64,000 bases of DNA from an uncultured Acidobacteriota bacterium (GTDB lineage: Bacteria > Acidobacteriota > UBA6911 > CAINFC01): contig CAZTVS010000001.1 in NCBI GenBank assembly GCA_964617125.1, forward strand, positions 14,296-78,295, given 5' to 3'. Each line of letters begins with the position of its first letter. The stretch's first letter is position 1. Below, in pieces: positions 1 to 64,000 of the stretch. The notes under the pieces are model-generated. The model was not told where the DNA came from. It saw only the letters and a program-made list of their open reading frames with translations, and did no database searches. Both the position numbers and the translations under genes were made by a program.

Positions 1-1392
1 GAAATATTTTACCTGCGTCATCTGGCAACGCTTTGGCTTTCCGCTCTTACAACCGTCTTGCTGTTAAGGCAATGGGCCACTCTCGAGTGGGCCTGCCTGG
101 GAGGACTTTTCTTTTTATTAGGATCGCCTCTGGCCGTAATTTCCGGGCAGTTGATGTGCCGGCATTATCTGGAAGGCCTCATTTTCTCCTCACTGGCCGT
201 GGCCTTTTATCTCAAGTGTCTTCGGGGCGGAACCTATCGATGGGCATTGCTGTCAGGTCTGTGCTATTTTGCCGCCATCAGTTGTAAAGAGGTTTATGTA
301 CCGCTTCCCATCGTCCTGTTTTTCCTTCCGGAAGGAGCTTTGCCGCGACGCATTCGAGCCGGAATACCCATCTTCCTCATAGGATTACTCTATATTCCAT
401 GGAGACACTTTATGTTGGGTTCCTATCTGGGAGGAATGGGGCTGGAGGTGTCCGCCGGAAAATGGTTGGCTTTACCGTTCGATTTTTGGAGATACCTGTT
501 CGGTCCAATGCAAATCCCGGCGCTGCTCCTGGCTCTGATTTTTTTTACCCTGATTTCCTGGAAAAATTGGAGAATGGGCTTGTTCCTTTTGGTTTGCATG
601 GCAGTTCTGTTAGGACCGTTAGCCCCCATTTCTTCCTTCATCGTGGATACGGATCGCTATTTCCTGCCGCTCTGGTGGTTTTTGTCCCTGACAACTCTCC
701 TGTTGGTAAGGTATGTCGCCATCGCTATTCCCCGGTCCTATGTCGCAGCGGCGGCCATATTGGTGGCTCTGGGTGGTGGTGCCCTTTGGAAAAATGGTCA
801 AACCAGGGAACGATGGGAGCCGATACACCATGAATTTGACGTTCAAGGGCGTTTTTTATGGGATGAAGGCAGCGCGAAGGATGCCGTAATCCTGAGTCCG
901 CTCATGTCTCGCAATTATTGGTATGTAGTCGGCCTGGACTGGCTAAAGAAAATAAGATTGCCGGAAAAAGAAATCGCTAAGATCTGGATTGACGAAAGGG
1001 AGTATGAGGAGGTTTTGCAGAACGGCGGGAGAATTTGGGAATACAGGCCGGAAACGGGGAAGATGAAGGAAATTCAAGACCAGGTGCCGTTCCGGCTTAA
1101 GCAATGGAAGTCGAAGGTAACAGATCGGCCGCTTACCTTGGATTTTCGTTATGACCGGGAAGAGGGAGTTGTTGCCTGGCAATTCGGACCCTATGAAATG
1201 GGACGTTATCTAATCATTACAGATACCGGAGGGTTGTGGGAGTTGCCGTTGAGAGGGAAGTTACGCTCGGCTCTCAGGACAGACTTCCACATCACTCTGC
1301 GTTATGATGCTCCCGAAGGGTGGATCACTTATAGCGAGAAGTTGCCTTTTCTCCTAACGCAAGGGAAATCCATACAATGGCACAGACCCTAA
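1..1392 (+). CDS. Polytopic integral membrane protein, 5' partial (frame open to window edge); possibly GT-C/PMT-ArnT-like glycosyltransferase; function uncertain
   Basis: ORF 58..1392 frame stays open back to nt 1. Multiple hydrophobic helices in N-terminal half, followed by a soluble C-terminal domain. Confidence 0.4.
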   Translation, partial: EIFYLRHLATLWLSALTTVLLLRQWATLEWACLGGLFFLLGSPLAVISGQLMCRHYLEGLIFSSLAVAFYLKCLRGGTYRWALLSGLCYFAAISCKEVYVPLPIVLFFLPEGALPRRIRAGIPIFLIGLLYIPWRHFMLGSYLGGMGLEVSAGKWLALPFDFWRYLFGPMQIPALLLALIFFTLISWKNWRMGLFLLVCMAVLLGPLAPISSFIVDTDRYFLPLWWFLSLTTLLLVRYVAIAIPRSYVAAAAILVALGGGALWKNGQTRERWEPIHHEFDVQGRFLWDEGSAKDAVILSPLMSRNYWYVVGLDWLKKIRLPEKEIAKIWIDEREYEEVLQNGGRIWEYRPETGKMKEIQDQVPFRLKQWKSKVTDRPLTLDFRYDREEGVVAWQFGPYEMGRYLIITDTGGLWELPLRGKLRSALRTDFHITLRYDAPEGWITYSEKLPFLLTQGKSIQWHRP

Positions 1393-1443
1393 AATAAACC
1401 GTTTCGATGACGGTCTCGATTTCAGGAAAGAGAGTGTCCAGAC

Positions 1444-1472
1444 TTGATATCCACGCCTTAGAGTGTTATTTT
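1444..1472 (+). promoter_or_regulatory. Candidate sigma70-like promoter (TTGATA-N17-TATTTT) upstream of lipid operon
   Basis: -35 TTGATA at 1444-1449, 17-nt spacer, -10 TATTTT at 1467-1472, about 30 nt upstream of ATG 1505. Confidence 0.25.
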
Positions 1473-1504
1473 GTATGCCTTTTTGATGGCGTTTACCATC
1501 GATC

Positions 1505-3865
1505 ATGAAATCGAAAATGGATAATGAAAATATCGGCGTTAACCAGCGGGTAGATTCGGCTGCGGTACCACTGTCCGGAGATCCCGTCTTTTGGCGTGTG
1601 GAAGGCAGCCTCCTGAATCTCGGGGCGGTCCGTCCGGTGGCCTTTTTCACCTGGAATGCCCAGAGTTTTACCGAGAGGTGGATACGAAGGGGACTTCTCT
1701 TCCTATCCGCTCTGTTTCGGCCGTTGCTCTATGCTTGTAACCGGTCCTTTGCTACCCGATTGCTCCATATCCTGCTTCGCGGTGTCAGCCGGGACCGTAT
1801 GGATCTTCTGGGAGAGGAATTCTTCGAGTACCGGTTGAAACCCAATCTGCGTAAGAAGGGGGTAGATTGCCTGAAGCAGCACCTGATGGCGGGAGAACGT
1901 ATCATTCTGGTCAGTCAGGGGTTGGATCACCTGATGAAGCCCCTGGCGGCCTTCCTCGGCGTGAAAGAGGTGCTGGCTAACCGGCTTGATTTCCACCAGG
2001 GTTTGGCGACCGGGAGATTGATCGGACCGGTCATACGTCCGCGAGGTCTGTTCGCCCGCATAAAACGCCGTAAGCCGGATGGCAGGATGTCGACCGAAGA
2101 ACTCTATCGGGATCTGGGTTTTTCCGTGACCATTCCCGATCTGCTCCAGGACGTAATGCCTTCCCGGCGGGAAAATCACGTCGTCATTTTTCCGGCGGTC
2201 GTATGCGATGATCAGGAAAAAACGGCCGGCTTTTCCGTCCGGGAGAATCTCTCCGGGAAAACGATCCTGCTCATTGGGGTCACCGGATTTATCGGAAAGG
2301 TATGGCTCACCCAGCTGCTGGAAAATCTGCCGGAAATCCGAAAGATCTACCTGTTGATTCGGAAACAACGTTCTTCCACGGCCCAGAAACGTTTTAAGAA
2401 AATGATGGAGGATTCTCCCGTCTTTGATACCCTCTATGAAAGGCACGGATCCGATTTTACCCGTTTCATGGAGAGTTATGTCGAGGTTATCGAAGGAGAT
2501 CTGACGAAAAGCAATCTGGGACTCGACGAAGATGTCGCGCAAAAACTACGTGAGGAACTGGATCTGGTTGTCAACAGCTCCGGATTGACCGATTTTAATC
2601 CTGATCTGCGTAGTGCTATCACCGCGAATATTGAAGCTCCCTTGCAGGCTGTCGAATTTATTCGCAGTTGCCGGAAGGCTGCCCTGATGCATCTTTCCAC
2701 CTGTTTCGTAGCCGGTTTGTGCGATGGACGTATCCCCGAGAATCCCTCGGCAAATTATAATCCCAAGAGAGATAAGAATTTCCAGGCAGAACAGGAACTG
2801 ATTACCGTCCGGAAACTGGTTGCTGAGGCGGTACTGTATTCCGAAAGTGATGAACTGGGTAAAGAACTCGAAGATCAGTTGCAGGGCAAAAAGACAGGGG
2901 AAGACGCCGCCAACACCGGAATCTCCGAGACTCAAGTACGCAAGGCCCGTTCCCGTTGGTTACGGCAACAGGTTACCGATATAGGCATTCAACGGGCCAG
3001 ACTCTGGGGCTGGCCCAACATTTATACCTACACAAAAAGTCTGACCGAATCCCTGATAGAAACCCGTGCCCATGATTTGCCGATAGCCATCGTCAGGCCT
3101 TCCATCGTGGAGACATCGACACATCATCCTTTTCCCGGATGGAATGAAGGAGTGAATACATCCGCTCCACTTTCCTATCTTTTAGGGACCTACTTTCGTC
3201 AGCTCCCGTCCAACGAGGAGAAATGTCTCGACATCGTACCTGTCGACCTGGTTTGCCGAGGAATGACCTTGATCGCAGCTGCTCTGGTTACCCGACACCA
3301 TCAAAGGGTGTATCAATTGGCCTCCTCCTCCAAAAATCCGTGCAACATGCGCCGATCCATCGAATTGACCGGGCTGGCTCATAGAAAACACTACCGCGCC
3401 CAGGAAGGGCTGGAATCCTGGCTGCGAGCGCGTTCCGATTCCATTTCCGTATCCAAAACACGTTACGAACAGATGTCCGTTCCCCGGCAAAAGAAGCTCA
3501 TACACCTCCTGCAGTTGCTGAGTCGGCCTGTTCCGCCGCTGGTGAAAAGTCTGGTTCGCAAGGAGAGGGCCATGGAGCGGGTCGAGGGTATCGTCGAACT
3601 TTATGAACCGTTTATCCTTCATAATCAGCACGTATTCGAATCGGATCACATAGAATTCTTGTCTCAGGCCATTCCGGAAGAAGAGAGATCCCTGTTCGGT
3701 TATGACGTATTCGGTTTTGACTGGTGGCATTACTGGATTAATATCCATGTTCCGGCTTTACGCAAGTGGTGTTATCCGTTGATCGAACAAAAACCGATGG
3801 AACATCGCCGGTCCAGGTCACTTTCGTCCTCGGACCAAGCACAGAACCTCAATCAAGACATATGA
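1505..3865 (+). CDS. Fusion protein: N-terminal HAD-IB-like (degenerate motif I) domain + C-terminal fatty acyl-CoA reductase (NAD_binding_4/male-sterility type)
   Basis: N-terminus resembles HAD-IB hydrolases, but motif I reads [10 protein letters not shown] instead of FFDxDGTL. C-terminal half has Rossmann motif GVTGFIGK and FAR catalytic YTYTK (YxxxK). 786 aa. Confidence 0.7.
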
Positions 3866-5007
3866 ACATCTTTCTTACCGGCTCCACTGGGTATATCGGC
3901 GCACATGTAGCGTATAATCTTCTTTCTTCGAATCCGGAACATCGGTTGAATCTGCTGGTTCGGGCCAAGGACCTTGGCGAAGCCAGAGACCGTATCTGGC
4001 AGGCGTGGCAGCTGCATGACGAATTTCCCCTCATTCGTGAATGGCTGGGCACAAGGGTGCAGATCTTTACCGGCGATCTGACCTCGTCGCAATTCGGTCT
4101 CAGTGCCGAGAGTTACACCAAGCTGATACGTACTTCCGATTCGATCATTCATTGCGCGGCCTCGCTCAATCGACGATCGGAGAAGTCCTGTCTCAAGGTC
4201 AATCTGCGCGGCACTCTGGAAATGACCCAGCTGGGCATGCGTATTCGAGAGGACCACGGTCTGCAGTGTTTCAGCCATGTGAGCACAGTGGCCGTGGCCG
4301 GAGTGCGACATAACGAAGTCGTGGTGGAGGATCGTTCGGTGGATTGGGAACGCTCCGACTACGATCCCTATGCCCGTACCAAGAAGTTTTGCGAACACAT
4401 GATACAGGAGCTGTTGAGGGGCGTTCCCGTCAACATTTTTCGTCCCAGTATCGTTCTGGGAGACAGCCGCTATGGAAAGACAACCCAATTCGATATGGTG
4501 CAGGCGTTTGTATTTTTAGCCGGCTTGCCTGTTTTACCCTTCAGGTCCACAGACCAGATCGATATCGTCAACGTGGATTACGTGGCGGAGGCCATAGCCA
4601 GAATCCATACCCAGATCGAGCCCGGGCCTGGAGTTCGAATTTTTCATCTTTCTTCAGGGAAATCGTCTCAAACCTATCGGGAACTGACCAAGGCACTGGC
4701 GGAAAAGCAGGGGAAAAGGACGCCGATCTTTCTTCCTTGCCTGGAAAAGCCGTTTACTTCTCTGGTGAATTTTCTGGCGAACCGGAGGTCGTTGCCGGGG
4801 AGCCGGCTTGCTTCCCTGATGAAGGTGTTCATGCCCTATCTGGTCTGGAACACGGTGTTCGACAACCGCCGGGTGGTGGAAACGATCGGTTATGCGCCCA
4901 AACCATTTACGGATTATTGTTATCCGCTGTTGAAATTCAGCTTGGAGAATCATTTTCGTTATCCCTATCGTAGTTGGCCGGAACAGCAAGGAAACAAAAC
5001 CATATGA
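3862..5007 (+). CDS. SDR-family thioester reductase / fatty acyl reductase-like (NAD_binding_4)
   Basis: N-terminal [13 protein letters not shown] Rossmann motif and catalytic YARTK (YxxxK). ATG at 3862 overlaps the upstream stop (ATGA at 3862-3865). Confidence 0.7.
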
Positions 5008-6419
5008 TGGATTTCGTACTGCAAGCCTGGGTCGGCAGACTGATCGAGCTGACACGATGGAAGTGGATGCTGGGTTCCGGACAGCGATGGCGTCCCGGGA
5101 AGAAGCTCAAACTCCTCTTCGCCGGATATAACGGCACGCGTAACACCGGAGCGGACGTGCGGGTGGAAGAGATGTTGCGTCAGATACGCTGGATTCTCGG
5201 AGCCGATCGTGTGGAACTGAGCGTGATGTCGCAGAACTTCCGGCGAACCCAGGGGTATTTCCAGGGAACTAGGCAAGTTCATTTGCCCGATATTTTTCCG
5301 CCTTTTCTATACAGGGAAATTCCGCAACACGATGGTGTGGTCGCCTGTGAAGGATCCATGTTCAAGAGTAAATTCGCCAACGCCTTAACGACCATGATGA
5401 TCGGTTCGTTGGGTATGGCAACCGTGGAAAACAAGCTCTCCGTGGGTTATGGGGCGGAAGCGGGCTATATGGACCCATCTCTGGCGCGTATGTGTGCCAG
5501 GTACTGCCGCAAATCCCTGATCATTACCAGAAACGAAGAATCGATGAAGGTATTGGCAGATCTGGGAATTTCCTCCGAACTGGGAACCGACACCGCCTGG
5601 ACTTTTGAACCTTTACCGGCGGAGTATGGCCTGGGAGAGCTAAAGAAGACCGGATGGGATGGAAAGACACCCATTTTGGCATTGTGTCCCATCAATCCAT
5701 TCTGGTGGCCGGTCAGGGCATCTGTGGCCAAGTACGCGGCCAGGATCCTTTTTGGGTCTTACAAAGACAGTCATTATCGGACCGTCTATTTCCACAACTC
5801 CGGAACCAAGGTCCAGGAGAAGTACAAAAGGTATCTGCAAGGAATAGCCGCCGCGGTCGATGCCTTTCGCCGTGAGAAGCGTGTCTTCCCCATTTTATTT
5901 GCCATGGAGAGGCTGGATGTCGGATCCTGCCACCGGCTGAACGAACTGCTCCAGGAGAAGGTCCCGGTTTTAACCTCTGATCAATATGATATGTATCAGA
6001 TGGTCAGCCTGTTGCGATGCTGTCACCTGCTGGTGTCTTCCCGTTATCACGGCATTGTAACGGCCATGCCCGCACTGGTTCCTTCCGCAGGTATCACCAT
6101 GGATGAGCGAATCCGGAATCTTATGCATGAGAGAGGGCATGATCATCTGTTACTACAGGTGGATGACGTCCATATGTCGGAAAAACTCGTTTCCATTTTA
6201 AGAAGTCTGGAGAAAGAACAGGAATCCATCAAGGACGGAATCGGCAAAACCGTAGCCAAGAATATCAAGGTGATGGCACGGATGGGAGTCTTTTTCGAGG
6301 ATCAGGTACGACGTACCTATCCGGATTTTCCCTTGCGTGCAGGTGTGCGTACGTGGGAGGAGTATCTGCCACCATTGAGTCCCCGGGTGCGAAAACTTCT
6401 GGAGAGTTATACCGTATGA
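5004..6419 (+). CDS. Polysaccharide pyruvyl transferase family (PF04230-like) protein
   Basis: N-terminal [25 protein letters not shown] matches the GY-G-N-GD motif of CsaB/WcaK-type pyruvyl transferases. ATGA overlap with upstream gene at 5004-5007. Confidence 0.55.
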
Positions 6420-8083
6420 ACTTTTTGGAACTCATTTTGGAAAGGCTGGGAAAATCTTCAGAAACGGTTCTCCTGGAGGAAATGCAAGCGGGAAAACTCC
6501 ATTCCTTGACCGGCCGGGAAATCCTGCAAAAGATGACCGCTGTTCGTCGAACCCTTCAGGAAGAGGGTGTTCAGCCGGGCGATAGGTGTGTTTTGCTTTC
6601 GCCAAACGGCGTCTCCTGCGCTTGCGTACACCTGGCCATCATCGCCCATGGGGCCGTTTGTGTGCCCATGTATTCGCGACAGGCTCCGGCGGAACTGGCG
6701 GCCATGGTCGCCGATTGTCAGCCTTCATTGCTTATCTGTTCCGATGAAGGACTGAAGGAGGGAATGCAAAAGACCGGGGCCACGCTTCCCAAGATGATTC
6801 TGTTTTCCCAGCTGTTCCGGGAGGGAATTACAGGAGAAGATCCCCTTGCCGCGCCATCCGCTGTGATCCGCAACAGTTCGGATCCGGTAGTCATCATATA
6901 TACCTCAGGAACATCCGGAGAGCCGAAAGGCGTCCTTCTCCATGTCGGCAACATCGATCATATGCTGGGATGCACCAGTGATCGGCTGACACGTCTGATG
7001 AGCGGGACGAATTGCGATCAGGAGCGTGTCTATCACTATTTGCCGGTCAATTACGCCGGTTCCTGGATCCTTATGCTGACCAGCCTTCTGCGTGGCAGCC
7101 GATTGACTTTTTGCACCGATCTGAACCGTATCGCCGACGATCTCGTTTTTGTTTCCCCCCATTACTTTTTGAATGTTCCCATCCTTTTGGAACGAATACG
7201 AAGTGGTATTGAAGGCAAGATGCGGAAAGAAGGCGGGATCGTGGCCGCCTTGTTTCAGAAGGCGCAGAAAGCCTGGTATCGACGAGAAGAAGGGAAAAAG
7301 CGAACCGGAGACGGAATCTGGTTCCATATCGCCGACCGCCTGATCTTTCGAGCGGTACGGAAGAGGTTCGGCACGAGGTTGAAGGCGATTATATGCGGAT
7401 CTGCTCCCCTGTCCCTGGAAACGCAACAATTCTTTCAAATGATGGGCATTTCTATCCTGCAGGTTTACGGTTTGACCGAGACAACCGCCATCTGCACCAT
7501 GGACGATCCCGACCATGTGGAGATGGGGTGGGTCGGACCGGCAGTAGACGGGGTCGAGATGAAACTGGGAGAGATGGATGAGATCCTGGTGAAAGGTCCC
7601 AATGTTTTTCCGGGGTATTGGCATCGTCCTCAGGCAACCGCCGCCGCTTTTTGCGATGGTTGGTTCCGCACCGGGGACCAGGGGGAAGTCAATCAGAGAG
7701 GGAACTGGCGTATTATCGGACGTATCAAGAATCTGCTGATCCTGAGTTCCGGACATAATGTGGCTCCGGAACCGATGGAAGAATGCCTGTTGAAAAGCAT
7801 ACCCGGTATCCGGCAGGTCATTCTGATCGGTCATGGGAAAAGTTTCCTTTCGGCCCTGCTCACCGGTGAGGCCCGGACGGAAGATATAGAGAAAGCGGTG
7901 GAGTCGATCAACGGCACACTGCCTCATTATAAGCGGATTCGTGCCTATCGCCTGCTGGAGGAACCTTTCAGCATCGAAAACGGTCTGTTGACCGCCAACG
8001 GGAAATTGAAAAGAGATCAGATACAGATCCGTTGGGACTCCCGTATCCAGGAGATGTACAGCACCGATTCCACGGCACACTAA
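6416..8083 (+). CDS. fadD: Long-chain acyl-CoA synthetase (AMP-dependent synthetase/ligase)
   Basis: AMP-binding motif YTSGTSGEPKGV, then GYGLTETT and GWFRTGDQG motifs. ATGA overlap with upstream gene at 6416-6419. Confidence 0.8.
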   Translation: MNFLELILERLGKSSETVLLEEMQAGKLHSLTGREILQKMTAVRRTLQEEGVQPGDRCVLLSPNGVSCACVHLAIIAHGAVCVPMYSRQAPAELAAMVADCQPSLLICSDEGLKEGMQKTGATLPKMILFSQLFREGITGEDPLAAPSAVIRNSSDPVVIIYTSGTSGEPKGVLLHVGNIDHMLGCTSDRLTRLMSGTNCDQERVYHYLPVNYAGSWILMLTSLLRGSRLTFCTDLNRIADDLVFVSPHYFLNVPILLERIRSGIEGKMRKEGGIVAALFQKAQKAWYRREEGKKRTGDGIWFHIADRLIFRAVRKRFGTRLKAIICGSAPLSLETQQFFQMMGISILQVYGLTETTAICTMDDPDHVEMGWVGPAVDGVEMKLGEMDEILVKGPNVFPGYWHRPQATAAAFCDGWFRTGDQGEVNQRGNWRIIGRIKNLLILSSGHNVAPEPMEECLLKSIPGIRQVILIGHGKSFLSALLTGEARTEDIEKAVESINGTLPHYKRIRAYRLLEEPFSIENGLLTANGKLKRDQIQIRWDSRIQEMYSTDSTAH

Positions 8084-8108
8084 AGGCGAAATCATCAAGG
8101 AACCTTTC

Positions 8109-8912
8109 ATGGGAAATTTTCAAGGACAATCCCTGTCCTGGGAATCTAAGGACCAAATCATCGAACTGGCCCTGCACCAGTCCCCGTGTAACGAGATCGG
8201 AACCGTCATGTTGGGGGAACTGGAAACCTTTGTCGCAGCATTGCCGGTTCTGCAGACAGAGAACAACGCTCTGATTCTTTACAGTCGATTGCCTTCCGGT
8301 TTTAGTGCCGGCGCCGACCTACGTGAGTTCTGGCGGGGGATATATGGGCTTCCGCTTTCCGATCGCAGGAACGGAATACGTTCCTTCCTGCAGCGGATTC
8401 ATCGAGTCATGAATACCTTGGATATGGCTCCCATTCTGACCATCGCCGCTGTCCACGGAGTAACCTTCGGGGGAGGTTTTGAACTGGCTCTGACTTCCGA
8501 TCTGATCATTGCGGAAAAGAGTGCCCGATTCTGTTTCCCGGAGTTACGTTTGGGCCTGATTCCCGGTTTTGGAGGAATTCCTCGCCTGCGAAGAGATATC
8601 GGAAATGCAGCCATCCGTGACCTGCTGCTGACCGGCAGAAGCTGGAATGCAGTCAGAGCCCAGCAAATCGGTCTGGTATCCCAACTGGTCGGAGAGGGAC
8701 AGGCTTTGGAAACGGCTCGCCGGGCAGCTCTGCAACAAAACAAATTCGATGCAGGGACCCGTAAGGCAGCCAAGTTTTTCATCAAGGACCTTCCACGGGA
8801 AGAACTGGAACGGGAAATGGAAATATTTTGCGATTTGGTAAGTCGACCCGCTCTGGAAGAGGGTTTGAGGAGATTTGTGGAAAACCGTGGACCCCTTCCT
8901 TACCTGCCGTAA
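8109..8912 (+). CDS. Enoyl-CoA hydratase/isomerase (crotonase family)
   Basis: Crotonase oxyanion-hole region FSAGADLREF and GGGFELALTSDLIIA ... ELRLGLIPGFGG. Confidence 0.75.
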   Translation: MGNFQGQSLSWESKDQIIELALHQSPCNEIGTVMLGELETFVAALPVLQTENNALILYSRLPSGFSAGADLREFWRGIYGLPLSDRRNGIRSFLQRIHRVMNTLDMAPILTIAAVHGVTFGGGFELALTSDLIIAEKSARFCFPELRLGLIPGFGGIPRLRRDIGNAAIRDLLLTGRSWNAVRAQQIGLVSQLVGEGQALETARRAALQQNKFDAGTRKAAKFFIKDLPREELEREMEIFCDLVSRPALEEGLRRFVENRGPLPYLP

Positions 8913-9086
8913 ACCATCGTTCGAGCGAACGACAATCAAGTTCATCCTTCTCAATTCCAGGGTGGGAGGGAAAGCGGCCCCCTACGACCCGCCCTTGGAA
9001 GTTCTTCTGCTCCCGACCGGAAAAACCCCTCCTTTGGCGACTGGAATGGGGTAATATTTCCTTATCAAACGGCAAAGGACAATCAT

Positions 9087-10385
9087 ATGGCAACAAATCC
9101 AATCCCGGCTTTGCGTAAAAGGGCGGTGGCGGTAATTATGGGTGGTGGCGCCGGGACCAGGCTGTTCCCCTTGACCAAAGACAGAGCCAAACCGGCCGTG
9201 CCATTGGGCGGTAAATACCGATTGGTCGATATTCCCATCAGCAATTGCTTGAATTCCGATTTAAGAAAAATTTACCTCCTGACTCAGTTCAACAGTTTAT
9301 CGCTGCATCGTCATATCCAACGCACGTATAAGTTCGATGAATTCTCCCGTGGTTTTGTAGAAATCATGGCTGCACGGCAATCGCTTGACTATGGCGGCTG
9401 GTATCAAGGAACAGCCGATGCTGTCAGGCAAAATCTCAGCAGTTTCGACAACGAACCCCACGATCTGGTTCTCATCCTGTCAGGAGATCAACTTTACCGC
9501 ATGAACTTCCGGCATCTGATCGCTCAACACCTTCTCTTCGGGTCGGACATAACGGTTGCCACTCTGCCGGTGCAAAGGGAAATGGTGCCCGGGTTCGGCA
9601 TCATGCAGATCGATTCGGATCTACGAATCAGGAAGTTTGTCGAAAAGCCGAAAGAGAGAGAGGTCCAGGATCAGTTCAAGCTGGACGCAAGAACCATAAA
9701 AAATATCGGGTTGAAACCCGGTAAAGAGTCTTTTCTGGCCTCCATGGGAATCTATATCTTCAACCGGGAGGTCCTGAGCAAGGTCCTCAACCAGAATCCC
9801 TCCATGATGGATTTCGGCAAAGATATCATCCCTCTGTCGCTTGCCAAACAACGGGTACATGCCTATATATTTCAGGGATATTGGGAGGATATTGGTACGA
9901 TAGGGGCTTTTTATCAAGCCAATCTGGATTTATGCGAACCAAATCCAAAATTCAATTTTTTTGACGTTCGTGAACCGATTCACACACGCCCGCGCAATCT
10001 GCCACCGACCACCATCGAGGGTGCCTCGATGAAAAAGGTGGTTATTTGTGATGGCTGTTATATATGCCGATCCAAACTGAAACGGGTTTTACTGGGAAAC
10101 AGGACCATCATCGGAAACGGTGCAACCATCGAGGATACAGTTTTGATGGGAGCCGACTACTTTCATCATGAGAGGATGGAACTGGCCGGGTCCATTCCTC
10201 TAGGCATTGGTGAGGGGACTGTCATTCGACAGGCCATTGTCGATAAAAATGCCCGCATCGGGAAAAATTGCACCATCTCCCCAAAGGGGAAACCCGAAAA
10301 TTTGGATCACGAGTTGTTTCACATACGTGACGGTATCCTGGTTATTCCCAAGAATACAGAAATCCCCGACAATACAATTTTGTAA
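9087..10385 (+). CDS. glgC: Glucose-1-phosphate adenylyltransferase
   Basis: N-terminal AVIMGGGAGTRLFPLTKDRAKPAVPLGGKYRLVDIPISNCLNS is the GlgC signature. Left-handed beta-helix C-terminus. Confidence 0.85.
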   Translation: MATNPIPALRKRAVAVIMGGGAGTRLFPLTKDRAKPAVPLGGKYRLVDIPISNCLNSDLRKIYLLTQFNSLSLHRHIQRTYKFDEFSRGFVEIMAARQSLDYGGWYQGTADAVRQNLSSFDNEPHDLVLILSGDQLYRMNFRHLIAQHLLFGSDITVATLPVQREMVPGFGIMQIDSDLRIRKFVEKPKEREVQDQFKLDARTIKNIGLKPGKESFLASMGIYIFNREVLSKVLNQNPSMMDFGKDIIPLSLAKQRVHAYIFQGYWEDIGTIGAFYQANLDLCEPNPKFNFFDVREPIHTRPRNLPPTTIEGASMKKVVICDGCYICRSKLKRVLLGNRTIIGNGATIEDTVLMGADYFHHERMELAGSIPLGIGEGTVIRQAIVDKNARIGKNCTISPKGKPENLDHELFHIRDGILVIPKNTEIPDNTIL

Positions 10386-10511
10386 AAGAAGGCACAAAAC
10401 GGACACGGAAAGTAGATGGAGAAAGAGATTTCTTCTCTTCCTGAGGTTTTTCCTGATGGGTGCCGATAGGGGATCTTCTAACCACCTCCTGTCAATCATG
10501 GATTTCTGAAC

Positions 10512-10823
10512 ATGCAAGGGTATTGGGAATTAAAAAGGAAAGAGCAGCGTGTCAACCTGCGTGTCCAAGTCAAACTGCATGGTATCGACGCCCACGGCAA
10601 TCGTTTCGAAGAAAAATGCTACACGGAAAACGTAAGTCGTTCAGGGGCCATGATCCTGACACGGCATCAGCTTCTGTTAGGATCAGGCATTCAGATGGAT
10701 GCCTTCGGGAAATTTAAAAGCATGGTAACGGTCCGGCTTATTGTGAAAGATACGGGCAATCCCGAAATGTATAAAATCGGCGTTGAATTCAATGGACCGG
10801 TAAGCGGTTGGATTGTATATTGA
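10512..10823 (+). CDS. PilZ domain protein (c-di-GMP binding)
   Basis: RVNLR (RxxxR) followed by NVSRSGAMI (D/NxSxxG) motifs. About 100 aa. Confidence 0.6.
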   Translation: MQGYWELKRKEQRVNLRVQVKLHGIDAHGNRFEEKCYTENVSRSGAMILTRHQLLLGSGIQMDAFGKFKSMVTVRLIVKDTGNPEMYKIGVEFNGPVSGWIVY

Positions 10824-10835
10824 AATCGGCCGGAA

Positions 10836-11900
10836 ATGGAAAGGCGGGAGATAATTTCCAGGGTATTACTGCTTGGGGCCGCTTGGCCTTGGCAGAATAT
10901 GAGTAAAAACACTCAGGAAACCGGCGATGCCAAGTCGATCGCCCTAGACCCTGTCACTCGCCTGGAGACTTATGCGGAAAAGGCGGAAATCCTGAATAAG
11001 GATGGATCTCCTGCCTTGGGCCTGAACGGTCTGGTCCTCATCCCATCTGTGGTTGTCGATGATGCCGCATTGGAGGTGGAGATTTTTGCCGAGGAGGATT
11101 GTTGCCCGGGGATACTGTTTCGTGCTCTCGATCAGAAAAATTTCGAGCTGGCTTACGCTGCCCCCCACAACAGCGAGCAAGCGGATACCATTCAGTACGA
11201 TCCTGTATTTTTAGGATCCAATACCTGGCAGCTCTATTCCGGTTCCCAATATCAGACAAAAGCCAAGGTGCAAAAAAAGCAATGGTTTCGCTTCCGGATC
11301 GATATGATCGGAGAGCAGGCCTTTATTCAGCTTGGAGACAGTCCGCCGCTGTGTGTGGAAAAACTGGCTCATGGAAGAAAGGCCGGCCGTATAGGTTTGT
11401 GGACATATCGTCCCGCTTTTTTCCGGAATCTCCGGATGTTTTCACCGCGAAAAATTGACCACCCTCGAAATGAAGTCCCACTCCCGCAAGGTACGGTCAT
11501 GGAATGGGGGTTGGAAGGGTATGGCGCTGTCTTTTGCGAACCGAACGGGGTGTTGAACGTCAATCGGTATTTGCCGGTGACGCAAGGAGTTGCCAGACTT
11601 AAACGACGATTTGAAGTGAAAAGGGAAACAGAGATGGAGATGAATTTCGGATTCAGCGATGAACTCCTTATGACTCTGAACGAGGAGATATGCTTTTCCG
11701 GAACCCATCTTTTTAAGGGTTTTCAAAACATGCAGGACAGGGGAAGTGTTTCGCAGGAGGCCAATCGAATCACGAAAAAGCTGAAAAAAGGCTTTTACCA
11801 AGTCTGTGCCCAGTTGAAGGTATCTGAACCTTTCGGTTGGGGGATATCCTTACGGGTCCAGGGCGAGAATATCGAATGGCTTCCGGCAACGACCCCTTAG
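10836..11900 (+). CDS. Hypothetical protein (start possibly at MSKN, nt 10896)
   Basis: Long ORF with no recognisable motif. Same frame as PilZ, separated by one TGA. Confidence 0.4.
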   Translation: MERREIISRVLLLGAAWPWQNMSKNTQETGDAKSIALDPVTRLETYAEKAEILNKDGSPALGLNGLVLIPSVVVDDAALEVEIFAEEDCCPGILFRALDQKNFELAYAAPHNSEQADTIQYDPVFLGSNTWQLYSGSQYQTKAKVQKKQWFRFRIDMIGEQAFIQLGDSPPLCVEKLAHGRKAGRIGLWTYRPAFFRNLRMFSPRKIDHPRNEVPLPQGTVMEWGLEGYGAVFCEPNGVLNVNRYLPVTQGVARLKRRFEVKRETEMEMNFGFSDELLMTLNEEICFSGTHLFKGFQNMQDRGSVSQEANRITKKLKKGFYQVCAQLKVSEPFGWGISLRVQGENIEWLPATTP

Positions 11901-11919
11901 TCACCACAGCAGGAGGAAT

Positions 11920-12837
11920 ATGATGCGACTCATAACCCGATCTGATTTTGACGGTTTGGTCTGTGCTGTCCTTTTAAAAGAAATCGGAATCGTCGATTCC
12001 TACCAGTTTGTCCATCCCAAGGATGTACAGGATGGAAAAATCAAAGCAACGGAAAATGATATTGTTGCCAATATCCCCTATATTCCTGGTTGTGGTATGT
12101 GGTTTGACCATCACGTCAGCGAAAAGGACAGAAAGGCCTTTCCCGATACCTGGCAGGGAGCGAGTTACAAGGAAAAAAGTGCCGGACGGGTCATTTACAA
12201 CTACTTCGGCGGGCCGGCCAAATTCCCCGCCGCTTTTTCGGAAATGATGACGGCCGTAGATAGAACCGATTCCGGTAATCTGACCACGGAGGAGATCCTT
12301 CAACCGCAGCGCTGGATTCTGCTTTCCTTTATTATGGATCCGCGAACCGGTCTGGGGCGTTATAAGGACTATCGAATCAGCAACTATCAACTCATGGAAG
12401 CGTTGATCGAAATGTGCCGGACCGGAAAGATCGAGAACATACTGGAACAGGAAGATGTCAACGAGAGAATCGTCCGATATCAGGCCCAGGAAAAGGCATA
12501 CCGGGAGATGATACTCAAAAATTCCCGGGTCGAGGGAAAGGTTTTAGTGATTGATCTGCGGGAAGTGGAAGAAATCGTGACCGGCAATCGATTTGTCGAG
12601 TACAGCCTCTTTCCGGAAACATGCACCTCCATACGGATTATTTGGGGCTTGAAAAAACAAAATACCGTATTTGCCGTAGGGCATAGCATTATCGACCGTT
12701 CTTCCAAGGTGAATATCGGATCTCTGCTGCTTTCCCTGGGTGGAGGCGGACATTCTCAAGTGGGCACCTGCCAGATAGAGAATGCCAAAGCGGAAGAGAC
12801 GCTGCGATGGTTAATTGATTCCCTGAATCACGGTTGA
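11920..12837 (+). CDS. nrnA: DHH/DHHA1 phosphoesterase, NrnA-like nanoRNase/pAp phosphatase
   Basis: DFDG (DxD), FDHH (DHH motif), C-terminal GGGGH (DHHA1). Confidence 0.65.
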   Translation: MMRLITRSDFDGLVCAVLLKEIGIVDSYQFVHPKDVQDGKIKATENDIVANIPYIPGCGMWFDHHVSEKDRKAFPDTWQGASYKEKSAGRVIYNYFGGPAKFPAAFSEMMTAVDRTDSGNLTTEEILQPQRWILLSFIMDPRTGLGRYKDYRISNYQLMEALIEMCRTGKIENILEQEDVNERIVRYQAQEKAYREMILKNSRVEGKVLVIDLREVEEIVTGNRFVEYSLFPETCTSIRIIWGLKKQNTVFAVGHSIIDRSSKVNIGSLLLSLGGGGHSQVGTCQIENAKAEETLRWLIDSLNHG

Positions 12838-12842
12838 TGCTC

Positions 12843-13892
12843 TCAGCGCTTGATACGAAACAGGCGTATCTCCTTGGTTTCATCGGGACATTCCACCTCG
12901 GCGTAGACCCAGAATTCTTCTCCGACAGTCAGCCAGCTGGAATAGCGAAGAGTACGGAAATTCTTGCTGGGGGTGGAACTGAAAAGGAGGGGGGCTTCCG
13001 GGGTCAGGTCGATGATCGTATGCAGATCAAAAGAAAATCCGATTCCGGTTGCGATGTTGTAGACGGGATCATGCCAGCTTGTGCCGGATCCTTCATAGAT
13101 AAAAAGATATCCTACTCCCAGAGGAAGGATACTGGCGGGGCGAACGAAAAAGTCATGCCAACCTGAGAGATCCATGATCGGTTGATATGGATTTCCTGCT
13201 GCCTGCCAATCCTCCCCATCCTTGCTCTGGAAATGAAAGATACGCTCGTTTTGCCGGATATAGCCTATGACAAAGCAGTGATAGGTGCCTTCGCTGAACA
13301 ACAGGACCGGATCCTTGAAACTGCGTGGGGGGATGTCGCGATCATATTTGGGAGCGGGAGGGCGAATGACGACTTTTGCCGATGAGGGTTGAAACTCTCC
13401 CGGTTTGGTGGCGTCCTTTAGTTTCAAAATTCCCCAGGAATCCCCTTCGATCGGTCCGCAGATATAGAGTTTGAAGAGGCCGGTCCGTGGATCTATGAGC
13501 AAAGCCGGGCGTTCCACACCGGCGATGGGTACATTTTCCCGCAGGATACTTTGCACTTTTTCAAAATGAATTCCATCCTGGCTGCGGAGCAGGCGGATTT
13601 CATATCCGCGAAGTCCGCGCGGGGCCTCCGCAGTACGCATGCGGCAGGCCATCCAGAAGATGCCGTCTTTGTCCACTACGACAGAGGGTGCACCGGCCCA
13701 CCATTCGGGAGCGATCTTATCGGGACGCAGAATGACGTCATATCTGGTGAATTTGCCGGGAATGATGCCGTACTCCCGTACACCGCTGGAAACGTCGATT
13801 TGCTGGGGCACGGATTGTTCCATGCCGCAGAAAACGGTTGTTACTCCCAGGAGAAAAAAAATACCGCTCAAAAAAGACTTCATGGTCTGCAT
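12843..13892 (-). CDS. Secreted hypothetical protein with signal peptide; possibly beta-propeller glycosidase-like
   Basis: N-terminal MKSFLSGIFFLLGVTTVFCG signal peptide. W/D-rich repeats (DPRTG, WHD). No firm family assignment. Confidence 0.45.
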   Translation of the reverse strand: MQTMKSFLSGIFFLLGVTTVFCGMEQSVPQQIDVSSGVREYGIIPGKFTRYDVILRPDKIAPEWWAGAPSVVVDKDGIFWMACRMRTAEAPRGLRGYEIRLLRSQDGIHFEKVQSILRENVPIAGVERPALLIDPRTGLFKLYICGPIEGDSWGILKLKDATKPGEFQPSSAKVVIRPPAPKYDRDIPPRSFKDPVLLFSEGTYHCFVIGYIRQNERIFHFQSKDGEDWQAAGNPYQPIMDLSGWHDFFVRPASILPLGVGYLFIYEGSGTSWHDPVYNIATGIGFSFDLHTIIDLTPEAPLLFSSTPSKNFRTLRYSSWLTVGEEFWVYAEVECPDETKEIRLFRIKR

Positions 13893-13959
13893 CCTTCGAG
13901 GAACATATCTCAGCCAAATGAATGACCGGTCTATGGGATAAACGAATACACGGAAGGGG

Positions 13960-13995
13960 TGTTATGGGAACCCCGGCAAAGGGGCTCCCATAACA
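13960..13995. repeat. 15-bp near-perfect inverted repeat (hairpin) downstream of ppdK
   Basis: TGTTATGGGAACCCC-ggcaaa-GGGGCTCCCATAACA. One mismatch. Confidence 0.5.
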
Positions 13996-14010
13996 GGATG
14001 GTTTACAGGT

Positions 14011-16827
14011 TTATTTGCGGGCTTTGGCTTTTTTTGCCGCCGGTTTGGCCTGCTTGGCAACGGCTTTGGCTGCCGGCTTGGCCTTGCCTTTTGCGGGGGC
14101 AGCAGGCTTTTCCTTGGTCATCTCGACCGCCCCTTGAGCAGCAGCCAGACGGGCGATGGGTACGCGGAAAGGAGAGCAGCTGACATAATTCATTCCAGCC
14201 CGGGCGAAAAATTTCACCGAAGCCGGATCTCCACCATGTTCGCCGCATACACCAACCTTCAGATCGGGTCGCATTCCGCGACCCAGATCGATACCCAGGG
14301 CCACCAGGCGTCCGACACCCTCTTTATCGATGGTTGCGAAAGGATCGTCACTGATGATTTTCTTGTCGATATAGTCGCTCAGGAAACCGCCGACATCATC
14401 CCGGCTGAAGCCGAAACTCATCTGGGTCAGGTCGTTGGTCCCGAAAGAGAAGAACTGGGCGATAGCTGCGATTTTATCGGCAACCAGGGTGGCCCGCGGG
14501 ATCTCGATCATCGTGCCATACAGGTATGGGATTTTCTTGATTTTGAACTTGGCCAGGACTTCCGCATACACGCGATCGACGATGGCTTTCTGATCCACCA
14601 GCTCTGTTTCCACGCAAACCACCGGGATCATGATCTCCGGATAAGGCTTCTTGCCCTCCTTGATCAGTTCGGCAGCGGCCTCGAAAATGGCCCTGACCTG
14701 CATTTCGGTGATCTCCGGATAGGTCACACCCAAACGGACACCACGATGACCCATCATCGGATTGTTCTCGTGCAGAGAGTCGGCACGTTTGTCGAACTGT
14801 TCCGCAGTGATATTCAGGCTTTGGGCCAGTTTTTTCCGTTCTTCCTCACGAGTCGGAATGAATTCATGCAGAGGGGGATCCATGGTTCGGATCGTGACGG
14901 GTAGTCCGTCCATAGCCAGCAACGTTCCCTTGATATCGTTCTTGCAGTGAGGGAAGAGTTCGGCCAGAGCGGCGCGGCGTTCGTCGACATTGCTGGAAAC
15001 GATCATCTTGCGCAGTTTGAATAGAGGCTCCTCCGCACCCTTTCCGTAGAACATATGTTCGATGCGGAACAATCCGATACCCTCAGCCCCAAAGGCACGG
15101 GCTCGGGCGGCATCGTCCGGTGTATCGGCATTGGTACGAATGCCGATTTGGCGGACTGCATCGCAGATTTTCATGAAGGCGACGAAGTCGGGATTTTCCT
15201 CTGCGGCCTTCTTCATGGGCAGTTGTCCTTCATAGACATAACCCTTGGAGCCGTTCATGGAGAACCAGTCTCCCTCTTTGAAGGTACGGTCGCCTGCCTT
15301 GATTGTCCGATTGGCATAATTGATATGTAGGGACCCTGCTCCGACGATGCAGCATTTCCCCCATCCACGGGCGACCAGAGCGGCATGGCTCGTCATTCCG
15401 CCACGAGCGGTGAGTACGGCTACGGCAGCCCGCATGCCTTCGATATCTTCCGGATTGGTCTCTTCGCGGGCCAGGATTACCTGTTTCCCGGATTTGGCCC
15501 AACTGACGGCATCGTTAGAGGAAAAGACGATCTGTCCGCAGGCGCCGCCGGGACCAGCAGGCAATCCCTTGGCGATCGGTTCCGTTTTCTTTTCCTGGGC
15601 CGGATCCAGAATCGGATGCAGCAATTCATCCAACTGGGCCGGAGAGACGCGACATACGGCTTCTTCCTTGGTGATCAGCCGTTCTTTGCACATATCGATG
15701 GCCATCTTGACAGCAGCAGGGCCGTTGCGTTTGCCGACTCTGCACTGCAGCATCCATAAACGACCGTCCTGGATGGTGAATTCGATGTCCAGCATGTCCC
15801 GATAATGTTTTTCCAGGCGGAGGCGGATGGCATCCAGCTCCTTGTAGGTCTTAGGCATTGCCTTTTCCAACGAAGGCAACCCTTTGCTGTGTTCCGTGCG
15901 TGTGGTCTCGTTGATCGGATTCGGGGTCCGGATACCGGCCACGACATCTTCTCCCTGGGCGTTGGGAAGCCATTCGCCGTAGAAATGATTGTCGCCGGTA
16001 CTGGGGCTGCGGGTAAAGGCCACACCGGTGGCGGAGGTGTCTCCCATGTTGCCGAAAACCATGGCCTGCACATTGACGGCTGTTCCCCATTCATCCGGAA
16101 TGCCTTCGATACGGCGATAGGAGATGGCCCGTTTTCCGTTCCAGCTGGAGAAGACGGCGCTGATGGCACCCATGAGCTGTTTCACCGCGTCATCGGGGAA
16201 AGGTACTCCCAATACTTCCTTGACCTTGGCTTTGTAGATTTCGATCAAAGACTTCAGGTCTTCTGCGGTCAGCTCCGTGTCCAGCTTATATCCTTTGGCT
16301 TCCTTCATCTTGTGCATCTCTTTTTCGAGCTGCTGACGAATGCCTTTGCCTTCCGCCGGTTCGATGCCGGCCGCTTTTTCCATTACCACATCGGAGTACA
16401 TCTGGATCAGACGACGGTGGGAATCGTATACAAATCGGGGATTGTTGGTTTTGCGGATCAGACCTTCACGGGTCTGAGTCGTCAAACCGACATTCAGCAC
16501 GGTCTCCATCATGCCCGGCATGGAGCTGCGCGCTCCGGAACGTACGGAGAAGAGAAGGGGATTGTTCTTATCGCCGAACTTCATTCCGGTCTCTTTCTCT
16601 ACATAGTTGACAGATTTGAGAACACTCTCCTGAAATCCCTGGGGATATTTCTTCTTGTTTTGGTAGTAATAGGTGCACATCTCGGTGGTAATGGTGAACC
16701 CGGGCGGGACAGGAATCCCAAGGCTGCCCATTTCTGCCAGGTTGGCACCTTTGCCTCCAAGAAGATTCTTCATCTCGGCTTTGCCTTCATTCTTGGCACC
16801 ACCGAAAAGATAAATGAACTTTTGCAT
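14011..16827 (-). CDS. ppdK: Pyruvate, phosphate dikinase with C-terminal Lys/Ala/Pro-rich histone-H1-like tail
   Basis: N-terminal GGKGANLAEMGSLGIPVPPGFTITTE. Central phosphohistidine domain and PEP-utilising C-terminus. Canonical end ...ARLAAAQGAVE is followed in-frame by MTKEKPAAPAKGKAKPAAKAVAKQAKPAAKKAKARK. Confidence 0.85.
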   Translation of the reverse strand: MQKFIYLFGGAKNEGKAEMKNLLGGKGANLAEMGSLGIPVPPGFTITTEMCTYYYQNKKKYPQGFQESVLKSVNYVEKETGMKFGDKNNPLLFSVRSGARSSMPGMMETVLNVGLTTQTREGLIRKTNNPRFVYDSHRRLIQMYSDVVMEKAAGIEPAEGKGIRQQLEKEMHKMKEAKGYKLDTELTAEDLKSLIEIYKAKVKEVLGVPFPDDAVKQLMGAISAVFSSWNGKRAISYRRIEGIPDEWGTAVNVQAMVFGNMGDTSATGVAFTRSPSTGDNHFYGEWLPNAQGEDVVAGIRTPNPINETTRTEHSKGLPSLEKAMPKTYKELDAIRLRLEKHYRDMLDIEFTIQDGRLWMLQCRVGKRNGPAAVKMAIDMCKERLITKEEAVCRVSPAQLDELLHPILDPAQEKKTEPIAKGLPAGPGGACGQIVFSSNDAVSWAKSGKQVILAREETNPEDIEGMRAAVAVLTARGGMTSHAALVARGWGKCCIVGAGSLHINYANRTIKAGDRTFKEGDWFSMNGSKGYVYEGQLPMKKAAEENPDFVAFMKICDAVRQIGIRTNADTPDDAARARAFGAEGIGLFRIEHMFYGKGAEEPLFKLRKMIVSSNVDERRAALAELFPHCKNDIKGTLLAMDGLPVTIRTMDPPLHEFIPTREEERKKLAQSLNITAEQFDKRADSLHENNPMMGHRGVRLGVTYPEITEMQVRAIFEAAAELIKEGKKPYPEIMIPVVCVETELVDQKAIVDRVYAEVLAKFKIKKIPYLYGTMIEIPRATLVADKIAAIAQFFSFGTNDLTQMSFGFSRDDVGGFLSDYIDKKIISDDPFATIDKEGVGRLVALGIDLGRGMRPDLKVGVCGEHGGDPASVKFFARAGMNYVSCSPFRVPIARLAAAQGAVEMTKEKPAAPAKGKAKPAAKAVAKQAKPAAKKAKARK

Positions 16828-16939
16828 GAAACCTCCGGCTAATTAGTTAGAGTTAAGTAAGAAACGTCGATATGGTCCGCCGAAAATTGGCAAAAGATCT
16901 GCTTCGGCGCTTCTGAAAGAACAACACAACGGATTGTAA

Positions 16940-19057
16940 CTACACTTTAAGAGGATCTCCTTCCACAACGATCTCCGAGAGATCTCCGACAAGCAGGAAA
17001 AGAGCCGATAATTCGCGTAATAAAGCCAGGCGGTTGGCGCGGACCTCTTCTTCCTCAGCCATCACCAGGACCTTATCGAAGAAACGATGGATGATCGGGC
17101 GTAAGGCAGCGATGCCCCGCAGTGCCTGATAGTAATTCTTCTGGTTCATCTCCTGCATTACCAAAGGAAAGGTGGACGAAAGAGAGGATGCCAGTTCCTT
17201 TTCCGAATCTTCCCGGAAAAGTGCGGGTTCCAGTTCCGGCAGCTTGGATAGGTCGACATCCTTAAGGATGTTTTTGACCCGTTTGAAAGCAGTGGCAATC
17301 TCCAGGAAGTCGGTTTCTTTTCGTATGCGCTGCAGGGCTTCGGCTCGGAACAGGGTTTCCAGCGGCGGTTCAAATCCGCGAGCCATGGCGGCATTTACCA
17401 CATCATAGCTAAGACCGCGCTGCTGCAACATGTTGCGCACACGCTGTTCAAAGAACTGGGCCAGATCGTCTCTTGTATCTTCACTGGATCGGGTGATCTT
17501 CGGTCCTACCGCAGCCAGTGCTGAGTCAGTCATCTTGCCGATGGTAAAGGTCAAGTGGTGATCCCATAAGATCTTTATCACCCCCTGGGCCTGACGGCGC
17601 AGGGCAAAGGGATCGCTGGAACCTTTGGGGGTAATTCCAACACCAAAACAACCGGCAAGGGTATCCATGCGGTCTGCCAGGGAGAGAAGAGCCCCCAACA
17701 TATTTCTGGGAGTGGAATCTTCCAGAGAACGGGGTTGGTATTGATCGTATATAGCCTGCCAAATCTCTTCAGGATAGCCCTCCTTTCGAGCATAGATACC
17801 ACCCATGATCCCCTGAAGTTCCGACAGTTCTTTGACCATGTCGGTGGCCAGATCTGTCTTGATGAGACGAGATGCAAGCTGAATCTTCTGAATCATCGTC
17901 TCTTCCTCCGGATGCCCTAAGGCGAACTCCGAGGCAATCGACTCGATGCGTCCCGATTTTTCCAGATAAGAACCCAGCTTTACATGGAAAAGACATCGTT
18001 CCAGCATCGGCAGACGACTTTCCAACGTCTTCTCCGTATCCACTTTCCAGAAGAAGGAGGCATCGTTCAGACGGGCCTCCAAAACACGTTCATGCCCACG
18101 GCGAATAATGCCCTGAGGGTCTCCCAGACAATCGGTGACCGCCAGGAAGCAGGGTAGAAGCCGACCATCGGCATCTTCAACAGAGAAGTATTTCTGGTGC
18201 TTACGCATTACCGTGGTGAGCACCTCCGACGGCAATGTCAGGAAATCGGATCGAAAAGATCCGGCTATGATATGAGGGTGCTCGTTCAGTCCGCACACCT
18301 CATCGAGCAGTTCCGAATCGGGAATCATCCATCCGCCCATCTGACCGGCTTTCTCCTCCAGCTGTTTTTCGATGAGGGACCGTCGCTTTTGCTGGTCTGG
18401 GATGACATGGTTTTCCTCAAGGGCCGGAAAATAATGGGCAACGGAAGGCACGTGGATGGCCGGCGATCCCAGGATGCGGTGGCCAAAGGTATAAGAATCG
18501 CTTTGGACGTCGGCGATATGCAGAGGGATCACTTTGTCGTCGAGCAGGCCGAGAATCCAGCGGATGGGTCGGATAAAAACAAATCGATCTTCCGACCAGT
18601 ACATGGGGCGAGGAAAGGATATCTTGCCGAGCAGCCCGGGAACCTCCTGTGAGAGGATCAGGCATGTATCCTTACCGCTGAGAACTTTCTGAATACCGAT
18701 GTATTCCCCCTTCGGAGTTCGTATTTTCTGCAGCTCTTCTATCTTTACGCCGCAGCGGGAGGCGAATCCGATGGCTGCCTTGGTTGGATTTCCATCCGCG
18801 TCCCAGGCAGATTTCCAGGAAGGCCCCTGTGCCGATTCCGTGCTGTCTTCCTGACGCACGGGGAGCCCTTCCGCGGTAATCACCAACCGACGGGGGGTGC
18901 CCAGGACCTGAAAATTGCGGAAGGACAGTCTCTGGTTTTGCAGCAGCAGAGGGAAATTTTCCTGCAGGTGTTTTACTGTTTGCCGAAAGGCCCAAACAGG
19001 GAGTTCTTCGCAACCGATTTCGATCAATAGCTCTCCGGACATTCTGGTCTCCTTCAT
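16940..19057 (-). CDS. glyS: Glycine--tRNA ligase beta subunit
   Basis: N-terminal [11 protein letters not shown]. About 700 aa. Immediately downstream of glyQ. Confidence 0.85.
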
Positions 19058-19953
19058 CCTTTCACCGACTGGATTTCATTCTGCAGTGGTCCTTCCATCT
19101 TTTCCCCGGTCTCTTCTCTGGCGGTATAGGCTTTGGCAATGGAACAGGAGAGATAGCGGATTTCGTTGATCTTGGCGGCGCGTTCGGTTACGCTGATGGC
19201 CCCCCTGGCATCCAACAGATTGAAGGTGTGAGAGCATTTCAGGCAATAATCATAGGCGGGAAGCAAGGCCCCTTGCTGTATCAGGTGGATGCATTCTTCC
19301 TTGTAAAGAGCAAACATCCGATTCAGCCGGTCAACGTCGGCCAATTCGAAGTTATAGCGGGAAAATTCGACTTCCTCCTGCAGACGGACATCGCCATAGG
19401 AGTAATCTTTTACCCATTCGATATGGTAAACGCTGTCCAGATTGCCTATGAAGGTGGCAATACGCTCCAGGCCGTACGTGATCTCTGCAGACACGGGATA
19501 CAGATCGATTCCTCCGGCCTGTTGGAAGTAGGTAAATTGGGTTATCTCCATTCCATCGAGCAGGACCTGCCAGCCGACTCCCCATGCGCCCAGTGTCGGA
19601 GATTCCCAGTTATCCTCTTCGAAACGAAGGTCATGCTCTTTCATGGAAATACCCAGCATTTCCAGACTTTTCAGATAGATTTCCTGAACATTGGCTGGAG
19701 AAGGCTTGAGAATGACCTGATATTGAAAATAGCGTTGCATCCGGTTCGGATTTTCGCCATATCGACCATCGGTCGGACGACGGGAAGGTTGCACATAGGC
19801 GACCCGGTAAGGCTTTTTCCCCAGAACACGCAGAAATGTTTCCGGGTGCATGGTGCCTGCCCCCATTTCCATATCGTAAGGTTGCTGGAGAATGCATCCC
19901 TGCTCGGCCCAGAAGTGTTCCAGACGTAAGATGAGTTCTTGAAATCGGATCAT
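19054..19953 (-). CDS. glyQ: Glycine--tRNA ligase alpha subunit
   Basis: [17 protein letters not shown]...[19 protein letters not shown]. Start MIRFQ at 19953 forms an ATGA overlap with the recO stop. The longer ORF to 20238 is an upstream extension. Confidence 0.85.
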
Positions 19954-20696
19954 GCGGCGATCAGCTCCTTTAAAAGGCGGTAAGACTTCACGGAGTGTTC
20001 CAAATGCCTGTGGATGACATTCTGGGCAATCGATTCCATCTTGTTTAAAGTTCGGGGAGAAACGACTTCCGGTTCGATGTCCTGAGGGGATAGCCGGGAA
20101 AAGAGCTGATAGGATTGGAAATCTATGGGCTCCAGCAAGAGAGAAGCGGAAGGGCAACAGGAGAGGCAAAAAAACCTCGTATGGTTGGAAGAAAATACGT
20201 ACGATTGGGAGCCCAGAGCGGCGGAACAGGAGGCACATTGTCGATGACCGGGCCAGATTCCTTCCAGGCGTAACAGCCAGAACTCGAAATATCGACTGAG
20301 GAGGACAGGAACAGGATGTCGGCTTAAAGAATGCAGTACGGAGGTAGCCAGGCGGAAAACTCCCGGATGCGGATTATGCTCAGTGGTAAACTCATTGATC
20401 AGATCGATAACGTACATGTGGTGCAGCAAATTCGTCCATCTTGGCTCCTTGGGATAGTAATCCAGGAGCCGCCAAAGTGAAAAACGAGCCAAATCCGACC
20501 CCTCCCTTTCGGTGATATGCAGGGAAATGAATGATCCGACATCCTGCCAGCCCAGATTTCCCGCTTTGATCCTTTTGCAGCCCGGCGCCGTTCCGCGTAT
20601 TTTACCCAGGTCACGGGTGAAGACGGAAAAGATCCTGTCGTTTTCTGCAATGTCATAGGCGCGAAGTACAATGGCCTCTGTGGTCAGTGACGGCAT
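19950..20696 (-). CDS. recO: DNA repair protein RecO
   Basis: N-terminal [31 protein letters not shown]-terminal Cys cluster CxxC...CxxC. Confidence 0.75.
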
Positions 20697-20812
20697 TCCT
20701 CTACCTATCGCCCGAAGTTAAAAGCACAGAAATTAGCATATCTGTTGATAAATTTGAAGAGAGAAAAGAAGATAGTTTGTTGTCCGACTGATGGTAAGTC
20801 TCTGAAAAATCC

Positions 20813-20902
<90 letters not shown>

Positions 20903-21082
20903 GTTCGCGGAAAGCACGTAAAAACACATGCGAGGCGTTAAAGATACAGTTTCCACGTCTAAGTTTCAAGGGTTGCCTGAAGATATTCTTACCTGCAGAC
21001 AGTCCTGGAGATCCTGAATCGCAATCTACCAGGCGGAGAAAGATGGGGACATATCGCTGGGTTTGTCACTCCTGCCGGTGAA

Positions 21083-21334
21083 TCAGCGGTGGAAATACTC
21101 ATCATGCCGTCTTCGGCGAATTTCCAGGACCTCGACGATGCCCATCAATATGTTGGCAATTCCCAGTCCGATGATAATCCCTTTGAAATAGCCACTCAAG
21201 GCAAAGGTCTTGAGGAAAGGGAATCGATGGAGCAAGGCATTGTTGTCCCAGATCTTGAACCAGGGCAGCAGGATCAGGAAAATGCCGACTTCAAAAAAGT
21301 ACAGGATGTAAATGAAATGGAACAGACGTGACAT
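21083..21334 (-). CDS. Small membrane protein (2 predicted TM helices), translationally coupled to upstream TPR protein
   Basis: TAATG overlap at 21332-21336. Hydrophobic sequence FIYILYFFEVGIFLILLPWF ... IIIGLGIANILMGIV. Confidence 0.45.
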   Translation of the reverse strand: MSRLFHFIYILYFFEVGIFLILLPWFKIWDNNALLHRFPFLKTFALSGYFKGIIIGLGIANILMGIVEVLEIRRRRHDEYFHR

Positions 21335-23652
21335 TAGGAGCGATTTTCCTGATGAAAAAGAAACGGCCCTTCCGATTCTCTTTTTTCTTCCTTGTCGGAT
21401 AACTTCCAGTCCGACTCTGTGTCGGTGCCAGAAGAGATGCCGACTGCCTTATAAGCCGATTCCAATTCCCGCCGCAATGCCATTACCCTGCTGTTCTCTA
21501 AATCGGGTATATTCAGGGCTTTCTCCAGGTAATAGATCGACTGTTCCGGGTGACCTGCATTCATGGCACAAAAACTCAGGGAGGTGCAACAATCCAGGTA
21601 TTTCGGGTTGGTTATGTCGTCATGGATCAGTTCAAAGGCCTGGAGAAAGTCTTCCATGGCTTGGGAAAACATGCCTATTTCTTTGTAGGCCAATCCTTTG
21701 GCATAGAGCTCGTCGATGAGCTTCAGGTCCGTCGGCTCCGAATTCGATAATCCGGCAAAGAAATCATCCACGGTTCGGAAAATTTCCTCTTCACTGATGA
21801 TTTCCACCGGATTTTCTTGTGAGGCCGATTTATCGGAAATCCTGCCTTGCGAAAATTCAGCGGCAGGAGTAACCAACGGGACCGGCGAACCGGCGGGGAG
21901 AGGGCTGTTTTCCATGGAAGCGGATGCGAGCCCGAAATCGAAAGAAAGAAGCTTGGAATCAGCGCTTGGCTCTTCGTCGTCTATGATTTCCAGGGTGAAT
22001 TCCTGATCGCTGGAAGAGTCTATCTTCGGTTCCGGCTCCAGCAGAAAGGAGGAAAACGGGGAAAGTGTCTCCGGTTTCCCGCTCTCTTCTTCAACGTCGG
22101 CTGACGGGAACGGCGAAGATAATTCCGATGGGATGGTCGATGACGGTTCGGTGGAAAAAAGTCCGGAAACGGGAATCGATTCCGCGACAGGCTCTTCCAG
22201 AAGGAAGGAACTTAAGCAGGACTCCTTCTCTTCGGGAACGGTCTCCAGGTCAATATTTTCCGGAACGATTTGCGGAATGGGTCCCGGTTTCTCTGGATGG
22301 GTGGAGGCAGAAATCATGGCAGATGCGGAAGGAACACCTCCTGCCATAGGAACGGCTGAATACTCGCCGCTTGCCGTCGTCAGATGAGATTCTTCCTCTT
22401 CCTCCCCATCCCCGCCGGAAGTACGAATCTTAGGCGGTTCGTATTCTTTATCCGGAAAAAGTTCTTTAAACAGGTGTTCATGCAAATTCCAGTATTCCGA
22501 TGGTAGAGGATCGATCTGCAGAAGGTTTTCCACCGTGGCCAAGGCTTCTGTTTTCGAGTGTTTCGAAAGGTAAAGATCCAGTGCCTGCCGGTAGAAGCTC
22601 AGACTCTTCTCCGTGTCTCCCTCTGCATGATAAAGGCCGGCAAAGATAAATTTTACATCGGGATGATTGGGAGATTGAGCATCCAGATCTTGGATCAAGC
22701 GAAGTCCGGCTGTCGTCAGATTCCTGCGGATTAGGGCAGGAAGCGCTTCTTTAAAACCGGAGATGGCCGATTCAGGCTTCTTTTTTTCGATCAGCTTTTC
22801 GAGATAGATCAGCATGTCTTTGGCATACAGATCTTCATTCTTATGGGACAGGAAGTGAAAAGCCTCGCGTGCCTCTTCGAAATTGTCCGCCTGCAGAGCG
22901 GCAAACCCCCAGGCTTCTTTCAGGGTATTTTTCAAAAAGTGATCGTCTTTGATCTTATTGGAAAAAAGCGCCTTGGAAAGTATTTCCTGGGCCTCCGCCA
23001 GTTCATGGGTCGTGGTTGCGGATTGAATCAATCCTAGAATGGCGTTGGCGTGTCCGGGATTAGAGCTGAGAATCAAAGAATATAATGGGTGAGCCTGTCT
23101 TTTATGCCCTCGTTGAAGAAAAATATCGGCAGCATCCAGAAGATATGTTTCGGCATTATCTTTTTTATCCCGATCATGAAGAATTTTCCCCATCTCCGCC
23201 AGACTGTAGGGATTGTGCGGATCCAGGCGAATGCATTTTTGCAGCATGTTTACGGCATTCTCCAGGTCCCCGGATTTCTGGTATTTCTGGGCCAGATCCT
23301 GGTATTGGCGTAAGGCGTCCGATTTCTGACCCTCTTCGTCGCACAAATTGGCCAGCATGAGTGCAAGGTCAAAGTTGGACGGTTCCAGCTGGATGATTTT
23401 CCTATAAATGGCGATCGCTTTAGGCAGGTAATTGAAATTACGATAATATTCCGCTACCCGGGTATAGTAGCGGACGGCTTCTTTAGGCTGACTGAGCCGC
23501 GTATAGAGATCGCCGATCACGCTCAGCGTGTTCGGATCGTCGGGGGTTTCTTGGATTACCTTGAGATATTGAGCGATGGCTTGTTCAAAGCGGCCTTGCA
23601 GGGCATATTTTTCTGCAGCCCGAAGAAATTTATTTTTATTTTTAAAAAACAT
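21334..23652 (-). CDS. TPR-repeat protein with long acidic Ser/Pro/Glu-rich low-complexity central region
   Basis: Multiple TPR-like helical repeats at N and C termini. About 200 aa of low complexity (EEEESHLTTASGE...SSPFPSADVEEESGKPE). Confidence 0.6.
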   Translation of the reverse strand: MFFKNKNKFLRAAEKYALQGRFEQAIAQYLKVIQETPDDPNTLSVIGDLYTRLSQPKEAVRYYTRVAEYYRNFNYLPKAIAIYRKIIQLEPSNFDLALMLANLCDEEGQKSDALRQYQDLAQKYQKSGDLENAVNMLQKCIRLDPHNPYSLAEMGKILHDRDKKDNAETYLLDAADIFLQRGHKRQAHPLYSLILSSNPGHANAILGLIQSATTTHELAEAQEILSKALFSNKIKDDHFLKNTLKEAWGFAALQADNFEEAREAFHFLSHKNEDLYAKDMLIYLEKLIEKKKPESAISGFKEALPALIRRNLTTAGLRLIQDLDAQSPNHPDVKFIFAGLYHAEGDTEKSLSFYRQALDLYLSKHSKTEALATVENLLQIDPLPSEYWNLHEHLFKELFPDKEYEPPKIRTSGGDGEEEEESHLTTASGEYSAVPMAGGVPSASAMISASTHPEKPGPIPQIVPENIDLETVPEEKESCLSSFLLEEPVAESIPVSGLFSTEPSSTIPSELSSPFPSADVEEESGKPETLSPFSSFLLEPEPKIDSSSDQEFTLEIIDDEEPSADSKLLSFDFGLASASMENSPLPAGSPVPLVTPAAEFSQGRISDKSASQENPVEIISEEEIFRTVDDFFAGLSNSEPTDLKLIDELYAKGLAYKEIGMFSQAMEDFLQAFELIHDDITNPKYLDCCTSLSFCAMNAGHPEQSIYYLEKALNIPDLENSRVMALRRELESAYKAVGISSGTDTESDWKLSDKEEKRESEGPFLFHQENRS

Positions 23653-23777
23653 TTCGGTACGCCTTGTTCGTCTCTCGGCTACATCCTAATTTACCCCATA
23701 GCCATCCGCTTAGGCAAGCAGAGAGAAAACCGACGATGCTCATTACCGGGTAGAGAAATCAAAAAAGGACTGATAAA

Positions 23778-23816
23778 GGAAAGGGCGGAAAAACTTTAAT
23801 TTTTCCGCCCTTTCCT
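23778..23816 (-). terminator. Rho-independent terminator downstream of rplS
   Basis: AAAGGGCGGAAAAA-ctttaa-TTTTTCCGCCCTTT hairpin followed by a T-rich stretch on the minus strand. Confidence 0.6.
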
Positions 23817-23835
23817 TAAAAACTTCAAGGAATCA

Positions 23836-24222
23836 TTAAACAGTGCTTTTTGACTCGGTGGAGACTGCGGCCGTCTCGGTCTGACGTACTTCTTTCAAAC
23901 GGGCCGCTTTGCCGCGGCGCTGCCTGAGAAAGTAAAGTTTTGCGCGGCGGACTTTTCCGCTCTTCATGACCTCGATGGTTTCGATGATATTGGAATGGAT
24001 GGGGAAAATCCTTTCCACACCGCAGCCGAAGGAAATTTTCCGAACAGTGAAGGTGGAGTGGGATCCATTGCGGCGAATGGCTATCACTACGCCTTCGAAT
24101 ACCTGTATACGATATTTTTCCCCTTCCTTGATTTTTACATGTACCCGGACAGTATCTCCCTGACGGAAATCGGGTAAATTGGTTTTACAAAACTGTTTTT
24201 CCAGGTAACTGATTGCATCCAT
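23836..24222 (-). CDS. rplS: 50S ribosomal protein L19
   Basis: [35 protein letters not shown]. Confidence 0.9.
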
Positions 24223-24302
24223 ACTATTTATCCTTGCTGAGTAGTACCGGCCGTTTTATCGGCGGTACGAAAATTGATATTGATCCGATTGATACGAAAA
24301 AT

Positions 24303-24992
24303 TTATGATCGCCCGGGAAGCAACTCCGGTCTCATCTCACGTGTTTTCTCCTTGGCTTTTTCTTTCCGCCATTCTTGAATTTTCCTATGATCTCCGCTAA
24401 GCAGAACGTCCGGCACCCTCCAGTCGCGATACCCGGCAGGCCGCGTATATTGCGGATATCCGAGGATTCCTTCCGAAAAGGAATCGGTCGATGGCGATTC
24501 GGAATTTCCCAATACTCCCGGGAGCAACCGTATGACCGCATCGGCGATAACCAGGGCGGCCGGTTCTCCACCGCTCAGGACAAAATCACCTATTCCTACC
24601 TCCTCATTACACATGTATCGGGCAACCCGTTCGTCCACCCCTTCATACCGCCCGCAGATCATGGTCAGTGAATCATATCCGGCCCAACGCTCGGCGTCCC
24701 TCTGGGTGAATACCCTGCCTTGAGCCGAAAGCAGTACGACATGGTTCTTTCTATCCTGTTCCTGCTTGCGAATCAGCTCCAGGGCCCGATCGATCGGTTC
24801 CGGTTTGAGCACCATGCCCGCACCGCCACCGAAAGGCCGGTCGTCCACGCTGCGATGTGCGTCGTCGGTAAAGTCCCTGAGATGGACGATATGAACGTCA
24901 ATCAGGTTCTTTTTGGCTGCCCTGCCGACGACGCCATACTGAAATACAGTTCCAAAGAAATCAGGCAGTACAGTTAAAAAATAAAATCTCAC
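24303..24992 (-). CDS. trmD: tRNA (guanine37-N1)-methyltransferase
   Basis: MRFYFLTVLPDFFGTVFQYGVVGRA ... DDRPFGGGAGMVLKPEP. Confidence 0.9.
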   Translation of the reverse strand: MRFYFLTVLPDFFGTVFQYGVVGRAAKKNLIDVHIVHLRDFTDDAHRSVDDRPFGGGAGMVLKPEPIDRALELIRKQEQDRKNHVVLLSAQGRVFTQRDAERWAGYDSLTMICGRYEGVDERVARYMCNEEVGIGDFVLSGGEPAALVIADAVIRLLPGVLGNSESPSTDSFSEGILGYPQYTRPAGYRDWRVPDVLLSGDHRKIQEWRKEKAKEKTREMRPELLPGRS

Positions 24993-25009
24993 GGTCTACA
25001 TTCATAACC

Positions 25010-25552
25010 CTAAGGGTTAAGATGTCTGAGTTCTTCCGGGACATCGAGGATGATCCGTTGCTGCCTTACATCGACCTTTTTTACGAAATCTTTGGAGAAG
25101 GGAACCCAAAACTCCTCACCTCCCGTACTTTGTACAACCAGGAGCTGATTGCCTCCAAAATCATCGATGCGCAGAATTCTTCCGAGGGAGTCACCCTCCA
25201 TGTTAACCGCCTGGCACTCCGTTAATTGGAAGTGAAAGTACTGTCCTTCATCCAGAGGGATTAGACCGTCTTCGGCGACCACCAGCAGGCCGCCTACCAG
25301 TTTCTCGGCATCGGAAATCGTACTGACGCCGGAGAATTTAAAAACGATTCCCTCTTTGTGATTTCGAATCTTTTCAATGAGAAAATTCTCAACCCGGTTG
25401 CCGGATAGGAGTATGGATATCGAGGCGAGTCCGGTAAATCGATCAGGAAAATCGGTCTGAATTTCCCCGAACAGCTCCCCCTGATTTCCCTGTGTGTGAG
25501 AAAGTCTTCCGATAGCTACCCATTCCCTGGGGAGGGTACCGGAGTTCAGCAT
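25010..25552 (-). CDS. rimM: Ribosome maturation factor RimM
   Basis: VAIGRLSHTQGNQGEL and a PRC-barrel C-terminus. Position in the ffh-rpsP-rimM-trmD-rplS operon. Confidence 0.8.
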   Translation of the reverse strand: MLNSGTLPREWVAIGRLSHTQGNQGELFGEIQTDFPDRFTGLASISILLSGNRVENFLIEKIRNHKEGIVFKFSGVSTISDAEKLVGGLLVVAEDGLIPLDEGQYFHFQLTECQAVNMEGDSLGRILRIDDFGGNQLLVVQSTGGEEFWVPFSKDFVKKVDVRQQRIILDVPEELRHLNP

Positions 25553-25782
25553 TATTCCAGTATTTCCAAGACAAAACGCTTGCGCAGTTTCATGCCGGCT
25601 GCACCCAGTAAGGTGCGAATAGCCCGAGCCGTGCGACCCTGTTTTCCGATGATTTTCCCTAAATCGGACTGGGCCACTCGCAGTTCCAAAACAGTAGTCT
25701 GCTCGCCAATAACCTCCCTTACGTTAACCTGCTCTGGATTATCCACCAAGGCTTTAGCAATCATCTCGATAAGTTCTTTCAT
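25552..25782 (-). CDS. KH-domain RNA-binding protein (YlqC/UPF0109)
   Basis: [18 protein letters not shown] (GxxG KH motif). Conserved position between rpsP and rimM. Confidence 0.8.
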
Positions 25783-25865
25783 AATGCGTATCTCCTCTAC
25801 ATGTGTAGTTACACTAACTGTACGTTGGATCCGGTCGATTAAGAACGTTACTTGATGTGTTATCT

Positions 25866-26123
25866 TTAAGCTACAGCAGCAGTCTGTTTGGCGATCTTGC
25901 GAACCAGGCTGTGGACGGTATCAGTCGGTTGGGCGCCTTTGGAAAGCCAATATTGAAAACGTTCCAAGTTGACCTTCAAGAAGGAAGCACCTTCTTCCCG
26001 AGGATTGTAATGTCCGAGGATCTCAACAAAACTGCTGTCACGACGTGATCGCCTTTCAGCCACTACCATGCGATAAAAAGGTTTTTTCTTCGAACCCATT
26101 CGAGTCAATCTAATTTTTAACAT
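25866..26123 (-). CDS. rpsP: 30S ribosomal protein S16
   Basis: [41 protein letters not shown]. Confidence 0.9.
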
Positions 26124-26274
26124 CCTACTCCTTACTTTCTCTCCATTTCATTAAGTTCACGGGAAAAGAGTCAATTATTACATAAAAGCGAATATTTGAC
26201 AATAGTTAGGAACAGATTTGCCTCCGCACAAGATTAGGAGCAAAGGCTTGATGGCTTTCATCCCGCCGATGGCT

Positions 26275-27651
26275 TTATCCGAAAAACGGTCTTCCTCCCG
26301 GGCCGGGAAAAAAATCCGACTTCTTTTTCATCTTTTTCAGCATGGTTCGTCCCATAAAGCTGTTGCTCATGCTTTTCAGCATTTTTTTCATGTCCACATA
26401 TTGTTTGAGTAAACGATTAACTTCCTGGACCGGCCGGCCAGAACCCAGAGAAATTCTCTTGCGGCGATGTCCGTTGATGATCTGGTGATTGGATCTCTCC
26501 GTCGGGGTCATGGAATTGATAATGGCCTCGATATGCAGAAGCTCCTTTTCATCGATCTGCAGTTTGTTAAGGCCCTTGAGCGGACCTATTCCGGGAAGCA
26601 TTCCCAGCAGCTGTTCCATGGGGCCCATTTTGCGCAGTTGCCGGAGTTGGTCGCGGAAATCCTCCAGGTCGAATTCGTTGCGACGGATCCGTTCGGCCAT
26701 TTCGGCGGCCTTGTCTTCTTCTATGGTTTGTTCTGCCTTTTCGATCAGGGAGAGGACATCGCCCATTCCGAGAATACGGCCGGCCAGTCGGTCGGGATAG
26801 AAAGGTTCCAGGGCATCGAGTTTTTCCCCGATTCCGGCGAATTTGATCGGCTGTCCCACGACATGCCGTAAAGACAAAGCCGCTCCTCCACGGGCATCAC
26901 CGTCCAGTTTGGTCAGAATTACACCGCTAAGGCCCAGCCGGTTGTGGAATTCCGAGGCGCTTTTCACCACGTCTTGACCGGTCATCGAGTCTGCCACCAG
27001 CAGGGTTTCTACCGGCTGGGTCAGATCTTTGATCTTTTGCAGTTCCTGCATCAGTTCTTCATGGATATGCAGCCGTCCGGCCGTGTCGAGAATTAGAACA
27101 TCATATCCCTTGTTCCGGGCGTGATTCAGGGCGTTGCCGGCCAGAACCAGGGGGTCCATAATCTCCGGTTCTTCATGTACAGGCAGGGATAGGGAATGGG
27201 CAATGACGCTGAGCTGTTCTCTGGCGGCCGGACGATAGACATCCAACGAAACCAGAAGAGGATGGTGCCCTTCCTGGGAAAGATGACGGGCCAATTTTCC
27301 CGAAGTAGTTGTTTTTCCGGAGCCCTGCAGACCCACCATTAAAAGAACGCTTGGCGGTTGCTTGGAGAAAGTGAGAGAGGCTTGTCCGCCTCCGAGTACT
27401 TCGATGAGCTCTTCGTGGACGATTTTGACCACTTGCTGTCCGGGGGAGAGACTCATCATGACGTCCTGCCCCATGGATTTCTCGCGGACTCTTTCAATAA
27501 AACTCTTGACTACTTTAAAATGGACGTCCGCTTCCAGCAGGGCCAGTCTGACCTCCTTCATTGCTTCGTCGATGTGACGGGGAGTCAGATGCCCTTCGCC
27601 CTTTAAATCCTTTAAAATCTTTTGAAAACGTTTTGATAAATTTTCAAACAT
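26275..27651 (-). CDS. ffh: Signal recognition particle protein Ffh
   Basis: MFENLSKRFQKILKDL start. GxxGxGKTT P-loop (GLQGSGKTTTSGKLA). M-domain Met-rich C-terminus. Confidence 0.9.
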   Translation of the reverse strand: MFENLSKRFQKILKDLKGEGHLTPRHIDEAMKEVRLALLEADVHFKVVKSFIERVREKSMGQDVMMSLSPGQQVVKIVHEELIEVLGGGQASLTFSKQPPSVLLMVGLQGSGKTTTSGKLARHLSQEGHHPLLVSLDVYRPAAREQLSVIAHSLSLPVHEEPEIMDPLVLAGNALNHARNKGYDVLILDTAGRLHIHEELMQELQKIKDLTQPVETLLVADSMTGQDVVKSASEFHNRLGLSGVILTKLDGDARGGAALSLRHVVGQPIKFAGIGEKLDALEPFYPDRLAGRILGMGDVLSLIEKAEQTIEEDKAAEMAERIRRNEFDLEDFRDQLRQLRKMGPMEQLLGMLPGIGPLKGLNKLQIDEKELLHIEAIINSMTPTERSNHQIINGHRRKRISLGSGRPVQEVNRLLKQYVDMKKMLKSMSNSFMGRTMLKKMKKKSDFFPGPGGRPFFG

Positions 27652-27938
27652 AAAACGCCTAACCAAATGGGTACGGATACCAAACGATTGAAACCGTCAG
27701 GAAACCCCTGACTGTGTCCTGCCACGGAGTCGAGAAGCCCCCATATGGGACGAGACAATTTATTACAGACTGGGCTTACGGTCAAGGGTAGTTTCCTTTG
27801 CATTATGCGAATTGCAGGTCCTCATTCGTGACATGTACACCGTAAGCCAGGGTTTTCTTGGAGATTTTTTCCCTTGAATCCGGTCATTCTTATTTTTTTC
27901 TGTATGGAAAAAAAAGGATACAGGTTAAAATTTCCCCA

Positions 27939-29672
27939 ATGGCTATTCAGAAAGTTGGAAGATACGAAATTCTACGCGAACTGGGTCGAGGCGGGCAAAG
28001 CGTTGCTTATCTGGCCAGGGATCCGGTGATCGGTCGTTTGACGGCCATCAAGCTCATGCAGCCTCTGTTGGGTTATTCGCCGGCGCAAAAGAAGGAATAC
28101 TGGGAGAGGTTTTTACGGGAAGCACAGGCTGCCGGTCGGTTAATGCATGGCAACATTGCCGTCATCTACGATGTCGGGGAGGCAGATGGCTCTCCCTTTA
28201 TAGCCATGGAATACATTGAAGGTGAAACACTGGCCGTCCTGCTAAAAAAGCAGTTTCCCATCCATTTCAGCCGCGTAATAGGATTGATCCGTCAGGTCCT
28301 GAATGGACTGCAGTATGCCCATGAAAACGGAATCATCCACCGAGACATCAAACCGGGAAACATTATGGTAACCCGCAAGGATGTCGTCAAATTGGTGGAT
28401 TTCGGCATCGCCAAGGTAGACTCGACGCAAATCACCTCTCCAGGCCATGTTTTGGGAACTCCGAGCTATATGTCTCCGGAACAGATCACGGGAGAAAAAG
28501 TCGATCGCCGGACCGATATCTTCTCTGTAGGAGTGGTACTTTACCAATGCCTGGCCGGTCGTCTCCCTTTCACAGGGGACCATGCTACGACCATCGTCTA
28601 TCGTATTGTTCACGAACCCTACGCAACCTTGGATAGCAAGGAGCTTGAATTGCCTCCGGGAATGGAGGAAATTCTGCAAAAGGCGCTGAAAAAGAAAAAA
28701 GAAGAACGATTTTCCAGCTGTGCCGAGATGGAAAAAAGTCTGGAACTCCTCCTGGAAAGGGGTCTTCTGGACGCGGATTTTTCCCTGGAAGGCTGCCGAA
28801 CCGTATCCCTTGACAATATTTCGGCCATCGCCAACAAGCCTTTGTCACCGACCGGCGGATCGGGCGATGGTACAAAAAAGAAATCCTCTGAGAAAGCAGG
28901 TCGAACGGAGGATTCAAGCGGATTGAAAGCTGTTGCGAATCCACCGGCGGCAGGACGATCACAAAAATATTGGCTGGCGGCAAGCGGGGTCCTTTTTACG
29001 GTCCTTTTTTTGTTTGCACTTGCTTACGCCGTTTTTTACCGGGGGGACAGCTCCATGCCTTCCGCTACGCTCCTTCCCCCCACTACCCTACCGGAACTGA
29101 ATACAATCCTAACCACATCCAGTACGATGGTCGTGGAAACGAGCCTCACCGAGGCCATAACGACCACCAGCCTGTCACTCTCGGGAGGGCTGCCTGCCGG
29201 CCGGAGTTCATTGGTGAAAGCTCGTATGGCAGCCACCACGGTGTTATTACCGACCACGACGGAGCTGATAGACACCTCTACCACCAGCAGTGCCCCGGTG
29301 GTTACAACGACCATACGGGTTATCGACGATTCCAAAGCGGATGCCTCACGGAAAGAGAGTCAGCAGGCATGGAAAATACTTGTCACTCATAATCATCGCA
29401 TAGGCGGATGCCGCGGGAATCTGATCATTACCGAAGAGAGTCTGGAATATTACCCGGAGAAGGGTAATCACAACCTCAAAGTGGTAGTGACGGATATAGA
29501 GCGGCTGAACTGGCGCGAGAGTCCGAATAAATTCAGGATAAGCCTGCGTTTGAAAACCGGAAAAGAAGCCAACTATGAAGCGGAAGGGGCGGAAAACAAG
29601 GTGCTTTTAAAACAAGCCTACGATGCCCTGCGAAGATCGTTTACTGCCATCAGTACGGAGGCTACGCCTTGA
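27939..29672 (+). CDS. Ser/Thr protein kinase, single-pass membrane; Thr/Ser-rich extracytoplasmic linker + C-terminal ~110-aa domain
   Basis: Kinase motifs GRGGQSVAY, AIK and HRDIKPGNIM, DFG. TM segment WLAASGVLFTVLFLFALAYAVF. T/S-rich stretch, then a conserved-looking C-terminal domain. Confidence 0.8.
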   Translation: MAIQKVGRYEILRELGRGGQSVAYLARDPVIGRLTAIKLMQPLLGYSPAQKKEYWERFLREAQAAGRLMHGNIAVIYDVGEADGSPFIAMEYIEGETLAVLLKKQFPIHFSRVIGLIRQVLNGLQYAHENGIIHRDIKPGNIMVTRKDVVKLVDFGIAKVDSTQITSPGHVLGTPSYMSPEQITGEKVDRRTDIFSVGVVLYQCLAGRLPFTGDHATTIVYRIVHEPYATLDSKELELPPGMEEILQKALKKKKEERFSSCAEMEKSLELLLERGLLDADFSLEGCRTVSLDNISAIANKPLSPTGGSGDGTKKKSSEKAGRTEDSSGLKAVANPPAAGRSQKYWLAASGVLFTVLFLFALAYAVFYRGDSSMPSATLLPPTTLPELNTILTTSSTMVVETSLTEAITTTSLSLSGGLPAGRSSLVKARMAATTVLLPTTTELIDTSTTSSAPVVTTTIRVIDDSKADASRKESQQAWKILVTHNHRIGGCRGNLIITEESLEYYPEKGNHNLKVVVTDIERLNWRESPNKFRISLRLKTGKEANYEAEGAENKVLLKQAYDALRRSFTAISTEATP

Positions 29673-30120
29673 AATTGGATGCGTTCCTGATTCCGTTCCG
29701 GTCCCGGCGATGATTCCAGAGCACAAAAGCGGACAAGGCAAGGAAACCGAGGTCGCGCAGGATCGTAAGCCAGAGAGGAGTCGGATCCTCGGACTTTCCT
29801 ACCTGGAAGCAGCCACAGTCGATTTCCAGCCCACGAAGAACGGCGGAAAGCATCGCGATAATGAATACCAGCATAAAACCGGTTGTCATCAAGGAACAAG
29901 CCCGGACTTTATAACCGATGATCAGAAATAAGCCGCAGAAGAGTTCGATCCAGGGCAGAGTGGCTGCTGCGAGTAGGTTGGCCCAATAGGGCAGGACCTG
30001 ATACGCCGCGATGTTGTGGGCGAAATCCATCGCATAGGGAATCTTCAGTGCGCCGGAAACAAGGAAGATGGCCCCAAGGACCAATCGTGCCAGGAGGAAA
30101 AGATATCGTCGTACGGGCAT
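29662..30120 (-). CDS. DoxX family membrane protein
   Basis: LVLGAIFLVSGALKI...LAAATLPWIELFCGLFLIIG is typical of DoxX/DoxD. Start chosen at MPVRRY to avoid overlap with the upstream rhodanese gene. Confidence 0.6.
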   Translation of the reverse strand: MPVRRYLFLLARLVLGAIFLVSGALKIPYAMDFAHNIAAYQVLPYWANLLAAATLPWIELFCGLFLIIGYKVRACSLMTTGFMLVFIIAMLSAVLRGLEIDCGCFQVGKSEDPTPLWLTILRDLGFLALSAFVLWNHRRDRNGIRNASNFKA

Positions 30121-30142
30121 AGGGATCTTCTGAGGTTGTTTT

Positions 30143-30670
30143 TTATTGTCCGGCAACGGTGTTGAGTGAGCTCTCTGTTGGATATCCGGCCTGTTCCCAC
30201 TCGGGAAATCCACCATGAAATACGGCCAGCCGGGTGTAACCGTCCTCTTTCAATTTTTGTGCCAGAACATGGCTGTCTTCACAATCGTAGCCGGTACAAT
30301 AAAAGACGAAAGGAGTTTCCTTGTCGAATTTTTTCTGAAAATCGGTCCAGAACGGTTCGGCTTGGGTGTAGGGGAGGTTGATGGCCCCGGCAATATGTTT
30401 CTGGAGATAGAAAATATTTTTGCGGGCGTCCACGAAGGTGGCGGCCCCGGCATCAAATAGAGATTTTGTTTCAGCCAGGTCGATCTGCTTGAGGCCTTGC
30501 GGGATGGTAGCCGTGGTAAGCGGAAGCTGGCCAGAACCCAAAAGGAGCGACTTGTTCAACAAAGACCAGTTGTATAGGACACCGCATGAGCCTCCAACCA
30601 AAACCAACAGGAGGATGACCTGGAAGTCTCGATACAAATCCTTGGTATGCAATGGAAAGGTCATAGTCAA
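30143..30670 (-). CDS. Membrane-anchored rhodanese-like domain protein (non-canonical active-site loop)
   Basis: N-terminal TM helix. Rhodanese fold with FVDARKN...INLPY...FVFYCTGYDCEDS. The Cys loop lacks the usual Arg. Confidence 0.55.
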   Translation of the reverse strand: MTMTFPLHTKDLYRDFQVILLLVLVGGSCGVLYNWSLLNKSLLLGSGQLPLTTATIPQGLKQIDLAETKSLFDAGAATFVDARKNIFYLQKHIAGAINLPYTQAEPFWTDFQKKFDKETPFVFYCTGYDCEDSHVLAQKLKEDGYTRLAVFHGGFPEWEQAGYPTESSLNTVAGQ

Positions 30671-30684
30671 TGGGAGACAGCGGA

Positions 30685-31581
30685 TCAGCCCAGTCGCTTA
30701 AGTGCTTCTATGCGGTCCTCCAGTGGAGGATGGGAGGCAAAAAGGGCTGCGATACCTCTACCCTGCTTGTGGTTGATTTTAAAGGCAGTGAGTGCTTTGG
30801 AGCGGTCGTCGAGTACAGTGCCCCGGGAGGTGATGCGCTGAAGCTGTTCCAAGGCATCGATCATGGAACTCTTCCCCCAGAGTTTGGCGGCATCGGCATC
30901 GGCGGCGAATTCTCGCCGTCGGGAAAAGGATAGCACGACGATGGTTGCCAGCAGGCCGAATAAAATTTGGGAAACCATGCTGCCGAGATAAAAGCCCATA
31001 CCTGTGCTTCGTTCTCCATCGCGGCTCAACATGCGGTCGATGAAAAAGCCGACGACCCGGGAGAGAAAGATAACAAAGGTATTCACAATACCCTGAATCA
31101 GAGTTAGGGTGACCATATCACCGTTGGCTACATGCGATACCTCATGAGCCAGTACTCCTTCCACCTGACGCCGGCTCATCTGCCGTAAAAGGCCGCTACT
31201 GACGGCAACGATGGCATTGCTTTTGCTCGGTCCGGTCGCGAAGGCATTGGCCTCGGCACTTTCGTAAATACCGACTTCGGGCATGGGAATTCCGGCCTGT
31301 TGTGTCTGCTGACGAACGGTCGAAACCAGCCATCCTTCTTCTTCGGTACGGGGATTGTCGATCACCTGGATTTGATAGGCATTTTTTGCCATCCATTTGG
31401 AGATCATCAGCGAGATAAAACTTCCCCCGAATCCCATGATTACGGCCAGGGCCAGCATAGGAAACAATTGGGTTTGCGACACTCCCAGCATGCGGTCGAG
31501 CCCCAGAATCCTCACCGCCAGGGTGAGTACCACAAGTACCGCAATATTCGTGATGAGAAAAAGAAAGATTCTCTTTATCAT
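30685..31581 (-). CDS. htpX: Zinc metalloprotease HtpX (M48)
   Basis: HEVSHVANGD (HExxH) motif. N-terminal TM helices. Start MIKRIF preceded by GGAG. Confidence 0.85.
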   Translation of the reverse strand: MIKRIFLFLITNIAVLVVLTLAVRILGLDRMLGVSQTQLFPMLALAVIMGFGGSFISLMISKWMAKNAYQIQVIDNPRTEEEGWLVSTVRQQTQQAGIPMPEVGIYESAEANAFATGPSKSNAIVAVSSGLLRQMSRRQVEGVLAHEVSHVANGDMVTLTLIQGIVNTFVIFLSRVVGFFIDRMLSRDGERSTGMGFYLGSMVSQILFGLLATIVVLSFSRRREFAADADAAKLWGKSSMIDALEQLQRITSRGTVLDDRSKALTAFKINHKQGRGIAALFASHPPLEDRIEALKRLG

Positions 31582-31744
31582 GGTAGTTCTCCATCCTTGT
31601 AGCCGAATGTTCCTATCTCCAAACAATACGGCATTTTATTTCGTCGAAAGAATTATACCCCGTTTCTTTGACATCCTATCCCTTACACGCCCATTCCAGC
31701 TGTCGTGTTCCTTGCTTTTACAGATCGGATTGCGGCCGGCGATG

Positions 31745-32359
31745 TCATCCTCCGGCAGGGACAAACCTTCGACCCATCAAGCGGTGTCCTCCTTCCAAAA
31801 CCAAGCGGATCGCTTGTGGGTAGATTCTGTGCTCCTGTTCCAGGATTCTGGCGGAAAGAGATTCTTCTGAATCTTCGGCCAGTACCGGCACCACCGACTG
31901 TAGAATGATCGGCCCCGAATCTAAACCGTAATCGACGAAGTGGACAGTGCAGCCGGTGAACTGTACGCCTGCATCCAATGCCTGGCGTTGTGCGTGCATT
32001 CCAGGAAAGGCGGGGAGCAGGGAAGGGTGAATGTTCAATATGTTCCGGGGAAAGGCGTCTATCAATACCGGCGAAAGCAACCGCATAAAACCTGCCAGGC
32101 AAACAATATCCGTTTGATGATCTCTTAGAATCTGAACAACTCGGCGATCGAAATCCTCCCGATTCAAATTCTGGTGATCGACATAAAAAGAGGCCAGTCC
32201 GGCCTTACGGGCCGCTTCCAGACCGGGGGCCTCCATCCGATTGCTGATCACACAGGAAATGTCGGCAAGCAGCCGTTTTTCCAGGATAGCCTGATGGATG
32301 GCCAGAAAATTGGATCCCCGGCCGGAAAGCAAAATACCGATTTTTTTATTGCCAGACAT
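31745..32359 (-). CDS. purN: Phosphoribosylglycinamide formyltransferase
   Basis: KIGILLSGRGSNF ... NIHPSLLPAFPG. Confidence 0.85.
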   Translation of the reverse strand: MSGNKKIGILLSGRGSNFLAIHQAILEKRLLADISCVISNRMEAPGLEAARKAGLASFYVDHQNLNREDFDRRVVQILRDHQTDIVCLAGFMRLLSPVLIDAFPRNILNIHPSLLPAFPGMHAQRQALDAGVQFTGCTVHFVDYGLDSGPIILQSVVPVLAEDSEESLSARILEQEHRIYPQAIRLVLEGGHRLMGRRFVPAGG

Positions 32360-32413
32360 ATGTTTTCCAGGAGGAAAAAATGCAGGAAACGGCCGGAAGC
32401 AGAAGGCCGGCTT

Positions 32414-33463
32414 TCAATCCTGTTGGTAGATGACGCGGGTATTGCCGCGGACTACTTCTCCGATCAGGTAGTGGGCCTCTTCCGCCTTTTGCAATATTTC
32501 CTTGGCCGTTTCCAACTTTTCCGGTGGAACGACCAGAATCATCCCGATGCCCATGTTGAATACCCGGTACATCTCCTCTTCTTCGATATTTCCCAGACGC
32601 TGTAACGTGGAGAATATGGCCGGTACCGGCCAACGTCCGCGATAGATATGGGCGCAAAAACCGGGGGGCAGAATACGAGGAAGATTTTCCGTAATGCCGC
32701 CTCCGGTGATGTGTGCTGCCGCCAGAACACAATGGTGATCGATCAAAGAACGCACCGGATGGAGATAACTCCTGTGCACCTTCAACAGCTCTTCCCCCAC
32801 CGAACAGGAAGAATCCGGCAGGGGAGAATTCAGCTTCAGGCCGGCATCTTCCAGAAGCACTTTTCTGGCGAGCGAATATCCGTTGGTATGCAGTCCGGTG
32901 GAAGGCAGGCCAATGAGAAAATTTCCGCTCAGAATACGCTTGGGTCCCAACAGCTTGTTTTTTTTAACGGATCCTACTATAAAGCCGGCTAGGTCATACT
33001 CTCCAGGAGTATAGAAACCCGGCATCTGAGCTGTTTCTCCGCCAATCAGGGCACAGTGATTGTTCTTGCACTCGTCGGCAAGTCCACGAATGATTTGTTC
33101 GGTAGTCCCTTCGTTTAAACTGGAATAGGCCAGGTAATCCATGAAAAACAGGGGTGAGGCCCCTTGGGTCAGAATATCGTTGACGCAATGAGCCACCAGA
33201 TCTTTTCCGACCGTAGAATGGATATCGGAGGCGAAGGCGATTTTCAGCTTGGTACCGACTCCGTCGGCGCTGCTGACAAGAATCGTATTTTGAGCTCCCA
33301 ATTCATCCAGCGAGTAAAGTCCGCCGAATCCTCCCAACGCCGGTAGAACACCATCCGTGTGGGTGCGTTGAATGTGTTGAAGAATGGTGGCTTTGACAGA
33401 TGCCGCCTTGTCCAGATTGACACCCGCTCGGGAATAGGCATCCTCGTTTATTTTCGTATCCAT
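32414..33463 (-). CDS. purM: Phosphoribosylformylglycinamidine cyclo-ligase (AIR synthase)
   Basis: AYSRAGVNLD ... GGFGGLY. AIRS and AIRS_C domains. Confidence 0.85.
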   Translation of the reverse strand: MDTKINEDAYSRAGVNLDKAASVKATILQHIQRTHTDGVLPALGGFGGLYSLDELGAQNTILVSSADGVGTKLKIAFASDIHSTVGKDLVAHCVNDILTQGASPLFFMDYLAYSSLNEGTTEQIIRGLADECKNNHCALIGGETAQMPGFYTPGEYDLAGFIVGSVKKNKLLGPKRILSGNFLIGLPSTGLHTNGYSLARKVLLEDAGLKLNSPLPDSSCSVGEELLKVHRSYLHPVRSLIDHHCVLAAAHITGGGITENLPRILPPGFCAHIYRGRWPVPAIFSTLQRLGNIEEEEMYRVFNMGIGMILVVPPEKLETAKEILQKAEEAHYLIGEVVRGNTRVIYQQD

Positions 33464-33501
33464 GCAAAGATCCTCCGCCTGTTATTGTTCGCTTGCTGCC
33501 G

Positions 33502-34968
33502 TTAAGGATTAGGGCCCGATGTTGTCTTGCTGCCTTCTAAAGAGCATACCATTTCCGGAGTTTTAATTGGATACTCACCGCTAAAACATGCGGTACAGTA
33601 AGAACGTCCCTCCGGATCCTCCACACAGCTTCTCAGGCTGTCATGGGTCAGGTAGTGAAGGCTGTCGACACCCAGGTAATCGCGGATTTGTTCGATCGAT
33701 TTTTGAGTAGCTATCAGTTCCTGTTTCGTCGGTGTATCGATGCCGTAAAAGCAGGGGCTGACGATCGGCGGAGAGCCGATGCAGAGGTGAAGTTTCCTCG
33801 CTCCCGTGGAGCGTATCATATGGCAAATCTCCTGACTGGTAGTTCCTCGAACCAGGGAATCGTCGATCAGAACCACGTCCTTGCCATGGAAGATTTCTTT
33901 CACTGGATTCAGTTTGACGCGGACACCGAATTCACGCATGGCCTGCGATGGTTCGATAAAAGTCCGGCCGATGTAATGGTTGCGGATCAGGCCGAAGTCA
34001 AAACGGATGCCCGAGGCGGCGGAGAAGCCCAGGGCGGCAGATACACCTGAATCGGGTACCGGAACAACGACATCCGCCGATAGCTTAAATTCCTTAGCCA
34101 TGCAGCGACCAATGTCATAACGCACCTGATTCACATTGCGTCCGAAAACCAGGCTGTCGGGCCGGGAAAAATAGATGTGTTCAAAAATGCATTGTGATGT
34201 TTTCTCCAATGCAGCGTAACGCAAACGTTTCCAGCCCGATGGATTACAAAGTACAATCTCCCCCGGTTGAACATCATCCAGATAGGTGGCGCCGATCAGG
34301 TCTAGGGCGCTGGTTTCCGAAGCAAAAACATAGGCGTTATCCAACCGGCCGATACAAAGAGGACGGAATCCGAAGGGGTCTCTGATTGCGGCCATTTGGT
34401 CTTTGGTCAGGACAAGAAGGGAGAAAGCTCCCCGCAAAGGTGCAAGGGCCTCCGGCAGGGCGTCCTCAAGGAATTTCTTTTTACTGCGGCCGATGAGCTT
34501 GAGGATGATTTCGCTGTCGGAGCTGGTAAAGAAGGATTCGTGTTTGCGCAATAAGTCGCTGCGAAGGCTTTCGGCATTGGCCAGGTTGCCGTTATGGCAA
34601 AGAGCGATCGCTCCGCGATGAGATTCGTTCAGAATGGGCTGGGCATTTTGCAGACGGCTTTCTCCCGCAGTCGAGTAGCGTACATGACCGATGGAGTGAA
34701 TTCCGCTGAGGAGTTTCAATCGAGCCGGGGTAAAGACATCGCTTACATACCCCATTCCCTTTTCCTGATGGAGTCTGCCTTCGTCGCTGGAACAGATTCC
34801 GGCGGATTCCTGTCCCCGGTGCTGCAGGGCATAGAGTCCCAGATAAGTCATGCGTACGGCCTTGGGGTGTTGAAAGATGCCGAATATGCCGCAATGATCG
34901 TGAAAACGGTCCGGCTCCGTAAAATTTCGATAGGAGCAGGGATAGGGCATTTTTTCCAGAATATTCAT
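33502..34968 (-). CDS. purF: Amidophosphoribosyltransferase
   Basis: N-terminal nucleophile CGIFGIF. PRTase domain. C-terminal Cys residues consistent with a 4Fe-4S type. Confidence 0.9.
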   Translation of the reverse strand: MNILEKMPYPCSYRNFTEPDRFHDHCGIFGIFQHPKAVRMTYLGLYALQHRGQESAGICSSDEGRLHQEKGMGYVSDVFTPARLKLLSGIHSIGHVRYSTAGESRLQNAQPILNESHRGAIALCHNGNLANAESLRSDLLRKHESFFTSSDSEIILKLIGRSKKKFLEDALPEALAPLRGAFSLLVLTKDQMAAIRDPFGFRPLCIGRLDNAYVFASETSALDLIGATYLDDVQPGEIVLCNPSGWKRLRYAALEKTSQCIFEHIYFSRPDSLVFGRNVNQVRYDIGRCMAKEFKLSADVVVPVPDSGVSAALGFSAASGIRFDFGLIRNHYIGRTFIEPSQAMREFGVRVKLNPVKEIFHGKDVVLIDDSLVRGTTSQEICHMIRSTGARKLHLCIGSPPIVSPCFYGIDTPTKQELIATQKSIEQIRDYLGVDSLHYLTHDSLRSCVEDPEGRSYCTACFSGEYPIKTPEMVCSLEGSKTTSGPNP

Positions 34969-34969
34969 A

Positions 34970-36001
34970 TCAACGACTGATCCGTTTTTCCGGAATGACC
35001 ACCGGGTTGGGTGGCCGTCTGCCCTGCAGGACAGCGGTTACGTTGCGGATGGCGGTCATGGCGATTCCGGTGCGTGCTTCCACGGTTGCACTTCCGATGT
35101 GAGGTAATAGAACAACCTGATCCAGCGATTCCAGTCCTTTTTCCACCATCGGTTCCTGTTCGAAAACATCCAGGCCGGCACCGGCTATTTTCCTGTTACG
35201 CAGCGCATCCAGGAGCGCTCTCTCATCGACAACGGGGCCTCTTGCCGTGTTGATCAGGATGGCTGTCGGTTTCATGAGAGAGAATTGAGGAGAAGCGATC
35301 ATGTGACGGGTGGTGCTGGTCAGCGGGACGTGAAGAGAGATAAAATCCGAACGGCGTAAAAGTCCGGATAGCGTGACGTACCGGGCAGACAACCGTTGTT
35401 CCTGCTCCGGGGAAAGACGCAATGGATTGTGATAGAGAATTTTCAGCCCAAAACCTTTGGCCCTCTCGGCGACGGCTTGTCCGATACGTCCCATGCCCAC
35501 TATGCCGAGGGTTTTTCCGGAGAGTTGCGTGCCCAGGAAGAGATGAAAATCCCAACCATGAAATCTTCCCTCCCGTAAAAAACGATCCCCGGATACGATA
35601 TGGCGCGCGACGCTCAACAAGAGCCCCATCGTCAGATCGGCGGTCGCTTCGGTCAGCACACCGGGAGTATTGGTTACCCAGATGCCAAGTTCCTGCGCGG
35701 CAGCCGTATCTATATTGTTGAATCCGGCAGCAGCATTAGCGATAATTTTCAGCCGGGGAGCGGATTCCATGATTCGACGATCAATGGAGTCGTACAGGAA
35801 ACTGATCAAAGCGTCGGCGTCTTTTATATGCTTGCGTATTTCCCGCGAGGAGATAGGTTCGGATTTCCTATGGGAGATCAGCCGGCCGAAGGGGGCCAGA
35901 CGGTCCAGAGCCTTTTCCGGCAAGCGACCGGTAATCAAAATGGTATGAGATGGTTTGTCCATAGCGATGATGATGGGCTCAGGAATAAAGCTTGACTTCA
36001 T
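34970..36001 (-). CDS. D-isomer-specific 2-hydroxyacid dehydrogenase (glyoxylate/hydroxypyruvate reductase or PGDH-like)
   Basis: NAD-binding GIVGMGRIGQAVAERA. Catalytic R/E/H triad region. Start MKSS at 36001 preceded by GGAG and overlaps the last BMC-P by 23 nt. Confidence 0.7.
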   Translation of the reverse strand: MKSSFIPEPIIIAMDKPSHTILITGRLPEKALDRLAPFGRLISHRKSEPISSREIRKHIKDADALISFLYDSIDRRIMESAPRLKIIANAAAGFNNIDTAAAQELGIWVTNTPGVLTEATADLTMGLLLSVARHIVSGDRFLREGRFHGWDFHLFLGTQLSGKTLGIVGMGRIGQAVAERAKGFGLKILYHNPLRLSPEQEQRLSARYVTLSGLLRRSDFISLHVPLTSTTRHMIASPQFSLMKPTAILINTARGPVVDERALLDALRNRKIAGAGLDVFEQEPMVEKGLESLDQVVLLPHIGSATVEARTGIAMTAIRNVTAVLQGRRPPNPVVIPEKRISR

Positions 36002-36251
36002 CCACCACTCCGATAACGGCAACATCGATAGCGGCGGATTTTTTGCCTACAGCCGCCGAGGCGGCGAAACCGTCCTGAACCAGCAACACCAGATCTCCAG
36101 GACCGGCATCTACTCCGTCCACCGCCAGCAGTTCTTCTCCGGACGGATTATGGTCCAGATCCAACGGCTGGACAATGAGAATTTTGGCGCCATCGAAATC
36201 GGAATACTTTTGCGAGGCGACAATGTTTCCAGTCACTTTTGCCAGAATCAT
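35979..36251 (-). CDS. BMC vertex (pentamer) protein, EutN/CcmL/PduN family (paralog 3)
   Basis: MILAKVTGNIVASQK...GAKILIVQ...AVDGVDAGPGDLVLLV is typical of PF03319. ATGA overlap with paralog 2. Confidence 0.75.
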   Translation of the reverse strand: MILAKVTGNIVASQKYSDFDGAKILIVQPLDLDHNPSGEELLAVDGVDAGPGDLVLLVQDGFAASAAVGKKSAAIDVAVIGVVDEVKLYS

Positions 36252-36526
36252 GGATGGTCCGTGGAGTGATGAATGCGATCGACGATACCGACGACGGTGA
36301 CGTCGGTCGGAGTTTCCCGTGGAAAGAAGGGGAAGGCGGCCTCTTTACTGCGAACGTAAAATACTGTTTCCCCGGTTCCGGCACCAACTGCATCCGTGGC
36401 TACGAAAGCAGGCCCGATAAGAACCCCATCGGGGCGAAGATGCTTGAGGAGAAGCATCTTTCTCTCCTGGAGACCCTCATTTTTCATGGTGGAAACGATC
36501 GTTCCGACAACTTTTGCCAGTCGCAT
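36248..36526 (-). CDS. BMC vertex (pentamer) protein, EutN/CcmL/PduN family (paralog 2)
   Basis: MRLAKVVGTIVSTMK...KMLLLKHL...ATDAVGAGTGETVFYV. Confidence 0.75.
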   Translation of the reverse strand: MRLAKVVGTIVSTMKNEGLQERKMLLLKHLRPDGVLIGPAFVATDAVGAGTGETVFYVRSKEAAFPFFPRETPTDVTVVGIVDRIHHSTDHP

Positions 36527-36578
36527 GTCAGGCGTGATTTTCCGTTCTTCTAAAAACGGTTATGGCGTTCTATCGACA

Positions 36579-36608
36579 AGTTTCCCTTCTGTGGAGGGAA
36601 GGGAAACT
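36579..36608 (-). promoter_or_regulatory. Perfect 11-bp stem hairpin between BMC-P paralogs 1 and 2 (intra-operon attenuator/RNA stability element candidate)
   Basis: AGTTTCCCTTC-tgtggagg-GAAGGGAAACT. It lies in the only sizeable gap (92 nt) within the shell operon. Confidence 0.45.
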
Positions 36609-36618
36609 CGTCTGTGGA

Positions 36619-36882
36619 TCAGATTTCGATGGTGTCTACTATCCCGATGATGGCTGTATCGACCGGATGGTCCTTCAAGCCCGAAGCCATGCGGGCGGAA
36701 CTGCCGCTGACGCAGAGTACTACGTCACCTCTTCCGGCTTGCACCGTATCGATAGCTACCGTATAACCCGATTCCTTTTTTGTTTCAGGATCGAGGGTGC
36801 GTACCACCAGCAGCTTTTTGCCCTGCAGTTTTTCGTCCTTGCGGGTGGCCACCACCGTCCCGGCTACTTTGCCAAGGATCAT
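36619..36882 (-). CDS. BMC vertex (pentamer) protein, EutN/CcmL/PduN family (paralog 1)
   Basis: MILGKVAGTVVATRK...GKKLLVVRTL...AIDTVQAGRGDVVLCV. Confidence 0.75.
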   Translation of the reverse strand: MILGKVAGTVVATRKDEKLQGKKLLVVRTLDPETKKESGYTVAIDTVQAGRGDVVLCVSGSSARMASGLKDHPVDTAIIGIVDTIEI

Positions 36883-36887
36883 AAAAA

Positions 36888-37184
36888 TTACTTGCCGGCT
36901 TTGATATTGATCGGCAGCCGTTCATCCAGATTGGAATGTGGACGAGGAATGACGTGTACGCTGACCAACTCGCCTACGCGCCGGGCCGCGGCCGCTCCGG
37001 CATCCGTGGCCGCCTTAACGGCAGCGACATCGCCACGGACGATGGCGGTAACATAACCGGAACCGATCTTTTCATATCCGATGAGGGTTACTTTAGCAGC
37101 TTTGACCATCGCATCAGAAGCCTCAACCATTGCCACAAAGCCTTTGGTTTCAATCATTCCCAATGCTTCCATATTATCAGCCAT
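36888..37184 (-). CDS. BMC shell hexamer protein (PduA/EutM/CcmK family, PF00936)
   Basis: [62 protein letters not shown] is near-identical in pattern to PduA. SD AAGGAGA 7 nt upstream. Confidence 0.85.
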
Positions 37185-37236
37185 GTTTTCTCCTTGAAAG
37201 AATGAGATACTGTGTTGCTGGCGTTTAAAAGCAAAA

Positions 37237-37266
37237 TTTATATCACACCCGGAGAATGGTTTGCAA
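37237..37266 (-). promoter_or_regulatory. Candidate sigma70-like promoter for BMC shell operon (TTGCAA-N18-TATAAA on minus strand)
   Basis: Minus strand reads ttgcaa accattctccgggtgtga tataaat. Followed by a 5'UTR with AAGGAGA SD before the BMC-H ATG. Confidence 0.35.
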
Positions 37267-37349
37267 GGCCGGCGGCAATCCGGAAGAGTAACTTGGCATC
37301 AGGGAAACCGTCTCCGTTCTTTTGTCTGCGAATGCAGATTCCTCCGCGA

Positions 37350-38360
37350 TCAGATGCAGGCGTCCTGGCGGATGCGTTCGATGATTTCCGGCACGTTGGT
37401 CGTCGCCGTGCCCAGCTTGCCGACTACGATGCCGGCAGCATAATTGGCGATGGTTGCCGCTTCGATGATATCGGCGCCGCAGAGAAGGGAAACAGTGATT
37501 GTGGCGATGACCGTGTCTCCGGCTCCGGTCACATCAAAAACCTCTCGTGCCTTGGTAGGAATGTGGCTCACCCCTCCCGTGGATGAGAAGACCGACATCC
37601 CTTCCTCTCCCCGCGTGATGATGAGATGATCCGCCTGAGTGTCCTGAAGGATTTTTTTGCCGGCGGCGACTAGGGAGGTTGTATCTATGATGGGTATCCC
37701 CGATGCCATTTCGGCTTCCGCCTTGTTGGGAGTGAGAAAGGTGGGATGCCCATAGACACGAAGGTCCTTGACCTTGGGATCTACGGCCACGATGGATTGC
37801 CTGCCTGACTTCAAACCGGCTTGAATGGCACGGGATAAATCGGAATTGACAAGTCCTTTGGCATAGTCGGAAATGATGGTGGCTTCGGTCTTTTGCGACA
37901 GCCGCCGGTATGCCAGCAGCAGTTTCCGGTGTGTGCTCTCTGCCAGGGGGTGGGAATCCTCACAATCCGTACGACAGACCTGTTGATGATGTGCAATGAT
38001 CCTGGTCTTGACAGTGCTGCGTCGGTCTGTCTCCATAATCAACCCGGAAACGATGGGACTGATCTTCCGGTACTCCTGCAAAATCACAACGGAGGAAGGA
38101 TCTTCTTTGGGGTTTCCGATCACACCCAAAGGAATCGGTACGGCGCCCAAGGCGTGCAGGTTGCAGGCGACATTGGCCGATCCTCCCAGATGTACACTTT
38201 TTCTTTTGACCAGAACCACAGGGACCGGAGCTTCCGGAGAGATGCGATGGACGGTGCCCCAGATAAATTCATCCAGCATGACATCTCCCGCCACCAGGAT
38301 TTTTTTCCCTGGAAACTGTTTGAGCAGGCGTATCAGACGGCGCGGATCGGGATTTTTCAT
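37350..38360 (-). CDS. hldE: D-glycero-beta-D-manno-heptose-7-phosphate kinase (RfaE domain I, PfkB family), stand-alone
   Basis: KILVAGDVMLDEFIWGTVHRISPEAPVPVV matches the HldE N-terminal kinase domain. C-terminal DVTGAGDT. Confidence 0.7.
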   Translation of the reverse strand: MKNPDPRRLIRLLKQFPGKKILVAGDVMLDEFIWGTVHRISPEAPVPVVLVKRKSVHLGGSANVACNLHALGAVPIPLGVIGNPKEDPSSVVILQEYRKISPIVSGLIMETDRRSTVKTRIIAHHQQVCRTDCEDSHPLAESTHRKLLLAYRRLSQKTEATIISDYAKGLVNSDLSRAIQAGLKSGRQSIVAVDPKVKDLRVYGHPTFLTPNKAEAEMASGIPIIDTTSLVAAGKKILQDTQADHLIITRGEEGMSVFSSTGGVSHIPTKAREVFDVTGAGDTVIATITVSLLCGADIIEAATIANYAAGIVVGKLGTATTNVPEIIERIRQDACI

Positions 38361-38380
38361 GCGTATCCAGGAGCAGGGAC

Positions 38381-39166
38381 TTAGGACTTGGGGGACAGAG
38401 TCGGTTTCGGAACGTTTTTATGGCTCAGGTGCCGGGAAAGGATGGAATAAAGCTTGAAGCAGATGCCGGAAAGAGTATAGATCGATGCGAGAGAAACCAG
38501 TACGATGCGGGAGTAGAAGTAAATCCCCGTGATCAGCAGGGCAAGAAGTAGAATGGTACGATAGGAATGATTTTTCCCCTCGGATCCTTTCAATCCGACG
38601 TATCGTATGGTACTGATCATGAGGAATGCCAGCAGGCCCACCAGAGCCAGTATCCCCAGGTAATAATCTTTCACTAGTTCCGGGTCCTGAAAATAATGAA
38701 CCAGAGAGGCAATCATGCCTCCGGCTGCCGGAGTCGGCATGCCGACAAAGTCTTTATGGCCGGGTCCCATGATGTTGAATCGGGCCAGACGCATGGCGCC
38801 GCAGATGATGTAGATGAAACTGATGATCCATCCGATGGGCTGGAACTGGGGAAAAGCCCAGGCGTTGATCAGAATCGCCGGTGCCAGACAAAAGGAAATG
38901 ACATCGGCCAGGGAATCCAGCTGCAGTCCCATCTCACTGGATGTCTTGGTCAAACGAGCGATTCGCCCATCCAGGACATCGAAAACGGCGGCCCAGCCGA
39001 TGAGAATGGCCGCCATATCAAAGTTTCCATGTTGGACGGAGACGATGGAATAAAAACCACAGAACAGGTTGCCGATGGTAAATGTGGTAGGAATCGCATT
39101 GATGGTCCGACGGAATTTCCGCCGCGGTTTGATTCCTTCCGAAGATTCTGGCTTTGTGTGATCCAC
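38381..39166 (-). CDS. pssA: CDP-diacylglycerol--serine O-phosphatidyltransferase
   Basis: CDP-alcohol phosphatidyltransferase motif DVLDGRIAR...G...LDSLAD. Multiple TM helices. Adjacent to psd. Confidence 0.75.
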   Translation of the reverse strand: MDHTKPESSEGIKPRRKFRRTINAIPTTFTIGNLFCGFYSIVSVQHGNFDMAAILIGWAAVFDVLDGRIARLTKTSSEMGLQLDSLADVISFCLAPAILINAWAFPQFQPIGWIISFIYIICGAMRLARFNIMGPGHKDFVGMPTPAAGGMIASLVHYFQDPELVKDYYLGILALVGLLAFLMISTIRYVGLKGSEGKNHSYRTILLLALLITGIYFYSRIVLVSLASIYTLSGICFKLYSILSRHLSHKNVPKPTLSPKS

Positions 39167-39241
39167 AGTTTTTCCCGAAGTGTTTACGATCCGTTAATCA
39201 TGCGTGGAGGTTTCTCGTTGCAAGAGGATGTCAGGCCGGTG

Positions 39242-39871
39242 TCATTGCCGAAAACGAGCCACCGGATCGCTTCCTCCATGTAAGCGATCTCCTACTTTTA
39301 TCAGAAGATCCGTATCTGCCGGCAGATCCAGATCGACTCGGGATCCGAAACGAATCATTCCCAGTCGCTCGCCCCGCTGCATTCGATCTCCGGTTCTTTT
39401 CCAGCAGACGATCCTTCGGGCGATCAAACCGGCAATCTGAGTGACTCGGATCAAGGATGTTCCGGCCTGCAGTTCGATGGTATTGCGTTCATTCTCCAGA
39501 GAGGCTTCCCGACGAAAAGCAGCCAGAAATCTTCCCGGAAAATATTGGACACGGGTGACGGTCCCCGCATACGGGATCCGGTTGATGTGCACATTGAAGA
39601 CAGAAAGAAAAATGCTGATTCTGTGCCGCGGTCCCAACTCGGGATCCTGAACCGATTCAATCACAACGACACGGCCATCCGCCGGCGATACCAGCAGGTT
39701 GGGATCGGAAGGCAGTCTTCTTTCCGGGTCGCGAAAGAAGTACAAAATAAAAAGGCCCACAAGAAGAAGAAGACTGCCGAGGAGCCACGCCTGGCAGATG
39801 AAGGCGACGAAAGCCAGAAGCAACGGGACACCGAAATAGGGAATCCCTTCTTTAGCGATAGCGATTCGCAT
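39242..39871 (-). CDS. psd: Phosphatidylserine decarboxylase proenzyme (short form)
   Basis: N-terminal TM helices. LVSPADGRVV. Self-cleavage FGSR (GS) motif near the C-terminus. Confidence 0.75.
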   Translation of the reverse strand: MRIAIAKEGIPYFGVPLLLAFVAFICQAWLLGSLLLLVGLFILYFFRDPERRLPSDPNLLVSPADGRVVVIESVQDPELGPRHRISIFLSVFNVHINRIPYAGTVTRVQYFPGRFLAAFRREASLENERNTIELQAGTSLIRVTQIAGLIARRIVCWKRTGDRMQRGERLGMIRFGSRVDLDLPADTDLLIKVGDRLHGGSDPVARFRQ

Positions 39872-39872
39872 A

Positions 39873-40112
39873 TTAAGCCTTTAGGGGTGCGGTGGCTTTC
39901 TTACGATAGGCCGCTATCATGGATTGCATCTGGTCCTTCAATGCCAATTTTTTCTTTTTTAAGACCGGAATTTCCAGGGATTCTTCCTCGCTGGGATAGG
40001 GTTTATTGCCGATTTGCTGCAAACGTTTTTCGAATGCCTGATGCTGTTCCCAAAGTTTGCGATATTCATGATTATTCTTTATGAGTTCGTCTTTGATATG
40101 TTGGTCGTTCAT
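39873..40112 (-). CDS. DUF465 (YdcH-like) small protein
   Basis: MNDQHIKDELIKNNHEYRKLWEQHQAFEKRLQQI. Start at 40112 with AGGAAGG SD. The longer ORF extends upstream. Confidence 0.55.
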   Translation of the reverse strand: MNDQHIKDELIKNNHEYRKLWEQHQAFEKRLQQIGNKPYPSEEESLEIPVLKKKKLALKDQMQSMIAAYRKKATAPLKA

Positions 40113-40341
40113 AGTTTCAACCTTCCTTTCAAATGCCCCGAGCAGGGCGGATTGGTTTCCTTGGCAAACAAAAGGCTTTCCATCGGTCACACATACCATT
40201 TTACGAAAAGTCGGAGTTTTCGATCCTTAATTTTTGTCTGTGCTGGGCCTGGTTCTGTATCGTCGGACCATATCCGTGCCGTATGGCGGGCAACCTCGGG
40301 TGGTTTAGGCAAGAGGCAATGTGTTCGTCCTGTCATAGAAA

Positions 40342-41334
40342 TCATTCGAGTGCCGCCGGATTGTTGGTCGGGCTGGTCGAACCCGGATGGACCGAATTAT
40401 AATGCGTTTCGTAGGCTTTGATGATCAGACGGACCAGACGATGTCGTACAACATCGTTTTCATTGAAGGAACAAAAACTCAATTCCGGCACCCGAGACAG
40501 GACCTGACGGGCATCTACCAGTCCTGAAGTCCGTCCCGGTGGGAGATCGATTTGAGTAATATCTCCGGTAATCACGGCTCTAGAATTATAGCCGATTCTG
40601 GTTAGAAACATCTTCATTTGTTCGGGAGAAGTGTTTTGTGCCTCGTCGAGAATCACGAAGGAATCGCTCAGAGTGCGGCCACGCATGTAAGCCAGAGGAG
40701 CGATCTCAATGACATTCTTTTCCATGTATCGATTGAACTTATCGCTGTCCATGAGATGAAATAGCGCATCGTAGAGAGGCCGGAGGTAGGGATCGATTTT
40801 TTCGGAAATGCCGCCCGGGAGAAAGCCCAATTTTTCCCCTGCTTCCACTGCCGGTCGGGTGAGAATGATCCGTGACACCCTTTTTTCCGACAATTGATAA
40901 ACCGCCATGGCCACAGCCAGGAAGGTTTTTCCCGTTCCGCCGGGCCCGATGGCGAAAACGATATCGTTGGAAAGCATGGCATCCAGGTAATAACGCTGAT
41001 TGGCGCTTTTAGGGAAAACGTAACGGCCTCCAGGCAAAGATATCTGTAATTTGGGGAAAAAGTCGGCGAGGGAAAGATCCGTATCTTTGGCGATCTGGTC
41101 CAGGGCCGCGCGCAGTTCACCGTTGCGAAAAATCTGCTTTTTCCGCAACAGGTCGGAATAGTCCTCCAGGATTTTTTCCACCATCCTGACATCGTTCTCT
41201 TCTCCTTCGATGGTCAGAGTGGAGCCTCGGAGGTGAAGAGATACGGAAAAGAGTCGCTCGATCTGTCGAAGATTTTCATCCTGTGGGCCGAATAACTCTC
41301 CTGGAGAAAAATCGGGGAACAGGTTCTTTTTCAT
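40342..41334 (-). CDS. phoH: PhoH-like ATPase
   Basis: P-loop GPGGTGKTFLAVA ... ILDEAQN. Start at MKKNLF. Confidence 0.85.
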   Translation of the reverse strand: MKKNLFPDFSPGELFGPQDENLRQIERLFSVSLHLRGSTLTIEGEENDVRMVEKILEDYSDLLRKKQIFRNGELRAALDQIAKDTDLSLADFFPKLQISLPGGRYVFPKSANQRYYLDAMLSNDIVFAIGPGGTGKTFLAVAMAVYQLSEKRVSRIILTRPAVEAGEKLGFLPGGISEKIDPYLRPLYDALFHLMDSDKFNRYMEKNVIEIAPLAYMRGRTLSDSFVILDEAQNTSPEQMKMFLTRIGYNSRAVITGDITQIDLPPGRTSGLVDARQVLSRVPELSFCSFNENDVVRHRLVRLIIKAYETHYNSVHPGSTSPTNNPAALE

Positions 41335-41554
41335 CGGATGTGGGAAAATCGAGGGAGAATCGGACAGAAAAAGGCATGAGTCCAATCCCTCGGTGATATT
41401 TTTCTAAAAGGATTCAAATCGGAAATTCGTAAACCGCAGTGAAGGGTACGGATGATCAGGCTGTTAGGATTACCAATTTTTATGAACATGGATTCCTTCT
41501 ATTGATAATACAAAAAGGGGGTAAAGGTCAATAATAAAATCTGGCTGTTTCTAC

Positions 41555-41583
41555 TTGACATATATGGAAGTTTCAATGTAACT
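41555..41583 (+). promoter_or_regulatory. Candidate promoter for rpsT (TTGACA -35)
   Basis: Perfect TTGACA at 41555-41560. Weak -10 (TAACTT) about 18 nt downstream. About 75 nt upstream of the rpsT ATG. Confidence 0.25.
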
Positions 41584-41655
41584 TCTAGCGCTTTTCGCGA
41601 AAAGTGGGTTTCAATACAGGAATGTTTTTCTTTTAAGGTTAAGTAAGGTCTATCG

Positions 41656-41934
41656 ATGCAGAGACATAAATCGGCAATGAAAGCGGCGCGCCACGCCACA
41701 AAGCGAAACCAGATGAACTCCGCCAACGCCACCCGTGTGCGTAAGACGGTAAAAGCAGCCCGCAAGGCTGTGGAAGAAGGAAATCAGGCAGAAGTGAAGA
41801 CGGCTCTGCCCTTTATGGTGGAAATGCTGGATCGCATGTCAAGAAGGGGTGTTGTGCACCCGAATAAAGCCGCAAGGCTGAAATCCCGGATAACTCGCCA
41901 GGCAAACCAAGTGCAGAAATCCCCCACTGCCTAG
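41656..41934 (+). CDS. rpsT: 30S ribosomal protein S20
   Basis: HKSAMKAARHATKRNQMNSANATRVRKTVKAARKAVEEGN. Confidence 0.9.
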   Translation: MQRHKSAMKAARHATKRNQMNSANATRVRKTVKAARKAVEEGNQAEVKTALPFMVEMLDRMSRRGVVHPNKAARLKSRITRQANQVQKSPTA

Positions 41935-41972
41935 CCGAATTTCAGATTCCAATCACCTTTTGTTCGGTTTCG

Positions 41973-42000
41973 CGCCCGGTGTAAAAACCGGGCGTTTTCT
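41973..42000 (+). terminator. Rho-independent terminator between convergent rpsT and argF
   Basis: CGCCCGGT-gtaaaa-ACCGGGCG followed by TTTTCTTT. Confidence 0.7.
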
Positions 42001-42927
42001 TTATATCTTCTTTTCCTGCCCCATAAGCATGACCATGATCGCCTTCTGTACATGCAGGCGATTCTCTGCCTGATCGAAAACAATGGACTGGGTGGATTCG
42101 ATCACTTCCTCGCTGACCTCTTCTCCCCGATGGGCCGGCAGACAATGCATGAATCGGCATTCTGGCGATGCCAGACGCATGAGGGCCGCATCGACCTGGA
42201 ATCCCTGAAAGGCCTTCTTTCTACGTTCGGCTTCCGCTTCCTGACCCATAGAAGCCCAGACATCGGTGTACAGGATGTCTGCGTTGCTGGCAGCCAATTT
42301 CGGGTCGTCGGTCAGGGTGATTTCGGATCCGGACCGTGCAGCGGCCAGTTGTGCGGCCTTGATGACCGCCGGTGACATTTCGAATCCCGGAGGTGTGGCC
42401 GCAGCAAAGTGAATTCCCAGTTTAGCGGCACCTTCGAGCAGGGAATGGGCCATATTGTTCCCGTCTCCGATATAGGCGACTTTCAACCCCTCCAGTTTGT
42501 GTTTTTTCTCCCAGATGGTGAAGTAATCTGCCAGTGCCTGGCAGGGGTGTGAGTGGTCGCTCAGCCCGTTGATCACCGGGATGGTGCCATACTGGACCAT
42601 ATCGAGCAGGATCTGGTGTTGAAAAACACGGGCCATGATTCCATCCAGATAACGGGACATGACTCGGGCCGTGTCGCGGATCGGCTCTCCACGACCGATC
42701 TGGAGATCGGAAGAGCTAAGAAAAAGGCCGTATCCGCCAAGCTGATATACCCCTGTTTCAAAACTGATGCGGGTTCGGGTGGAGGCTTTCTGAAAAAGTA
42801 AGGCAATGGTCTTGCCGGAAAGGGCATTCCTGTAAGCTCCCGGATCTTTCTTGATACGGGCGGATAAATCCAGGATTTCCCGGATCTCTTCCGGGGTGAG
42901 TTCGATGATGTCGATTAAGTTTTTCAT
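42001..42927 (-). CDS. argF: Ornithine carbamoyltransferase
   Basis: STRTR carbamoyl-phosphate motif, HPCQ, and DVWASMG ornithine-binding motif. Confidence 0.85.
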   Translation of the reverse strand: MKNLIDIIELTPEEIREILDLSARIKKDPGAYRNALSGKTIALLFQKASTRTRISFETGVYQLGGYGLFLSSSDLQIGRGEPIRDTARVMSRYLDGIMARVFQHQILLDMVQYGTIPVINGLSDHSHPCQALADYFTIWEKKHKLEGLKVAYIGDGNNMAHSLLEGAAKLGIHFAAATPPGFEMSPAVIKAAQLAAARSGSEITLTDDPKLAASNADILYTDVWASMGQEAEAERRKKAFQGFQVDAALMRLASPECRFMHCLPAHRGEEVSEEVIESTQSIVFDQAENRLHVQKAIMVMLMGQEKKI

Positions 42928-42961
42928 AGCAGTATGGATGTCGGTAAAAGATTAGAAATTG

Positions 42962-44014
42962 CTAAAAACGTCTGAAGGAGTTTAAGGCTGGGCGTTTGTT
43001 TCCAGCCGTGGAATGGACAAGGGAAGCAACCTTAACAATCAGGCTCTCTAGAAGAATTTTGGGAGGCATGCGGCTCGATTTCATCTGGCGATCGGTCTGG
43101 GTTGCCACGACGTAGAGCGCCTGTAACTGTTTGGCCGGAAGAATGGCAGACAGGTCGAGAACGGATGGGATCAGAAAAGGTTTCAATTTCAGCGTTTGGC
43201 CGATTTCATCCCTGGAGTTATTGTTTTGAATCATCTCTTTGGCGACGCACCAGTTGTGAAGTTGGTTGGTGATCATGGTCAGGAGATAGAGGGGGGCTAT
43301 TCCTTGATTGAGCAAAGTCTCATTCATTTGCAGGGCGGTGCATGTCTTTCCCTGGGAAAGGGCGTCCAGCAATTTATAACTGGGCAGATCATCGTTTGCA
43401 GGTAAAAGACGCTCCACCGTTTGTGCGGATACGGGGCCGGGTTTATCCATCCAATCGAAAATCTTGTCCATTTGAGAGGTGATTTGCCAAAGATTCTCTC
43501 CGGCACGATCCACAGCCGCAGACACTGCGGAATAGTCAAAGGAGTATCCTTTCTGCCGGGCAAAATCCTGGATCCACTTTTTTCTCTCGGCGGGATTCAG
43601 TAAGGGGCATTCGATCAGAAAGCCATATTCTGAGGTCAGGTTTTCGATCCTACTGCCTTTTTGTGCCTGTTCCATTTCGATTATCAGGATGCTTCTGGGC
43701 GAGGCCTGTTTTAAATACGTCTCCAGTAAGTCGGTGCCTGCCGGTCCGGACACCTCGGATCCTCGAAAGACGATCACGCGAAAATCGGCACCGAAGGGTA
43801 GGGTTGTGGCCAGAGACAGTCCTTCACGTATTTCTTCCAGCGTATCTTCAAACTTGGAGAAACAGAATCCTCTTGCCTCTTGCGGCAGATAACGATCCAA
43901 AATCATGTTCTGCCCTTGGTGGTGATGATAGGTTTCCGGACCAAGGAACAGGTAGATTCTGGATGGTTTCGCTTTGGCAAATGCAGTTTGAAATTGAAGG
44001 AAATTCATGGGCAA
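42962..44014 (-). CDS. holA: DNA polymerase III delta subunit
   Basis: RIYLFLGPETY N-terminus. About 350 aa. Conserved lptE-holA synteny. Confidence 0.7.
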   Translation of the reverse strand: MPMNFLQFQTAFAKAKPSRIYLFLGPETYHHHQGQNMILDRYLPQEARGFCFSKFEDTLEEIREGLSLATTLPFGADFRVIVFRGSEVSGPAGTDLLETYLKQASPRSILIIEMEQAQKGSRIENLTSEYGFLIECPLLNPAERKKWIQDFARQKGYSFDYSAVSAAVDRAGENLWQITSQMDKIFDWMDKPGPVSAQTVERLLPANDDLPSYKLLDALSQGKTCTALQMNETLLNQGIAPLYLLTMITNQLHNWCVAKEMIQNNNSRDEIGQTLKLKPFLIPSVLDLSAILPAKQLQALYVVATQTDRQMKSSRMPPKILLESLIVKVASLVHSTAGNKRPALNSFRRF

Positions 44015-44022
44015 AGATTCTA

Positions 44023-44592
44023 TCAGTCAATGGTCTGTAGATTTTCCAAACAGAGAGCAACCACGGTAGAGGCAAAATCACGGGCAATGCGGTCCATGGC
44101 CGGATTCTGTTCCGAAAAAAAGTGTTGGACATCCGGATTGATCTGATATTGATCACGAAATAAAAAATTAGGCATATCGATAATGACTTTACCATCGCTC
44201 TTGCGGATGATTTTTACGGATGCCTGGATCGACAGGAGAAAGGTATTGGCGAACCCTTCTTGGCCGAATAGGATTGGAGAGGAATTTAAAGACGTCACCA
44301 CACCCTCCAGGACGAGATCGCCTTGTTTGTCGTCAGAAGATATATCCATGGATGAGTTTTCCGAAAAGCGTTCGATGAGTGCCCGGGTCAGTATCTGTTC
44401 TATGCGCGGTGTGTTAGTCGTATTCTTTAAAACGGGAATAGCTAAAGCAGTTGTTACCTTGGGCTGCGTACGGGACCGATCAGCCAGACGGTATCCGCAA
44501 CCTGCACTGGTCCATGCGAAAATGGCCATGAGGAGACATATACAAGGGATTTTCCTTTCCCATCGAAAGGAGCCAAGGGTCATTTCACTCAT
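44023..44592 (-). CDS. lptE: LPS-assembly lipoprotein LptE-like
   Basis: Lipobox LLMAIFAWTSAGC. About 190 aa. Immediately upstream of holA, as in many Gram-negatives. Confidence 0.5.
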   Translation of the reverse strand: MSEMTLGSFRWERKIPCICLLMAIFAWTSAGCGYRLADRSRTQPKVTTALAIPVLKNTTNTPRIEQILTRALIERFSENSSMDISSDDKQGDLVLEGVVTSLNSSPILFGQEGFANTFLLSIQASVKIIRKSDGKVIIDMPNFLFRDQYQINPDVQHFFSEQNPAMDRIARDFASTVVALCLENLQTID

Positions 44593-45059
44593 TCTGTCCC
44601 TAATGATCGAATAGGCGGTTAGCCGGGATATTCACGGGTAAGGTATTCCCGAGGAACTCGTACCCGACTCATTCATTTAAAAAGGGTCATTATAGAGGTA
44701 TGTTGAGTGGAGGTCAAGAAGAGCCAATCGGGAGCCTTTTTCTGTCCGAGGGGTGGAAAAAAGGACAGCATCTCTATTCTGTTCCATCCAAGCAAAGATT
44801 GTGTCGGTGAACGAAAAAGTCTCCGGTCTCGGAATACTGATGAAGCCGCAAAAAATGCCGGGAGCGCCGTCATCCTGCCGGCAAAATCTTTCGCATCAAT
44901 ACGGAATAAACACAGAAGAACGAAAGATCGACTTTTTGCGGCTTCATCGATACTATAGTCTGCATATTTGATATACTTGCACATTCGTATCCAGAGAAGC
45001 AGATGGTTCGGGCAGAAGAACAGACAAAGGACGGTCGATAAGGGGAGGATAATGACAAA

Positions 45060-47639
45060 ATGCGATGGTTGACATCTGCAATAACCTTTTTGCTCTTTTC
45101 TCCAGGATTTTCCCCACGATTGTCGGCAGGTACCCCTGCTCTACCTTTTCGCATCCAAATGGAAATCCCCGGGGTCGAGAGCTATAACGAGAAAGTCTCC
45201 ACTCCCCAGGCTGTGTGCGGATACCGCATTGGAGACCGGCACACGCGTCCCGATGAAGTCCTCACCTTTTTTCAGGCGATAGCCTCTTCCAGCGACCGGG
45301 TCGTACTGGGAACCCATGGCCAAAGTTATGAAGGAAGACCTTTGATCCATGCCATCGTTTCATCCCCAGCCAATCTGGTCCGCCTGGAGGATATTCGAAA
45401 AAGGAATGTTCAGATCAGTACAGATCTGGGTACGTGGGATAAGACGGCAACTTCGCAGATGCCTTTGATTGTCTGGATGGGGTATGGCGTTCATGGAAAT
45501 GAGTCCAGCGGGGTAGAAGCGTCTATGCTGCTGCTATACCACCTTGCCGCCGGACAGGGGCCTGCCGTGAACTCCATTCTGGAAAACTGTGTCGTCCTGA
45601 TACTTCCATCCTTGAATCCGGATGGTCATTCCCGATTTACCTCCTGGGTGAATGGATACCGTGGAGCCTTTGCCAACACCGATCCCCAGGACCGCGAACA
45701 TTGGGAGTCCTGGCCCGGAAGCCGCGGCAACCATTATTGGTTCGATCTGAATCGTGACTGGATGCCTCTGGAACATCCGGAATCCAGAGGACGACTGGAG
45801 TTGTACTATTCCTGGCGACCTCAATTGGTTACCGACTATCATGAAATGGGTCCCAACGGTACCTACTTCTTTCAACCAGGAATCGCCAACAGCGTCCATC
45901 CCTTTATCCCGAAAGAAGTGCAGGAACTGACATCCGAAATCGGGCAGTATCACGCCCAGGCCCTGGATCGCATCGGATCGCTCTACTACCATGGAGAAAA
46001 TTTCGATGACTTCTATATAGGGAAGGGATCGACCTATACCGATATAACCGGTGCTATAGGTATTTTGTTTGAGCAGGCGGGTACCAAAGCATTATTGAGG
46101 GAAACGAACCGGGGAGTAATGGATTATGCATTCACCATACGGAATCATCTGATCACCTCCCTCTCCAGTTTGCAAGCTGCTTATAGCTTGCGTGAAAAGA
46201 TGTTGCAGCAGCAGCACCAGTTTTATCGCGAGGCCGGTGCTTTTGCCAAAAAACTGGCGGTAAAAGGGTACGTTATCAACGCGAGTGGAGACAGTACACG
46301 AGCCTGGAAGTTGGCACAATTACTGAAACGGCATCAGATACGACTTTTCGAATTAGCCAGGCCGATAACCGTTGCCGACAAATCTTTTCTGCCGGGAAGT
46401 GCTTATGTCGTCCCGGGTAATCAGTCCCAGACGCGGCTCTTACATGCCATGATGGAACGACGGACGGACTTTTCTGTGGAAAAATTCTACGATATTTCCA
46501 CTTGGACCCTGCCGCTGGCTTACGGAGTTTCCTACCTGGAATGGACGCAACCAGTGGAAGGACTCTTAGGGAAGGAAATTCTGGAAGTAAAAAAGCCAAG
46601 ACAGGATTCGGGTTTTCGAGAGGCCGGGTACGGGTATCTCATGCCATGGAACGAGTATTTTTCTTTTCGTGCCCTGCATCGAATGCAACAGGCAGGATTG
46701 CACGTTTCCGCTTCCTTCCGTCCCTTTGAAATCCAAACCGCTGACGGGAAAAAAAGATTTGACCGAGGGACCATTTTTATTCCGACCAAGGGACAGCCGA
46801 TGTCCAGCGAAGTATTTCAGACATCGTTACATCTTGCACTCGACCAGGATTCCGTAGATATTTCCGGCATCTCTGGAGGGACGGTTACCGATGGTTCGGA
46901 TTTAGGGTCCAATCATTTTCGTGTTCTGGAAAAGCCGCGTGTAGCGCTTGTTTCCGGTCGGGGAACTAATGCCAATGAGGTTGGGGAGGTATGGCATTTA
47001 TTGGGTGAAAAAATGGGAATGCCTGTGGCCCTCATCGATTTGGACAGTTTCCATCGTATCGATCTGAACCGATACAACACCATTATCCTGGTTGGAGGCA
47101 GCTACGGAAAGGCTGAACAGCCTTTTGCCGTTTGTCTGAAACATTGGATTGAGAACGGAGGATTGTTAATTGCCTTGCGAGGCGCCGCACACTGGATCGT
47201 AGAACAGGAATTGGTGGCGGAATCCGCCGTCAAAAAAGAGGATAAAAAAGCCGGCAGGAACACCTCCTATGAGGATGCCGATCAGGCGGCAAACGAGGAA
47301 GTCGTCGGTGGGGCGATATTTCAGGTAGAGCTGGATAAGACGCATCCTCTCAGCTACGGACTGGAATCCCCGCTGGCCGTATTTCGCGATCACACCTTTC
47401 TGTTGGAACCTTGCAAAACGCCGGGGGGCAACGTGGCCCGTTATTCCTCTCATCCCTTGTGGAGCGGATATACCCCCGAAGGCTGGAACCAAAAACTGGC
47501 CCATAGTGCAGCGGTAATCGCCCAACATGTATCACGTGGTTATGTGGTTCTGTTTGCCGACAATCCGACCTTTCGCTCTTACTGGTATGGCAGCAGCCGT
47601 CTATTCCTCAATGCCGTTGCCTTTGGCAGGTCCTTTTAA
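45060..47639 (+). CDS. Secreted M14 zinc carboxypeptidase with C-terminal class-I glutamine amidotransferase-like (DJ-1-like) domain
   Basis: Signal peptide MRWLTSAITFLLFSPGFSPRLSAG. Zn ligands VWMGYGVHGNES...H. C-terminal VALVSGRG...TIILVGGSYG. Confidence 0.7.
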   Translation: MRWLTSAITFLLFSPGFSPRLSAGTPALPFRIQMEIPGVESYNEKVSTPQAVCGYRIGDRHTRPDEVLTFFQAIASSSDRVVLGTHGQSYEGRPLIHAIVSSPANLVRLEDIRKRNVQISTDLGTWDKTATSQMPLIVWMGYGVHGNESSGVEASMLLLYHLAAGQGPAVNSILENCVVLILPSLNPDGHSRFTSWVNGYRGAFANTDPQDREHWESWPGSRGNHYWFDLNRDWMPLEHPESRGRLELYYSWRPQLVTDYHEMGPNGTYFFQPGIANSVHPFIPKEVQELTSEIGQYHAQALDRIGSLYYHGENFDDFYIGKGSTYTDITGAIGILFEQAGTKALLRETNRGVMDYAFTIRNHLITSLSSLQAAYSLREKMLQQQHQFYREAGAFAKKLAVKGYVINASGDSTRAWKLAQLLKRHQIRLFELARPITVADKSFLPGSAYVVPGNQSQTRLLHAMMERRTDFSVEKFYDISTWTLPLAYGVSYLEWTQPVEGLLGKEILEVKKPRQDSGFREAGYGYLMPWNEYFSFRALHRMQQAGLHVSASFRPFEIQTADGKKRFDRGTIFIPTKGQPMSSEVFQTSLHLALDQDSVDISGISGGTVTDGSDLGSNHFRVLEKPRVALVSGRGTNANEVGEVWHLLGEKMGMPVALIDLDSFHRIDLNRYNTIILVGGSYGKAEQPFAVCLKHWIENGGLLIALRGAAHWIVEQELVAESAVKKEDKKAGRNTSYEDADQAANEEVVGGAIFQVELDKTHPLSYGLESPLAVFRDHTFLLEPCKTPGGNVARYSSHPLWSGYTPEGWNQKLAHSAAVIAQHVSRGYVVLFADNPTFRSYWYGSSRLFLNAVAFGRSF

Positions 47640-47806
47640 CCGTCGGCAACCCTCTACTTCTTACCCGGAAGCCGTTATTAAAATTTCCCAGGAAAGGCTG
47701 AGTGGGCTATACTTTGGATCGCCGAACCGGAGGTAGTATGCAACTCCACCCGTACAGGCAAGAAAGAAAACCAGGAAGGAAATCATAGGATAAGGAGTCG
47801 GTCGTT

Positions 47807-49462
47807 ATGGTAGAAGCACTGAAGAAGAATCCGAAATGGAAAGGCCGCCGCGGACCGGTTGTTCTGGTCATTATGGACGGAGTCGGCTATGGCAAGTATG
47901 CCGAGGGGGATGCGGTCTCCCAGGCCATGATGAATACGCTCCGAAAGCTGGAGAGCGAATGTCCTCATGTCAGGTTGAAGGCTCACGGAAAAGCTGTGGG
48001 CTTGCCCAGTGATGAGGATATGGGAAACAGCGAAGTCGGCCATAATGCCATCGGGTGCGGAAGGGTCTTCCAACAGGGTGCGGCGCTGGTGTCCCAATCC
48101 ATTGGATCGGCGGCCATGTTCTCCGGCGGCACATGGCGAAAGCTGATCGACAATGTCAAAAGCCATACATCGACGCTCCATTTCCTCGGGCTCTTCTCCG
48201 ATGGGAATGTGCATTCGCACTTGGATCATCTTAAGGCCATGATCGTCCAGGCTAAAAAGGAGGGTGTGGGCAAAGTGCGCATTCATTGCCTCCTGGATGG
48301 TCGTGATGTCGGAGAAACCAGTGCTTTGGAATACATCGATTCCTTCGAGGATTTCCTTGCAGCCATCAGAGACGGCGTTTTTGATGTCCGGATCGCCTCC
48401 GGTGGAGGACGTATGTACATAACCATGGATCGCTATGGGGCCGATTGGAGTATGGTCCAGCGTGGATGGCATACTCATGTTTTAGGGAAAGGTCGTTTAT
48501 TCGCGTCTGCTCGCCAGGCGGTAGAAACCTATCGCCGGGAGCAACCCGGGGTTATTGATCAAGACTTGCATGAGTTTGTGATTGCCGATCAGGGAATACC
48601 CGTCGGGCCGGTTCTCGATGGAGATTCGGTTATCTATTTCAATTTCCGGGGAGATAGAGCCCTGGAGATAACCGCAGCATTCGAACAACCGGATTTTAAT
48701 AAATTCGACCGGATCCGTTATCCTCAGGTGGAATATGCCGGGATGATGGAATACGATGGCGATCTGCATGTTCCCCGGCAGTATCTGGTGAATCCGCCTT
48801 CGATCGATCGAACCAGTGGAGAATATCTGACCGCTACCGGAGTGCGAATCCTGGCTATCAGCGAAACCCAGAAGTATGGCCATGTCACATATTTTTTCAA
48901 TGGAAACCGAACCGGGAAGTTCGACGAGTCATTGGAGGAATATGTCGAAATTCCCAGCGACGTCATCCCCTTCGAACAACGCCCCTGGATGAAATCCGCT
49001 GAGATTACAGATGCGGTGATCCGGGCCTTAGAGTCAGGAAAGTATGATTTTATCCGCTTGAATTACCCGAATGGTGATATGGTTGGCCATACCGGCATCT
49101 ATCAAGCGGTCATTTGTGCCATGGAGGCACTCGATCTGGGTTTGGGTCGCTTGATGAAGGCGGTTGAGAAGGCTGGAGGCGTGATGCTGGTTTCCGCCGA
49201 TCATGGCAACTCGGACGATATGTTCGAGCATGATAAAAAAAGCGGAGCCGTATTGAAGAAAGAAGACGGCACTCCCAAGGCCAAGACAAGTCATTCCCTG
49301 AACCCGGTACCGTGTATTGTCTACGATCCCGAAAACAAGGGAGAATACGAAGAAACGCTACGGACCGGTCTGGGAATTTCCTCTCTGGCAGCAACCTGCT
49401 TGGATCTTCTGGGCTTCCTTCCTCCGGAGGATTACGACCTGTCCCTGTTGTCGTTTCGCTGA
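47807..49462 (+). CDS. gpmI: 2,3-bisphosphoglycerate-independent phosphoglycerate mutase
   Basis: VVLVIMDGVGYG ... ADHGN. iPGM architecture, 551 aa. Confidence 0.85.
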   Translation: MVEALKKNPKWKGRRGPVVLVIMDGVGYGKYAEGDAVSQAMMNTLRKLESECPHVRLKAHGKAVGLPSDEDMGNSEVGHNAIGCGRVFQQGAALVSQSIGSAAMFSGGTWRKLIDNVKSHTSTLHFLGLFSDGNVHSHLDHLKAMIVQAKKEGVGKVRIHCLLDGRDVGETSALEYIDSFEDFLAAIRDGVFDVRIASGGGRMYITMDRYGADWSMVQRGWHTHVLGKGRLFASARQAVETYRREQPGVIDQDLHEFVIADQGIPVGPVLDGDSVIYFNFRGDRALEITAAFEQPDFNKFDRIRYPQVEYAGMMEYDGDLHVPRQYLVNPPSIDRTSGEYLTATGVRILAISETQKYGHVTYFFNGNRTGKFDESLEEYVEIPSDVIPFEQRPWMKSAEITDAVIRALESGKYDFIRLNYPNGDMVGHTGIYQAVICAMEALDLGLGRLMKAVEKAGGVMLVSADHGNSDDMFEHDKKSGAVLKKEDGTPKAKTSHSLNPVPCIVYDPENKGEYEETLRTGLGISSLAATCLDLLGFLPPEDYDLSLLSFR

Positions 49463-49508
49463 TCGTTCAGGTAAAGAATGGAAAAGAGGAGTCGGCTGCG
49501 GAGGAAAA

Positions 49509-49588
49509 GATGGCGTCCCCAAGGGGATTTGAACCCCTGTCGCCGCCGTGAAAGGGCGGTGTCCTAGGCCGGGCTAGACGATGGGGAC
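49509..49588 (-). tRNA. tRNA-Glu (anticodon UUC)
   Basis: Reverse complement GCGTCCCCATCGTCTAGCCCGGCCTAGGACACCGCCCTTTCACGGCGGCGACAGGGGTTCAAATCCCCTTGGGGACGCCA. Anticodon loop CTTTCAC. Confidence 0.85.
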
Positions 49589-49844
49589 GCTAGGAGGGTG
49601 TAGTATACCCTTGTGACTCTCTGAATGCAAGAGGAAGATTGTCATTTTTCCGCAGAAACATAAAGTGGAAGAACCAGGATCCGCTACCCCTGATGAAACG
49701 GCAAAAAGTCCTAGGAGCGACGGCGTCCCGCCGACAACAGCAATGGAATCAACACGAGATTTGCGAAAAGAAATGGAACAAAGACTTTTTGCCGCTCCAT
49801 CACCCCTGTCTGTTGTCGGAAAATAAAGAATAAGGATAAAACAT

Positions 49845-52800
49845 ATGAAAAAGTATTTTGCATTCCTTTGCCTTTTCCTGCTCACTTCTGTTTTTCTTCC
49901 GGCCCAGTCTTCTTCCCGGGAGGCCCAATTCATGAGCTATCCGGACATTCATGGGGAGCGTCTGGTCTTCACTTGGGAAGACGATCTCTGGATAGGGACC
50001 ACGGATGGCGGTCCTGCACGTCGAATCACCACTCATCCGGGGGCAGAAATCATGGCCCGTTTCTCGCCGGACGGGAAATGGATCGCATTTTCCGCGGCCT
50101 ATGATCAGATTCAGGATATCTACATCATCCCCAGTGAAGGCGGGGTACCCAGAAGATTGACCTATTTTCCCTCTCCGGTGTGGTGTGTCGGTTGGACTCC
50201 GGATAGTCAGAAAGTCGTATTTCGGAGCAGGTATGGCGTGAGTCCGGTTTCGCGGGACGCGAGGCTGTTCCAGGTGGACCTGAACGGAGGCATTCCGGAT
50301 CCGTTACCTGTGGATCGGGGTGTTTCCTGCAGCTTCTCGGAAGATGGAAAACGATTGATTTACGTACGCAAGGGAATGGAGGATTATTACTGGAAAAGGT
50401 ATAAAGGAGGACGTTATACCGATATCTGGATGGCCGATTTTACGCAAAAGTCCTACACCCCGGTCACCGATTACGTCGGCAAGAATGCCTATCCACTCTG
50501 GATCGGGGATCTTCTCTACTTCGGTTCCGATCGTGGCAAGGACGGCATTACCAACTTGTATTCCTTAAATCTGAAGAACAAGGAGCTGCGCCAGATAACC
50601 CGGCACACCGATTTCGATGTGCTTTGGCCTTCCACGGATAGAAAAAACATCGTGTATGTACAGAACGGGTCCCTGTTTGTCTTGGATCCCAAGAAGGGGA
50701 ACGCAAAGAAAATCTCCTTTATCCTGGCATCTGACGAATGGAAAATGCAGCCTCGTTGGACCCATCCCTCCGCCTATATACAGGACACGGACATCGGGAA
50801 CGATGGAAAGCATATCTTGTTGACCGCCCGTGGGGATCTCTATCACCTGCAGTTGCGCGATCAAGAGACCCGCACACGGGACCTGACCCCTTCGTGCGCC
50901 AGCAGGGAACGATATGGACGGATTTCCCCCGACGGGAAGACCGTGGCTTTTTTTTCCGACCGTAGCGGTGAATACCAGCTCTATTTACAGGATGTATCGG
51001 GTGGGGAATGGAGACCCTTGACCGAGAATCTGGATCGGACCATGTACCATCTGGAGTGGTCCCCCGACGGAAAGAAAATCCTATTCGGCAGTAAGGATTT
51101 TGACCTGTTGGTGGTGGAGGTCGCAGATAAGAAAACGGTAAAAATTGAAGGCAGGCGGTTTCTGGATAACGATGAATTCGTGTGGGAGGTGAGCGATTAT
51201 GCCTGGTCGCCGGACAGCCGTTGGATCGCCTATTCTCTTCCCGGAGAAAATCGAAATAATACCATCTGGCTTTACGACACTCAGAAAAACGAAAAAATCC
51301 AACTGACGGACGAATTTTACGAAAACATGAATCCACGCTGGGATGCAGCGGGTGGTTATCTCTACTTCCTGTCCTATCGTAATTTTCAGATCACTATGGA
51401 CATGTTTGAAGACAACCATATCGTTGGGCATCCGGTACAGGTGATGGCTGTATCTTTACGCGCGGGTGAAAAACCGATGTATGCAAAAAATCATGCCCGG
51501 ATCGGGAAGGATCAGGAAACATCACAGGAGGGAGAAAAAAAGGCAGAGCCTGCTGAAGGAGAACGGTATCGGATAGATATGGACGGAATCCAGAAAAGGA
51601 TCTTTGCCCTTGCGGTCCCGGCAGGGAATTACTTCCATCTGCTGGCCGGGAAAAATTACGTCGGATGGTACTCTGTGGATCGTTTTACCGAGCAGGAATA
51701 TGAGGATATGAACGTCATGCAGGGAGATACCAAATGGGATTTCCATCTCTATTCCATGAAAGAGGATAAAGAAATCCAGCTGGAAGAAAAAATTGCCGGT
51801 GCCCGTGTGTCGGTCAATGGGGAACACCTGCTGATTCAAAAGGGGAAGAATATTTCGGTGATTTCCACCCGGGAAGCCTACCAGACAAAGAAGACGGGTA
51901 AACCGGTCGATTTGTCCGGAATGAATTATCGGGTGGTGCCGCAAGAGGAATGGCTTCAGATCTTTCAGGATGCCTGGCGGTGGTACCGGGATTTCTTCTA
52001 TGACGCGGACATGCACGGGCAAAATTGGAAGGCGATCGGAGAGAAATTCCGATCTGTTCTCAAGAATATACGGTCGCGCGAGCAACTGAATTGGCTTCTC
52101 TCGGAGATGGTCGGGGAATTGTGTGTATCTCATACCTATGTTTCGGGCGGGGAGACCTATCCGCCGGTTTCCCAGGAACAAGTCAAATTCACGGGGCTTC
52201 TGGGCGCCGATCTCGTCTCCGACACCTCCAGCGGACTGTACCGCTTTGCTCGAATCTATGGACCGACTGACTATTTCAGCCAGGTGGAAACTCCACTGGT
52301 GCGGCCGGATATACGATTGCGTGAGGGAGACTACCTGCTGGCGATCAATGGAAGAGAAATCAGGGCCGGAGAGAATTATTATCGGGATCTGCAGGTCGGA
52401 AAAGAGGAGTATATTCAAATCACGGTCAATGACCGCCCTGATAAAGAAGGAGCGTTGACCTATGAGGTGAAACCGCTAAGGTCCGATCGAAATGCCCGTT
52501 ACGCCCGATGGGTCTCGGACAATATCGACAAAGTGGCCGCCGCTTCCAACGGCAAGATGGGCTATATGCACATCACAGCCATGGGTGGGGACGGGATCAT
52601 GCAGTTTGACAAGTTTTGGCGGGCCTTCCGCTACAAGGACGGAATTATCATCGATGTTCGTGGCAATGGTGGAGGGTGGACCGAGTACTTTCTAATTGAC
52701 AAGTTGGAACGACGCCAGGTGGCCTACAATGTTCTGAAGGGTATGGCACCCTATCGCTATCCGAACTCCGCCTCCAGGGCCCATTATGTGTTGATATCCA

Positions 52801-53150
52801 ATGAGGACAACGGATCCGATGGAGAGGCCTTTGTGGAGCATTTCAAGGCGCGCAAGCTGGGGACGGTCGTTGGAGTGCCTTCCTGGGGAGGCTTGGTCGG
52901 TATTGTCAATGCCCAGCGGACTGTGGATAACGGTATTGTACAGCAATCTAACAATGCCTTTTTCGGCAGGGAAGGAAAATGGCTGGTGGAAAATCATGGC
53001 GCCGACCCGGATATTTTGCAGGATAATGATCCGGCATCCGTCCTGTTGGGCAAGGATCTGCAATTGGAAAAGGCCATCGAAACCGCAAAGAAAAAAATAG
53101 CGGAGGAGCCCTGGAGTTTCCCCCAACGGCCGGCGTATCCGAAGAGGTAA
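49845..53150 (+). CDS. Tricorn protease homolog (beta-propellers + PDZ + S41 peptidase domain), secreted/periplasmic
   Basis: Signal peptide. TolB-like WD repeats (FSPDGKWIAF, WSPDGKKILF). C-terminal S41 region GYMHITAMGG...IIDVRGNGGG. 1101 aa. Confidence 0.7.
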   Translation: MKKYFAFLCLFLLTSVFLPAQSSSREAQFMSYPDIHGERLVFTWEDDLWIGTTDGGPARRITTHPGAEIMARFSPDGKWIAFSAAYDQIQDIYIIPSEGGVPRRLTYFPSPVWCVGWTPDSQKVVFRSRYGVSPVSRDARLFQVDLNGGIPDPLPVDRGVSCSFSEDGKRLIYVRKGMEDYYWKRYKGGRYTDIWMADFTQKSYTPVTDYVGKNAYPLWIGDLLYFGSDRGKDGITNLYSLNLKNKELRQITRHTDFDVLWPSTDRKNIVYVQNGSLFVLDPKKGNAKKISFILASDEWKMQPRWTHPSAYIQDTDIGNDGKHILLTARGDLYHLQLRDQETRTRDLTPSCASRERYGRISPDGKTVAFFSDRSGEYQLYLQDVSGGEWRPLTENLDRTMYHLEWSPDGKKILFGSKDFDLLVVEVADKKTVKIEGRRFLDNDEFVWEVSDYAWSPDSRWIAYSLPGENRNNTIWLYDTQKNEKIQLTDEFYENMNPRWDAAGGYLYFLSYRNFQITMDMFEDNHIVGHPVQVMAVSLRAGEKPMYAKNHARIGKDQETSQEGEKKAEPAEGERYRIDMDGIQKRIFALAVPAGNYFHLLAGKNYVGWYSVDRFTEQEYEDMNVMQGDTKWDFHLYSMKEDKEIQLEEKIAGARVSVNGEHLLIQKGKNISVISTREAYQTKKTGKPVDLSGMNYRVVPQEEWLQIFQDAWRWYRDFFYDADMHGQNWKAIGEKFRSVLKNIRSREQLNWLLSEMVGELCVSHTYVSGGETYPPVSQEQVKFTGLLGADLVSDTSSGLYRFARIYGPTDYFSQVETPLVRPDIRLREGDYLLAINGREIRAGENYYRDLQVGKEEYIQITVNDRPDKEGALTYEVKPLRSDRNARYARWVSDNIDKVAAASNGKMGYMHITAMGGDGIMQFDKFWRAFRYKDGIIIDVRGNGGGWTEYFLIDKLERRQVAYNVLKGMAPYRYPNSASRAHYVLISNEDNGSDGEAFVEHFKARKLGTVVGVPSWGGLVGIVNAQRTVDNGIVQQSNNAFFGREGKWLVENHGADPDILQDNDPASVLLGKDLQLEKAIETAKKKIAEEPWSFPQRPAYPKR

Positions 53151-53195
53151 AGTATCTTGGCTATTTTGCGAATCTGCCAAACCTCTTGACCCGGA

Positions 53196-54053
53196 ATGTT
53201 GCCAAAGAGATTCGAATCATTTTTTCCTAGGAGCCATGTGAATAAAAATCGTATTGTATGGACTATTGCCGTTCTCCTGACGATCTTTCTGGTGATCTGG
53301 CAAAGGAGAACGGGGCCGACATACCCCCTCCGGGGAGAATTGGAATTGGGCGGTAAAAACTATTCCTATAGCCTTCCCCGCAGCCATGCGGAGCCGTCTC
53401 CGTGTCCGGTACGCCTGCAGAATTTCCAGGAAAACCATATACAAGCCGTGTTGGTTTTCAGACGGGTAGGTGTGGAAGAACCATGGACCCGTGTCTCTAT
53501 GCTTCCTTCGGCGGAAGGACTGCTGGCTGAAATTCCCTTACAGCCAAAAGCCGGAAAAGTCGCCTACTTCATCGAGGTGGAGCAATCGGGAAGAAAACAT
53601 AGTGTTGGCGATGAACGGAATCCGGTGGTTGTCCGGTTCCGGGGCAGTGTACCTGTGTGGATTGTCTTGCCTCATATTTTGTGCATTTTCCTTGCCTTCC
53701 TTTATGCTCTAGTAGCCGGACTGAAAGCCTCCTTGGGCCTGGAGGGATATCTGTCTGCCGCCCGAATCGGTATACTTTTCTTGTTCCTCGGCGGATTTCT
53801 TTTTGGCCCTTGGATGCAGAAATATGCCTTCGACGTTTATTGGGCCGGTTTTCCCAGTGGCCAGGATTTGACGGATAACAAGACCCTAATCGCCCTTCTT
53901 GGATGGATCGTTGCTCTGGCCATGAATCACAGGAAACCGCGGCCGATATGGATTGTTTCTGCCGCCTTGTTGATGCTTCTGGTGTTTTTAATTCCGCACA
54001 GCACATTCGGTTCCACTCTGGATTATTCCACCATGCAGGTGAAAACCGGGTGA
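53196..54053 (+). CDS. Hypothetical polytopic membrane protein
   Basis: Several hydrophobic helices (IVLPHILCIFLAFLYALVAG, ILFLFLGGFLFGPW, IWIVSAALLMLLVFLI). No motif. Confidence 0.4.
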   Translation: MLPKRFESFFPRSHVNKNRIVWTIAVLLTIFLVIWQRRTGPTYPLRGELELGGKNYSYSLPRSHAEPSPCPVRLQNFQENHIQAVLVFRRVGVEEPWTRVSMLPSAEGLLAEIPLQPKAGKVAYFIEVEQSGRKHSVGDERNPVVVRFRGSVPVWIVLPHILCIFLAFLYALVAGLKASLGLEGYLSAARIGILFLFLGGFLFGPWMQKYAFDVYWAGFPSGQDLTDNKTLIALLGWIVALAMNHRKPRPIWIVSAALLMLLVFLIPHSTFGSTLDYSTMQVKTG

Positions 54054-54145
54054 AGAAAAGAAACGGTCAGGAAGGGTGGATTAAGGTATAATCATGCCCT
54101 TCATGAAACGTCGCAATACCAATTTTGCAATGGGAAAAGACTGTT

Positions 54146-55690
54146 ATGTCGATCAGAAAAAAGATATATGATTTTTTTAGCAGGGTAGAGAAAATTAAAG
54201 ATGGCGGGGGGCAGCAGGCCAGGGAAAAGCAGGCTGCTCAGGGCAAGATGACTGCCCGCGAACGGATTCGCACTCTGCTGGATGCAGATTCCTTCCACGA
54301 ATATGATCTTTTCGTTGAACACAAGGCAAAAGATTTCGGAATGGAGAAAAAGCAGCTGCCCGGTGATGGTGTAGTTACAGGTACAGGAAAGATTGGCGGA
54401 GCTCCGGTAGGGATCTTTGCCCAGGATTTTACGGTTGCCGGAGGTTCGCTGGGTCTGGCCCATGCACGTAAGATCACCAAGATCATGGATCATGCCATGA
54501 AGATGGGCATACCTCTCATCGGGATCAACGATTCCGGAGGAGCCCGCATCCAGGAGGGGGTCAACTCTCTTGCGGGATATGGCGAGATCTTTTATCGCAA
54601 TACGCTGGCATCCGGTGTCATTCCCCAGATATCCGTGATTCTGGGCCCATGTGCCGGAGGAGCGGTCTATTCGCCGGCACTTACCGATTTCGTTTTTGTC
54701 GTTGACAAGATCTCCAAAATGTTCATTACCGGTCCGGAAGTGATCAAGACCGTACTGGGAGAAGAGATATCGATGGAAGATTTAGGCGGAGCCCGGGCTC
54801 ATACCGAGATCTCCGGCAACGCCCATTTTTTCGCAAAAAGCGAAATGGAGTGTTTTGATCAGATTAAAAAGCTGATTACCTTCATCCCCTGGTGCAATAC
54901 CAGAAAAGCTCTTTCTGTACCATCACTGCCTCCGCGGCAGGAGTATGAGGTGGAAAAGATCATACCCTCCGACGCTAAACAGCCATATGACGTGCGGAAT
55001 ATTATACGCGCCATATGCGACGACTCCGATTTTTTCGAGGTGCAACAAAATTTTGCCGCCAATGTCATTGTTGGATTTTCCCGTCTCAAAGGGGAAACGG
55101 TAGGCGTGGTAGCCAATCAACCGATGGTATTGGCCGGCGTCCTGGATGTGGACTCCTCCGATAAAGCCGCCCGCTTCATCCGTTACTGCGATGCCTTCAA
55201 CATTCCCCTGATCACATTTGTCGATCTGCCGGGATATCTGCCCGGCGTCGATCAGGAACATGCCGGGGTGATCCGTCACGGAGCCAAAGTTTTATACGCC
55301 TATAGCGAGGCCAGTGTCCCCAAGATTACGGTGATCCTTCGCAAGGCATATGGAGGAGGATACATCGCCATGTGCTCCCGCCATTTGGGCGCGGATTTTG
55401 TTTTTGCCTGGCCGACAGCGGAAATCGCCGTGATGGGTCCGGAAGGAGCGGCCAATATCATTTTCCGTAATGAGATCGTGACGGCCAAAGATCCGGAGGC
55501 TGTACGCAAAGAAAAAGTATTGGAATATACGGAGAAATTTGCCAATCCATACATCGCCGCCGCCAACGGACATATTGACGCTGTGATCAGCCCCCAGGAG
55601 ACGCGTGACTTCCTGATTCATGCCTTAGAGGTGTCGACCCATAAAGCCGAGACGCGTCCTACGAAAAAGCATGGAATCCCGCCATTTTGA
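54146..55690 (+). CDS. Methylmalonyl-CoA carboxyltransferase 12S subunit / propionyl-CoA carboxylase beta-type carboxyltransferase
   Basis: MTARERIRTLLDADSFHEYD...GDGVVTGTGKIGG...FAQDFTVAGGSLG matches the PCCB/12S family. Start could be 54125. Confidence 0.8.
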   Translation: MSIRKKIYDFFSRVEKIKDGGGQQAREKQAAQGKMTARERIRTLLDADSFHEYDLFVEHKAKDFGMEKKQLPGDGVVTGTGKIGGAPVGIFAQDFTVAGGSLGLAHARKITKIMDHAMKMGIPLIGINDSGGARIQEGVNSLAGYGEIFYRNTLASGVIPQISVILGPCAGGAVYSPALTDFVFVVDKISKMFITGPEVIKTVLGEEISMEDLGGARAHTEISGNAHFFAKSEMECFDQIKKLITFIPWCNTRKALSVPSLPPRQEYEVEKIIPSDAKQPYDVRNIIRAICDDSDFFEVQQNFAANVIVGFSRLKGETVGVVANQPMVLAGVLDVDSSDKAARFIRYCDAFNIPLITFVDLPGYLPGVDQEHAGVIRHGAKVLYAYSEASVPKITVILRKAYGGGYIAMCSRHLGADFVFAWPTAEIAVMGPEGAANIIFRNEIVTAKDPEAVRKEKVLEYTEKFANPYIAAANGHIDAVISPQETRDFLIHALEVSTHKAETRPTKKHGIPPF

Positions 55691-55700
55691 GAGAGGTGTT

Positions 55701-56021
55701 ATGATCGATACCGGCAAATTTATTCAATTGGAAGTGGACGATGCTCCTTATCAAACCTTCACCACTTGCAAATTTGAAAAACGGAAAAGTTACGTTAAGA
55801 AGGATCCGAAGAAAATCAGCGCCTTCATTCCAGGAGTCGTGCTTCAGATTTGCTGTGAGGCAGGTCAAACCATAAGACAGGGCGAAACGCTGTTGGTCTT
55901 GGAAGCCATGAAGATGAGAAATGCCATTCTCGCGCCTGTCAACGGGACGGTGCGGGGAATATTCGTAAAAGCCGGAGATAAGGTGTCCAAGGGGAAATTG
56001 TTGCTGGAATTGAAGGGATGA
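55701..56021 (+). CDS. Biotin carboxyl carrier protein (1.3S-like biotinyl subunit)
   Basis: Biotinylation motif EAMKM within VLEAMKMRNAILAPVNGTV. SD GAGAGG upstream of ATG 55701. Confidence 0.75.
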   Translation: MIDTGKFIQLEVDDAPYQTFTTCKFEKRKSYVKKDPKKISAFIPGVVLQICCEAGQTIRQGETLLVLEAMKMRNAILAPVNGTVRGIFVKAGDKVSKGKLLLELKG

Positions 56022-56041
56022 CCCGTCGGCAGTAAAACAAA

Positions 56042-57298
56042 TCATCCCTCCAGGCGGAAGCGCATCTTCAATATGCGTCTTCCGTCGGATTCCAGGATGT
56101 CCACCACAAAATTCTTGAAGGGGAACTGTTCTTCCGCTTTGGGAACATGTCCCAGTTGATGCACCATCAACCCGGATACGGTGGCAAAATCGTTGACTTC
56201 CATATCCAGATGCAGGCGTTCATTCAGCAGGTTGGGCGCAGCATCTCCACGAACGGTAAAAATTCCACATCCTTCCTCACGGATGCTCTCCTCGGAATGA
56301 TCGTCTTCATCCCGAATTTCGCCGACGATCTCTTGCAGGAGGTCGGAGATGGTTACCAGTCCGGCAATCCCGCCAAATTCGTCGAATACGATAGCCATAG
56401 GAATCTTCTGGGCTTGAAGTTCCTTGAGCAGTTCGTGCACCTTTTTCGTTTCGGGGACAAAGGGAAGGGGAGTGATATGATCCTTGACCGGTGTTTCATA
56501 CCCATTGCCTTCGGAAAAAGCCAGAGTCTGGCGAATGTTTACCATTCCCAGGAGATTGTCGATCTGACCGCTGTAGATCAGGATCCGTGTATGCTTGGTC
56601 TTGAGCATTAGCTCACGGACCTCTCCGAAGGTGCTGGTGTCAGGTAAGGCACAAATTTCGATCCTGGGTGTCATGACCGTGTGCACCAGAGTGTTGCCAA
56701 ACTCCACCACGGATTGAATCATTTCGCTGTCATGCTCTTCCAGAATTCCTTGTTCTTCTCCCACGTCGAGGTATGCCTGGATTTCTTCTTCCGAGGCGGC
56801 CTCTTCTTCCCCATTTCTTTCTTCATTTTTTTCCCGGATACTGGAACGTTCCCAGGAGGTCAGGAGAGGCCAAAGGAAGGGACGCATCAAGAAAAAAAAG
56901 GATTTCAAAATCGGTAGAAGAACCAGTAGAAACTGTTCCGGCAAACGAAAAACCAGAAAGTGGGGAAGAATATGGCGGACCAGAAACACAATCAGGCCGG
57001 TGGTGACAAAAGACCAAAAAAGAGCGAAATTCTGCAGATGCTGCAGGGAATAATAGGTGGTCAAAATGGCAATCACCACGATGACGAATTGAGAACCGAT
57101 ACGCAAATGCAGCTGAACCCGCAAGGGATTGTCGGCAAGTTTTTTCAGCATGGTTTCCTGTCGGTGTCTTTCCTGTTCGGCGAGTACTTTCAACTGAACC
57201 GGAGTCAGGTGGGAAATGGCCGCATCTACCAGAGACAGGAAAAACAGCAGCAGGATCAACAAAAAGAGAAAAAGGATAAGAAGAGATAAATGTTCCAC
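56042..57298 (-). CDS. corC: CNNM/CorC/HlyC-family transporter (DUF21 + CBS pair + CorC_HlyC)
   Basis: N-terminal 4-TM DUF21, CBS-pair region, and C-terminal transporter-associated domain. Conserved ybeY-corC synteny. Confidence 0.75.
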   Translation of the reverse strand: MEHLSLLILFLFLLILLLFFLSLVDAAISHLTPVQLKVLAEQERHRQETMLKKLADNPLRVQLHLRIGSQFVIVVIAILTTYYSLQHLQNFALFWSFVTTGLIVFLVRHILPHFLVFRLPEQFLLVLLPILKSFFFLMRPFLWPLLTSWERSSIREKNEERNGEEEAASEEEIQAYLDVGEEQGILEEHDSEMIQSVVEFGNTLVHTVMTPRIEICALPDTSTFGEVRELMLKTKHTRILIYSGQIDNLLGMVNIRQTLAFSEGNGYETPVKDHITPLPFVPETKKVHELLKELQAQKIPMAIVFDEFGGIAGLVTISDLLQEIVGEIRDEDDHSEESIREEGCGIFTVRGDAAPNLLNERLHLDMEVNDFATVSGLMVHQLGHVPKAEEQFPFKNFVVDILESDGRRILKMRFRLEG

Positions 57299-57300
57299 GG

Positions 57301-57717
57301 CTATTCCATAAGAGAGACGACAGATCGGAGATGATATTCCAGACGACGCATCTGGCCCTGGTCCGTATCATGATCGTGCCCGGCGAGATGCAGTATCCCA
57401 TGGAGCACCAGCCAGCCGATTTCCTTTTGTACGGAATGTTTCTCTTGCCGGGCATTTCTTGCCGCATCGGGCAGAGAGATGACGATATCGCCCAGATGTC
57501 CGGGAAGACCGCTGCCGTCGAAGGAGAGGACATCGGTGGAACGATCGACGCCGCGATATCGGCGGTTCAGGCTTCTCATCCGGTGTTCTCCAATAAAAAC
57601 CAGGGAGAGGGATTGAGGCGTAATTTTGAGTCGGAGCGTGAGATCCTTCACCATACGGCGAAGACGGGTCTCCGGCAAACTGTATTTTCTTTGATGATTC
57701 TGTATGTCGATTTCCAT
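57301..57717 (-). CDS. ybeY: Endoribonuclease YbeY
   Basis: HGILHLAGHDHD zinc-binding motif. Confidence 0.85.
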   Translation of the reverse strand: MEIDIQNHQRKYSLPETRLRRMVKDLTLRLKITPQSLSLVFIGEHRMRSLNRRYRGVDRSTDVLSFDGSGLPGHLGDIVISLPDAARNARQEKHSVQKEIGWLVLHGILHLAGHDHDTDQGQMRRLEYHLRSVVSLME

Positions 57718-57722
57718 GGATA

Positions 57723-60059
57723 TTATGAAGACGAATTCTGTTTCATATCGTTGCTTCCTTGAAAATTATAACCGGGATATTCGATGCGATGGTGAAACAT
57801 ACCGCAGAGTACCTTCAGGAGGCTTTCTTCTATTAATTTTAAATCCTTCATGGTAATGTCACATTCATCGAGCTGTTCATCTTCGATCACGGAATGTAGG
57901 ATGCGTTGAATCATTCCTTGAATCTGGGCAATCGTCGGATCCTCCAGAGTCCGGGATGCGGCCTCCACCGAGTCCACGATCATCAGGATAGCGGCCTCTT
58001 TCGTCTGGGGTTTGGGGCCGGGATAACGAAAGGAATCCTCATGGATATCCTGTTCCTGGGTTCTGGGATCCGATTTGGCCTTCTGTAAAAAGTAGGACAT
58101 AATCCGGGTGCCGTGGTGTTGCGGAATCATGTCGAGTATCGGTTGTGGGATCCTCATGGACTGCGCCATTTCCAGTCCTTCCTTGACATGACTGGTCAAA
58201 ACCATGCGGCTTAGATGTGGCGACAGGTTTCCATGTTTATTGGAGGTATACACCTGGTTTTCAACAAAGTATTCGGATTTGCCAACTTTGCCGATGTCGT
58301 GATAATAGGCACCAACCCTCACCAATAAAGGGTTGGCGCCAATCGCCTCTGCGGCGGCCTCGCCCAGCGTACCCACGGAAATACTATGATGATAGGTTCC
58401 CGGTGCATCCAGCGCCAGCCGGCGCAGCAACGGATTTTGCAGATTGGCCAGTTCCAGAAGTCGGAGATCGGTGGTGATATGGAAAATGGTTTCCAGGGCC
58501 GGAAGCAGCATCGATGCCAGCATGCAGGCAAAAAGACCGCTGAACAAGCCTCCGATACTCCTGACCATCAGGACATAAACCTGGTCATGCTGAGCTTGGA
58601 CCAGGAACAGGCCGAAGGCCGTCATCGCATTGACGATTCCGATGCTCAAACCGAGTCTTAAAATGGCCGTACGCTCCTTATACTTTCGGATACCGAAAAC
58701 GGCCGTCAGCCCACCGAAGATGGAAAAAACAGATAGGGTGATGTCATCGGTCGGTATGCCTATGAAAATGGAGAAAGACAACAGGAAAAAGAGCGCGATA
58801 TTGGTATCTGCCAGCAGGCTGATGAGAATGGCGCCAAAAGAAAACGGTATGGCAAAGTACAGGTCCGTCGGCTCCTGAAAAAATTGGATATTGGTCCGTT
58901 CACTGAGAATGCCGCAGAGATTGAAAAGAATTCGACTCAGAAAGAGGGAAGAAAGCAGGGTGATCCAAAAAAGCAGGAAATTGGTGCGGAATTTCTTTCC
59001 GTTTTTATAGAAATGGCGTGTGTATCTCCAGGAAACGTAGAGATACATGGTGATCAGAACAAATAAGCCGGTAAGTTGGGCTGCTATTTCCTGGGGTTGG
59101 TCGCGCTTCCTAATTTCCTGAATGGCCAGAAGGTCTACGGGTGAAATCTCATCGCCTTGCCGGACGATGATCCTTCCTCTCTTGAAATGATGGGAAATGG
59201 TTTCCACTTTCTGTGCGGCGTTCAGGCGACGTTTATCGGTTTCATCGGAATCGAAAAGGATATTGGGTTGAAGGTAGCGGTCCAGAAACTCCGAAAGTCC
59301 GTGTCGTTCCTCCGGGGTTAGGTGCACCAGTTCGGATAAGCGTTGACGGAGTTCGGAGCGTACCTGCCGGAAATTATGGAGAGAGCGGAGGTCACGGACC
59401 AATATTTCTTCACGATTGTCGGCCCGAATGAGAATGGCGCCGTTATTTTGTATGGCGGCAGACTGATCCCGCTCCTCGATCATTCCATTTTGCATCACTT
59501 CGATAAGGATTCCCGCCAGGTCCGATTCCAGATTTTCAGCAAAGCGTCGGTGAAAAAAAAGCAACAAAGAGGATGTCGGGATCTGACGAGGGGAAAAATC
59601 GGAGACTACCAGACTCCAGAGTGCCCGGTGACGAACTTCATCGAGGGCGGCAGGAAGTTGGGTGCGTTTGTTTTCTTCATATTGCCGCAAAAGAGATCGG
59701 CCTTGGGAAAAAAGAAGATGAAGCTCGTTGGCTGCGGCGGTAACGGAAGTCGTGTCCCAGCGGAAGATGGCAGGAACGGAAGAAATGGATTCCGCCCGTT
59801 TCTTTTCTGTCGCCGTCGGGTCGGAGATGGTGATTTCCTGTGTGGCCCGAATGTCCGTCTCGACAATGTCGCCGACTTTATACTCCTTGATCGATTGAAA
59901 ACGACCGGTGACAATGATCGCCGAAAGCAGAAAAGAAAATAGAATTCCGGTGAGAAGTTCTTTCCAGGTAAGAGAACAGAGCAGATTGTCCAGTGCTCCG
60001 CTGAGATAATGATAGGAGCGCAGAGCGAAGGAAGTTCCATTTCGATTAGAAGGCGTCAT
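57723..60059 (-). CDS. 7TM receptor with intracellular HD (HDIG) phosphohydrolase domain (PgpH/YqfF-like)
   Basis: 7TMR-HDED extracellular region, 7 TM helices, and HD domain (HDIGK). Start set at ATG 60059 (MTPSN). The ORF-track start at 60080 is GTG and overlaps the etfA terminator. Confidence 0.75.
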   Translation of the reverse strand: MTPSNRNGTSFALRSYHYLSGALDNLLCSLTWKELLTGILFSFLLSAIIVTGRFQSIKEYKVGDIVETDIRATQEITISDPTATEKKRAESISSVPAIFRWDTTSVTAAANELHLLFSQGRSLLRQYEENKRTQLPAALDEVRHRALWSLVVSDFSPRQIPTSSLLLFFHRRFAENLESDLAGILIEVMQNGMIEERDQSAAIQNNGAILIRADNREEILVRDLRSLHNFRQVRSELRQRLSELVHLTPEERHGLSEFLDRYLQPNILFDSDETDKRRLNAAQKVETISHHFKRGRIIVRQGDEISPVDLLAIQEIRKRDQPQEIAAQLTGLFVLITMYLYVSWRYTRHFYKNGKKFRTNFLLFWITLLSSLFLSRILFNLCGILSERTNIQFFQEPTDLYFAIPFSFGAILISLLADTNIALFFLLSFSIFIGIPTDDITLSVFSIFGGLTAVFGIRKYKERTAILRLGLSIGIVNAMTAFGLFLVQAQHDQVYVLMVRSIGGLFSGLFACMLASMLLPALETIFHITTDLRLLELANLQNPLLRRLALDAPGTYHHSISVGTLGEAAAEAIGANPLLVRVGAYYHDIGKVGKSEYFVENQVYTSNKHGNLSPHLSRMVLTSHVKEGLEMAQSMRIPQPILDMIPQHHGTRIMSYFLQKAKSDPRTQEQDIHEDSFRYPGPKPQTKEAAILMIVDSVEAASRTLEDPTIAQIQGMIQRILHSVIEDEQLDECDITMKDLKLIEESLLKVLCGMFHHRIEYPGYNFQGSNDMKQNSSS

Positions 60060-60062
60060 AAC

Positions 60063-60114
60063 AAAAAAAACGTCTCGCACGGAATTTCAGGATTGGAAAA
60101 TCCGCAGCGAGACG
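60063..60114 (-). terminator. Rho-independent terminator of etfBA/fabF transcript
   Basis: Minus strand: GCGAGACG...CGTCTCGC stem (with inner hairpin) followed by T8 (plus-strand A8 at 60063-60070). Confidence 0.6.
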
Positions 60115-60281
60115 ACTTTCAAGATTCAGTCCTTCTCCAGTTCACCAGCCCGCGGGGTGAAACGATGTCTTCCTGAGTTCCCGGAGGTTCCTCTTCTCTT
60201 TGTTCCGACATGAGTGTCTTTATTTTACCCGCAACACGGTCTCACGGGTAGAGTTTTCCGATTATTTAGCCACGCTCCCGT

Positions 60282-61262
60282 TCAGCTGTCTTTCCTGATT
60301 TTTTCTACTTCCCTGGTCAGAAGCGGTAAAACCTGTAAGGTATCACCCACAATTCCGAAGTCGGCTACTTTGAAGATAGGTGCTTCAGGATCCTTGTTGA
60401 CAGCTAAAATGTATTTGGAGGAAGACATACCTGCCATATGTTGGATCGATCCCGAAATCCCGCAGGCGATATAAAGCGTCGGAGAAACGGTTTTTCCGGT
60501 CTGACCCACCTGGAAACGATGTTCGACCCATCCCGCATCCACGACGGCACGAGACGCGCCTGTGGCCGCATTCAGGCGCTGGGCCAAGGATTGTATCAGA
60601 TGCCAGTTTTCCGGGCCTTTCATCCCTCGTCCTCCGGAGACGATGATATCGGCCTCGGTTAACTCCACGGTTTGGCCGGAAAAATTTTGCGTTTCTACGA
60701 CCCTGGCACGAATGCCATCCAGACTCAACAGAGAATCCAAAGCCGTCATTTCCGGTTCGGCGAACACCCGTTCTTCCGCAGAGAAAGTGTTGGGTCGAAG
60801 CGTGACCACCTGGGGTGTTCCGGTAAGCTTAATGGTAGTAAAGGCCTTTCCGGCAAAAATGGGGCGAGTGAGTTCCAGGGCACCATCCTGTCCCCATACG
60901 ATTTGTGTACAATCCTGGGCCATGGAAACGTCCAGACGGGCACTGACTCTGGGCAAAAGTTCTTTACCCAGTGCAGAAGAGGCAGCCAGAAGCACCGTCG
61001 GTTGAAAATCTCGGACGCAGTGCGTCAACAGATCGGCGTAGCCCTCGGTGCTGTATTGAGACAGGGCCGGATGATTGCTGAAATAGATTTTTCCCGCACC
61101 ATAGGAGGCGCATCGTCTTGCCGATTCTTCCGGACCGACCACGACGGCGGCCACGGTTCCTCCACTCGATTCCGCCAACCGACGGGCCTGACTCAGGACT
61201 TCCAGGGAGAATTTTTTCAGATTCCCTTCTCGTTGTTCCGCAAATACAAGTATTTTCGACAT
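60282..61262 (-). CDS. etfA: Electron transfer flavoprotein alpha subunit
   Basis: MSKILVFAEQREG N-terminus. FAD-binding C-terminal domain (...ACGISGSIQHMAG). Confidence 0.85.
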   Translation of the reverse strand: MSKILVFAEQREGNLKKFSLEVLSQARRLAESSGGTVAAVVVGPEESARRCASYGAGKIYFSNHPALSQYSTEGYADLLTHCVRDFQPTVLLAASSALGKELLPRVSARLDVSMAQDCTQIVWGQDGALELTRPIFAGKAFTTIKLTGTPQVVTLRPNTFSAEERVFAEPEMTALDSLLSLDGIRARVVETQNFSGQTVELTEADIIVSGGRGMKGPENWHLIQSLAQRLNAATGASRAVVDAGWVEHRFQVGQTGKTVSPTLYIACGISGSIQHMAGMSSSKYILAVNKDPEAPIFKVADFGIVGDTLQVLPLLTREVEKIRKDS

Positions 61263-61281
61263 CGATATCTTCCTAAAAAAA

Positions 61282-62067
61282 CTAGATCAGTTTTGCTTCC
61301 TGATGCAACAGGGTTACCATCTCCGGAACGACCGTTTCCGGTTCTCCGCTCAGTATCTTTCCGGTGTTCCGAGTGGGAGGCAATGAGAGTCGGATGCGCA
61401 CTTCCTTGCGGGCCTGCTTCCCGACCTGCTCCCCGGTCAAACCCAGCTCGTTCAGATTCACTTCCCGGATCTCCTTCTTTTTGGCCGCCATGATGCCCTT
61501 GAGCGAAGGATAGCGTGGTTCATTCAATCCTTTCTGTGCCGAGATGACCGCCGGAAGAGGACTCTCGATGACCTCAACGCCCCCCTCGATATCATGCCTG
61601 GCCGTCACCGATGTTTCCTTCCAGTCGATATGGGTGGCACCGGTGATCTGTGGCAAGTTCAGTAATTCGGCGAGCATGGATGCCGTTTGGGCCTGATCGT
61701 CACCGATACTATACTTTCCTGTGAGGATGACATCGGCCTGCAGCGGGGCAATCACCTTGGCGAGGATTTTTGCGGTTCCCAGAGAATCGGAATCCTGTGC
61801 CGCTGGATCGCAGACATGGATCGCCTTGTCGGCTCCCATGGCCAGGCAGGTACGGATAGCTTCCGTGGCCCGGGCCGGTCCGATGCATACCAGAATGACC
61901 TCTCCTCCGCGAGATTCCTTCAACTTGAGTGCCTCTTCCACCGCGAATTCATCATAGGGATTGACGATAAAGGTGACCCCTTTTTCATCCCAACTGGTTC
62001 CATCGGAGGCAATCTGAACGCGGGTGGTGGTGTCCGGAACCTGTTTAATGCAAACTACTATTTTCAT
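61282..62067 (-). CDS. etfB: Electron transfer flavoprotein beta subunit
   Basis: MKIVVCIKQVPDTTTRVQI is the EtfB signature. Confidence 0.85.
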   Translation of the reverse strand: MKIVVCIKQVPDTTTRVQIASDGTSWDEKGVTFIVNPYDEFAVEEALKLKESRGGEVILVCIGPARATEAIRTCLAMGADKAIHVCDPAAQDSDSLGTAKILAKVIAPLQADVILTGKYSIGDDQAQTASMLAELLNLPQITGATHIDWKETSVTARHDIEGGVEVIESPLPAVISAQKGLNEPRYPSLKGIMAAKKKEIREVNLNELGLTGEQVGKQARKEVRIRLSLPPTRNTGKILSGEPETVVPEMVTLLHQEAKLI

Positions 62068-62118
62068 GAGTATTTCCTGTCGCTAGCAACTTTAGTCAGA
62101 TGGGAACGGCTAAAAAAA

Positions 62119-63360
62119 TTAACCGCTGAACTTCTTGAGAAGTATGCAGGCGTTCGTGCCGCCGAATCCGAAAGAATTGGACATGGCGTATTCGATTGAG
62201 GCCCGCCGTGCTTGATTGGGGACATAGTCCAAATCACATTCCGGGTCGGGAAATTCATAATTGATGGTCGGAGCGATGATCTGGTCACGTAGGGTGAGAG
62301 CGGTAATGGCACCTTCCACTCCGCCGGCCGCTCCCAATAAATGTCCGATCATGGACTTGGTGGAGCTGATGGCTAATTTGCGGGCATGTTCGGCAAAAAC
62401 TTCTTTAATGGCCATGGTTTCAAATTTGTCATTGAAGGGTGTCGAAGTGCCATGGGCGTTGATATATTGCACCTGTTCCGGTTGGATGCCGGCATCCTTC
62501 AGTGTCCTTTGCATCAACCGAATAGCGCCATCTCCGGATGGGGCCGTGATGTGATAAGCGTCCGAGGTCATGCCATATCCGACAAACTCGGCAAGTATAT
62601 TGGCGTTGCGTTTCAAGGCGCAATCCAGGGATTCCAACACAAGGATCCCCGCACCTTCTCCGATGATGAAACCGTCTCTTTCTTTATCGAAAGGCCGGCT
62701 GGCTTTGCCTGGTTCGTCATTCCGCGTCGATAGGGCGCGCATGGCGGCAAATCCGCTGACTGCCATAGGAGTGATGGCTGCTTCCGCTCCACCGGCGAGC
62801 ATGATATCGGCATCTCCTCTCTGGATGATCTTGAAGGCATCCCCCAAGGCATGGGTTCCGGAGGAACAGGCCGTACAGGTTGCCGAATTCGGTCCTTTCA
62901 GGCCAAAGCGTATGGCGACTTGTCCGGCGGCGAGATTGACAACCACGGAGGGGATGAAAAACGGACTCACCCGGCGAGGACCTTGCTGAAGCAGAGTTGT
63001 ATGTTCTTTTTCGATGGAACCGAACCCTCCGATACCGGATCCGATGATCACTCCGGCATTAGCTTCCTGTTCCGCAGTGATGTTCAATTGAGCCATTTTT
63101 ACAGCTTCATCTGCCGAAGCGATGGCGTAGTGGATAAAAGGATCCATTTTCTTGATCTCTTTTTTCTCCACAAATTGTTGAGGATCAAATCCCTTTACCT
63201 CGGCAGCGATCGTAGAGGAATAACCGCTGGTATCGAATTTTGTAATCTGGCCGATTCCGCTGACACCCCCCTGGAGTTTTTCCCACGTTTCCACCGCCGT
63301 ATTACCCAGGGCTGTTACCATGCCCACACCGGTAATGACTACCCTTCTATTTGCCGACAT
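62119..63360 (-). CDS. fabF: 3-oxoacyl-ACP synthase II
   Basis: [15 protein letters not shown]. Active-site Cys region [13 protein letters not shown]. His/His motifs. Confidence 0.9.
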
Positions 63361-63427
63361 ATATTTGCTCTCAAAAGTGCTGCAATTCTAGTTACAAGAA
63401 AGAAATGATCTAAACCGATACAATAAA

Positions 63428-63473
63428 CCTCTGCCCGCCGGAACTCTGATGGAGTGCCGGACATATGCAGAGG
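63428..63473 (-). terminator. Hairpin/attenuator between acpP and fabF
   Basis: CCTCTGC...GCAGAGG stem with a T-rich tail on the minus strand (TTTATTG). Typical position for an acpP terminator. Confidence 0.5.
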
Positions 63474-63511
63474 TATCGTATTATGGAATAAAAATAAGTT
63501 TGTCGTTAGAC

Positions 63512-63748
63512 TCAGTTCACGTGCTTTTCGATGTAGCTGATAGCGTCCTGAACGGTACGGATTTTTTCCGCTTCCTCATCCGGGATTTCGATACCGAATT
63601 TTTCTTCGAAAGCCATCACCAGCTCTACGGTATCCAGCGAATCAGCACCCAGATCATCGACAAAAGATGCAGCAGCAGTTACTTCCGCTTCGTCCACGCC
63701 CAACTGTTCTACGATGATTGCTTTCACATCATCTTGAATGGATGGCAT
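63512..63748 (-). CDS. acpP: Acyl carrier protein
   Basis: [15 protein letters not shown] phosphopantetheine-attachment motif. Confidence 0.95.
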
Positions 63749-63943
63749 AATTGTTCTCCGTTTCCTTTATTTCTGGTGTTGATAGTTGAATGACAGATGT
63801 TGCACTTTACGTTTTTACCGGAGTACAACATATCGTTTCTGTTTTGTTTTCATTTTAAAGCATGCAATTATAGACCACTCGGCCGGAAAAAGTAAGAGCT
63901 GAGTCGGTACATTCTGCTCTTGCTTTCAGCGTGACCAAGCGGA

Positions 63944-64000
63944 TTACATGTACATGCCGCCATTGACTCCAATCACCTGACCGGTAATGTATCCGGCCTG
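63944..64000 (-). CDS. fabG: 3-oxoacyl-ACP reductase FabG, C-terminal fragment (gene continues beyond window)
   Basis: C-terminal ...ITGQVIGVNGGMYM* and conserved fabG-acpP-fabF order. Confidence 0.6.
   Translation of the reverse strand, partial: QAGYITGQVIGVNGGMYM

Follow-up and report, generated by a model that had tools for sequence, protein, structure and literature searches.

An acidobacterial shell-gene cluster with the composition of the ACI-type microcompartment and no cargo aldolase gene beside it

The 64-kb window, that is, the whole stretch of DNA analysed here, carries a set of microcompartment (BMC) shell genes which, judged from sequence and gene order, is the ACI shell set in an uncommon layout, without an adjacent gene for the cargo aldolase. 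The reading we favour, and hold to be likely, is that the window contains the shell module of an ACI-type microcompartment in a reduced arrangement, with the aldolase and aldehyde dehydrogenase (AldDh) cargo encoded elsewhere in the genome. The features concerned, from high to low coordinates, are:

37237..37265, minus strand: candidate sigma-70-like promoter, TTGCAA-18 nt-TATAAA, read from the sequence
36888..37184, minus strand: BMC-H hexamer shell protein, 98 aa; PF00936, 105.3 bits, E = 1.6e-30
36619..36882, minus strand: BMC-P1 pentamer paralog, 87 aa; PF03319, 106.7 bits
36575..36612, minus strand: 15-bp perfect RNA hairpin in the 92-nt P1-P2 spacer, with a smaller hairpin after it
36248..36526, minus strand: BMC-P2 pentamer paralog, 92 aa; PF03319, 82.8 bits
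35979..36251, minus strand: BMC-P3 pentamer paralog, 90 aa; PF03319, 87.5 bits
34970..35962, minus strand: D-isomer-specific 2-hydroxyacid dehydrogenase of the glyoxylate/hydroxypyruvate reductase type, 330 aa
31745..34968, minus strand: purF-purM-purN, assigned by Pfam; purF begins 1 nt past the dehydrogenase stop

A Pfam scan with PF00936 and PF03319 identified one BMC-H and three distinct BMC-P genes, consecutive, all on the minus strand and contiguous inside 1.2 kb. All four matches are full-length and exceed the gathering cut-offs (24.5 and 25 bits) by a wide margin, with E-values of 1e-23 to 1e-31 for the three BMC-P proteins. The gene content given by the original prediction is borne out (105 bits for BMC-H and 83–107 for BMC-P), and the three small ORFs, whose PF03319 scores it had proposed to check, all pass (82.8–106.7 bits against about 25). 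The spacing it had claimed is confirmed by the coordinates as well: 5 nt lie between BMC-H and BMC-P1, 92 nt between BMC-P1 and BMC-P2, and BMC-P2 and BMC-P3 overlap by 4 nt (ATGA), an overlap of stop and start codon that suggests translational coupling. The BMC-H translation contains a KIGSGY pore motif and an IPRPH motif; an alternative ATG at 37172 would yield a 94-aa product. Pairwise identity among the three BMC-P proteins is 38–41%, and by sequence they are true paralogs. No extra BMC-H or BMC-P gene and no BMC-T gene was found within the 64-kb window. The GC content of the shell locus (0.53–0.54, near the window mean of about 0.51) and the lack of a skew anomaly rule out a horizontal-transfer island.

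The composition of this cluster corresponds to a published locus type. The ACI type was catalogued with 125 loci and reported only in Acidobacteria; its shell consists of one BMC-H with typical motifs and an adjacent BMC-P triplet (Sutter, Melnicki, Schulz, Woyke & Kerfeld 2021, Nat Commun 12:3809; PMC8217296). The enzymes of the main ACI locus are a PF00596 class II aldolase with a C-terminal encapsulation peptide (EP) and a PF00389/PF02826 dehydrogenase, and three proteins without known homologs accompany them, one of which, about 80 aa long, has conserved cysteines and an EP at its N-terminus; an EP-bearing PF00171 AldDh sits at a satellite locus in most ACI genomes (PMC8217296). The window resembles ACI in its acidobacterial host, in a basal BMC-H followed by three BMC-P genes in the same order, and in a main locus without BMC-T; as in the Vicinamibacterales-type ACI loci and the locus L092, a PF00389/PF02826 dehydrogenase follows the third BMC-P. 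The window differs from ACI loci in lacking the EP-tailed PF00596 aldolase upstream of BMC-H, which most of them have, as well as the ~80-aa protein with its EP and cysteines and the remaining ACI proteins without known homologs.

Relatives of the cluster were collected by a genome scan with a P2 profile, and the counts given here cover the 80 best loci. All 80 are from Acidobacteriota, and 73 of them show the order H-P1-P2-P3 with consistent best-hit one-to-one orthology; an aldolase lies upstream in 66 and a dehydrogenase downstream in 11. Where the genomic context could be evaluated, the EP-tagged class II aldolase was upstream of BMC-H in 66 of 68 loci and missing in 2. The window BMC-H is 78–88% identical to the BMC-H of ACI loci, BMC-P1 52–68% identical to their first BMC-P and BMC-P3 39–55% identical to their third; BMC-P2 is 50–59% identical to its orthologs across the 80 acidobacterial loci and 67–82% in four close relatives. 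For P1, P2 and P3 the assignment as ACI orthologs rests on best hit together with gene position.

The original prediction had held that the locus fits no characterised BMC class apart from fragment or satellite loci, and had named an identical arrangement in relatives as grounds for dropping that view. Its composition is that of the ACI type, with orthologs in the same order in those 73 of the 80 best loci, and comparison with the catalogue and with relatives found the arrangement already known as ACI. It had further pictured a new, enzyme-less, shell-only class whose 3:1 pentamer-to-hexamer gene ratio would give very small shells near T=1. Three BMC-P genes do stand against one BMC-H in a window without BMC-T, and recombinant systems are known to form small shells (T=3 and T=4) from BMC-H and BMC-P alone; 6QN1, 6OWF and 7CKB are among the PDB matches of the shell proteins. 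However, the ACI shell as published has this very composition, one BMC-H with three BMC-P, and the window genes share clear orthology and synteny with cargo-bearing ACI loci. Nor does gene copy number fix stoichiometry, which removes the argument from the ratio to T=1 shells, and a T=1 shell would contain no hexamers, whereas in this set it is BMC-H that is conserved most strongly. We regard such a class as very improbable. The idea that three pentamer genes are rare in fragment or satellite loci, and that their ratio to the hexamer gene is the inverse of the usual one, also falls away, since BMC-P triplets are common among BMC loci (Sutter et al. 2021, PMC8217296).

Assignments to other known microcompartments fit less well. 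Against the NCBIfam EutM equivalog, BMC-H scores 149 bits with a cut-off of 133, and BMC-P1–P3 score 54–86 bits against the EutN/CcmL/CsoS4 equivalogs, below the cut-offs of 118–125; the pass by BMC-H alone reflects the conserved basal BMC-H type. With BMC-P scores under the cut-offs and no signature enzymes in the window, the locus is not assigned to EUT, PDU or carboxysomes. The nearest solved wild-type structures of BMC-H are HO-5815 (135 bits) and EutM. Among the Haliangium ochraceum (HO) shell entries compared (5V74, 6MZX and others), the BMC-P of 5V74 is the best PDB match of BMC-P1, at 74.5 bits, with 55 for P2 and 44 for P3. BMC-P1 is the most conserved of the three pentamer paralogs and is probably the principal vertex protein. 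The H. ochraceum system, with one BMC-H and three BMC-P genes and a T=9 shell (PDB 5V74), thus resembles the window in its BMC-H plus BMC-P triplet and is the closest solved shell for BMC-H and P1. HO loci also hold three BMC-T proteins and AldDh, and both these genes and the myxobacterial host set HO apart from the window. FRAG loci (Sutter et al. 2021) are similar in having a BMC-P triplet, housekeeping neighbours and a position remote from known BMC enzymes; their shell genes are split over several sites, whereas the four in the window, dispersed in no such way, are contiguous ACI orthologs in an acidobacterial host.

Alternatively, the cluster could be a satellite whose vertex proteins serve another, complete metabolosome locus at a different site in the genome. 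Dispersed BMC-P genes are indeed seen in Acidobacteria: P2-P3 pairs without H-P1 occur in Blastocatellia, and isolated pairs were found in L015, L022, L031 and L087. The window, however, has BMC-H and BMC-P together, which is how the catalogue defines a main BMC locus (PMC8217296), and H-P1-P2-P3 is the complete ACI core shell set. We consider a satellite role unlikely in the extreme, if slightly less so than a new shell-only class.

The shell genes do not stand alone. The dehydrogenase starts 16 nt past BMC-P3 (an alternative start at 36001 would overlap BMC-P3) and purF comes 1 nt beyond its stop, which means that the four shell genes do not form a unit of their own; the block of shell genes and dehydrogenase lies between purF-purM-purN and, upstream of BMC-H, a PfkB/RfaE-domain-I kinase (heptose-7-phosphate kinase) gene. 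The dehydrogenase matches PF02826 (212.7 bits) and PF00389 (109.3 bits), and its nearest NCBIfam model is glyoxylate reductase, with a score under that model's cut-off. The original prediction had counted this gene among the housekeeping flanks; it is instead a listed ACI component, and its position beside BMC-P3 is conserved across three lineages. A dehydrogenase directly after BMC-P3 also occurs in L009, L091, L092 and ten Vicinamibacterales-type ACI loci. The window enzyme is 44–49% identical to the Vicinamibacterales ACI dehydrogenases, 53–56% to generic glyoxylate reductases of non-BMC phyla and 57–58% to the enzyme of the complete L092 locus; in a crude neighbour-joining tree it falls outside the ACI (Vicinamibacterales) clade, on a different branch. 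An encapsulation peptide on the dehydrogenase was considered and rejected: its N-terminal extension (MLPLSEWWMKSSFIPEPIIIA) overlaps BMC-P3 and is proline-rich, and the C-terminus has no extension. Between strains that are 96% identical, 4 of the 19 positions of this N-terminal extension differ.

Close relatives connect the window to complete ACI loci. The nearest genomic relative, L009 (an uncultured Acidobacteria bacterium MAG), has the same synteny and a P2 that is 74% identical, and the H-P-P-P-dehydrogenase-pur arrangement is common to L009, L091 and L005. L092 is a complete aldolase(EP)-H-P-P-P-dehydrogenase-purS-purQ locus and ties the dehydrogenase clade of the window to a full ACI locus. 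In one close relative (L089/L090) the shell genes occur alone, without a dehydrogenase, and purM lies 6 nt downstream. The small clade of the window shows stepwise locus reduction.

Such reduction might be taken as the decay of a functionless ACI remnant: the aldolase and the small ACI proteins are lost from the locus, and one relative has lost the dehydrogenase. Decay is contradicted by the state of the genes. All four shell ORFs are intact in six independent assemblies, and a good Shine-Dalgarno sequence and tight or overlapping junctions are retained. BMC-H is 96–99% identical to its orthologs in L009, L091 and L089 with saturated synonymous sites (dN/dS 0.004–0.05), and BMC-P1 is 91–94% identical inside the clade, again with synonymous sites saturated. 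BMC-P2 has a dN/dS of about 0.08–0.11 where synonymous sites are unsaturated, and P2 and P3 are ~70% identical in close relatives, near the level of the housekeeping purM. With dN/dS well under 1 throughout, all four shell genes are under strong purifying selection, and we give a decaying remnant hardly any credence.

We searched the window for cargo and signature enzymes. In Pfam scans, none of the large ORFs of the 64 kb proved to be a PF00596 aldolase, a PF00171 aldehyde dehydrogenase, a PTAC, a glycyl-radical enzyme or a RuBisCO, and eut, pdu and carbonic anhydrase genes were likewise absent; the original prediction that no core enzyme lies within about 15 kb therefore extends to the whole window. 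A tblastn search of the window with two divergent ACI aldolases gave no match at E up to 0.1, and the ACI proteins unk104 and unk120 gave no significant tblastn match there. The ~80-aa protein (MTEQELRALVREAI...CNHCGYC) was found in Vicinamibacterales-type loci, where it lies between P3 and the dehydrogenase; none of the window's six frames contains its motif. None of the five known clade members has an aldolase beside its shell genes. When the L092 aldolase was used as a protein query, it gave two close matches (76–78%) and then a continuum at ≤57%, with no match between 57% and 76% attributable to the lineage of the window. A metagenome scan with an aldolase profile returned 80 loci, of which none came from a metagenome in which the window's species is present. 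The C-terminal extension of ACI aldolases is apparent from their length compared with that of E. coli FucA, for which an approximate sequence was used, as a length reference only.

These absences bear on a further explanation, that the ACI aldolase was truly lost and the shell kept for some other cargo, possibly a purine-linked one. It would account for the lack of an aldolase in the 64 kb and beside the five clade members, for the shell-only relative L089/L090, for a protein search without a clearly lineage-specific aldolase, and for the strong purifying selection on all four genes; pur genes, moreover, lie directly downstream in the window and in its relatives (purM-purN in L009 and L089, purS-purQ in L092, and also in L091). 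But pur genes are near a locus where the aldolase is present (L092), so their proximity looks like inherited synteny. PurF, PurM and PurN are of ordinary length, and inspection of lengths and N-termini showed no EP-like terminal extension; the N-terminus of PurF is a propeptide ahead of the catalytic Cys. We treat purF-purM-purN as operon context and do not propose these genes as part of the compartment. In addition, AldDh cargo is normally unlinked in ACI, and unlinked aldolases occur in other Acidobacteria as well: the surroundings of EP-tailed aldolases at L102, L110, L151 and other loci, examined over up to 10 kb, contain no shell gene. The shell locus of Pyrinomonas methylaliphatogenes K22, which has no aldolase within 9.4 kb, is a second precedent for unlinked cargo. 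We therefore judge a repurposed shell unlikely, and that the cargo aldolase and aldehyde dehydrogenase are encoded elsewhere in the genome most likely.

Expression signals are found at two points of the locus. The candidate promoter upstream of BMC-H has a TG one base 5′ of its -10 hexamer and was missing from the consensus-scan list because that hexamer ends in A, and an AAGGAG Shine-Dalgarno sequence precedes the BMC-H ATG at 37184 by 6 nt; both agree with the predicted promoter and ribosome-binding site of the cluster. The hairpin in the P1-P2 spacer has a minimum free energy of -31.9 kcal/mol (z = -5.1), and its stem is kept in the conspecific contig L005 through two double compensatory pair changes; conservation of the hairpin was not found in relatives beyond the species. 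It may influence mRNA stability, or attenuation, within the operon. A REP-like repeat was ruled out, the hairpin being single-copy in the window. An Rfam scan of the window returned two tRNAs only.

In the ACI-type microcompartment that we propose, BMC-H would tile the facets of the shell and BMC-P1 would cap its vertices, and in the BMC-P triplet the translationally coupled P2-P3 pair would be the second, conserved half. The shell genes, the dehydrogenase and purF, purM and purN would be co-transcribed from the promoter upstream of BMC-H, and the hairpin after P1 may raise the expression of H and P1 over that of P2 and P3. The glyoxylate/hydroxypyruvate-reductase-like dehydrogenase would be the usual ACI companion enzyme and, because it has no targeting peptide, is probably cytosolic. 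The expected cargo would be the usual one of ACI, an AldDh at a satellite locus and a class II aldolase whose C-terminus carries an encapsulation peptide. Experimental characterisation of an ACI compartment was not found in the literature searched, later work included, and every functional role given to ACI is therefore by analogy. The experimentally studied relative with which ACI has been compared is the fucose/rhamnose microcompartment of Planctomycetes and Verrucomicrobia (PVM), whose class II aldolase generates an aldehyde by converting a sugar-phosphate to DHAP and aldehyde, the working model for ACI chemistry (PMC8217296). PVM differs from the window in the presence of the aldolase, in its other shell gene content and in its taxon, and the analogy covers ACI in general.

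The locus would thus be no new kind of organelle; it belongs by sequence to the known ACI type, and its unusual feature is the absent EP-tagged class II aldolase. As such, it would add to the known range of the ACI microcompartment a rare and uncultured lineage of Acidobacteria, represented by five sequence clusters among 5.8 billion proteins. Were the shell instead repurposed, it would be a natural minimal shell inside a purine-biosynthesis operon, conceivably tied to purine metabolism. On the ACI reading, the shell block can persist under strong selection while unlinked from its signature aldolase, and locus-based classification can therefore miss cargo. The window also offers a natural four-gene shell set without BMC-T that would consist of two separable sub-modules: H-P1 is very highly conserved, and P2-P3 is coupled, faster evolving and found alone elsewhere. 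These two sub-modules would make testable the question of why many microcompartments have three different pentamer genes although twelve pentamers are enough.

The feature is the shell module of a microcompartment type that has already been catalogued, the Acidobacteria-type bacterial microcompartment (ACI) of Sutter et al. 2021. Its genes, here called H, P1, P2 and P3 in 5'-to-3' order, lie on the minus strand together with the following elements:

35979-37184, minus strand: BMC-H, BMC-P1, BMC-P2 and BMC-P3, consecutive ORFs of 98, 87, 92 and 90 aa
5' of BMC-H, minus strand: promoter-like site TTGCAA-18-TATAAA, read from the sequence
36575-36612, minus strand: 15-bp perfect hairpin inside the 92-nt P1-P2 spacer (MFE -31.9 kcal/mol, z = -5.1)
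34970-35962, minus strand: 2-hydroxyacid dehydrogenase

The families first proposed for the four genes were confirmed by Pfam: the first ORF is a PF00936 BMC domain protein (105 bits) and P1, P2 and P3 match PF03319 (EutN/CcmL) at 107, 83 and 87.5 bits, all full-length and far over gathering thresholds. Coordinates and sequence likewise bear out the proposed junctions of 5 nt (H-P1), 92 nt (P1-P2) and an ATGA overlap (P2-P3). At 38-41% pairwise identity, P1, P2 and P3 are true paralogs. An AAGGAG ribosome-binding site precedes BMC-H; the consensus promoter scan passed over the TTGCAA-18-TATAAA site because of its last base. The block is made of two sub-modules: H+P1, closely spaced and extremely conserved, and P2+P3, overlapping, faster evolving and found as a lone pair in other Acidobacteria. 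The hairpin between them may tune the H+P1 : P2+P3 expression ratio. Its stem is kept in L005, a contig of the same species, through two double compensatory base-pair changes; we found no conservation in more distant relatives and no second copy elsewhere in the 64-kb window. In subdivision-4 ACI loci, the P1-P2 junction is an insertion hotspot, occupied by a DoxX-family membrane protein in some and a 334-aa CarboxypepD_reg/TPR protein in others (inserts at 9585-9995 in loci L001/L002 and 8995-9999 in L003).

On the 3' side of P3, a D-isomer-specific 2-hydroxyacid dehydrogenase (PF00389/PF02826) follows on the same strand, starting 16 nt past P3; with the alternative ATG at 36001 the two genes would overlap. 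Then come purF, 1 nt later, purM and purN. Among all large ORFs of the 64 kb, Pfam identified no class II aldolase, aldehyde dehydrogenase (AldDh), PTAC, glycyl-radical enzyme or RuBisCO, in agreement with the original observation that no known core enzyme lies within about 15 kb, and the remaining large ORFs were housekeeping genes only. The window holds no shell gene beyond the four, and its GC content shows no island. Purine de novo genes (purF/M/N or purS/Q) adjoin ACI shell clusters in several separate acidobacterial lineages, often across junctions of just 1-6 nt (window 31745-34968; related loci L092 6430-7481, L089 3847-5543 and L002 1289-2229); this adjacency is probably inherited synteny. 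Elsewhere in the window, at 1505-8912 (plus strand), lies a possible lipid or wax-alcohol pathway. This cluster encodes two fatty-acyl-CoA-reductase-like proteins (NAD_binding_4), of which one also carries a fused HAD domain, together with a polysaccharide pyruvyl transferase-like protein, an enoyl-CoA hydratase and an AMP-binding enzyme. No Pfam match at E 1e-4 or better was obtained for four ORFs, 285-354 aa long:

10836-11900, plus strand: Pfam-less ORF
11920-12837, plus strand: Pfam-less ORF
12843-13892, minus strand: Pfam-less ORF
53196-54053, plus strand: Pfam-less ORF

The ACI type comprises 125 loci, exclusively from Acidobacteria, with a PF00596 aldolase carrying a C-terminal encapsulation peptide (EP), a PF00389/02826 hydroxyacid dehydrogenase, three function-unassigned proteins (one about 80 aa long, with conserved cysteines and an EP at its N-terminus) and an AldDh encoded at a satellite locus (PMC8217296). 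The window's species also occurs in Logan and JGI assemblies (L005-L008). A P2 protein search returned only five clusters at at least 67% identity, then many more at 50-57%, Pyrinomonadaceae among them. Using a profile of P2, we scanned a set with a single genome for each GTDB species and mapped reference proteins on the resulting loci by tblastn. The best 80 loci were all acidobacterial (80/80), from Pyrinomonadaceae/Blastocatellia, Chloracidobacterium, Vicinamibacterales and Bryobacterales, the closest being L009, an uncultured Acidobacteria MAG (74% in P2). The order H, P1, P2, P3 recurred in 73 of them, each window paralog being the best match of the gene at the same position. With the published ACI definition, this refutes, by the criterion first set for it, the earlier view of a locus outside every characterised class. 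Also among the best 80, a class II aldolase lies just 5' of BMC-H in 66 loci, and a dehydrogenase just 3' of P3 in 11 (10 Vicinamibacterales-type plus L009). Seven loci lack the aldolase: five are truncated by a contig end, which leaves L009 and Pyrinomonas methylaliphatogenes K22 (L036) as the only two where more than 9 kb on the upstream side is aldolase-free.

A complete subdivision-4-type ACI locus, on a 4,815-bp segment (7515-12329), is 99.98% identical between L001, where its flanks are typically acidobacterial (RuvA/RuvB/Rex), and L002 (CP070897.1), a chromosome deposited as the cyanobacterium 'Leptolyngbya sp. 7M', where HetR lies nearby. The CP070897.1 copy is either a mixed-culture assembly chimera or a very recent transfer; as a cyanobacterial locus it would contradict the restriction of ACI to Acidobacteria.

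Three pentamer genes had been called rare, yet the triplet is reported as recurrent in ACI, HO, FRAG and other types, its multiplicity being unexplained since twelve pentamers suffice (PMC8217296). Shells near T=1, predicted from gene counts, found no support, BMC-H being the most conserved of the four genes. Among solved wild-type structures, BMC-H is closest to HO-5815 (the HO hexamer) and to EutM, and P1 best matches the HO pentamer in 5V74. The 5V74 shell is T=9, and its source organism likewise carries three BMC-P genes.

The aldolase EP tail ('...TLTRSELFELID...') was found in L092 and two aligned subdivision-4 loci, in 40 homolog tails inspected and in locus-derived aldolases. Matching the catalogue description, Vicinamibacterales-type loci encode between P3 and the dehydrogenase an EP-plus-cysteine protein of 70-86 aa, whose EP-like helix at the N-terminus is MTEQELRALVREAI and whose C-terminal motif is CxIEPAVxCNHCGYC (L011 10593-10817, L033 8586-8825, L045 10592-10813, L049 10569-10802 and others). 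Six-frame translations of the window and of its relatives do not contain this motif, and L092 lacks it too. The window resembles ACI in its H and three BMC-P genes, in the same order, and in the PF00389/PF02826 dehydrogenase after P3; unlike typical ACI, it lacks the aldolase and small accessory proteins in cis and is set inside a purine operon. Because the aldolase, a defining locus feature, was tested for and is absent, we class the locus as an ACI-derived variant and not as an ordinary member of the type.

No member of the window's small clade has an aldolase beside its shell genes; L092, a more distant relative, still has the full arrangement.

Gene order in the window's clade and in L092
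Window and L005: PfkB kinase-H-P-P-P-dehydrogenase-purF
L091: PfkB kinase-H-P-P-P-dehydrogenase-purF
L009: metG-H-P-P-P-dehydrogenase-purM-purN
L089/L090: metG-H-P-P-P-purM-purN, without dehydrogenase
L092: aldolase(EP)-H-P-P-P-dehydrogenase-purS-purQ

On the simplest reading of these sequences, enzyme genes would have been lost or relocated stepwise from an ancestral ACI locus already next to pur genes. Against L009, L091 and L089, protein identity is 96-99% for BMC-H and 91-94% for P1, with synonymous sites saturated, and ~70% for P2 and P3, whose dN/dS, where measurable, is about 0.06-0.11, like that of purM. By these measures the shell genes are not decaying, and the feature is real and looks functional.

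The dehydrogenase is a glyoxylate/hydroxypyruvate-reductase-like enzyme: its nearest NCBIfam model is glyoxylate reductase, at a score under cut-off, and JGI names its homologs 'glyoxylate reductase'. It is 57-58% identical to that of L092, which belongs to its clade, and 53-56% identical to enzymes of phyla without an ACI compartment, versus 44-49% to Vicinamibacterales ACI dehydrogenases; in a crude NJ tree the two locus-associated clades stand apart. Given these identities and this tree, such dehydrogenases may have been recruited to the loci once or repeatedly. We rejected an EP on the dehydrogenase: its N-terminal extension is proline-rich, overlaps BMC-P3 and varies between near-identical strains, and its C-terminus is unextended.

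Dispersal of the cargo genes is plausible, on indirect evidence from ACI loci and other Acidobacteria. The ACI AldDh is normally unlinked from the main locus (PMC8217296), and scanning metagenomes with a profile of the aldolase recovered, beside many standard aldolase-H-P-P-P loci, EP-tailed aldolases with no shell gene in flanks of up to 10 kb on each side. Several of these unlinked class II aldolases, whose C-terminal EP tails are ACI-like, lie directly 3' of glutamate dehydrogenase (contigs L102 9911-10756, L110 3176-3979 and L151 6082-6969; also L136, L140, L146, L157 and L169). Shell genes also occur apart: P2-P3 pairs, and one lone P2-like gene, sit isolated amid housekeeping genes in Blastocatellia and another acidobacterial MAG (L015, L022 10001-10578, L031, L087 10001-10532; L010 9366-9641), with neighbours including gatB, cyclophilin, PPDK, glpX and a Mrp/NUBPL ATPase and no BMC-H, P1, aldolase or AldDh nearby. 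Counting against dispersed cargo, searching proteins with the L092 aldolase yielded no hit attributable to the window's lineage. A repurposed shell, the aldolase being truly lost from the lineage, seems improbable to us; it alone among the readings would, if true, be of high interest. We consider it likely that the locus serves an ACI-like metabolosome whose cargo genes are unlinked.
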